A stretch of 51,474 nt of DNA, counting the filler, from Circinaria calcarea (lineage: Eukaryota), in the NCBI GenBank assembly GCA_051942165.1. It is 3 parts of 3 records of this genome, joined end to end, with 100 filler letters (N's around TTAATTAATTAA, not from the genome) between each part and the next. Parts side by side here need not be neighbours in the genome. Positions count along the whole stretch, not along the records: positions 34,436 to 51,474 come from JAVECS010000287.1; 2 more parts are not named here. One strand, given 5' to 3'. Below the pieces are notes generated by a model. The model ran no database searches. It saw only the letters and a program-made list of their open reading frames with translations, and was not told the DNA's origin. The position numbers and the translations under genes are program-made. Below are positions 1 to 51,474 of this stretch, piece by piece. Position 1 is the stretch's first letter. The number at the start of each line of letters is the position of its first letter.

Positions 1-27
1 GCTTTACGTTCAGCTATCCAAGGAAGA

Positions 28-954
28 ATGAGTCGGCACCCAGGGCCATCGAAGAAGAGAATCGCCGCTTCTATCCGCCGCCACGAGAGAAACACACATG
101 CTTGGGTTTATCCGTTTGAAACAGCCATGTCAACTCCAGAGGTGTATAGTGAACCTGACATTTCTATTCCGTTAGTCGAAGTCTCCAGACAGGTACTCCT
201 CTTGCTAACTCTCAAAAGTATGTACGTCGATCGTTTGGAAGGAACTCCAGCCACCGAGTACTTCCAGGCACCCTTTCCCTTTATGCGTCTGCCAGCGGAG
301 ATACGAATCTTTATCCTTGACATCGCTTTGATCGGCGCGGTACAAACATGTGCTCGGAAACCCTCGCACAGTAATGAGGAACAGCCTACCAGTGTGGCAA
401 TACGGAATGTAGAAGCTCAGACCGGATTAGCTTTGACCCTTACTTGCAAGCTGCTCCACAATGAGGGGATGCCGACCTATTATGGTCGCACCACGTTCCA
501 GTTCTACAGCCTAGGAGTGTTTCGTAGATTCCTTGCGGCGATCGGACCCACCAAATACCATTGCATCTCTTCTATCCGCTTCAAAGCAACCGATATGCTC
601 ATGTGGCAGATCTTGGTTGGACTGAGAAGTCTTAAGCTGCTGAGATTCGAGCTCGATGAGGGGTTCTCCTCGCCTTCCTGTCCTGGGTTGAGCACGAAAC
701 TGGAAGAGTTATGTCAGAACTCCGAATCCCTTCAGCGTATTGAGATAGCACCCTTTGCTCCTAGTCGCCCCATGTGTCGCTGTGGGGTTACTTATATGAG
801 GTCTGTCGATCAACAGCTTGTAGCTCGTATGAATAAAATCTTGGCTGCCAAAGGTGCGAGTGGCATGGAGGATCTCAACAAGAAACTGGGAGAAGCCTCA
901 CTAGTTGGTCGTTTGGACGAATCCGTTCACAAGGCCCGGTTTCTGACATTTTGA
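28..954 (+). CDS. F-box-like (2EXR/DUF7730-type) hypothetical protein, paralogue 1; probable in-frame intron 171-218
   Basis: Open frame of 308 codons with an F-box-like motif PFPFMRLPAEIRIFILDIAL, followed by YYG..TF.F and FL..IG blocks typical of these fungal proteins. 171-218 reads GTTAGT...GCTAAC...AAG (48 nt, in frame), so it is probably spliced. Confidence 0.7.
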   Translation: MSRHPGPSKKRIAASIRRHERNTHAWVYPFETAMSTPEVYSEPDISIPLVEVSRQVLLLLTLKSMYVDRLEGTPATEYFQAPFPFMRLPAEIRIFILDIALIGAVQTCARKPSHSNEEQPTSVAIRNVEAQTGLALTLTCKLLHNEGMPTYYGRTTFQFYSLGVFRRFLAAIGPTKYHCISSIRFKATDMLMWQILVGLRSLKLLRFELDEGFSSPSCPGLSTKLEELCQNSESLQRIEIAPFAPSRPMCRCGVTYMRSVDQQLVARMNKILAAKGASGMEDLNKKLGEASLVGRLDESVHKARFLTF

Positions 955-1619
955 ACAGGCTTCTAACTCACAATCTTCTTCATGATATAGCAGAAAGTCT
1001 TAGTTTGCCTCGATTAGGGCAATCTTGTTGTTCCGCCTCTCCTTGCTGGTAAGGCTCTGCTGAAATGATGTGAAGGCATGATGTGGTAGGTTATTGTGGT
1101 TGGATACGAGAGTCGCTTTCATTTTAGCGGAGGAAGATCTCAAGAACAGTGTCGTGATGGTGGGAAGACTAAGAGAGATGTTAGAAGACCTTTGACGATG
1201 GTAGTAAAGAATGTCTGACGACTTCTCTTCTATTTTCCTTCTTGTTCTTCAACATCTGTACGTAGTTTGTCATGGTGCGATCTCTAACTGTTCAGCTCAA
1301 TGAATTACTTGCCAACCTCCATTTCGTTAGACTGCATGCAGCTCGGTTATGATAAGGTGAAAGCTCTTCCTTGCATATGCTCGCCTCTCCTATTTTACTC
1401 TCGTCTACACTAATCTATCTATACGTTCACTCAGGCAGACTCAGATTGTAGCTTTTGTGCGCTTCGAAGCGAAAAGCGAGACGCGCTAAAATGATACAAC
1501 ACTGGGTCCCGTTGATATTCATTACTTATCTGTGTCATCTCTATAGTAATGTCTACATAGCTCCTTCATAACCAAGCTCTTACTTCAAGTCAGACGGTCT
1601 TTGGCATAACTATCACATC

Positions 1620-2538
1620 ATGCTGTCTCGAAAGGCAAACCACATTCTGATCGAGAGCCAAGTCCATATTGGAGAATTCGAAGAGCGGCTGGCGTAAGGC
1701 TTGGATCAACGCTCACGCGCAATTGGACTAATCTTTAGCAAGCAGCAGTGCGTTTGGAATACCAGCAGCAAGCAGCAATGCAACCGGCCTGCAAGCAGCA
1801 AGTATCAGCGCCTGGGAGACAGCAGTAAAGAAACGTCGCAATGCAACATCATCTTCAACACCATTCCCATTCCTGAACCTACCACTCGAGTTGCAAATCC
1901 TCATCTATGAATACACCGTTGGAACTGCTCTCCCAATCCGTGTCGGCGAAAAACAACAAGTCGACGGACAGCCAAGCGGGCGGCGTGGTCGACCGAGATA
2001 TCGCTCTAAGCTGGATCTAACTGACAGCTCAAACGCCCGCGCTTTACCTCAAGCATGTCGATTGGCATATCACAACATCATCAACAGTTATTACGGCCTC
2101 AACAAGTTTGAGTTCTGCAATAGAAAGTCCTTCGTCAACTTCACCGACACTATCGGCACCCTCAAGTGCAACCTGATCACATCGGTCGCATTCGAGTCGC
2201 CCTCTTTTGTCCATTGGCAAACACTCACGGGAATGCAGCGACTCAGGAATGTGAAAGTTTGTTTCTCGGTGAAAGCGACCTACGGGACCCTCAGTATCCA
2301 CCATAAAAGGTTACTTCAGCTATGTCGAGCCTCTAAGTCACTGAAGCGTGTGGAACTCGAACTTGGCTTGAAGCTATCTCTAGACGGACCCTTTTTTTTC
2401 CGCGATGAAATGGCCGAGAAACAGGACGACTTTAATCGCTGCGTGGTTGAACTCGCTGCCATTCTTCAAGAAAAACATAACGGTGGCAGCACCGGGTTGG
2501 TCTCCGCTACAAGCAGGATCGTCTTCGTGATTCCATGA
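1620..2538 (+). CDS. F-box-like (2EXR/DUF7730-type) hypothetical protein, paralogue 2; exons 1620-1693 and about 1743/1746-2538
   Basis: The frame of ORF 1891-2538 extends upstream through PFPFLNLPLELQILIYEY (from 1861). ATG 1620 joins it via intron GTAAGG (1694)...ACTAAT...AG (1742 or 1745). Co-linear similarity to the gene at 28-954. Confidence 0.65.
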
Positions 2539-5500
2539 GACTTACTCGCAGTCTCCCCAAGTCCTGGTTGTACTCCCTCCATGTCTTGACTTGCAGGAAG
2601 CCCTAATAGCTAACAGTTCTGAGGCTACCGCTACGCTTCCTTTGAAGTCCGAAACTGGTGTCCTGTACTTTGGTTACTGTTCAGTCCTCTTGTTCTCATA
2701 TTCTCATGTTGTGTCCTGGTCAGTCGGTTTTGGCAGTACAGGAGGAGAATCTCTGATGGCTAAACTTCTAAGCAAGAGACTACTCATGGAGATTGTACTT
2801 GGTGGAAGCAAGATTGGATTGACGGATAGTTAGGAAAGCATTTCGCACTTACGGAGTAGCTTAGGGTAAGAAACCCAATCAGGGGTTTCAGATCCGGTTG
2901 CTTTCAGCTACCAAAAACCAGATCATACGTTTGACACAGTTCATTCACTTCAACAACTCCAATACCCGTATCTAGTAGATATCCATAGGTTTTTCTTGTC
3001 GGCCCCGTTCCGACTCGGACTTGGCACAGATTCTACTCTGTGCTGCTCACACCCCCTTCCTAACCATCTCTACAAGAGAGCAACGCTATCACAATTTCGT
3101 GAGGCCAACATTTACCCGAGAGCTAAGCTACTACTGGCCATAGAAGTGACGAGTCCATTAAATCGTAACCTTGTGAGATGGCACGTCACCGGGAGAGATG
3201 ATGAGTACGCTTGCTTCATTCCATACTAATCTTGTGGAACTCGGGAAATGTTTTTCTCGAGCAGAGAGCCCTTGTTTCCATCTCTCCCTGTTATCCCTTC
3301 TCGGTGGATTGATGCTATATCCATTGTACATGTAGCTTTCCTAGCTCTGCGTATGGTACCTCTATCATCTATCGATGAGCATCCTTTACTGGTTGTAGAA
3401 TACGTCATCCCGCCACACCAGAGCTAGGCTAGGCCTACCGTAGAACGGTCAATTAAGCGGGTTCAGGGTCCTAAGCTAAGGGTCCACGGCTGATGTTGAA
3501 TCGTTCGGATGAAGGGCTTAAGGCGGACACTGGGCCGAGTTGTCTGCACGAGCAAGAATGGGGATTGAAATGACATGAGCTCGAAGGCTCATTTGACAAC
3601 CTTGACCGTCTCATAAATGCTGCGGATAGAAATATACGCCTGAGGTAGATTGGGAGCAGATGTTAAATGCAAAGAAGAATAGCTGAGGGGACACTATTAT
3701 AGTCTGGGTAGGTGGAAACAGGGCACCTACTAACGCTAATCACGAGAACGATGATATTGTTAAGGAAAGTGGGAAAGGAAGGCTCCTAAAAGATAGAGCT
3801 TTCGCTTGCAAAGGATAAAAATAAATAAATAATTCTGGTTGAAGAATATTCGAATGAAGAGAAGTCGTCCGATGGAAGAATCCACCACAAACTCCAGCAA
3901 TACGAGTAGGAGAGCGATGTCTGTTTCAAGAAGCGGTGGAAGTCTCGTCTCCCTGACCATGAGCTCCCGGGGTCTTCGATAGCTCTTCGACCTGGGAACG
4001 GAGAAGAAAAGACAAGTTGAGGGCTGAACGGTGATCGACTCAATAATCGCGCCCAACGTCCGGGGTTACATCAACGGCGTGTCTATTGGGTGGACTCTGC
4101 TAGATTAGGTGCACTCCGGTGATACCAGTACAGCGGAGATTACTGTAAGACATACAACTAGATCCCGAAACTAGTTCCCGTACACGAGCGAAGCTTGTAT
4201 AGCCTCAGAGCCTGGTTAGGTTCGGTGTCTAGAACGAATCACGGAGGTACAATTCTTATGGTGCACTGAGGAACCGGGCGTGTTCTAGATGATTGGCTGA
4301 GTGTACTCACCCTAATGACAGAGAAAACACGGAGCGGTTGTCGATTTGATTGGCAGCTGGATGCCAACAATTCCATGTAATGGCTGCCAACATGCAGGAA
4401 CACTCTTGGCAAGGCCATTACTTGACTGCACCATGATGGCCTGATTGATCTGCGATACCGGACATTGCTGCTCTCGTCATGGTATACCGTAGTAGGCCTT
4501 TCTTGTATGATGCTGAATGCCCTGTGCCTAACAAGTGCAGTTCTGCGGTCCCGCGGGTCGTTGGCCATTGGCTTCCCCAATAGGTGTGCGCTCCGACGAA
4601 CATGCAATGCTATGTTGAACACACGAATTGAAAGATCGGCTGCGGAGAATGCGATGATTGTACAATTTGCGTACATAAACAGGCTTCGGAGACGCAGGGA
4701 GGATGCTTTGAGAGCAGCAGATAGGATTCTGGTTGGCGACCGGTTACTTGTTGACCTCACGGAGACGCAAAGGCTAAAACTGGCACGGCCAATGAATCAG
4801 TTGCTTCCCTACCATAATGGAGGTCACGGAGAGCCTTGTGCATCTTCCTGTGCTGTGGACGGTGGAAGTCACACCGACCAATCCTTTCATAGAATAGTCG
4901 TTAGGGCCTGAGAAGTAACTAAGGTACTCTAAGCCTGGCTCCCAGCTGTTCCTCAGGCAGTAGCAATTTGCTCAGATGGGCAATTCGAACATGAGCATTC
5001 GAAGCACTCCAATCGAGGGAATAGGCTAACGAATCTTATCTCGCCGAGCTAGACCGGTATCAGTCTACCATGACGCTGATCAACGGTGGCTACCGAGCCG
5101 GACGGACGCTAAGGCTCGGCCGGGGCGAAAATAGCAGCCTCTGGTCCGACGCCCCAGTCGATCCACAATGCTTGATCATGGGCGGCATCGAGTCCTGCGA
5201 CCTCGACAACCTATCACCGGCGCCTCCATCTCTATCGACCAATTGCCTCAGGAACAGTGCCGAAGAAAACAGCTCGCTGCCCGGTACGGAGCGGAACAGC
5301 AATTTTTCTCTCCTGACACCCATCGACTAAAGGTCCAGTTTCAACAATATTAATTCGTCCCTTGGAACAGGATTCTTTCACACCCCCATTGTGTTCTCGG
5401 CTCAACACATGTTATGATGTGGCAAACCCACCCTACCTCTGCGCAACATCGGCCCGGCAGCCAACAAATTGGAGGAATCCCCGAACGGAACCATTCATAA

Positions 5501-6173
5501 TTGCCTGTATCTCCTGAGGGATATGGCGATGGCCTAGTCGGATGCACCCATATGTGCAGCAGTTACCGTCGCCCTCCACGAGACCGCCCGATAATTCGAG
5601 GGCTTGTAACGACGTCTAGTCCCTTTCGGGAAGCTCCCTTCCCAATCACATACAGAAGCAACCGTTGAGCTGTCCCTGCCGTGTCTATCGTATCCGCACC
5701 GCAAATTTCTACTCGACGTGAATGATACAACCTGCTCTGAATGGCCAATCTCCGCCTGCTCCTATCCTCTAGTTGAGCAGTGACGCTCCGAACCTATTCT
5801 GTGCGGAGGAATCGAAGACCGCTAACTTCCAGGCCACTTGCCGTTCGATGGTCTATAGATCCTTGCGGTATACGGTCATTGGACATGAACATAGCGAGCC
5901 TCATGCACAATTGACGGTCATCTTTTCTTCTTCAGAAGATGACGGTTTACACCTACAGAGGGCAGCATGCGGGGTTCCTCAGATGCCTGATGGAAACCGA
6001 CTATCATCTCCGAAGGTGGTCTGAGTGATTTGTATAAAGAAGACCTGAATGTCCACATCAAAAGACTAGCAGCAACCCAGTCATACTCCACTGTCTACAG
6101 CCAGCGCCAAATCCAGAGCCACTGTTGTCTGCTAAGTACCTGTCGAAATTCAACTCTCGAAAGCCTTTTCAAG

Positions 6174-7465
6174 ATGCCGTCCATTTACCAAGTCGCCGTG
6201 GCTGCGGGCCTTCTTTCGCTCGTTTCGGCTGTTCCCTTCAAGAGTACCTTTTCTGTTCCCCAGGTGGTCCACCGACCTGGCTTCAAGACCTCGGGCCCGG
6301 CGGCCATGGCCAAGACCTATGCAAAGTTCAACAAAGAGATGCCTCCGATGGTCGCCGCTGCTGCTGCCACTGCTGATGGCACAGTTCCCGCCAACCCAAC
6401 TCAGTACGACTCCGAATACCTCGAGGCGGTGACTATTGGTACTCCAGGTGTGACTCTCATGTTGGACTTTGATACTGGCTCTTCGGATCTGTGAGTTCTC
6501 TGCCATGGATTGAAACTTTCTGAAGCTAATAGTGATTCTTTCAGCTGGGTCTTCTCTTCCGAACTTGCAGCCTCTTCTCAGTCCGGCCATAGTATCTACA
6601 ACCCGGCCAAGTCGAGTACTGCCAAGGTTCTGAGTGGTTCGACCTGGAGTATTTCATATGGTGATGGTAGCAGCGCAAGTGGTGATGTCTACACCGACAA
6701 GGTTGCAGTTGGTGCTTCGGTTGTGACCACTCAGGCCGTCGAATTGGCTCAAAAGGTCAGCGCGTCATTTGTGTCCGATGCCAACGACGGCCTGCTCGGT
6801 CTCGGTCTTGACTCCATCAACACAGGTAGATCATTGGACTATCAATCGGTACTGTGACACCTGGCTAACCCATAGTAGTTTCACCCACCAAGCAAAAGAC
6901 CTTCTTCTCCAACGCCAAGGCAACTCTATCATCCCCTCTCTTCACCGTAAATTTGAAGAAAGGTGCCCCAGGTAGCTACGACTTCGGTTACATTGACAAC
7001 TCCAAATACAGCGGAAGTATCACCTACGTCAACGTGAAGACTTCCAACGGCTTCTGGGAGTTCACCAGCAACGGTTACGCCGTCGGTAGCGGTGCCTTCG
7101 TCTCCTCATCCATTGATTCCATTGCCGACACCGGGACCACCCTTCTCTACCTCCCGCAATCCGTCGTCGCCGCATACTATGCCAAGGTATCCGGTGCCAA
7201 ACTCGACAGGAACCAAGGCGGATACACTTTCCCCTGTAGTGCGACTCTCCCAAGCATCACCCTCGGTATCGGCTCCTACAAGGCTGTGGTTCCCGGCAGC
7301 TACATGAACTACGCACCCGTCTCCAATACGGTTTGCTTCGGTGGTATCCAGTCCAATACGGGTATCGGGTTCTCCATCTTCGGCGACATCTTCCTCAAGT
7401 CCCAGTTTGTCGTCTTTAGCGCCGGCTCCACTTATCAGCTCGGATTTGCTCCCAAGCCGACCTAA
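6174..7465 (+). CDS. pepA: Secreted aspartic protease, aspergillopepsin/endothiapepsin type (peptidase A1), 394 aa; exons 6174-6490, 6545-6825, 6879-7465
   Basis: Signal peptide ([19 protein letters not shown]) and propeptide. Both catalytic motifs [10 protein letters not shown] and IADTGTTLL are present, plus flap ISYGDGS and C-terminal [14 protein letters not shown]. Introns GTGAGT..GCTAAT..CAG and GTAGAT..GCTAAC..TAG restore the frame. Confidence 0.95.
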
Positions 7466-7947
7466 ATTGAGGAAATTCAAATGATGGGTGGGTTTATGGG
7501 AATAGGGACAGCTGGGTGTTGGGGCGATTAGATGCTAAAGGCTGGGTTATGGCTTGGGCTTCTATTTCTAATGATTTACATGTTTGTGGAATGTAATTGT
7601 ACTGTTTGCATGCATAGAATTGTATTTGTGATGAGGTTTCTCACGACATCAGTTAATGCAAACAATGAGAAACATGACTTTTCCACCCTCTCCCTCTGGC
7701 TCCGTGTCTCCTTTTTCATTAAGGTGACGATGCTCAGCCAGTTATCTAAAACACGCCCGGTTTCTGAGTGTACTACAGCGTTGATTTAACCGCCGACGTT
7801 AAATAATGATATAGGTTGCTTGGTCCTCATCTAGCCCTTAATTCCCTTCTACCTGATTACTGTTATCTTCTACACGAGTGCTATATTATCCGTATATTAT
7901 CGTTCCAGTCGATGTGTATAGCTGCGCCGTTTACTATCCGGGTTTCG

Positions 7948-7975
7948 TTTTTTTTTTTTTTTTTTTTTTTTTTTT
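7948..7975. repeat. poly(T)28 run
   Basis: Read directly; lies inside an AT-rich degenerate segment. Confidence 0.9.
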
Positions 7976-8842
7976 CCTTGTCAGTATCTGATAAAGATTT
8001 TAATTAAGTCGTTATTAAGAAAGGCCTTTATTATATACAATAAAGAGCTCCGCGTCGTTCTCACTGCGATCTTCTTCTTGATTGCAGTCCTTTTATGTCG
8101 GGTAATTACTCTATTATTTTTCGCTAGATGTATTTCAGTGGCATCGTGAAGATGTTCCTTTGGTAACCTCTTTTTCGCTCTTTTTTACTGTTAGTTTATT
8201 AAATAATTTATTGTTTTATTTCTTCATTATGGTTTCCCTGCTTGCTGAACTCGGAGCGGAAGTTGTGGATTGGCCGAGCTTGCCCCAGTAGGATCCTTTC
8301 CAGATTTTTCATCCATACTTATTCCGACCCTGGCCGCGACCTTCAAATCTTCCTGGCCGCCCGTCTGAGTTTCCGATCTCTCATTCGAATATCAACCTCC
8401 TTGAGTCACGTATCTAAAACGGAACCGACCCTTAACTCCGTAAGCGAGCCCATATCAGCTCAATATTGAAAACAACACACAAACAGAGAGGCCAGTAGTA
8501 GGATGAGAATTTGCCCGGGATGATTTAAAACCGTATAGTAATTCCTACTAAAAGGACGTGTCTCCTAGATGTTTTAATAAGCAAGGCAAGCGCTGATACT
8601 TTTAACAGGGAGTCCACGAAAAATGCTGTGAATTCATCGCACGCGCCCCAGCCACCTTAGGCCGGATGTCTACAATGGTGTGGATGGATGATTGGCATGA
8701 TTGGCATGGCTGCGTGAGGGTAATCTGAGACGGCGTATGCAACCTGTGACGGATCGCTACAATGGGTCAGGATTAATATATTGTTTATGGTTTAGGCCAC
8801 CCCGAGTTCCGGCCAACTCATACAAATCTTTTCACAGCGTAA

Positions 8843-9085
8843 TGTTGGAATGTGGTGGAAGGTGTGGGTATGCGTACAGAGGTTCTACAAAACCGCGTAT
8901 TTCATGCAGGGTATTCCCGGAGGTTCGTTGAAACCTTTATATTTATATGTTTACTGCTCTATATCAATTGGGCAAGCTACAGGGTCATGACTATCATAAA
9001 TACTACCATAAACCCATAGTATTTCGATAACTTCAACCCATTCAATTTCCCTGCCAAAGGCTTAGGCATAACGTGACCGTAGGCT
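8843..9085 (+). repeat. Dispersed direct repeat, copy A (about 245 bp; partner 16095-16345)
   Basis: Co-linear blocks shared with copy B: TGTTGGAAT, TGGAAGGTGTGG, TATTCCCGGAGGTTC, AAGCTACA, TCATGACTAT, CATAAATACTAC, CCATAGTA, GCTTAGGCA, CGTAGGC. Confidence 0.85.
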
Positions 9086-9245
9086 TAATGGCTGATGCAT
9101 TAGCTTTGGGGGGGTTATTGTAGGCTTAACAACTCGAGAATGGGTCTGAGAAATTATTCAATAGCTATTTAGCTGTGCGCAGAGTTTGTATACTTTCCAT
9201 TCTCCTCCCAGATTCTATATAGGAATCAATCAATTCTTAATACAT

Positions 9246-10325
9246 ATGTCGACGATGAGGGCTCTACAACTCCAAAACGTCTCGAGATTCTTGTTCGCCA
9301 CTTTACCCACCAGATTATTCTCTCACATCAGTACTGCCTCCCCCATCACGAGCACGCCTCAGAGAAATGATGCAGCAAGCCAAATACCAGCTACGCCGTT
9401 CTTCTACTTTCCAGGCGGTCATTCAAGCAGAAAACATGATAGTTGGGTTCAATGGCCAGATTTTCGTCAATGTCGACACAGCGCCAGGATTATACCAAAT
9501 CAACCCTTTCCGCAATCAGGCCGGTAATGTTGCGTATCGGTTCGAAGGCTATATAGCCCTTTTTAGCATTATTTAAAAAAAAGGCACATATCTTTTTTAT
9601 ACCATTGCGTCCAATTTCTAGGGTCTCCCAGATTACTACGGCTATGAAGGCTCTGTCAGTATTTTCGAAGTCGACTTACGAAATGTTCCGCATCCCATAA
9701 TCTCTCGGAGCGCTGTGAAAGTGTCAAAGATCCTTGATATTCCACAAGCGCAACTACTCGATGGTCTCAATGTCCTGAACCAATCCGACGGTTTCTTTGT
9801 GAGTGGTGATGCGCAGACGGGGACGCTCTATCTGATAGACGTACGGAAGCATATAGCCGAGGCGGTACTTCAACATGAATTCTTCGATGGCACCAGCCAC
9901 GAGGTCGCAGCCGGACTCGGCCACGTGGCGTGGGCATCAACGGCCTCAAATTTTATAATGGCGATTTGTATTTCGCAAATACCGTCAGAGGTCTCTACGG
10001 TCGAGTGCCTATCAATAGTACTACTGGCAAGCCAACAGGCAAGCCATCTACCCTCGCAGATTATGGGACCTATCTCGATGATTTCAGCTTCGAATCTTTC
10101 GGAAATCAATTCATTTCGGATGACAAGAATAGGGTTTCGTTGAGGCTTGGGGACACCGCTGCGGCAGAAACTAATTAGACAAGATTGCTGAGTCTACTGC
10201 CCGGTACCGACTCGAATGCATTCGGAAGAACTGCGCGTGATAGATGTACTTTATATTCGACATTCGCTGGAGTACCTTCTGGAATTGCGGCAATCGATGT
10301 CGGGAAAGCGGGCTTTTGCAATTGA
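9246..10325 (+). pseudogene. Disrupted six-bladed beta-propeller protein (SMP-30/gluconolactonase-like; family containing AsR5/EupF-type hetero-Diels-Alderases)
   Basis: Joined frames give AENMIVGFNGQIFV..APGLYQINP, QAQLLDGLNVL..FVSGDAQTGTLYLID, GINGLKFYNGDLYFANT..YGRVPI, LDDFSF and AFGRTARDRCTLY. Lesions: frameshift near 9420, stops at 9574, 9619 and 10176, and a 5-nt duplication frameshift at 9924-9933. Confidence 0.8.
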
Positions 10326-11285
10326 TCGAATGGTAGCTTTGAGTGTGATATCTACGGAACCAAAAACCTTCGCATCCCCTCCTTTGCTTGGGCTTAGTGA
10401 TAGTGGCAAGAGCTTTTCTTATGGTTAGTGCACTCTCGTTCTCGAAGTCGGCTTGTCGTTTGCCAGCTCTCAAGGAGACTCTCGATCGTAACGTTGGGCT
10501 GCAGTCTCGTCGGAGAAGTTAGGGGAACCTGCAGAATCCTCCTCGACAGCAAGGCATTGGTACCGTTCTACCAAAATCCTCGCCGGCTACGTCATAATCC
10601 TACCACCGGTTGAAAGGCAATTGTAACGGGACGAATTCCTGGGGAATTAGCGAATCGCATTTCAGCTACTACTTAACAAAGTGGTGTGAGCGAAATCGTT
10701 CCACATCGAAACTGTGCTTTGACATTGCAGCCTAGGCTGCGTGCTTGCTAAGTACATAGATAGAGCTAGGCTCCGGGATTTGTGTAGAATGGGAAAGATC
10801 GTTCAAGCAATACAAGGATACGACGTTTCCAGGTCGTTGCCACTGCAGTAATTTGTGGCGATGATACGTTGGTAGCTCTCAGACTCGTTCACGCACAAGG
10901 GGCTTGCATATTTGCCAGGAAGGTGTGGGAGGTATCGTTTTTATTAGCCAGAGAAAAATCTCCTTGTTTTCGAACACTAGCTTCTCGGTGCAGCCAGGTT
11001 GTGCGCCTAGATTTACGTCTCATTGCAGTGAATATTCTCCGACTATTCACCTTCCAAGTCATGCTGCGGCCTTCCAGTTCACCTACCATCTCTGCAGGTT
11101 GCATGATGCAGAGGGAGTGCATATTTACTGAAAAAATACTATATCGAGGATATGGGTTTATCCACCATAGCTGTGCTATTACAAGTCTCAGCTGGCCGGC
11201 GAAGTATACTTCCGGCTTTCATGAATCAAAGCGAGTGGATGGAAAGCTCGCTTAGAGCTTCCAAATGAAAGAGAAAGCCAAAGTT

Positions 11286-12230
11286 TCATCCAAGTACCTT
11301 CTGCCCAAATTCTCGTACCTTTGTGACCAGACCCTCAGTCCATGTCAAATGTGGCGAGTGTCCAGCTGGACACCTAAAAACAGTTAAATCTACACCAGGT
11401 CTCTGACTCTGCATCGCAACCATCCCGTCCTGATAGGCCACCGGTAAAGCTAAGTCATCTTCTGTCACCAGATAGGCGCAAGGTAGAGCCGTATAAGCAT
11501 CGTTGTTTAGCACGGTCGTGAAGACTTGGGATGCCGTTAAGGTCGCCTCATAGTGTTTGGCGGTGGCCTCGTCTAACCCGTTGAAGAAATATTTTGCCCC
11601 CTCGTTCGTGGACGCGAGGCCACTCAAGCCATTTTTCTATGTGCAACAACGTATTAGCCAGTGCTTGAGTCCGTAGAAAGTGAAAAGAGCTAGGATTCAG
11701 TGGTTACTGGCGAACATGTTGGGTAAACCTACATGAAAACGGCAGTATGGCGGGATCAGGGGTTCGCTTCTGTCCTTGGGCTGGAAAAAGCTGTGCACAG
11801 ACTCGCCGACTGGAACCAAAAACCCGCACTCGTAGAAGATACCTATGATTCCTCCCGAGGCACCCTTGGCCTTTCGAATCTTCGCTTGGAGTTCCGGGAC
11901 AGCCACCATTGTAGCTGTAAAGGCACCGGATGAATGTCCAATTAGAAGGACGTTCTTGCCTGACTCAAGAATGAGCTGGCTTAAGAGCTCGTTGAGGACT
12001 TCTGCATCGTCGGCTGGCTGCGGATATCCATTCGGTGGTGGATCTTTGTCATAATCCGGTTTGGATGTTTCCCCAACGTTGAGTCTGCGGAGGTCGGACG
12101 AGGGCAGCTGTGGGCAGTACGCCTCAATACCCTGCGCCTTTAGAGCGGCGATAAAAGGTTGATATGGTTCAGGGGTGTGGTAGGAGCCATGGCAGATGAC
12201 TACTACGAATGAAGCCTCGGTCAAAGACAT
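11286..12230 (-). CDS. Alpha/beta-hydrolase fold protein (AB-hydrolase-6-like esterase), 282 aa; exons 12230-11733, 11636-11286
   Basis: VVICHGSYHTP oxyanion region, GHSSG nucleophile elbow, EDDLAL acid and C-terminal AGHSPHL histidine. Phase-0 intron 11732-11637 (GTAGGT..GCTAAT..TAG) joins the two ORFs. Confidence 0.9.
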
Positions 12231-14358
12231 CTCGGATAATGGTCGTCTATGCAGAATATGGATCAGATTGAAAACGATAGCGTAGTATCTGGAATTTAGA
12301 ATGCTTTCTCGTGGCAACCCGTAAATGACAAACTCGAGCACAACAGCGCTTATCGATTATTTGGGTGATCAGCAAAGGGGAGGGCGATTAACTGTCTCCG
12401 TCGATTATGCCGTAGGTGTTGCCTAATTCTCGACACCACAACCCAAAGTAAAGCATCAACACTGTGAGCCAGCAGAGTGGAGGTCTCGGAGGCAATTCTG
12501 GACAGTACGCGTTTGCCAAAATTTTATACTGTCCGTTCCAATCAGTGCAGGGGTGCACTAATCACTAAACTCAAAAATGGTGACCAGTTTCTAATTAATC
12601 TATGGTGAATCGAATGTACCTTTCCGACGGTACTCGCTATTCTGGTTTAAATCCGAGAGTGATATAAATATCCAATCTCACCTAACATCTAGATCTGATA
12701 TCTTGGTAGGCTTGATCTTCAAGTTTCTTCAGCTCATCTACTGAACAAAACCCTGGCGTACCGCGTTTGGAAATGAGCTTTACCAACCAAGAATCACAAC
12801 CATCCCATTCACAGTAAGAGCCTTCCTCAAATAATATGAAACATAACCTTTTCCCCCCTTGAATACAACTAAGAGACTAACCGTCCACTCTTCCCCTTCA
12901 ATACAACCTATAAACACTTTCAGTTAGTTGTTCGTAAAATTCTATTTCCTAGAGAGGCATAGCGGGAATTTCTAAATCTCCCTACTCCGTCCGGGGGGGG
13001 AGGGGAGCGGCATGAATAAAACGTTAATGCAACATTGGATTTTCATATTCTTTTTTTGTGTTCTTCCTTTTCTTTTCTTTCGTGCTTTTTCAATCCGCGG
13101 GATCACGGGACCGCGGGACCATTTGAATTCCTGGCTTGGATTTTCGATATTTTTTTTTGGCGGGGGGGTTTCTCAGATCTGGGACTCCCCGTTGAAAGTT
13201 TAGGTGGTGTGCTTGGGGTTGGGGGCTTATCAACTTAACCTTATTCTCGATCCCTTTTGGATCGGTATCACGTACCTACCACGCATTGGTGGACGTTTGC
13301 GCCAATCATCCCAAATTATATAACCTCGGGGACACGATATGCTTTATTGGCTTCCTCGACCCAGGAAGCTAGTAGTTTCTCAAAAACTGTACGGCGTCTT
13401 GAGATGTGCGGGACATCTAATCTGTCATCTAGTAAACGGCCCTTTGGAGGGCATCTGGCTTCAGATATAAGGTTTCAGATTACGTTTTATATATACTTAG
13501 ACAAAATGGAAGCCAGTATGTCTTTCGATAGGCTTTTCCCTTATTGCCAAATCTTGGGATGCAGAGAGGGGGAAACTTGAATTATTAAGTAGACAAGCTT
13601 GGAGGACTGCGTTATTTGGATATTAAAAGTTGTGCGCACAAATACAATGTACGAAGGGCTTAACACTGATATTACTTAGGTTCGAATCCTGATGGCGCTG
13701 CCTTTGGTGGCTCAGTGGCCTGGTGGTCTCCCCGCCCTGTTGTCTGGCATTAAGAACCTCGGCAAAATCCGCTGGCTGAGAGTTCATAGCTCAGCGCAGC
13801 GCTTAACCTTGAAATAAATGTTGAGCATGCAGTAACGTGTGGTGGCAGTCATGCTTTCTGAGTATGTAACTGTCTAAGCTATCTACGTAGAGAAAAGTGC
13901 TTTTATGATGTGTGTAGGAAGGGTTGAGCATGGACCTCCTATGCAACACATGCTTCGGTAAGCCCTATGACTTCCAACAATAAATAGCTACAAGCATTCC
14001 GGGGCATGGACCAGTTCTGGGCTTGTGGTAAGCTAAGCTGAGCTGATCGAAAGCTTGGGACGACCTACCACAGTATTCCACATGACTGTGAAAGACCACA
14101 TCTTGAGCCAACCAGATCGTAGAATAGCGCATTAAGGGAATGGATTCCGGTCAGCGCCCCTGTACTTGTTATATGCATGCGCGTGGCTGGACCTCACCGG
14201 TGTGCTAGTATTAATAGAATGGTGGGACTGCGCCAACTGATGCTTTGCTTAAAAGGAACTTCGAATTACTCTTTCTCTCTTTATTGTTTATCATCATCGC
14301 TAGTCTCGGCACTGAGATATAAGTGTAATATCTCGCTCAACTCCCTACCAGTGTGGCA

Positions 14359-15708
14359 ATGGGGCCGATTATTGATCTCTTAACTCCCAAATCAGAAAAC
14401 GTTATTCCCCCAGCTGCATTTGATAGGACCTCTTCCGATAGTTGGATTGCTCTAAACAATTCTCATTTCAACGTTGAATGGATTCAGTGTGCTTATCCCA
14501 TCAGTGGACAATATGGCCGCACGCCTCGATATTTGTACTACTGCCTCGTTATGCTAGCGGTAGTGCTGAGGTCTCGTACCTGGATTGCTACAGTGAGTAT
14601 GGCATCGGTTATGACTTATAGTGGAGCGGCTGCGGTGCACGCCCTGGTACTAGCCAGTATACGGAGGCAGCTTGTTTCGTTCGGTCGCTTCTACATTGAT
14701 ATGAACATTGGCGACGAATTGGGGCTGCCGGTCTTCCCCCAGGCATGGGAAGCAGACTCTGTTGCGGTACTCGCGGTCGTCGGAGTGGCCTTTTTGGTTC
14801 TTGCGCCAATGCAAAATTACTCCTCGACTTTCAAACACTCAGGAGCCAAGGCGGTTCTTTTCTCATGGAGCCTCCTGCTATTGATCGGCATGATGTTCGC
14901 ACTGCTTAACGAGTATTATGTTTACTTGTGGATATTCCCTCAATTCAGATTCTGTCCCCTCAATTATAATGAAACTTTACCCGTATCGAAAAGCATCTAC
15001 AATACTCCAGTCACAAAGAGCAGCATTGACGTATTTTACGAGGGAGCTTCATACTGGCCAACAAACCCTATCGATTGGAATGGAACAATATGGAATGCAT
15101 TTACAAATTCATCCAGTCAAAGATTTAAGTCGTGTATCTATCCCTGCTTCAGTACCTCGTGGTCCCTGCGGGATGATTCGGATATCACGGCATATGCATT
15201 GAAAAACGACGATTCATTCGACACCACCGTCGCGTGGAATATTCACTTGGTTATTTACGTGCTCATTCTTGCATCCGGACAAAGCAGTCTTACCATTTTC
15301 GCTGTGAATTGCTTTGGTTGGTATGACAGGTCTAGTCTGCGGTCCAGGCTTGAGCGGGCTGCTCAGTCCCGACCCCCTTTTACACAAGCAACATGGCTGA
15401 ACTACTGGGTGGTGGCTTGTACCCTGTATCTTGTCGTTATCGATACCTATGTCAAGTTTGCCAGCCCCATCACATTATGCTGTTTTGTTGCTTGGATCGA
15501 ATGGGTAATATCGTATAATCTAGGTGGTGAGACGTTTCGGCACGTTGGCCAGTGGGGGACTTTGGTGGTAGCCGGCCTCTTATTCGTTGCCGCGATTATT
15601 AGTTACTGCAGCAACATAGCTTCGGCATATACCCGATTCGATAACCTCAAGGCTATGTGGCGAATGAGGGAAAATATCCAGAAGATGCACGAAACGTTCG
15701 TACCGTAA
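14359..15708 (+). CDS. Uncharacterised intronless polytopic membrane protein (449 aa, about 7-8 hydrophobic segments)
   Basis: Long ORF with repeated hydrophobic stretches, N-terminal CAYPISGQYGRTPRYLYY, a Cys- and N-glycosylation-site-containing central loop, and a C-terminal VGQWGTLVV motif. Confidence 0.8.
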   Translation: MGPIIDLLTPKSENVIPPAAFDRTSSDSWIALNNSHFNVEWIQCAYPISGQYGRTPRYLYYCLVMLAVVLRSRTWIATVSMASVMTYSGAAAVHALVLASIRRQLVSFGRFYIDMNIGDELGLPVFPQAWEADSVAVLAVVGVAFLVLAPMQNYSSTFKHSGAKAVLFSWSLLLLIGMMFALLNEYYVYLWIFPQFRFCPLNYNETLPVSKSIYNTPVTKSSIDVFYEGASYWPTNPIDWNGTIWNAFTNSSSQRFKSCIYPCFSTSWSLRDDSDITAYALKNDDSFDTTVAWNIHLVIYVLILASGQSSLTIFAVNCFGWYDRSSLRSRLERAAQSRPPFTQATWLNYWVVACTLYLVVIDTYVKFASPITLCCFVAWIEWVISYNLGGETFRHVGQWGTLVVAGLLFVAAIISYCSNIASAYTRFDNLKAMWRMRENIQKMHETFVP

Positions 15709-16094
15709 GTTTAAGCAAGGCATTCTCGACCCTTCCACGATCGCAATAGCTAATTAAGAGCATCTAGGCGGACATAAAGAGAAGACTTTTTCCCCTATCA
15801 TAGTGGAGACAGAAGCGGCTGGACTGGAAGGCAAGGATTTCCGGAATAGCATAAAAAAAAATTGGGATTTCTCACCCATACACACATGCCACACATGGAA
15901 TAGCAGTGCAGCAACACAGCAACAGCATTATATCCAATTACTACAATAACTTCCATATACACATTGCACTGTACTACTTAATTCACGCTATCCACCTTAT
16001 AAATCCCCATCTTTAAAACCTCGAACCCTAAATCCCGCCAGTACTTTTGCCTCTTTCTCTTTTTAAAAAAGAGGCACACCGGAGCGCCTCTGTT

Positions 16095-16345
16095 TGTTGG
16101 AATATAATGGAAGGTGTGGATTTGCGTGCGGAAGTTCTGCACACGCACGCATTCCATGCAGAATATTCCCGGAGGTTCATTCGAAGCCTTGATTAACATG
16201 TTTGCTGCTCCCGCATCAAGTGGGTAAGCTACAAGTATCATGACTATTCATAAATACTACTACCACCATTCCATAGTAATTCGATAGCTTCAGCCCTTTT
16301 CGTTTTCCCTTCCAAATGCTTAGGCACAACGTGGCCCCGTAGGCA
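16095..16345 (+). repeat. Dispersed direct repeat, copy B (partner 8843-9085)
   Basis: Same orientation as copy A; roughly three-quarters identical by eye, with mismatches mostly G/A and C/T. Confidence 0.85.
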
Positions 16346-17145
16346 TTTCATCATCGATTTCCTTTTTCCCCTCTAACCAAATATCCAGTTTATCCCTCGA
16401 GTCTATTTTCCCCCCGGGGCCGGAACGAAAAGAAAAAAGATGCTAATCCTCCACACCGTCAGAACAGCTATCAAAATAAGCCCCTTACAGAATACCAACA
16501 CCGTCAATATTATCCCCCAGCGCGTCGCAAGCCAAGACGATTAATTTCCCGAACCCCGTTTCCCGGACGGACCAGGCAAATAGGCTAATTGAGAGTATTT
16601 AGGCGAAACGAAACAGATTCTTCTTCTTCTTTTTCTTCTTCCTCCCCCACGATTACCCGGTACGTACCCTTGGGGTTTGTAGTAAATAAAGCCATCAACG
16701 ATTCCCAGCCCCACTTGTTGCTATTTCAATTTAAAGAAAAGCCCCAACTATGGAGCTTAGGGCGTCCACACGACTCGTAATGGAGGATTTAGGGTTTCAT
16801 AGATCCTGCCTGTTTTTACTTCCCCTTTTTCTTTTTTTTTAAAAAAAAAAACCAAAACCCAAAACCAAAAACCAAAACGAGCTCGACCAAAGCGGAGTAT
16901 TTCAAATTCCGAACGGAATGAGAAAGAAAGGGGCCTATATACCACACCAAAGCAGATGCAGGGCTGCTCTGGCTGTTAATGCTATGGAAAAGGGGGAGGG
17001 CCAACGTTTTTAGCGTTGGACATGGGACATGGGATATGGGGGATTACCATACGAGTTAGGCTCTCATGGGTTCGAGAGTGGGGAAAGAAAGAAAGAAATG
17101 ATGCAGATAAAACAGGGTGGAATGAATGAATGGGCATGCTGCTGG

Positions 17146-17245
17146 NNNNNNNNNNNNNNNNNNNNNNNNNNNNNNNNNNNNNNNNNNNNTTAATTAATTA
17201 ANNNNNNNNNNNNNNNNNNNNNNNNNNNNNNNNNNNNNNNNNNNN
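17146..17245. other. Artificial contig spacer N44-TTAATTAATTAA-N44
   Basis: Exactly 100 nt; the central 12-mer (17190-17201) places stops in all six frames; identical to the spacer at 34336. Confidence 0.98.
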
Positions 17246-17386
17246 AACTTTCATGATTAAAAGTAAATAAACAAAAACTAACAAAAGAGTTTACAAATCT
17301 CCCCCCCCTTTTTCTCTTTTTTTCTTTTTTTCTTTTTTTCTTTTTCTCTCTCTCTCTTCTCTTTTCTTTCGAGAGAGATCCGTTTC

Positions 17387-17458
17387 GAATCGCCACGTCA
17401 TGTTCATTTGGAATCTCCATGTCATGTTCATTCGGAATCCCTGTCATACTCATTCCAC
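17387..17458. repeat. Imperfect ~24-bp tandem repeat (GAATCnCCAyGTCATGTTCATTyG, about 3 copies)
   Basis: gaatcgccacgtcatgttcatttg / gaatctccatgtcatgttcattcg / gaatccctgtcatactcattcc. Confidence 0.7.
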
Positions 17459-18173
17459 ATTCCACATCAATTCCATGGAAAATATCCCACCAAAATTTCC
17501 CATCCGGGACTAGGCTAGTATACATTTGGGGATTTTTTTCGTCGTCTTGTCTGCTTTGTCGCTTGTCAAACCTCCAAGAGGGCGAAAAGGGAAAGAAAAA
17601 AAAAAAGAATCAAAAATGAAAAATAAAACCCATTCAGCAAAACCCCCCCCCCCGTGATCGAGACCAAATGTGCCAGACATGGGGTCTACATTGATATATG
17701 CCCTCCAAGATGCGCGCCAATGTGACGCCCACACTCCAAAATCCCCCTGGTCGTACAGAAAACCATTAAGATGTGAACAGAGTATCCGCAGTAGGGGAAC
17801 GTGCAAGGCAGAGATCGGAGACCCCCAAATTGTCCCGAAATTTACAATGCCCCCGGGCAAAAATCAACTCCTGCAAGCCTGATATGGTAGTAGTGTCTGA
17901 TGTCACTGTTGTGAACGTCGCAAGAAAGCTAGAGAAATTGATATTGGTCGGCTGACGTACACGTAAACCCTTTGAGCTGGTAAGGTCGGGTGCAATTGCG
18001 CAGTTCAGAATCCTCGAGAACAAACGCACTCAAGGGTCATCACATACCCCAACATCAAAGCTGGAATATACTCGCAAATCCAAAGTAGTTAGACGCGGCC
18101 TTTAGCAAGACACTTTTCGGTTGCTCGATTCCATCAATTGATAGGTGCAGGCCGTACTATGAGTCTCACTATC

Positions 18174-21100
18174 TCATACAGTCTGAATCAAAAACGGATC
18201 CAACAACAGCTCGTCCGCATTCGGTCTCTTGTTTTGATCATTCTCGAATGTTTTCTTGAGAAACGCGATTCCAACAGGACTCGCTTCCTCTGGGATGGCC
18301 GGCTGAGCTGAATTACCAATCTGGAAGATGGCTTGCAACTGCGAAAGGTTGGGGAACGGATGAGCACCGGTATACATCTCGACGACCAAGCAGCCAAGAG
18401 ACCAAATGTCAGCTTTGCGGGTATACGAGGTTTGCTGGACGACCTCGGGAGCCATCCAGAAGACGGATCCTTGAAGCGATGGGCGGTGGATATGACCTCC
18501 GGTCTTTCCTGACCCCAAGGTACTCAAATCGTCTTTCTTCGAAATACCGAAATCGGAGATCTTGATGTTGCCCTTGTTATCGACGAGCACGTTGGCACCC
18601 TTAATGTCACGATGGATGATGTTTCTACCGTGAAGGTAGGACAGACCGTCCACGATTTGCCGAACGAAATTCCGGATGAGTGTCTCCCGTAGTTTTCCGT
18701 AAGAATTGAGCATGGCTGCGACTGAACCACCCGGAACGTACTCGAGGAAAATGTTGAAGTGATCTTTGTCCGAATTAGAGCCAAGGTACTGCACGATATT
18801 CTTATGTTGTAGGTCGCGCAAAAGGTCAATCTCATGCTTGAGGGCGGCAAGCATGACCTGCTTTTTCTTGTTGATTTCGCTATCTTCGTTCGATGGCACA
18901 TCAACCTGTTTGACGGCCATCAATTCGCCGGTGACGGCATGAAGAGCTAGGAAGACACTGCCAAAGGAGCCTTGACCAATTAAGGCCCCCTGCATCCACT
19001 TGATCTCATCCCAAGATTGACCCTTGAGGAACTGATCGAGCTCCTCATCCGGCCCTTCTCCATCTTCAGCTATAACTTGACTCAGCTGAGTCAACGACCC
19101 AACGTCTGTAGTTGGTCCACTGCTACCCGATTCGTCAAAGTAGCTCTGAGACGCGGTTCGGCCATCCGGATCGGTAATGTTGATAGCAGCGGAATCTGAA
19201 GCACTCTCAAAGGAAACGTAAGACTTGCGATTGGGCTCCGTCGGTGACTCTTCCTGTAAGGGCTGTAATGATGTCGAAATGATGGAGTCCCTGAAAGACG
19301 CGTTCGGTAAGGCGAATCTCGAGACCGATAGAGGTCGAGGACCCCGAGATAATTGCGATGAACCTGTTAACCAGGTATCTGCAATGTTAGGTAATGGTGG
19401 AGCGTCCCTCAAATTAGAGACAAAGCTGACATTGCTCACAACACTGAGTCTACTAGCCGCCCTACTTAAGCGGGCTGATCTTCGTAGAGACTGATTGACA
19501 ACCTTCTCCATTTCATCTTTTTTGTGGTCCGGGAAATAGGTTGTAAGTTCTTGACTGATCAGCTCGCTCGGCGGTCTAGCGCCAAAGTACTTCTTCATCT
19601 CGTTTTTAGGAGCACGACGAGAATCTGTTCGCTCCGGGCGGCGTACTTCTTGTGCTGGCGTTGTTTCGTTACGGTCCCGGTCAGGTATTGCTCTCGGCGC
19701 ACGGGAGGGAGCATTAAACGTTGCAGGTGAGAGCGGATACTTGACGGCATCCCAGGTTTCGCCGGTAAGCTTCTGTATCTTAGCCTGATTGCGGGTGTTG
19801 TTGGTGGCTATTGCGCTGGTATGGGTCTCATACTGCTCCTCGAGGGATATGCCAGCTGCTTTCCGTAGCTCCTCTGCATTGGGCTCTCCGGCATGGAGTT
19901 TCCGAAGTATAAGCCGACCTCGTTCGACTCTGGAGTGATCTAGACATATGCGCACTAATTCTTGAGCTTCCAAACGACGGCAATTGTTGGGATCTTGATC
20001 GATTCCGTCAAGCACATAGAAGCAATAATTCTTGACATGTATCTCGGGAAGATTGAGCTTCCGCAACACGTTCAGAGTTATGTCTTCGGCTGTCTTGCAG
20101 CCCCTGACGTCCAAGACTTTAGTTTGGCCGTTGTTGTAGATGACGCGGATTACAGGGTGTCCAATAGGCAATTTCCCCATAGTGGAATCAAAAGGAAAAG
20201 GAGTGCATTTTTTGCCGTTTAACACTGGATCTACAGGGGTTTCAGGCCGCCGACCAGATATCGTTTTCGCCGAGTTCGGATTACTAAAATAACCTTGAGA
20301 TTGCTCTCTTCTCGAGCTTTCAATAGGGCTCATATTGCCATAGCGATGAGCTCTGGTCCTGCCGTCCGGTTCCGCGAGGGGTGAACTTGGTCTACCATTG
20401 TTATAGTCCAGCATTGAGGGTTCGATCTGGCGAGAGATACGACGATTGGCGGAAGGAGGAGGGTGGGTACGTTCCCTTGCATGGCTTGGATGCTTCGGAG
20501 ATCCTGATGATGATGGTGTGTATAGTGTTCGGCTATCGAGGGCTGCAATCGAGTCTCTATTGCGCTTCTTGAGGTTTCCAATTGACCTGGTTCTGAGGCC
20601 CTTGATACCCACAAAGATTCGAATTCGATCCCCGATTTTGGTGATACCCATTTCCTTTAGCACCGCATGATCGCATTCAATAAGGTTACTACCAGTAACG
20701 TTGTTGGCTGCGCTCACCGTCAGTTACGCTGCCCATATGTAGATACAGCGGTTTGAAACGAGGGAAAGAAGTGCTGAGGACACGAGAAGGCGGGAAGACA
20801 TTGGAAGGCTAAACAGCTGATGGGTTTTCTACTTTCTTTTGAGGTACGCCATTCAACGATCAACGCCGACTGGCTCATTCAACGGAGTACGAACCTTTAA
20901 ACGCATGCTCGTACTGGGAGCAGTTGATAGTCCGTAACCAGTCCCCTACTCGTTTCTCGTCCCAGGATCTATGGGTCGGCTAGTCAGCCAAGGTCCATCA
21001 CTGAGCAGCGCGCCCACCGGCTTCCCTATTGTAGTACTCACCGGACAGAATCTGGACCATCGTACGCTTCGGAGAATTCCGACTCCGTGGGGCTGGCAAA

Positions 21101-21235
21101 TGAGCCATTGTTCGTGCTTCCCATGACCGGTGTCCTATGACTTGCTGTGCTCGACCCGTAATCCCTGGTCGAGGATACCTGTGTGGTCCCTCCCAATGTT
21201 GATGGGAAAGAGGTTTTGTGTGCAAGCATTGCCAT
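18174..21235 (-). CDS. STE11: MAP kinase kinase kinase Ste11/SteC (SAM + Ras-association + kinase), 933 aa; exons 21235-21042, 20968-20895, 20707-18174
   Basis: SAM domain reconstructed across introns (SWDEKRVGDWLRTINCSQY...LKEMGITKIGDRIRIF). RA-like region IRVIYNNGQTK and RPPSELISQEL motif. Kinase motifs GQGSFG, MAVKQV, HRDIKGANVL, DFG and GSVFWMAPE. Canonical splice sites sum to an integral reading frame. Confidence 0.96.
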
Positions 21236-22420
21236 GTTCAGTCCAGCTCAGAAGACGATTTTGTAGTGCAACTTCCAGCCTATATGCCATACATTTCGCA
21301 CAAATTCTCGGTCGATTCTCAACGGCGGATAAGACTGAGGTGCGATGCTCTCGGTTGACGTTCGCTTATAGGATAGGGGATCCGCCGACGATAGGCGCTG
21401 TGAAGTAGCGAAATGGTTGAAGGAAGTGAAAGAAGCAAAGCAACGTTTGTCTGGTCGAGTGAGGTCGGAGGTGATAGCCTTGGCTTTGAACAGGACGCTT
21501 AAAGAAGGTCCTGTGCGGAGATTTCGACGGTGTTGGCTGTGATGCGCAGGTCTCGGGTAGGTGGGCGGATAAAGGCCAACAGCAGTGAATCAAATGAGGC
21601 TCCAGGTCAAACGTTCACAGCGGTGAACTGACATCTGCTCTCATGATCCACAGGACGATACAAGACACTGGATTAGCCTGGTGGACTCGCCAGACAACTG
21701 GCCGTGGAAGCCAAGGGTCAAGAGGAGAAGCGGAGGCTGCCCGGTATCGAAGAGGGTTGGTGGTGACGACGAATTTTCAATAACCGCCTTTGTCCTGGCG
21801 CGACAATGGAAAAGAAGCGAGTGGGGGAGATGGACGATCCCTAGCAAAGGCGGTTGGGAGGATGCCTGATGATGCTGATCAACAATACTAAGGTCGAGGA
21901 GAGCAGAGATCAGATCCTCTGCCAGACATGAAAGCAACTAACTACCAGCGGCCCCCTCGAGGCTGACACGCTGCGACCGCACCCCAAAGAATAGGCTGAA
22001 GGTGTTCACGAGATTGCTTTGCTCCAGTCTGTCTACGACTTGATTTCTCTCTCTCTTACTCTCAGAGAGACACACACATACATAAGCCTCGAAGAAAGTT
22101 ACAGTCCCCTACGTGTTGATGGCTGACTTGCGGCACGTTACCCTCCATTCCGCCAATGACGGGTGTTTCCCTCCCTTAGCTCCACAAGGATGAAACCCTC
22201 GAGCCAAACCATTGCGTTTCACAGCCTTCGACTACGACGGCTAGAGCCCCGCCCAGAGTCAGTGGCGTCCAGCCCCCACCATTCCCGATACGAACACGAA
22301 AAGCATTCTGTACATGTGCGCCTCTCCTCCGACAAGACAAGTGCCTGGCTCAAGTAATTCCATCCAACGCGACGGTTTCGGTGTGCTCGTACATCTCATA
22401 TTTGTCTGATTCACGGCCCC

Positions 22421-22541
22421 TGATGCTGATGCCGATGCCGATGCCGATGCCGGTGCTGATGCTGATGCTGATTTGCAGATGCAGTCCCGCCCGAGGTAGC
22501 ACTTTGAGGGGCGGTGAGGTCTGAGGTCTGAGGTCTGAGGT
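22421..22541. repeat. Microsatellites: (GATGCY)n hexamer array about 22421-22472 and (GAGGTCT)~4 about 22516-22541
   Basis: tgatgctgatgccgatgccgatgccgatgccggtgctgatgctgatgctgat; gaggtctgaggtctgaggtctgaggtc. Confidence 0.85.
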
Positions 22542-23087
22542 CCTCCCGATTACTAAATAATAAACTTTCATCTGGTGAACCTATCAGTTGCCAACCCCCC
22601 TACCACGGATCCACCCTCTCAGCGGTCCTTTGGCATGACGATGACTTGCAGTAAGTGCCTCGGTATGCCTTTTGCAATCCCGATAATACACCCCCCCCCC
22701 AGTCCACCAAGTCCGTTCGTTCAGCCTCTCATCCGTTCCAAGGTGCTGTGGGAAAGAGTGCCGGTGATAGAGCACAGAATAGCTGGGATCGAACGTGGCT
22801 GACTTGAGGTGGAGGTCTGTCCGAGCATGCCAAGGGCACTCGGGCTCCACTCTTCGGAGAATTTTAGGAGTGCATGACGTTTCCCTACTGCACCAGCCCT
22901 GCAGCTGCATCTAGGCTATCGACACGCACTCGCAACACTATCGGGACAGGACCGCAGAATCATAGAGACGTGATTACAGAACCGGCGTGCACGCTCCGAG
23001 GAGGAGCAAGGCCCAAAAGGGTCCGAGCCAAAAGCTCGTGATGCCCCCCGCCTGGGACTGAGCGCCTCGTTGCTTAGACTCATGCAC

Positions 23088-25142
23088 TCAGATATCGTCC
23101 CCTATTGTAGACCTGATGCTTCTCTTCCCACCTTTGAAGTGCTTCTTTCCACTCACCGCCCTCAGGTCGGCAGGATCAATGTTCCGCTCCAGGGCAATCA
23201 TAGTCCGCTGCTTTCTCCCTGTCAGTTGTTTCCCCGAAGCCATGCCCCGTTCGCTATATTTGTGATTGAATGGCATTGTCAAATGTCCAGCATTGTTCTG
23301 GCCGGGTCCGAAGAACGCCTTGTCGAGTCTTGTCGACTTGGCACCTTGAATTGGACGGGCCGGCTCAGGTCCTACCGAATCAATGACTGAAGGATGGTCC
23401 GAGAATACAGGTGATTCTTCAAGAAAGGAAGAAAGAGCGGCCTGTCTCCTTTCTGGCAAGTGACCCGTATCGTACAGTTCTCGATTGAAGTCTCGAGGGT
23501 TAATGGGAGGGTCACGGGGTGGTGGATGGCAGAAGAGTAGTTTCCCGTTGACATAATCCTTTAGCACATATCTCGCCGCCCTCGATTCATCGGGCTGTCC
23601 CTGGCCAGTCTTTGCAAAGCCTCTTGCAATGGCATAGGCCACTAATATCTCCTCGGCCGTGGGTATACCACTACCACCTTCTTCTATGGGTCGAGTGTGA
23701 ACCTTGACACCATATAGCGCCTCAAAGTATGACTGTGGTATTCTCTGAGCTACAAGCCCTGCGGGGCCGGTGAACTCCCTCAGCTGATCGATTGGAAGTA
23801 TACCGTTAACAACTAGCTCGGCCTTGGTTGATGCAAAGTTGGGAAAGACCAGACCCGGGCAATCGCATAATATAACCTTGGGACTGAGATGTATGGTCTG
23901 AAAATGCTTTGTTTTGCCCGGTGTTGATGATACGGAAACCTTTTTGGCACCTATAAGAGCGTTTATTGTCGATGACTTTCCAACGTTTGGATAGCCAACC
24001 AGTCCAATCTGTGTTTTGCGTGGATGTTCCGGATCTGAGCTGTCAATCTCCGGCGCATTTTCCAAGAACAACGCTTCCAGCTCGTCCACAGTCAAGATTC
24101 GGGTTCTCTGGCCTGCAAAGTCTGCCGCTGCCCCTTCCTCATCTGACTCCTCTTCACTAGCCCCCTTATCCATCTTCTCCTGTCCGCTTCCAATATCGAC
24201 CTTTTCTGCTTCACGTGCTAACAGGTCCTCGTCGCCCTCTATTGCCGCTGCATCTTTTTCCCTTACAAACCCATCACCGCTCAAGTCTCCATCATCCAAC
24301 TCTCTAGCCTCGTTCATCTCCTTTGCCAGTGATGCCGAGAAGAATTTATAGTTGATCCCCGCACTCTCAAAATAATCAGCCCACGCTTCTCTTTGTGCCA
24401 ATGTCATCATGTCTGCCTTGTTGACCAATAGCAAGTTATTCTTCCTCGGATCCACCTCCTTAACGTACTTTTCGAGATCCTCGGACCGGAAGAGTAAAGG
24501 GTTCCTAGCATCAACAATTTGCACCACCAGATCCGATCTCTCGATAACCCTCCATAGCTGCCTCCATACCTCCAGATTCCGCTCAAAAGGCGTCATCAAC
24601 AGGTCCTGGTTCTCCTGTAATTCAGCCAATCCCCTCCTCCAATCCAACAGACTCTGTCTTTCCCTGGTATCTAGCTCCTGTGGTGTAGTCTTTTCGTCCC
24701 AGGGTGGCCGCCGAGGCACAGTCAAGCGGTTTTTATTCGCATTCTGTTTCTTCACCGCCGACCGCTCTTCTTGCGTCGACAGCAAGTAGGGGTTCCGCTG
24801 GTCCGTGTGTATGATTTTGACATTGTTCATCTTCTCCGCCGTGAAGTCTGTTCCGGCTAACTCGGCGGTACTGAGGAACTCGTCAAGCGCGGCCTGCTCA
24901 GTCACACTACGCATTTTGACCCATGACGCCTCTTTGGGAGCATTTGTGACGTACTGTAAATGGTCAGTTAGATACCACTGGACGGTTTCAAGGGGCAGAC
25001 GTACAGTCTCTCCACTTGGTCCTGTCCGATGTATGCCAGTCGACGAGACTTTCTTGCGGTCTGCACCTTTACCCTTTCCAAACCGATCATTCATGAGACT
25101 GTTGCCCAGCCCAACGGCATTCTTAGATTTTGCAAGAACCAT
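23088..25142 (-). CDS. LSG1: Large-subunit GTPase 1 (circularly permuted GTPase, 60S maturation), 667 aa; in-frame intron 25004-24954
   Basis: TPFERNLEVWRQLWRVIERSD, DARNP, NKAD (G4) preceding GYPNVGKSS (G1), TPGKTK (G2) and DCPG (G3). The 51-nt segment GTACGT..CTGAC..CAG is an intron hidden inside the ORF. Confidence 0.96.
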   Translation of the reverse strand: MVLAKSKNAVGLGNSLMNDRFGKGKGADRKKVSSTGIHRTGPSGETVRLPLETVQWYLTDHLQYVTNAPKEASWVKMRSVTEQAALDEFLSTAELAGTDFTAEKMNNVKIIHTDQRNPYLLSTQEERSAVKKQNANKNRLTVPRRPPWDEKTTPQELDTRERQSLLDWRRGLAELQENQDLLMTPFERNLEVWRQLWRVIERSDLVVQIVDARNPLLFRSEDLEKYVKEVDPRKNNLLLVNKADMMTLAQREAWADYFESAGINYKFFSASLAKEMNEARELDDGDLSGDGFVREKDAAAIEGDEDLLAREAEKVDIGSGQEKMDKGASEEESDEEGAAADFAGQRTRILTVDELEALFLENAPEIDSSDPEHPRKTQIGLVGYPNVGKSSTINALIGAKKVSVSSTPGKTKHFQTIHLSPKVILCDCPGLVFPNFASTKAELVVNGILPIDQLREFTGPAGLVAQRIPQSYFEALYGVKVHTRPIEEGGSGIPTAEEILVAYAIARGFAKTGQGQPDESRAARYVLKDYVNGKLLFCHPPPRDPPINPRDFNRELYDTGHLPERRQAALSSFLEESPVFSDHPSVIDSVGPEPARPIQGAKSTRLDKAFFGPGQNNAGHLTMPFNHKYSERGMASGKQLTGRKQRTMIALERNIDPADLRAVSGKKHFKGGKRSIRSTIGDDI

Positions 25143-25619
25143 TTTCGAGGGTTTCTTATGGCGTACAGTGGTAAAGTCGGGTCAAGAGCAATTCTCTCAG
25201 ATGTTTAGCCACCTGGTAGATCTTTGAAATCTAAAAACACCACAGGCACGTCATTTGTCAGCCTTACATAAAGCGCATGATCCGTGCGTTATCCACAACT
25301 AGCGCCGCTAGCTGACGGGGTCAACCCCTTTCGGCTACGATGAGGCTGTTTTTATTGAGGCATACCCGTAATATATCCATTTAAAGTCTGAACTTCTCTT
25401 AACCCAGATACCTATATAGAAAATAATATACATTTGTGGTGAAGGAACGTTACGCCGACGCAATGCCGCTTCAAATGGTAGCAGTAGATACACATCGCCA
25501 AACAAATGCACACAAAGTCCACCCCCAACCATTTGTGAACCCCTTTAAACCACGAGAAGGTCCCAAGGAAGCCTTTGGTTTACCATGAACGCCTCTGTAT
25601 ATTCAGCCGACAACCCCTA

Positions 25620-28291
25620 TCACATCAGTTTACACTCGCGATCCGGCCGGCCGTCTTTATCTTTGCCCTTGGTCGGTGCGATTTGGCCACTCTCCCCCTT
25701 GTTGCTGTTTTCCTTTGCCGAAACCGATGCATCTGTTGTATGGGAGGTCTCCGACTGAGTGTTCGGAGGGTCTGATGGATCCTGTTGCTGGTTTGGATCT
25801 ACCGCTCTGATTGTGGTTTCAGGCTTATCTTTTCCAAGCTTGCTAGCCAGTTGGGAGAAGGAGGCACTTAGGCGCTTACCGCCGATCATGCTGACAGGCC
25901 TGCTACCTGAGCCTCTCTTTCCTAGCTTCGATTCCCGCCGAGAGCCTCCAAAGAATCCACTCCCAGAAGGAAGGCTGTTAGCAGCAACGTCGACATACTG
26001 ATTCTGTTTGGCGCTGGCGGTACTGGTATCGGTTAGAGCTACACTTAGCCTTCGCTCACTCGTCACGCTTGGTCGCCTTAAATTTCCGTCAGAATAAATT
26101 CCATCAATAGTAGGTCCTATCGTCTCCATATTCTCGTGGTTCGAGCTCTTGCTTTCCTTATTACTCGGAGACAATCCAGCAATGCCAGAATCTTTGCCAT
26201 CTGAGCTATACGATGGGAGATTCCCTCCACCTTGGATGTTTGCTGGATCTCCATCTATTGGCAGCACCTGATAGAACAGGAGATATGGTGTTTCATCCAC
26301 TAGAGCCTTTTCAATGTCAATATACCTAATTCTTTCTTTTGCAAGATCATCAAAGAGCATCCATCTGTCGTTCGACGAGCCCTCAAGGGGCATGTCTCCT
26401 CCTCTTGCATTAGAAGCCTGACCGCGGACTAAGCTGATATAATGTCCTGAGTGAACACTATTTCCTCTGTGGCAGACAGCGGATTGCAAGGAGAGCTTGA
26501 AATTACCAAATGCCGCGCCGTCGTCAGACATTGTATCATCGTGAATGAACTGGGGTAACCCGATCTCTACGGGTATATCCACATGAGTATTGCGTCGTGT
26601 CGCTTCACCGTTTGGAAGCATTGAATATCTTTTCAGACAGATCCCAAGAACAGGGCGTTTCGACGCAAAATGAGCAGCCATTTGAGCATTGTTACCAGGC
26701 ATAGCATCGGTGTACCAAGCTATATAGACGTTCAGCAACTACAACGGGTACCGTGTAGGATAGATAGCCTTACGAATTATACTGAAGAATTGGAAGGCCT
26801 GGACTATGTCCTCCTTCCTTCCACTGGCCGCCCTGGGGCGATTGATTTGGCTACTACCGTCGTCGTTTAAAGGCGACCCGTAATCGCATTTCTCTGACAC
26901 ATAGTGTTCCTGGACGATACTTGGAGCATTTTGCCTGGATGAATGTGAGCGAAGGGTTGAAGACGTGAGGGGCGAATTCGTTGGCGCCGCTGTAAGAGGA
27001 GTCGATGGCCGTGAATCGTCAATCTCAATGGATTCTATATGTGCAGTATGACCTTTGCTCGAATCCCCCGAAATACGAGACCTCGTTCCAGTCAACGTTA
27101 GCCTCCGATGTTCTCGATATCGCTTAACCTCAATTCGGCTGTTGAAATATGTCTCGAGGCAGTCCTCTAAAGTGATACCCGACCCACTGGTAGGCTCTTC
27201 AGGAATGGCGACCTCGAGCAAACGTTCCTTGACAAACTTATGATCATCGTTTGCATCTTCCTTTCCGGAATGCCAGATATCGACCTTGAGCGTTAACAAG
27301 GGCAATTCAAGCTTCTCCGTAATGAATGAGAAGGCCTCGGACGCATCCTGCTGACACCGAGCTGATGCCTCCTTCCAACCGCAGGCAGCCAAAGCCTCTT
27401 GAAGCTGTTTGGTCTGTACAAATGAGTACGACTCACAAACGCAAAGATTGTTGTGCGGGGATACGTACAATGTCTACTGTGATCAACTTTCCCACGCGTA
27501 AAGTATTAACCCATAATCGTAGTAGGGTGGCTAGTCTTTTCCTCGGTTCATCTTCAAATGTGTTGTATAGGATCGCCTCAAAACTCTCCAGTCTCGCAAA
27601 CATGGCAAAGAGTGTAGCATCCAGATAGCAAGTGACTCCATGCCGGTTAACGGCCCCTAGAAGCTTTACATCCGGATTGTAGTCTTTTATTATGCCTTGC
27701 TCCGATTCTTGAAGTAGGACAAGGAGGTCAAATGCTTTTTCCGGATCGCCTTTTGCATACGGCGCATTGAGAACGTAGTCGATATCAGGCTCTTGGAAAT
27801 GTGTGATGCCAATCTTTGCCAGTCTTTGGCTCAATGCTTTGATCTGGTCCAAGTCAACACTATGCTCATGCCAACGGGCTCATTTGGGTAAAGCATACCT
27901 TTTTCTCCTCATCTTTCTCCCGCACCTGCTCCTCGTGATTGGTGAACAGGCCATGAAGATGACCGGCAGTCTGTCGGGGCTGCAGTAGATAAAAATCAGA
28001 TGTGTTAGCAGTTGACGATTGCACCGTCGCTTCGGTTGCTTGCAAGCGAGGAGATGCCTTGGGTCTCGGGAGTGGGAAGGCTAACGATAGGGAGGATACA
28101 GAAGAGGATGAAGAATGCCGCTGAAAGGGAAAAAGGAGGGTACCGGAAACGGTACGGAGCGACGAGGTGGAAGATGAGTCTGTGGTTGGCAGTGGAGGAG
28201 GAGGCATTGACGGTGACATTACTTTTTCATGATGCGGGTCTTTGTGATGGCGTTTATCTCTGCGGCTGAGGAATCGGTGGATACCGCTCAT
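25620..28291 (-). CDS. Ubiquitin-specific protease (peptidase C19, CYLD-like fungal USP), about 754 aa; exons 28291-28223, 27979-27899, 27843-27469, 27413-26774, 26719-25620
   Basis: Cys box GAVNRHGVTCYLDATLFAMF, QQDASEAF, His box VCHRGNSVHSGHYIS and WMLFDD. Four GT-AG introns with branch sites join the ORF fragments in frame. Confidence 0.9.
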
Positions 28292-29432
28292 GCTGTGGCG
28301 GGAACAAACAGCATGGGGGCACCGGCTGAAACTTCGTAGACGTCGCTGCCTCAGGGAAGAGAGAAGAGAGAAGCGATTGCGCTACCGCCGTCTGTGATTT
28401 GATCCACCGCTGCTGACCGAGTGTGACACTGAGAACATACTCCCAGTATCTTCTCGCATGTGAAGCAACGTAGTGAAGCAAGGATAGCACTTGGATGCAG
28501 GTTATCCGCTGTATACCTTATACAATTCCGAATGCCTTTTAATAGAGAGAGAATGATATCTAAACTCCACCCTTGACCACTATGAAGCCACCAATTACCA
28601 CTAGCCCCCTCCCTTAGGACCTTAGCCTCGCTCGCTCCATCCGCACAGGCTGCCCAATCGGGGGACTCGCCCATATCAGATTCTTCCGCTTATAGAAAAC
28701 CCACACAGTAACAGGAAGTCAAGGAACGGATTTACAAAGGCTTTGTATCCCTGAATCAAGTGAACGGGGCTCGCTCGATGAGAGCATATTCTACTCATTG
28801 GGCCCTCCACATCCTTCCTATTCATCTTTCTCGAATCGAAAAACCTCACTGGCTCGTTCATGGCCCACGGGGAGCTTCACGTAGGCACGTAGGATACTCG
28901 GTCGGCTCAGCTAAGCGTGGTATAAAGTTACAGGCCGGAAGGACTCTGTAGGAGGAGATCTCTCCATCCACGGGTTTGAAAACGGGTGGTAAAAGTGCTA
29001 GATGCATCCCCACGGTCTAAACTCCAACAGTCACATATCTACCGGAGGCTACTCTCTGGAAGGACCAAACGATACAGGTTTGGGCAATACGGTAACTGTT
29101 ATTTCTTATTCGAATCCATAGTACCGGTGGATCTAGTCCTGGGTACTCGACCCCCGCAATAATCTCCCCAAAGGAAGACTCTCCTACGAACCCAAGACAT
29201 GGACAACCCTTCGTTCCCAAAGACAACCGCATTCCGACAGCCCCTGGAACCCGGCCCATAACACAACAAAAGCCCCGTCTACTCTATAAGCGCCAAATCA
29301 CAACCGAACGCAATCGCTGCACCGCTATGCATGTGAAGGACGACCCCGGGTCCAGAGACGTCAGACTGCGGAAGGTTGTACCAGGCTCCACTTCAAAAGC
29401 ATAAAGTTCAAACACCAGTGCCCGTCTCCTTC

Positions 29433-32400
29433 TCAATCGATATCCACAAGTTTGCCTTTACGCTCGGCCTTCTTGGCCCCTTCTTTGAGGCCATCAAAAT
29501 CCCCACTCATCTCGCACATGCCGCGAAACACACCACCGTCTCGTTTGATCAGCTCCCATGGTGCATCAAACTCGACCAGCTCACCTTTGTCCAACACGAG
29601 GACTTTGTCATAGTCGATAATCGTCTCCAAGCGATGTGCGATCGTTATGATTGTACTTCCCTTGACCTCTCTAAGGGTCTCCTGGATCTTGGCATCAGTC
29701 GCATAATCAATCGAGGCCGTTGCTTCGTCCATAATCAACACGCGAGGAGACTTGAGGAGGGCACGGGCAAGGCACAATAATTGCCGTTGACCTTGGGACA
29801 GGTTTGACCCTGACTCGGATATAGACGACGAGAGGTTATAAAATGTGTTTGCGTTTTCGCGCGTGTTCGTGTCAACTTTTGTGAGACCAAGTTTTGGATC
29901 AGAATCGTCAAAGGTAGAAGTGGGTGACTTGGGAGGTGTTAGCATGGCGGCCTCTAGGTTTCCAGATGATGGGGGTGATGATGAGGTAGATAATGGCGTG
30001 CCAATAAGGTGTACACTCCGCAATGCAGCATAAAGCTCCTCGTCCGTGAAAAGACCGAAAGGGTCTAGGTTACTTCGGATGTCGCCCGTGAAGAGTGTTG
30101 GGTCCTGACTGACAATACAAAGGGATTCTCGTAGATCTTGAAGACCAATCAAGCCAATATTAATGTCGTCAATCAATATCATACCGGAGTCCGCCTCCAG
30201 ACCTCTGAACAATGCGAGGGCCAAAGAACTTTTGCCTGCACCTGTTCGACCTACGATCCCAACTTTCTCCTCTGGCTCAATTTTGAAGCTGAGGTCTTTC
30301 AAGACCGGAGCAAGATCGGGTCGATAACGTGTGGTATAGTTGATAAACCGGACCGCTCCGTGGTTGGGCCAATTTCCCGGGGGTTTGTTCTCCGGTATGC
30401 GGGCTCTAGCTTCCTGTTCCACATCAAGGTATTCTTTGACTCGCTCTACACTGTTCATGTTCTGTAACATGGAGTGGGTCAGTTGATTCCGTAATAGTTC
30501 TTTTGACGGTGGATCGTACCTGTTCATTTATCGAGTAGAGTCGCACGAGCCACAGGATATTCTGTTTAAACGTTAGTGTTGAAACTTTGTCAGGCCCTAG
30601 CAAAGTCTTTTCCAAAGGGAAGCCTACCTCGTTAAACATTGTGGCATATGTCAGAGAGAGCCCCGCTGCGCCAGGATCGATTTTGCCGACACTCAGCACG
30701 ATGAAAGCACCCGCGAAGAAGGACACCAGAGATCCGGCAGAGTCAACCCGGAGAGCCAGCCAGCGGTTTGTGGCCCATAGGTATATAAATGGTCTGTTAT
30801 AGGTATTGACACGAGCTGCGTTGTCTCGAACAAATCGAGACTCATCCCCGTACGCTCGAATCGTCGTAATCCCGCTCAAAGTCTCCCCAAACTGCTGATA
30901 CAACGGGCTCCTTTGGACCGATTCCAACCTTTTCAGATCACGTGAAGATTTGATATAGAACATACCAACACAAAAGTAGATACAACCGAGCAGAGCGCCA
31001 GCAAGGAGAAAAGCAGGAGTAATGATCGACACGAGGGTGATGATGGTAATTACCCCCAGCATCGAATGTACCACACCGCAGGCGACAAGAGCGAGGTCGC
31101 CGTCTATAAACTCAGAGTTAGCGTGTTGGAGTGTAGCTGCGAGAGTAAATGGAAGCTAACCTATATCTTGTAGGTCCTTGGAAAACCTGTTAGTTATCTG
31201 TCCAAGTGGGGTAGTATCGAAAAACTTAAACCTCGCTCTGGTGACGGCCTCTACTAACCGAGCGTGGATGATGCGAGATGCTGTCAAGGAGCCTTTGAAC
31301 GAAATACCGAAGCGGCAGATACAAACACTTATGTACAACAAACCGAGAGCAACATATACGCCCAAATAATAAGTAGCATGGACATCTGATGATGTGTTAT
31401 TTGTCGTCAAAGTATGCCCTGACGAATGGTTCGTGATGGGCGAATGACCAAGCAGGCGGACCCCATTCCACGAATGTCTCGTGAGAGTATTTAATGTTGC
31501 GACTAACTCTGTCCTCGGTGCTGTACCTTGGGTAATTGGCATCGTGTCAAGTCTCTTCCTATGGTATGAATTGGCCCAACGCCGTATCCATAGATTAGGG
31601 GCAACCGACGTGGTTTGCTCGCAGGCAAAAGCAAGGATTATTAGGATCCAGAAGTACCAAGGTCCCATGGAAGATAAATACACCTTGATGACAGGCCACT
31701 TCACTCTACCTTCTGATTTACCCTCAGTCCTTGCGCTGGAACTTTCGTCCTTCTCTTTAGGTTTCGATGGTAGCGTAGGCTCTTCGATCAGTCCCTTAGT
31801 CTTGGTAGCGTGGCCATTTGCATTGCTGCTTTGAGCGTCAAGGTCGACTGTTGACTGGGTACGGGAAGGAGCTCCAGTACCAGACTTTGATGTAGGCTGT
31901 GATAAATCATCACCTAGTGCCCCGGAAGACATAATCACATCCGGAGGCCCCTGAGCCTTGATCTTCCCATTGTCCAGAACGACCACAAATTGTGACTGAG
32001 GAACACACAGTGGCACGTTATGTGTGACAAGTATGCAGGTCCTGTTAAGCAGGAGGGGTCCCTTGATAGCATATAGGAATATATGCTGCGCAGTATGAGA
32101 ATCCACAGCACTCAGGCAGTCATCTAGCAGGATATGCCTTGAGTTGCAATACAAGGCTCTTGCTAAGGAGATGCGCTGCTTTTGTCCACCAGACACAACG
32201 ATCCCTTTCTCTCCTACAAGGGTTGAATCGCCAGCCTCGAGCACAGCAAGGTCCCTTTCCAGTGCACAGGCTTTAATGACGCTGTCGTACCGTTTTTCAT
32301 CCCAAGGGGAAGCAAACACGATATTTTGCTTGATGCTGTCATTGATACTGGCAAGAGTTAGAGGGGTGTCTGATCACAAGGCAGGTATCGAACTTACAGC

Positions 32401-34335
32401 CAAGCCTGCTGGGCACAGTATGCAACGCTCTCCGTTAGACCTGTCTCCGGATCTGGCTTTAAGGTCTCCCGGCTATAGCCACCAGGCAGGTGAACCTTTC
32501 CTTCCAACAGCGTCATTTCTCCCAGGAGAGCCATTAACAAAGAAGTTTTCCCGGATCCTGTGGGCCCCGCGATAATGTTCAGATGACCAACTCGGAATCT
32601 AATGTCGATATTGATCATGCGAAAAGCTTGGGCATTCTTATGATCCTGGGGGTCCCGGCCTCCCCATGTGAGGGTTGCATGGTCAAGGCCAATTACCATC
32701 TCTCCATTCTGATATTCCGGAATATGGGAAAGCTGAGCGAACTTCTCAGTCTCATCCTCATTCAAGAATTCCTCGACTCTGTTAATCGAGACCTTGCACT
32801 CCTGAACGCGAGCTAGCATATCGGCTATTTGATCTAAAGGATAGCGAAGGAGGCTAAATAGTGACAGAGCCGTGAAAGCAATCGAAGGAACCAAATCCTT
32901 CTTTTCGACGACCGTGTAGAAAAAGAACGAGAGGGCAGTAATGAGGAGGGGGACTCCGTACCAGATCATCGTGGCTCCGATCCATAGAATAAATTTATTG
33001 CGGAATGCCCGAAGCTCCACTTCCCGCTTATCGTTGATAATGTTTCCAAACCTTTGCTCCCACGCAAAATACTTGATGATGCGGATATTCTGTAGGACTT
33101 CATTGGTAGTATGAATTCGAGCGTCCGTGGCCGCCATGATCCTCTGCTGAAACGCACTGAATTTCCTGGCAACCAGGATGTTCACTGGCAAGAGCAACAA
33201 CATTGTGGCAATACTAAAGATGGAGCTGTACCCCAGAATGTGATAAAGGAGTACAACTGCCACAGCAAATTGGACGGGCGCGGTAGGGAAGAGAAAGTGC
33301 AGGTACGCACTTACGTCACTGATTTTGGCGGCATCCACGGCCATTAAATTAATGATTGTCCCCGCGTTGACTTGACTGTCTGTCTTTTGTTCTTGTGAAG
33401 CAACCTCGGGTGACGCTTCAACCTTTTTCTTACGCCCAAAAGATAGAACCTTTGTTTTGAGTCCAGGTTTTGACGTCGGACCTGTGTCCAAGAGCTTGCT
33501 TCCTTTTTGACCGAGGATCGTGTCTGAGCCGGCAGCGGCTCTTCGCCTCAGTGTCTTCGCATAGATTTCACCAACAACAATGGCTCGTAATCGAATGCAG
33601 ATTTTACGGCCGATCCATAGAGCTTGGCCCGCTGCTATCCCCTGGACACAGCCGGAGAGACCAAGCAGGATTAGGTAGAGCCAGGCGGCAGTCGCCGGCA
33701 CCCTCTGTGGGTCTTGAACATATTCGAGAATTAATTTCAGAAGCATTGTCGGTGCAAAGGTCAGGAGCCCGGCCAACATCGCCCAGACTGCCTGGACCAA
33801 TAAATCCCGCTTGAAGTAGCTCAGCATATGCCAAGCTAAACTTGAGGTCTTCTTGAGCTGCCTGAATTCCGCAAGTACGTTCGTCGCTCTGTCTTTAGGC
33901 ACCAGGTTCCAAACATCGCTGATCTCGAACGGTTTCTTGTATCCTTGCCACACAATTGCGTCGACCCAAGAAAAGGTGGCGAGCGAGATCAAGCTAGCCA
34001 GTGGCTCTTTCGAGGGTTGCAAATTGTCCTCGTGCTTTAGAATGACTTTACGATTCCCTCTCCGTGTGGTAAGAGCGATCAAAGCCAGCAACGAGGTTAA
34101 CACAAAGCTTGCAACCATCAAGGCCTTGGCGTGACTCGAATGCGGGTGGATCAAGGCGGATCGGAACAGAAAAACCGTCAAAACCCAGTTGACACAATAC
34201 AATACAGCAGTATGATTCCATAACTTTGGTAACGGGCTGCGTTTGACATGGGCTAGCATCACTCTAGAGTAGGCGAGCGTGGCGATATAGATCCACACGG
34301 AGAGACTTGTGATTGCTGCGATGTCTCCATTCCTG
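29433..34335 (-). CDS. YBT1: ABCC/MRP-type ABC transporter, Ybt1/bile-acid-permease-like; 5' end cut by the contig edge; introns 32397-32348, 31160-31104, 30627-30562, 30519-30462
   Basis: TMD-NBD-TMD-NBD layout. NBD1: GPTGSGKTS, VSGGQKQRI, LLDD. NBD2: GRTGAGKSS, LSQGQRQLL, MDEATAS. FFDTTPLGQITNRFSKD is ABCC-typical. The frame is open up to the N gap. Orthology to YBT1 is from recall only. Confidence 0.9.
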
Positions 34336-34435
34336 NNNNNNNNNNNNNNNNNNNNNNNNNNNNNNNNNNNNNNNNNNNNTTAATTAATTAANNNNNNNNN
34401 NNNNNNNNNNNNNNNNNNNNNNNNNNNNNNNNNNN
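34336..34435. other. Artificial contig spacer N44-TTAATTAATTAA-N44
   Basis: Identical to the spacer at 17146; 12-mer at 34380-34391. Confidence 0.98.
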
Positions 34436-34516
34436 AGCCCCAAATACGGATACAGTTAACAAAGCGTCTAGAACCCTTATCACAGCTAATGGCCTGGCTC
34501 TAACTCTCAGTCCATC

Positions 34517-34570
34517 ACTTCTACTTCTACTTCTACTTCTACTTATTCAAGCATAGCATAGCATAGCATA
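34517..34570. repeat. Microsatellites (ACTTCT)~4.5 and (GCATA)4 near the contig start
   Basis: acttctacttctacttctacttctactt; gcatagcatagcatagcata. Confidence 0.8.
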
Positions 34571-34966
34571 CCGCTACCTCTCACTTGCACCTTTCAACCT
34601 TCAACTTTCTTACCGCGGTTGGAAAAGGGGCAGAAGGGGAAAGAGGGGAAAAGGGAAGTAGTTTTGGACAAGGTGTTCTATCGTACTTAGTTTTACCCTC
34701 TGGGTCTGGGTCTGGTTTACATGCGAGAAGACTCGGGGCTTTCTAGGTAGCGCGGTGCCCTAGAAGAGGGGGGGGGAAAGGCGCCGTTCCAGTATGCCGT
34801 TACTTGAGAATTCTCCAAATCTCATGTATTCCGATAAATACATACTTATATATAGCCTTACAAAAGGAATTTTTACTCTACGCCAAAAACGCCAGTGAAG
34901 CGAAGCATTGCTCCCCTCCCCCCCCGTTGGGGCGTGAGCCATGACAGAAAAAACCTGCACATTTTT

Positions 34967-37900
34967 TCATCTCAAACTGTTCCCCGTTTTCACCAATTTC
35001 TGAAAAACCACAGCGACTTGCATGCCATCGATAGCGCTCAAATATTCCGCCACCAAGCCGTTGAGGCCATGCTCCTTTGCCCGTTCGATCCATTCCCGTA
35101 AAGCCAAGCCTTCAAAAGGCGTGCCGCTTTCATTCTCCAAAAAGGCCTTTAGTGAATCCATCGGGATCACCACGTCTCCGGATTGGTGCAGGTATTCCAG
35201 CGGTGCCACTGTAGCGTCGCTCCGGTTTTGGAGGACTTCCTTCAGGATGCCGCTGGCGGCGTGAGCGACGGAGATGAAGTCCAAGTACCCCTTCCACCGG
35301 TTGGATTCCGGAACGGATTTAGTCAGGCGGGCAAATTTGAGCAGATTGTTCATCACGTCCATCTCGGGAACTTCTTCACCGGTAATGCTCGATGGACGAT
35401 GAATCCATATGGGTATCCCAAGACGTGCGTGTGCCTTTTCCAGGATGATTTCGCTCGCCCATTTGGTAGCCGCATAGCTATCGGCAAAACCCGGCGGCGG
35501 AGGGAACGATGCCAGTGAAGTTTCACCAAAGGTCTCAGCCTTGTTCAGTCGCCCAACGGCAACCGATGAGACGTAGTGAACGGGGATCTTGCGACCACGT
35601 AATAGCTTTATAATCTCTTTGGTTGACTCGACATTAGACGGCTTCATAGATTGATAACTTTTGAGGAAAGATACATCAGCGCCATTATGGATGACTGCAT
35701 CGGCCTCGTTGAAAATTGAAGATGCGGCTTGCGCGGAGAGTCCGCACCGCTGGAGTCCTAGATCACCTGTGTGAACGACAACCTTCCCCGAGTCGAGGAG
35801 CTCGCCAAGTTTTCCTTCAGTCCGAACCGCGATACAGTGCACTTTGTCGACGTTAGGAGAAACGATCAGTTGTCGAAGGATCTCTTTCCCGAGGAAGCCG
35901 GTTGAACCTGTAAGGATGATTATTCGAGGTGTATAGAGGGTGATCTGTGCATTGCCATGGGGAAGCGGCTTCAATAGGTCTTCGGGCAAAGCCGTCTCCC
36001 CTTCCCAGTCAATTGAGGCAAGCTTGATGCTTCCAGAATCCTGAATGGCTACTGCCATAGCCCTAAGTGTACTGCATTCGAAGAGACGCATCACTGACAG
36101 ATTAGCATTGAAGTGATCCTGAACTAGTCCCTGCAGCTTAATTAGAAGCATGGAATTGCCACCGACATGAAAAAAGTCCGAATCCGCGTCAATGCTGTAG
36201 ACCTGCGTAACGTGCTCCCATAGTACTTCTTCCCAGATCTGTCGGAGTCGAGATTCCGTGGCTGTGAGGTGGTCGCTAGGAGCAGGTCTTTCCAAGCTGT
36301 TCTCAATGGGAAGACGCTCGAGAGCCCGTCTATCAATCTTACCATGTAAGCTTAACGGCATGGACTTGATAGGAATGATGGCTGCTGGTCGCATATACTG
36401 AGGAAGAGGGAGGGTTGGAATTAGCTGCTGGAGAAACTTGCTTTGGCTATCACCGGCGAAGGTCGAAGAAAATACAGCGTGAGCTATAAGGATTGGAGGC
36501 TCTCCCTGAGGCGTAACAACAGTTTCAGCCAAGGCGCCCTCGGCGACCCGAAGGATGGTGTTCTCGATATCTTCTATCTCAATGCGAATCCCTCTGAGTT
36601 TGATTTGTGTATCCCCATGAATGCGGCCATGGATCTCGAGTGCTCCATCTTCCCGAAGCATACCTCTATCTCCCGTTCGATATATTCTCGTCCATCCATT
36701 TGCGATGAAGTGAGATGACATGAAAGCATCGGAAACAAACTTTTGTTTAGCCTGTTCGTCATTGTTTAGATAGCCAATGGCAACACCTGCACCACCAACA
36801 CAAACCTCGCCAGGCACTCCGATTGGCACTGGTTTCAAATCTTCGTCTACAATGTAGACCGAGCAGTTTGGTAATGTATGTCCAGCAGGAACACGTTGGT
36901 CTGGTACCGCTCCAAGTGATAGCTCAGTCCGATTGGATGACACCGTGACTTCAGTTGGGCCATAAACATTGAATAGCCGCAATGAACCCTTGAGCTGACG
37001 CCTTATCTCCCGAAAGTCCTCATAAAGCTTCAGCGGGTATTGCTCACCGACGGAGAGAGCAAACTTCCAGTTGTTGCTATGTACGAGGTCACTGAATCCA
37101 TAGTGAAGCCAGCTGAGATACTCAGATGGTGTTGCGCTGGTATATGTAACCATCTCATCGACAATCACCTTTACCAACCCAATAGGATCTCCACGGATGG
37201 CTCTGGGAGCGACAATAAGGAGTCCTCCGTTGCTGAGTGCGGTAAAAACCTGATCGAGAGAGAGGTCAAAACTGAGCGCACATTGCTGCAGAACAGTCTC
37301 GGAGCCAAACTTATGTGTGTTTATAACCACTTCTATTTGATTGCGTAGGCTAGAATGTGATAAGATGACTCCTTTCGGTATCCCTGTTGTACCACTTGTG
37401 TAGAGTATTGCCGCTGGATCTTTGGCACAAGCCTTAACTTGAATCGTCCCCAAAGCTGACGCCGGAATGCTAGAGATGTTGAGTATGAGAATTGGCGGCG
37501 ATGACTTCAATCGTTCTGCATCGGCTGCTGTGGCATCATGCACAAGTATGGCGGACGGATGGCAAGTTTCTAGCATAAGTGCCAATCTTGGTACCGGTAT
37601 ATTTATATCAAGTGGAACGTATATAGCCCCAATACGCATAACTGCCAGCATGGAGCAGATCCAGTCTGGGGTAGGTTCCTGAAATACGGCGACAGGCGCT
37701 GTTGGAGTAACGTTTGCACTAAGCAGGGCAGCCGCAATTGAGTTAATGCGGTATTTCATTTGCTGGTAGGTCCAGTTATTGCCCTGGGTGTCCTTTAGAG
37801 CAATGGAGTTAGGCTGTCTCACAATAATATCATCGACACGATGTGCGAGAGTTTCTGGCCATTCAGAGGTGAAAGTCAATCCTGCAAGAAGTCAGTATAT

Positions 37901-40900
37901 TGAGTCCAAATCGACCTCTACTGGGACTGGATTTCAAGTGAGGAGTTGTACGAAACGGAATACCGACCTTGGCCAAGTTGGATCGCATTACTAATGTCCT
38001 CAGCGGCGAATAGAGAAGGCTCGTCCAGGCGGGATTTCGGCGACTCTGAAAAGTGCTTCAGAAGATTGAAATAGATCTTGGCTAGCTGTTTGGCATCGCT
38101 AGCGGAATAAAGTTGCTTCTGCACCATAAACATCACAAGAGTATTACTGCCAGGGTTGTCCAAGATATCCAAGCTGATATCATAAGCAGTTCTACCAAAA
38201 GCATACTCTCCTCCTACACCCTCGAAATCTCCAAAGCTTCGTTCTTCTTTCACACCCTGGCGATAGTTGATGAATGCTTGAAACAAAGGGCTGTAAGACG
38301 TGGACCTAGGTGCCTTCACATCTTCAAGCAGTGTATCAAATGGCAACCGCGCATTTGCCATTGCTGAATATGCTTTCCTGCGGGTTTCCTTTAGAACGTC
38401 TCCAAATCGTTGGCTTGAGCTTAGGCGGAATCGCAAGGGAAGCAAATTCAGGTATATTCCCATGCTTTTGGCAGCCGCGTCATCATTACGATTCGCAGTG
38501 GCCATGCCAATGCAAAGATCGCTGGTATTAAGAAGCCTGAATAACATGACTTCATATACAGCCAAGTAGAAATGAAATACATTTGCCTTCTGCATGTGAC
38601 ACGTTTTTCTAATCTGGATGGCCAGGTCGGCATCGATCCGGGAGTCCTCTCGATTGTGGTTGTAGTTTTCCAAAGAGGCGCGAGTTTTAGCCAATGAGAA
38701 TGGGAGCAACGGCAAGGGCGGCGGATGATCCGCGAGTTCAGCTCTCCAGAACTCCATTTCATCCTTCATGCTACCGTTCTTAAGCTCTCGCTTTAGCTTA
38801 GAGGAATAATCTCCATACTGATATGCCGGCTGTGGCAGTGCTCGGTGATTGTATGCCATCTCTAAATCCGAGAGAAATACTTCGAGACTTGCACCATCCA
38901 TGTTGATATGATGGTAGCCGATGACGAGGAAGTTGACTGCCTGTGTTAAACATAGGAGTAAAACTCTCATAGTCTCGCCACGCTCAATATCAAAAACATA
39001 CTCCTTCATTGATTTAAACTCTTGAGAGACTTGACTTGCATCCCCTATCGACAGTGTTTCCAAATGAAGGGGTGATGTGTCAAGAACACCCTGCATCGGC
39101 TTTTGAGCTTCGTCGATGAAGAAACAGGTTCGTAAAGCTTCGTGACGAGCACCCACTATTTTAACCGCATTTTCTAAGTCGGTCAGCCGGATACTCCCTT
39201 GCAACCGGATGGAAAAGGTGATGTTAGACGTAGTCTGATCGGCAAGCAAATGCCTCAAAAACCAGAAACTTGATTGGCCGGGAGACATTGGCAATACCTT
39301 ATGCAAATTACGTTGTGGAATGGAAAGAAATGATTTCATCGACTCTGGCGGGCTTGAAGCGGGAGATAATTCTTGAGTTTCTTCACCTGTAGATTCGCTG
39401 GTACTAGAAGTGGTCGTGTCTGACGAGATCTGCTCAGGCAACGGTACATGAGTTGAAGGAGCAGTTAGCCCAATCTGTGGCTCATCTTCAAGCAAGACTG
39501 GGGGTGCGCTGCAGCTGATTCCTAGATTTGGGGTCAACTCTGCGGGGAGCTTCTCGATAGCGAACATAAGGAGGTCCACAATGGTAGCCCCCCCAAGGAT
39601 TTTGAGCACAGGCATATCGACTTCCAACTCTTTTAAGAACCAAGACCGCACTTCAACAGCTACGAGAGAATCGACGCCAAGCTCGTCGGCACCGGAGCTT
39701 AGAACTTGACTTTGCGCAGTGACACTTTCCAGAGGTAGTTGAAGTGCAATCTGTAGTTTTGCGAAAAATGCATCTTCTCTGGTCAGCATTTCTCTATATC
39801 TAATGAATGAGTTCTACTCACCTTTGACTATCTCAAAAACCTTATCTTGGGTGGATACTTCCAAAAGCTGTATTTTCACAGAGATTACCGCAGTCCCAGA
39901 ATTGGTCTTCACTTCATTAGTTCCACCCCGATCAAGACAATGTTGGAACCGTGGAACATTCATCCAAGGAGCCGGTTCTTCGTCGTTGGTATTTATTATT
40001 CGTAGTCCAGTTACGATCTCTGGATTAAGACCAGGTCCGGGCCGCCCTGCTCGGATAGCCTCAGCAATACACTGGTGAAACCCACGCTCGGACATCCATT
40101 TAAAGCCGGCTCTGTGAATGGCTGCGAACACAATCTCGCCGACTTCTCTCGTAACGTAGCCCACACCCATGACAGCGCCGATATGTAGAACAGAAGCTGC
40201 AAGTCCTTTGCTGCGGCGCTGAAAAGCAGTGGCAGCCAGAAACATGTTCGCTGCACTATAATTTGACTGACCACGATTTCCGGAAATAGCTGCGAGTGAT
40301 GAGAATAAGATAAAAAAGTCCAAAGAATCTTCCTGGAAGAGCTCGTTCAAGTGGATGCAACCCTGCACCTTAGGTCTTAACACCTTCTCCATTGTTTCAA
40401 ATGACATATCGAAAAATGAAGCGTCTTCGAGGACCATCGCACCATGGGCGATACCAGCGATAGGTGGGAACGTGCGGCGAATTTCGGAGACAACTGCTTC
40501 AACGGCAGCTTGATCGGTGATATCACTGCCAGTATTAGCTTTATCTCAGCAGATTTATCAAGGAAGCTATCAACTTTGAAAACACCTTCAACCTCACTCC
40601 CGCCGCTTGTATCTGCTTTAGCCATCTACTGTCGATTTTGGGATTCCGACTGGTAAGGACAAGATTCCGAGCCCCACGGGAAACCATCCAGTCACATAAC
40701 GACAGCCCCAAGTCACTTGTCAGCCCAAACAATATGTACGTCTTGTCATCTGCAAAATGGGTTTGGCCGTCGATCGATGATAATTTAAGGGGAATATCAA
40801 CCGTAACGCTCCAATCCACAACCGTGGACTCGACAATATTAAGGTTGGCTTGTCGGGTGATTTCTTCTGGTTTCATCACCGTCGTTAGGGGAATAGACTT

Positions 40901-43900
40901 GGCGTCTTTGGAGACTTCCACTAATGCTCGGCTTGCAGCACATTTGAGTTCTGGAATTAATTCTTGCTCGGCGACCCTTGCACCCTTTGTCTGAACCTGA
41001 ACCTCCTTTAGTGTTGTCCGTAAACACGAGCCAGGTAGACAAGAAGCGATTGATGATCCGAGGCGTTTGGATTCCGGAGAGACTGAACAGTCAATGAAAA
41101 CGGACACCCTAGGAGGCAAAGCTGCCTTGACTGTTCGACTGGGAGAGTGTGGATGTATTGTAATCCAGGAGTCGCCCAATGGTGCCGGGCTGGAAGTGGT
41201 GACAACGACGGTCAAACTCTTCTCCAAAGCGCGTTCGCAAAGCCTTGCTGCTAACTCTGGAGCAGGCTCATGAAGGAGAAGTGTCAAGCTGTGCCCGCAG
41301 AAAGACAATATACTGTCTACTTTGAGCTCGATTTCTAACAACGATAGCAATCGCGCCTCTTTCCCTTCAGTCAGCCTGCATTGAACTAGTCTCTCTGGTT
41401 CAATTGCTACATGAGAGCTATTGGCAGCCGAGAAACCTAATACCGTTTGCTCTGTTCGAGCATCTGTCCCAAAGACACTGTATATCTGAATAGAGTGTGG
41501 TGCCGCGATAGGCAATAATATTGAGTGACTGACTTTAACAAGAACTTTTGAATCAGATGCCTGCGCTTCTTGCGAGCCAAGGTTACCAGTGAACGGATCA
41601 TCTTGGACCAAATCGTATCCGGACTCAGAACGTTGTAAGCGAAAGGCGGAGGCTTGAGCGCTCTGTTTTTCGATAATTGTTCTCTTAGAGGCGTTGTAGC
41701 GGTCGTTTAGCGCTTGGTTCACAACGAGCCGTGGAATTATTAACCTGCCCTTTTCGTGTACGAGCTCCTGCTCAGTCGACCACAGAACGTTGTTTGTATT
41801 CCCCATATTCTCCCAAGCGCCAGTCAGGCGCAGTCGTAGTAGGGCTTCAGCGAGTAGTCGAGGATTTGGCTTCTCGGAAATATCAAGGTCGAAAAATTGC
41901 AGTCGAACATCAGTCATCTCCAAAGTCAGACTTCGCCCGAACCCAACTGTCATATTCATATAGGGCTCGTCAGCCCTACAGCCTTGAGTAATCCAAAGAA
42001 CAGTTCTCTGGGACTCGAAAAGCCTCTTTAAGCCATTCATGCTCTCGTTGGTAAAATCTTTAAAAATGGGATTGTCTAACTCCGTTACACTAAGTACGGC
42101 GCTTGTTGAAGATATTCTTGAAAAGTCGATATCAGAAAGAGACTTGAAGCAAGTTATCGAAATGTCCCATGGTTGAAGCAATCGAAGAACCTCGTCAATA
42201 AGAATAATAGTGCGCAGACTTTGTCCACCAAGCACAACCAGATTCCATTTATCAATTCCAAAATCTACTCCTGGATGCGAGAGAGGTTCTCGAAGAAAAT
42301 TGATTTGCTCATCAACAGCCTGAGCAGTTATCACGGACAATGGACGTGGTAGTGTGTCAATTTCGGGGGTGATGGAGTCGATTCCGGAAAATCCGGTATT
42401 TAGAAGCAGGCTGTGCCACTTAGCAGATGATACACAAGGCGATAATCGACGACCATCGTTCCGGCCAAGCCACCACCCTGGTAGACCGCTCATTGCAAAT
42501 CCCGTTCTAAGGACGTCGTTATTTGTAATCTCCAGTATTACAAGGTAGCCTCCAGGCTTTAAGAGCCGGCGAGTGTTCTCCATGGTATTCTTGAGGTCGC
42601 TAGTAGCATGGAGGACTAAGGAGCCAATGACAAGATCAAATGAATGTTCTTTGTATCCCTGTTCAACTACATCCTTCTCTGCATCGAGCACTTTGAAAAC
42701 CATCTTGTCCGCTTGCGCGGCGAAGACCTCTTGAGCCGCCTCGAAAAACCCTGGGGAGATATCCGTGTAGGTATAGGAGGAAAATTTCCGGCCGATATAT
42801 TTCATGATGGATTTTGTGGCTCCACCAGTACCAGCGCCTAGAGTCTATTTAGCATAAGATGATTCGGTTCAAGTAAAGTTTTCTTACCAATTTCGAGAAT
42901 TTCCATGTGCGGATAGCGATGAACCACTTGGGCAATAGTTTTGGCTAGGAAATCTGTACATTCCCTAAGGCCCATTGCATCTGTATAGTAGGAGTTCAAG
43001 AGATTATCTGCGAGTAGATGCTGGAGAATATTAGTTTCACCACGAACAGCGCTTGGCAAGTTTTCGCCAACTGCACGAGTGAGTTTCATCTCGATACTAT
43101 CGGGGTATCTAACGTAGAGATTAGCAGACGGCAACATAACAGCTAAAAACAAAACTCATTAGGATCGATCTAAAGGGATAGAATAAATCGATTTTTCACT
43201 TCTACCTCGATCGTAAGCAGCAAGGAACTTAGGAAACAGAACTCACCGGTCCATTATTGCTGAGATCTGTTCCCAGGTATCGTTGACCCACTCCTTCTTA
43301 GCATATGGTAATCTTCCACTGTAAAACTGCGAAAGCACATGTGAAGCAAATTCAAAAAGCGACTCATGATGCCATTCCAGGTTTTGTCGCTCGTTCTCTT
43401 TGATTTCGGTGTCTAATCTCTTGAGGTAGAAGAGCGATACACGTTCTAGCAAAGTGGCCAACTCGTAGTCGTCCTTAGATGCCCGATCTTTTGCCATAGC
43501 AAGTTTGCCGTCAGGAGACGCTACGTCCCAAACGTGCTCCGAAAATATTTGATGATCAAGTTGGGAACCGCCTTCCGAAAAAGATACCACCTTAACCCCT
43601 TCAACTTGTATCAATGCTGATTGTCCATCAGCACCAAAAATGTCCACGTCTCCATGGATCACGCTTGTAGTTAAGGGATTCTCAGTCAAATGTGAGCTCA
43701 ATGGTAGTGTCATCCCTGAAGCCAAGTCCTGCTGGCAGAGTGGAACGTTAATTCGAATGTTCTGAATGCTTGTTGGAACATGCAACTGGTCAAGACTTCC
43801 ATCGTTGGGCCACCAGTAAGCAAGAAAGATTGCCTGAAATGCTGCATCTAGCATAGCTGGATGAACTAGTAGGGCATCTTCTATTGAATTATCCTGCCGT

Positions 43901-46900
43901 GGAACGGAAACGTTAGCGGAACCATAGTTCAGTTTTCTTTTCATTGATGACAGTGCTCTGAAATCTTCAGTGTAGCCATAACCAAGATTATCGAGGGATG
44001 AGTAGAACTGGTCTTCGTTTACAAAAACCATATTAGGGGGTTCGGGAGATCGAGGTGGGAGCCAATCTGTAGAAGGCTCACCGGGGATCACAAGAACCCG
44101 TCCGGAAGCTAGACCTGTGAGAGTATCCGAGTCTTGGTTCGTGCATGCGTGGTAAGTAAATGCTGCCGAAAACCGCCCTGTGCTGTCTTTGGAGATTTTG
44201 GAGAGTGTAAAAACGGTCTCAGCTCCAGACTCATCGTCGTCAAATGTCAGTGGCTTTCCGATTACAAAGTCACAAACTTCTATAAGGCCGATGGGTAAGT
44301 GATTAGCCAAAACTTTGGAGGCTTCCACAGCTGTAGCAATATATCCGGCCGCTGGAAAAACGATTTGTCCCTGGAGTCGGTGGCCGTGAAGCCACGGAAG
44401 TTCACTAGGTCGAAGAAGATTTCGCCAGCGCATCTCGTTCTCAACTTCATCGGTGATCCTAGATCCTAGCAGCGGATGCGGTCGATCCTTTCGAGCACGG
44501 TACACCCTAGACGCGCGAGACTCATGCCAAAATATACGATCGTGATCCCATTGGTATTTCGGTAGGAACTTCAAGAGTTCTCTTTTTTCGCTGCCAGAGA
44601 CCAGAGCATCGTACTGATCGAAGTTAACCGCGTATGGGCCAAGTCGTGTCCAGATAAAACCAAGTGCTTCAGAAACAGCCTCAATTTCATCAACACTACG
44701 GCTGAGCATGCCCGTGTATGGTATAGGCTGTCCATCAGTATCCTGGAAAGCCTGCAGGACTGGCTCTTTGAGGGCTGGGTGCGGGCCGACCTCAATTACA
44801 ATGTTGAAAGGACCTTCTTGGATTATCGCAGCCTCAACCGCTTGCGAGAACAGGACCGGGTTGATCATATTATCTCTCCAGTAGGTCCCTGTAAGCTCAT
44901 CGCGAGCCTCCATTTTCGTACCCTGATATGTGCTCGAGAACCAAGTGCAGCCATCTACTGGCTGTCGAGCTTCAATATGACACTCATGCAATGCGTCAAC
45001 ATAGGCGGTAGAACATGGGATCATGTGGTGGGAATGATAGGCCTTTTCGACCTTCAAGACCCTTGCAAACTTCTTTTCTTCTTCGAAGATGATTTTCGCC
45101 TCTTCAATAGCATCTGAATCTCCGGATAATGTCACGCTGGATGAAGAGTTGCAAGCGGCGACGCATAGACGATTTTCGAAGGATGGTAGGTTGCAGAGCT
45201 CAGTGGCATCCTCAAAGGACGTTCCAACTGCCATCATAGCTCCTTGTTTGTCGCGTCCGGCAAGTTTCGTGAATAGGCCCCGATAGTAAGCAATTTTCAC
45301 GGCTTCGTGGCAAGTTATCACGCCAGCAGCGTAAGCTGCAGCAATTTCTCCGGAAGAATGACCCACGACAGCCTTGAATCGAACCCCAGCACTCCTTAAG
45401 AGATCTACCAAGAGAATTTGAATTGCTGTACACACAGGCTGTGCGATGATAGCTTCATCAATTCGAGATTGCGAACTATCAGCCAGAATTTCCTTGACAA
45501 ACGACCAAGAAGGTCGATGAGCTTCCGGTAACGTTTTGAGCACATGGTCAAGATCGTCCATGAATTTCCGGGCATAATCAGACTTCAGTACCAATTGACG
45601 CCCCATAGTTGCCCATTGGGCTCCTTGGCCAGTGAAGACTCCAAGTACGCGAGGGGGAGTTGTCAACAGTCTGAGACCAACTCCAGCCCCTTGGTTCGGA
45701 TCGCTTCTGACAACTTCCAGATGTTTCTCAATTTTGGAAGCAAGTTCTTTTGACGATATAGCTGAAAAGGCTGCTCTCACAGGTAGCACAGACCTTCTAG
45801 CATGCAAAGTGTAGGATAAATTACGGAGGTTTAAAGCAGGATTGTCCTGGATGTGTGCCGAGTACGCCACGAGCATTGCTTGCAAAGCTTGGTCCGAAGC
45901 GGCAGAAAACGTGAAAGGGGTGAAAGGCGTGATACAGTGAGGCCCTCTTGTTTCAGGAAACACAAAGTTCTCAATGATGGCGTGTGCATTGGTGCCTCCA
46001 AAACCAAAGCTGTTGACGCTGGCACGACGAGGACTTCCTTTCGCAACCTCGGGCCATTGCTTGGCAGTCGTAGCAATCTCCAGATTGCTGTAGAACGGTG
46101 TGATGGCTGGGCTGAGAGTGTTGAATAGTAAATTAGGTGGGATGATCCCGTGCTGGACAGCAAGAGAAGCTTTCAATAGGCCAGCTAACCCCGCCGTTCC
46201 CTCAGTGTGACCAACAACGGTTTTGATAGATCCTACATAGAGCAAATCGCTTTGATCTGAGCGATGAGCATCCGGTGCAAAAAAAGCCTTGCTTATCGCT
46301 TCAGCTTCCTAAGTTCAAAGATTAGTGACGCATCGACACGACACGACACGATGGAAGCTTACACAAGCGTCACCCGCCGAAGTTCCAGTACCGTGAGCTT
46401 CAAAATACTGGCAGCGCTCATTGGGATCTTGCGGATCCAATCCCGCTTTGGCATAGGTCTTGGCAATCAAGTTGGCTTGCGCGATTTGACTCGGCATTGT
46501 AATACCCCTTGTTCGGCCATCCTGATTGACACCTGTTTCACGGATAACACACTCAATGTGATCACCGTCTTTTATTGCCGTGCTGAGTCTCTTCATGACC
46601 ACAGACGCTATGCCCTCTCCCCTCGCATAACCGTCAGCGTCAGCATCCCACATACGAGATCGACTACCAGGGGACAGCATATGCAGCTTGCTCTCGCCAA
46701 TGTATAGTTCGGGACCAAGGATAAGGTTGGCCCCCGCTGCAACCGCAACCTCTGAATCTCCACTCCGTAGAAGCTGGACCGCCTGATGTACTGCAACTAA
46801 GCTAGACGAACAGGCTGTATCGATGGTCATACTGGGACCATGCCAATTAAAGAAGTATGATACACGGTTGGATATGATACTGCGAGCAGTCCCGGTTGGC

Positions 46901-47367
46901 ATATAAGTTGGCGAAGAGTTGATGTCGCGCTGCAGGTGTTCGCTGTAGTCACCGCACATTAGTCCAACGTAAACGCCAGTCTGAGATCCAGATAATGCTT
47001 CAATTGTTATTCCTGCAGACTCCAGAGATTCGTAAACAGTCTCCAACAGCAAGCGCTGTTGGGGATCGACAGAATGTGCTTCTACAGGCTTGATATTGAA
47101 AAACCCGGCATCGAAGACACGATGGTCCTCCTGAAGGAAGTAAGATTCCGTGACGTTTGAAGTACCATGATGCATTCCGTTTGGATGATAAAACCCATCG
47201 GGGTTGAATCTGTCTTTGGGGACTGTGGTGAGCACATCATGGGGTTCACGCAATAGCTCCCAAAGTTTGCTAGGACTATTCGCTGATCCCGGAAATCGAC
47301 AGCTACTCCCGATAACAGCAATAGACTCTTCAGCCATGCCTTTGCGGCTAGGTGACGAGCTTCCCAT
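34967..47367 (-). CDS. Hybrid iterative HR-PKS-NRPS (KS-AT-DH-cMT-ER0-KR-ACP-C-A-T-R), about 3,991 aa; exons 47367-46363, 46308-43247, 43108-42888, 42837-40575, 40525-39822, 39773-37968, 37881-34967
   Basis: [51 protein letters not shown] and [26 protein letters not shown]; degenerate ER ([10 protein letters not shown]); [81 protein letters not shown]. Six GT-AG introns give 11,976 coding nt with no internal stop. Start could alternatively be ATG 47337. Confidence 0.96.
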
Positions 47368-48442
47368 ACTGTCTGGCGCGATACTGAGAGGCTTGTAGAA
47401 AGGACGATCGGGATCCACGGTGTCAATTGGAGTATCAGGTTGAACTGTCTCTTAAACCACCAAGGCTTCAAGGAGAATTAGTCAGACTCGACTGTGATTA
47501 TGAGAAAGAAGATCCATTGTGACGTTAAAGGGGCATCACATGGCTATTCTTTAACGATAGGAGAAATAACAGAACCAGCTAGCAGTAAACACCCTCTCGG
47601 CGCCAGACACGGGAAGTAGTATAGCTTGAAATCGGACTATACACGGAATGTCTCCGAATATGCGAAAAATTCGGAGCTCGACTTCGACCCTGTAGAATCA
47701 AGCCAATCTAGTGTAAGCAAGAAAGCTTCGGGGATATGAACTCGTGTGCTAAGTTTAAGAGAACTCGGACCAAGAAATACGTTTGGGATGCCGAGTTTGC
47801 TCGGATAAGAGCAGTTTACTCGCCAGTAGCCAACAGTGCTTATAATTCTACAATCCATTTTTCTAGCAGGCATGCCCGAATGTGAAAGTGACTCAATCAG
47901 CAAATAGTAATGCAGCAAGAGGATCTAGCGAGCAAGTGGATTGAAATCACTCAAGTAAGATGATTAATATAATTAAGATAGCTAGCTTAATACTCGGATG
48001 GTGGTAGTAGTATCGGTAGAGGTTGTTATTGTTGGTAGCCAAATGATGATGTACTAATCACCATAAGGCTGAGTCACGTGCAGGGCGTGCTCCTTTACGC
48101 GGGCTTGAAACATAATATCTTAGGGTTACCGATGTCTACTGTTCGTAGGCATTAATAATTACCACCGTCGGCCAGGTTAAACCAAGACCGTGAGAGTACA
48201 CGCGACAATCGAAATGCTGTGCCAGCATCCTAATCATGTTGCATTCTTACTGGTGGCTTCGGTTCACAACATTGCTACCCAGATGTGAAAGATTTCGGGA
48301 AGAGAAGAGCACGACTCTATTCAAAAATGTTTCGTAGCCGATTCGGCGACTTATGCGAAGGTGATTATATGCCTAGTGGCCAGTCTACGCTCCCCGGTAC
48401 ACATAGGAACTTTCGTCGGATCAAGAGTGGGGACGAGAAAAG
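47368..48442. promoter_or_regulatory. Divergent (bidirectional) promoter region between the PKS-NRPS and the PydY-like gene; TGASTCA at 47889-47895 and 48070-48076, CACGTG at 48075-48080
   Basis: Head-to-head gene orientation; motifs read directly; function inferred only. Confidence 0.5.
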
Positions 48443-49116
48443 ATGGCGGCACCCGCTGAAGTTACTATGAAAGACCTCAATGGCGACTGGGTTATGGTGA
48501 GTGCACTTCAAATGACTACCGTCCCCTGCCTATGCATATCTCGACATTCGTCGTGCCACTTTGCTGACCGAGCATACAGAACAAGACACTCTCTGACGAC
48601 CTTGACCCAGTTCTTGCCCTCCAGGGACTTCCCTGGCTCCTCCGCAAAGTTGTCTCTTGGGCTACCATCACTATGCATGTGAAGCAATACATTGATGATG
48701 TTGGCATAACAAACATCCGTATCGAGCAGACAGCGACAGGAGGCATCAAAGGTGAGACAGAGCTACGCAAGCTTGACTGGAGTGAAGTTCCCCACGTTTC
48801 CGGCGTGTTTGGGGAGATGATGAACCACTCACGCTGGAGCGGTGTGAAGCAGAATGCACGGAGTGGTGACGGGGGCACCTTGGATACATTTTTGACCGAA
48901 GGATGGTTGGAAGAGGCAGCGGGTACAAGGGAGGACGAGAACCATGTGCAGAATTGGGTTGTGAACAAGAAGGGTGGGTGGACGGCGGAGCAAATGTGGG
49001 GTTTTGCCATGGTAGATGGGAAAAGATACCATGTCAAAAAATTTCTGGTGAAAAAGGGAGGCGAGATGGAAAAGGTTAAAATGGTATATGATTGGAGAGG
49101 GAAAACGAAGCGATAA
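48443..49116 (+). CDS. Lipocalin-like protein of the PydY pericyclase-like family (often loosely annotated as LCCL-domain protein), 196 aa; exons 48443-48496, 48580-49116
   Basis: Spliced product MAAPAEVTMKDLNGDWVM-NKTLSDDLDPVLALQGLPWLLRKVVSWATITMHVKQY...GGIKGETELRKLDW...GWTAEQMWGFAMVDGKRYHVKKFLVKKG..VKMVYDW. It has the lipocalin/FABP G-x-W strand and LQGxxWxxRK helix. Intron 48497-48579 is GTGAGT..GCTGAC..CAG. Gene model solid; family name from recall. Confidence 0.8.
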
Positions 49117-50132
49117 TAAAATACATCAAAGGTATTCTTCTCTACCTTTATACAGGCAAGCTCGCCTTTTTGCCTTTTCCTGCTACGGAAACAATCATCC
49201 CCAGGCCAGACCGCGTCTATCAGGCGAACCCCTATTAATCTGAATGCAAATCACTTGTGTATTCAGATTGATTATAAGAACTTTCACTTGATATTCTCTT
49301 CTCCTTGCTGGTAGGGCGGATTGTGTCCAATTAGAAGTCAGAAAGATACCATGCGTAAATAGAATTATGTCTTGCAGGTACCCTTGTTCAGGAGAGATTT
49401 TCCCCAGGAGATCGGTGACATGCGCCTTTCTAGCTCTACCACTTCTAATATCTCTTAATTTGTTTCTTTATGCCGCTGCGAGTATGACCCGAGAGAACCC
49501 TTCATATTCCAAATCCTCACCTACCCAACACAACCCGAACCCGAACCCGAAACCAAATTCCAAATTCCACAATATCCCTCTCTCCCGGTCTCCTCATTTC
49601 CCTTTCCCTTTTACTTTTCTTTTCCTTTCCTCCCCTTCCCCCCAAGCTTAAACCCCCCATTCCCCCCTTGACCCGTCCCCCTCGGTACACGATGCAGATG
49701 CAACAACACTTCACGCCCCGTGGCCATCAGGAAACACGAGGTACGAGACACGAGACACTAGACATGGAAACTGAAAACTAGAAATGGGAAAAAATCACTA
49801 ATAAGACTTTTGAATTCACGAAAGGGATGAAAGAAGCTAAAGATATACACAACGATAGGAGCCCTCTGTTTGAGCTGGGAGGTGGGGGAGCTTTTGGGGC
49901 CAGAAACGGTGGTGTACCCTACCGGGCCTTTGACCAGTTTAAATAGCACACAAGCTGTCGTTGATGTTCCGAGAAAATGTTAGAGAGTGTAGAATCCATA
50001 TTTCCGGCATCTTTTCCATTCTATCTGGGGCCGAAAACATAGAGACTTTTTCTCTGTACGACTTTACCTTATTCCACTCACACACACCCACTTCTACCTT
50101 GGAATTCGTAAATCTCCCTCAAAAACTTCCCT

Positions 50133-51429
<1,297 letters not shown>

Positions 51430-51474
51430 CTAGGGCAAGCAAAGTCAGCACGGGCAAGTATACGCTTGAGTGGA

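What the first reader, a model, noticed from the sequence alone, without database searches (positions are those of the whole stretch)
34967..49116. Intact PKS-NRPS head-to-head with a PydY-like lipocalin: candidate undescribed pericyclase-containing pathway
Seen: a complete ~3,991-aa PKS-NRPS shares a 1,075-bp divergent intergenic region with a two-exon 196-aa lipocalin-like gene, which the ORF track splits into two meaningless pieces. Established: PydY/GkaY-type lipocalin-like proteins act as pericyclases with PKS-NRPSs in pyrrocidine/GKK1032 (hirsutellone-family) biosynthesis. Decalin tetramate and cytochalasan clusters instead use larger Fsa2/CghA/CcsF-type Diels-Alderases. Inference: the pair may make a cyclised polyketide-amino acid hybrid. 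The other hirsutellone-type genes are not on this contig, so the cluster architecture and possibly the scaffold differ. Caveat: this lipocalin-like family also occurs outside clusters in many ascomycetes.
Basis: partly seen in the sequence, partly recalled or inferred. Interest (0 to 1): 0.8.

Follow-up and report, generated by a model that had tools for sequence, protein, structure and literature searches.

The report
Lichen talaroconvolutin-type hybrid synthase cluster fragment
A lichen fungus carries an intact polyketide-peptide synthase beside a small lipid-binding-fold gene, both ordinary members of a known kind of fungal cluster whose ring-closing enzyme lies on another contig, though the compound made and the small gene's job are still unknown.

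Summary
In detail: an intact 7-exon, 3,991-aa PKS-NRPS lies head-to-head (1,075 bp) with a two-exon, 196-aa gene, and the pairing recurs in other lichen fungi. The interpretation mostly fails. The contig is a 17-kb fragment that breaks about 530 bp after the synthase. The closest named synthase is TalA (61%; ZG-1494alpha/talaroconvolutin), and the PKS part falls outside the hirsutellone clade (AU p=0.02; p=0.09 on KS-AT-DH alone). The genome holds a MycB/Fsa2-family Diels-Alderase, trans-ER, regulator and MFS on another contig (C40). Their orthologues sit 1-7 locus tags from the synthase orthologue in relatives, but I found no physical join here. PydY homologues are already listed for the tal, myceliothermophin and chaetoglobosin clusters and for these lichen clusters, alongside such Diels-Alderases. 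The small protein has a fatty-acid-binding-protein fold and belongs to a cluster-linked clade (E77, S92), not the stand-alone paralogue. Best reading: a tal/myc-type decalin-pyrrolinone pathway with the small protein as an accessory binding protein. What remains open is its function and the product: the amino-acid pocket matches lichen orthologues at 9 of 10 positions and TalA, MycA and XenE at only 4 of 10.

The parts
34967..47367 (-). Hybrid PKS-NRPS, 7 exons, 3,991 aa, KS-AT-DH-cMT-(no ER)-KR-ACP-C-A-T-R; TalA/MycA-type
47368..48442 (.). 1,075-bp divergent intergenic region, 45% GC, with three CGG/CCG repeat sites of the kind Zn2Cys6 factors bind (motif recalled; chance not excluded)
48443..48496 (+). 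Exon 1 (18 codons) of the PydY-family, FABP-fold gene
48497..48579 (+). 83-nt intron, GTGAGT..CAG with a branch site
48580..49116 (+). Exon 2 of the 196-aa PydY-family protein; cluster-clade residues E77 and S92
50133..51474 (-). Thiolase (ERG10-type by recall), tail-to-tail with the small gene and running off the contig; taken as the cluster's edge, not a member
34336..34435 (.). N spacer between contigs; the real contig ends about 530 bp after the PKS-NRPS stop, on the side where most relatives carry the Diels-Alderase

Best explanation
This is the core fragment of a talaroconvolutin/myceliothermophin-type cluster in a lichen fungus (the database labels the proteins Circinaria calcarea). Shown: the synthase is intact, lacks an ER domain and ends in an R domain with intact Ser/Tyr/Lys motifs. 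Inferred from the known pathways: it builds a methylated polyene with a trans-acting ER, joins it to one amino acid and releases an aldehyde that closes to a pyrrolin-2-one; a MycB-type Diels-Alderase then forms the decalin. Inferred for this genome: ER, Diels-Alderase, Zn2Cys6 regulator and MFS are the genes on C40/C4107, probably continuing beyond the break at 34436. The 196-aa protein is a dedicated accessory member. It most likely works as a cytosolic FABP-like binding protein that holds the hydrophobic released intermediate, shields it from side reactions and passes it to the signal-peptide-bearing Diels-Alderase (about 45% within this reading). Alternatives are a stereo-steering second cyclase (30%), an acid-base catalyst using E77/E79 (10%) or a product sponge (15%). 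The amino acid is probably not the Tyr of TalA/XenE or the Leu of MycA, so the product is likely an undescribed analogue.
For: Whole-protein identity: TalA 61.4%, Caloplaca orthologue 60.5%, XenE 53.0%, MycA 51.5%, GkaA 51.2%. Deleting talA abolishes ZG-1494alpha and talaroconvolutin A (PMC5215926, passages). In the PKS tree the window groups with lichens (100/99) inside a TalA/Onygenales/MycA group (90/96), apart from the XenE/GkaA clade (100/100); AU p=0.0215. The genome search found 2 hybrid-type KS (C287, C66) among 12 matches and three Diels-Alderases. The C540 set joins C66 by an exact 103-bp overlap, leaving the C40 set for this synthase. The C40 enzyme's orthologues lie in the same clusters as the synthase orthologues: UA08_04450/04451, PRK78_001484/5, Q9208_004466/4470, Q9186_000429/435, Q9166_005923/5916. 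Its tree mirrors the PKS tree. The FunBGCeX PydY sheet scores the T. atroroseus, Coccidioides, Emydomyces and Letrouitia clusters 54.7-56.6 against the chaetolivacine cluster and lists the myceliothermophin cluster itself. FABP fold: Z 14.3, rmsd 1.9 A, 125 aligned. All 8 Diels-Alderases checked have a hydrophobic N-terminus (2.0-3.1) and the small protein has none (0.8). A-domain pocket: 9/10 with three lichen orthologues, 4/10 with TalA, MycA, XenE and GkaA.
Against: No physical link between C287 and C40/C4107 was found. On KS-AT-DH alone the hirsutellone grouping is not rejected (p=0.087), and on the A-T-R tree the lichen lineage sits in an open fork with both groups. In cf. Caloplaca sp. 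2 the Diels-Alderase lies on the small-gene side, where this genome has the thiolase, so a split cluster is possible. I identified no alpha/beta-hydrolase for the cluster on C287, C40 or C4107. There is a damaged second copy of the Diels-Alderase region (C427). No expression or metabolite data. The pocket positions come from recalled motif offsets, and such codes predict fungal substrates poorly. The carrier role rests on fold and predicted localisation only.
Confidence: 0.7

Rival explanations
1. The PydY-like protein is the pathway's main pericyclase and the cluster has an architecture without an Fsa2/MycB-type enzyme.
For: It is adjacent to the synthase here and in 4 lichen genomes with both tags seen. 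The cluster clade has fixed E77 and S92 (44 of 44). [quoted passage not shown]
Against: Relatives' clusters hold a MycB-type enzyme, and an intact orthologue exists in this genome with matching phylogeny. The myc and chaetoglobosin clusters have both proteins, with the larger one named as the Diels-Alderase.
Confidence: 0.08
2. The cluster is physically split or decaying: synthase plus small gene sit next to the thiolase while the ER and Diels-Alderase lie elsewhere, or the pathway is inactive.
For: No join found. A housekeeping thiolase follows the small gene. The C427 copy has a nonsense codon, an upstream frame shift and lacks most of the regulator-ER block.
Against: All C287 and C40 genes modelled are intact. 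The three genes after the Diels-Alderase on C40 (ER, regulator, MFS) match the three-tag gap in Pyrenodesmia. The assembly has 5,512 contigs.
Confidence: 0.13
3. It is a hirsutellone/pyrrocidine-family pathway making a tyrosine-derived para-cyclophane.
For: XenE and GkaA are 51-53% identical. The C40 enzyme is 46-50% identical to PydB, GkaB and XenF. The AU test on KS-AT-DH does not reject the grouping.
Against: The full-PKS AU test rejects it (p=0.0215), and the C40 enzyme lies outside the PydB/GkaB/XenF clade (100/99). The pocket differs from the DMNSTGA(M/L)SK of all 13 XenE-clade rows.
Confidence: 0.06
4. The small gene is the ordinary stand-alone family member and lies next to the synthase by chance.
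For: The family is widespread, with 108 hits among 141 candidates, mostly Ascomycota without a cluster link.
Against: The window copy is in a 44-row clade (SH-aLRT 99). 18 of 35 hits in the clade share a contig length with a synthase or Diels-Alderase hit, against 0 of 71 outside. A stand-alone-type paralogue (T77, D92) is on C5067.
Confidence: 0.02

Closest known systems
tal cluster of Talaromyces atroroseus (TalA, UA08_04451; ZG-1494alpha, talaroconvolutins)
   Same: Closest named synthase (61.4%), same domain string, DA_N/DA_C gene UA08_04450 (57% to the C40 enzyme), PydY homologue UA08_04444 (59%).
   Different: A-domain pocket 4/10; the small gene is 7 tags from talA there but adjacent here; different lineage within the tree.
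myc/cha clusters (MycA-MycB-MycC; myceliothermophin, chaetolivacine)
   Same: ER-less PKS-NRPS with terminal R, trans-ER and MycB Diels-Alderase (48% to the C40 enzyme); the myc cluster is listed among PydY-homologue clusters.
   Different: 51.5% identity; pocket 4/10; the C40 ER is a predicted 782-aa ER-ER fusion (I did not check whether MycC is).
Hirsutellone family (pyd, gka, xen clusters)
   Same: Sister clade of synthases (51-53%); PydB/GkaB/XenF are of the same DA_N/DA_C family; PydY gives the small protein's family its name.
   Different: Separate PKS clade and separate cyclase clade, different pocket; PydX/PydZ/PydE-type genes could not be tested.
FunBGCeX PydY-homologue clusters (PMC11109268)
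   Same: More than 300 clusters, including Caloplaca aetnensis, C. ligustica, Xanthoria sp. 1 and Letrouitia rows whose tags cover proteins 66-69% identical to the window protein.
   Different: A listing only; in the passages and table rows I saw there is no function or product for these lichen clusters.
Intracellular lipid-binding proteins (FABP/CRABP fold)
   Same: Beta-barrel with helix-turn-helix lid; Z 11-14 for the top ten chains.
   Different: 8-15% identity, about 50 residues longer, no Pfam match; ligand untested.

Membership tests
TalA/MycA-type PKS-NRPS decalin-pyrrolinone cluster | Intact KS-AT-DH-cMT-KR-ACP-C-A-T-R hybrid without an in-line ER | tested here: met
TalA/MycA-type PKS-NRPS decalin-pyrrolinone cluster | Reductive R domain with Ser/Tyr/Lys motifs | tested here: met
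   [12 protein letters not shown] and YAATK motifs, (motif meaning recalled)
TalA/MycA-type PKS-NRPS decalin-pyrrolinone cluster | PKS groups with TalA/MycA | tested here: met
   90/96 and 97; open fork, so moderate support
TalA/MycA-type PKS-NRPS decalin-pyrrolinone cluster | Trans-ER and MycB-type Diels-Alderase in the same cluster | tested here: inconclusive
   Present on C40 and orthologous to relatives' cluster genes; physical link not shown
TalA/MycA-type PKS-NRPS decalin-pyrrolinone cluster | Decalin-pyrrolinone product | not testable with these tools
   needs chemistry
PydY family | Homology to proteins caught by the PydY HMM | tested here: met
   Indirect: 67.7% and 68.0% to LQ346_003407 and L6R42_000914, each one of the two genes in a two-gene PKS-NRPS row of the PydY sheet
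PydY family | Direct alignment to PydY and shared active-site residues | not testable with these tools
   No call returned a sequence named PydY
PydY family | Pericyclase activity | not testable with these tools
   needs an assay
Hirsutellone family | PKS-NRPS in the XenE/GkaA clade | tested here: not met
   AU p=0.0215 on the whole PKS part; p=0.087 on KS-AT-DH
Hirsutellone family | XenE-type (Tyr) A-domain pocket | tested here: not met
   4 of 10 positions
Hirsutellone family | Cyclase in the PydB/GkaB/XenF clade | tested here: not met
   The C40 enzyme is outside that 100/99 clade; its assignment to this synthase is inferred
Hirsutellone family | PydX/PydZ/PydE (XenC/XenD) cyclophane-forming genes | not testable with these tools
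   no reference sequences were returned
FABP/iLBP fold | Beta-barrel with helix-turn-helix lid | tested here: met
   pLDDT 92; Z 14.3, rmsd 1.9, 125 aligned; exon 2 only was folded
Classical eight-stranded lipocalin | Structural match to lipocalins | tested here: inconclusive
   Best such rows Z 5.0 and 4.3, far below the FABP rows
Stand-alone 'LCCL-annotated' paralogue | T/S/A at 77 and D/N at 92, placement outside the cluster clade | tested here: not met
   The window protein has E77 and S92; the C5067 copy has T and D

The most novel reading that the evidence does not exclude
The E77/S92 clade of FABP-fold proteins is a dedicated enzyme of tal/myc-type pathways, a second cyclase or acid-base catalyst working on the released intermediate. 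The lichen lineage (Circinaria plus Teloschistales), with its own A-domain pocket and its synthase kept next to this gene, makes a nitrogen-containing polycyclic scaffold not yet described from lichens.
Probability: 0.25. Interest if true: 0.62.

Novelty: new member of a known kind. Interest (0 to 1): 0.36.

Why it matters
It points to a conserved, apparently intact PKS-NRPS pathway shared by distantly related lichen fungi whose product is unknown and probably uses a different amino acid from its characterised relatives. It also sharpens an open question: PydY homologues sit in decalin and cytochalasan clusters that already have a Diels-Alderase, so they may do something else. The fixed E77/S92 pair and the FABP fold make that directly testable. 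As a cluster type it is ordinary, and close lichen orthologues are already in a published mining table.

Tried and rejected
Sequence searches of the small protein against Pfam and PDB gave nothing significant; a family profile gave only weak FABP hits (E 0.012-0.05). The search for a physical join of C287 to C40/C4107 failed. The metagenome scan returned 2 loci of 92 candidate stretches, neither with a synthase, so the head-to-head orientation in relatives was not checked at DNA level; only adjacency of locus tags was. No sequencing run was listed and no RNA holder was listed; this is no evidence on expression. Earlier findings: nothing shown. Genes left of the N spacer (ABC transporter, alpha/beta hydrolase at 11286-12356 and others) were rejected as neighbours because they are on other contigs. 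The C540 Diels-Alderase/ER set was rejected as partner because it overlaps C66. The careful tree of the small-protein family did not finish, so the quick tree was used. The p-value ignores relatedness and is not relied on. The primary PydY paper was not held. Paper searches listed no paper on the function of the PydY homologue in tal/myc clusters or on this lichen cluster's product; most subscription journals are outside that library.

Full report
Observation. The window is three contigs joined by N spacers. The finding lies on C287 (window 34436-51474) of a 31.5-Mb, 5,512-contig fungal assembly; the protein database labels the two genes' products Circinaria calcarea Q9187_002183 and _002184. 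The synthase splices into one 3,991-aa frame over 7 exons with KS-AT-DH-cMT-KR-ACP-C-A-T-R and no ER; the 15 motifs looked for are all present. The small gene has two exons and 196 aa, and the ATGs are 1,075 bp apart. A thiolase follows tail-to-tail. The contig ends about 530 bp after the synthase stop, so 'other genes are not on this contig' says nothing about architecture.

The small gene is cluster-specific. Exon 2 found 108 relatives among 141 candidates, the best from lichen fungi at 63-68%. In a 117-row tree (hits P0002-P0107, 8 cluster members and 3 own-genome copies; P0001 and P0108 left out; quick method) the window protein sits in a 44-row clade (SH-aLRT 99) that holds all 26 outside rows I had labelled cluster-linked. 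A recount by equal contig length gave 18 of 35 hits in the clade linked to a synthase or Diels-Alderase hit, against 0 of 71 outside; the hit lists come from this cluster family, so outside rows could sit in unrelated clusters. The clade has E77 and S92 in 44 of 44 rows, where the 72 others have T/S/A and D/N. The genome's stand-alone-type copy on C5067 has T and D. Synthase and small gene carry consecutive locus tags in four lichen genomes; orientation there was not checked. A model of exon 2 (pLDDT 92) matches fatty-acid-binding proteins (Z 14.3, rmsd 1.9 A; classical lipocalins Z 5 or less). PydY-family membership is indirect: proteins 68% identical are one of two genes in two-gene PKS-NRPS rows of the PydY sheet of PMC11109268.

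The synthase is TalA/MycA-like. The best named match is TalA (61.4%), whose deletion abolishes ZG-1494alpha and talaroconvolutin A. On the whole PKS part the window groups with Teloschistales orthologues (100/99) inside a TalA/Onygenales/MycA group (90/96), and forcing it with XenE/GkaA is rejected (AU p=0.0215, 20 rows). On KS-AT-DH alone that forcing is not rejected (p=0.087, 19 rows), and the A-T-R tree leaves the fork open, so the lichen lineage branches near the split. The ten pocket positions (offsets recalled) match three lichen orthologues at 9 and TalA, MycA, XenE and GkaA at 4.

The missing genes are in the genome. Three DA_N/DA_C Diels-Alderases were found, on C40, C427 and C540, and two hybrid synthases, on C287 and C66. 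C540 overlaps C66 exactly by 103 bp, which completes a second cluster. C40 begins with MFS, Zn2Cys6 regulator, a predicted 782-aa ER-ER fusion and an intact Diels-Alderase; C427 is a damaged 87-95% copy, and both run into C4107. The C40 enzyme's best hits are genes of the same clusters as the synthase's best hits, for example UA08_04450 next to talA, and its tree repeats the PKS tree. In Xanthomendoza and Pyrenodesmia the Diels-Alderase lies on the side of the synthase away from the small gene, which is where C287 breaks; cf. Caloplaca sp. 2 has it on the other side. No join between C4107 and C287 was found, so the link is inferred.

PydB, GkaB and XenF, labelled 'hexane cyclase', are members of DA_N/DA_C clusters. 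The myceliothermophin cluster is itself on the PydY sheet, and the chaetoglobosin P cluster has both a Diels-Alderase (g68) and the PydY homologue g73. CHGG_01244, its counterpart, is co-regulated with the chaetoglobosin cluster and called unknown. PMC11109268 itself says these homologues might have a function other than pericyclase.

Mechanism. Shown: intact genes, domain content, recurring linkage, fold. Inferred from known pathways: trans-ER-assisted polyene synthesis, amide formation, reductive release, pyrrolinone closure and decalin formation by the MycB-type enzyme. Inferred and untested: the small protein lacks the hydrophobic N-terminus seen in 8 of 8 Diels-Alderases and has a lipid-binding fold, so it most likely binds the released intermediate in the cytosol and hands it on. 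E77 and the invariant E79 are two apart on one strand and probably face the same way, which keeps a catalytic role open.

What I saw of each paper. PMC11109268: passages and searched rows of its supplements; its Supplementary Fig. 7 and one spreadsheet were too large to read and may bear on PydY membership. PMC5215926, PMC6974552, PMC9055775, PMC8642415, PMC7399079, PMC10512409, PMC9316807, PMC6299560 and PMC8159843: passages only. Ohashi 2021 (PydY) and Li 2016 (MycB): not seen. My recollection that PydY is specific to the pyrrocidine route and that MycA, B and C suffice for myceliothermophin is unverified.

Verdict. A real and intact gene pair and a new member of a known cluster kind; not evidence for an undescribed pericyclase-based architecture. 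The residual interest lies in the unknown lichen product and the unassigned role of the FABP-fold clade.

Noticed in passing
G000 C540 + C66 (L018-L022): A second hybrid cluster, joined by a 103-bp overlap: P450, trans-ER, Diels-Alderase (41% to PoxQ), a divergent PydY-like paralogue (28% to the window protein), MFS, PKS-NRPS, P450 and a highly reducing PKS. The PKS-NRPS plus HR-PKS pairing recalls oxaleimide-type clusters (recalled).
   Followed up: partly
G000 C40:6644 down to about 4130 (L012, minus strand): The trans-ER is a predicted 782-aa in-frame fusion of two ER domains, 40% identical to each other.
   Followed up: partly
G000 C1627 (L043) and window 51334-51474: A 6,252-bp hairpin contig with arms 89-93% identical; both ends overlap the last 141 bp of C287. 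With the C40/C427 pair converging on C4107 this could be a large inverted duplication of the cluster region, or two haplotypes.
   Followed up: partly
G000 C427:1-14476 (L016, L017): Damaged copy of the C40 cluster part: Diels-Alderase with a nonsense codon, most of the regulator-ER block missing, and a NACHT-ankyrin gene in a stretch not shared with C40.
   Followed up: partly
window 39774-39821: Intron 5 of the PKS-NRPS needs an AAG acceptor; the public model uses it too.
   Followed up: yes
window 49117-49780: The public model P0001 splices past the natural stop into low-complexity sequence (281 aa); the 196-aa model fits relatives better.
   Followed up: yes
window 17246-34335: Separate contig with housekeeping-type genes: STE11-like kinase, GTPase, ubiquitin hydrolase and an ABC transporter cut at the spacer (STE11 label recalled).
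   Followed up: no
window 14329-15708: A 459-aa ORF on contig C284 with no Pfam match.
   Followed up: no
P0253: A 509-aa Gallowayella cf. fulva member of the small-protein cluster, either a fusion or a merged gene model.
   Followed up: no
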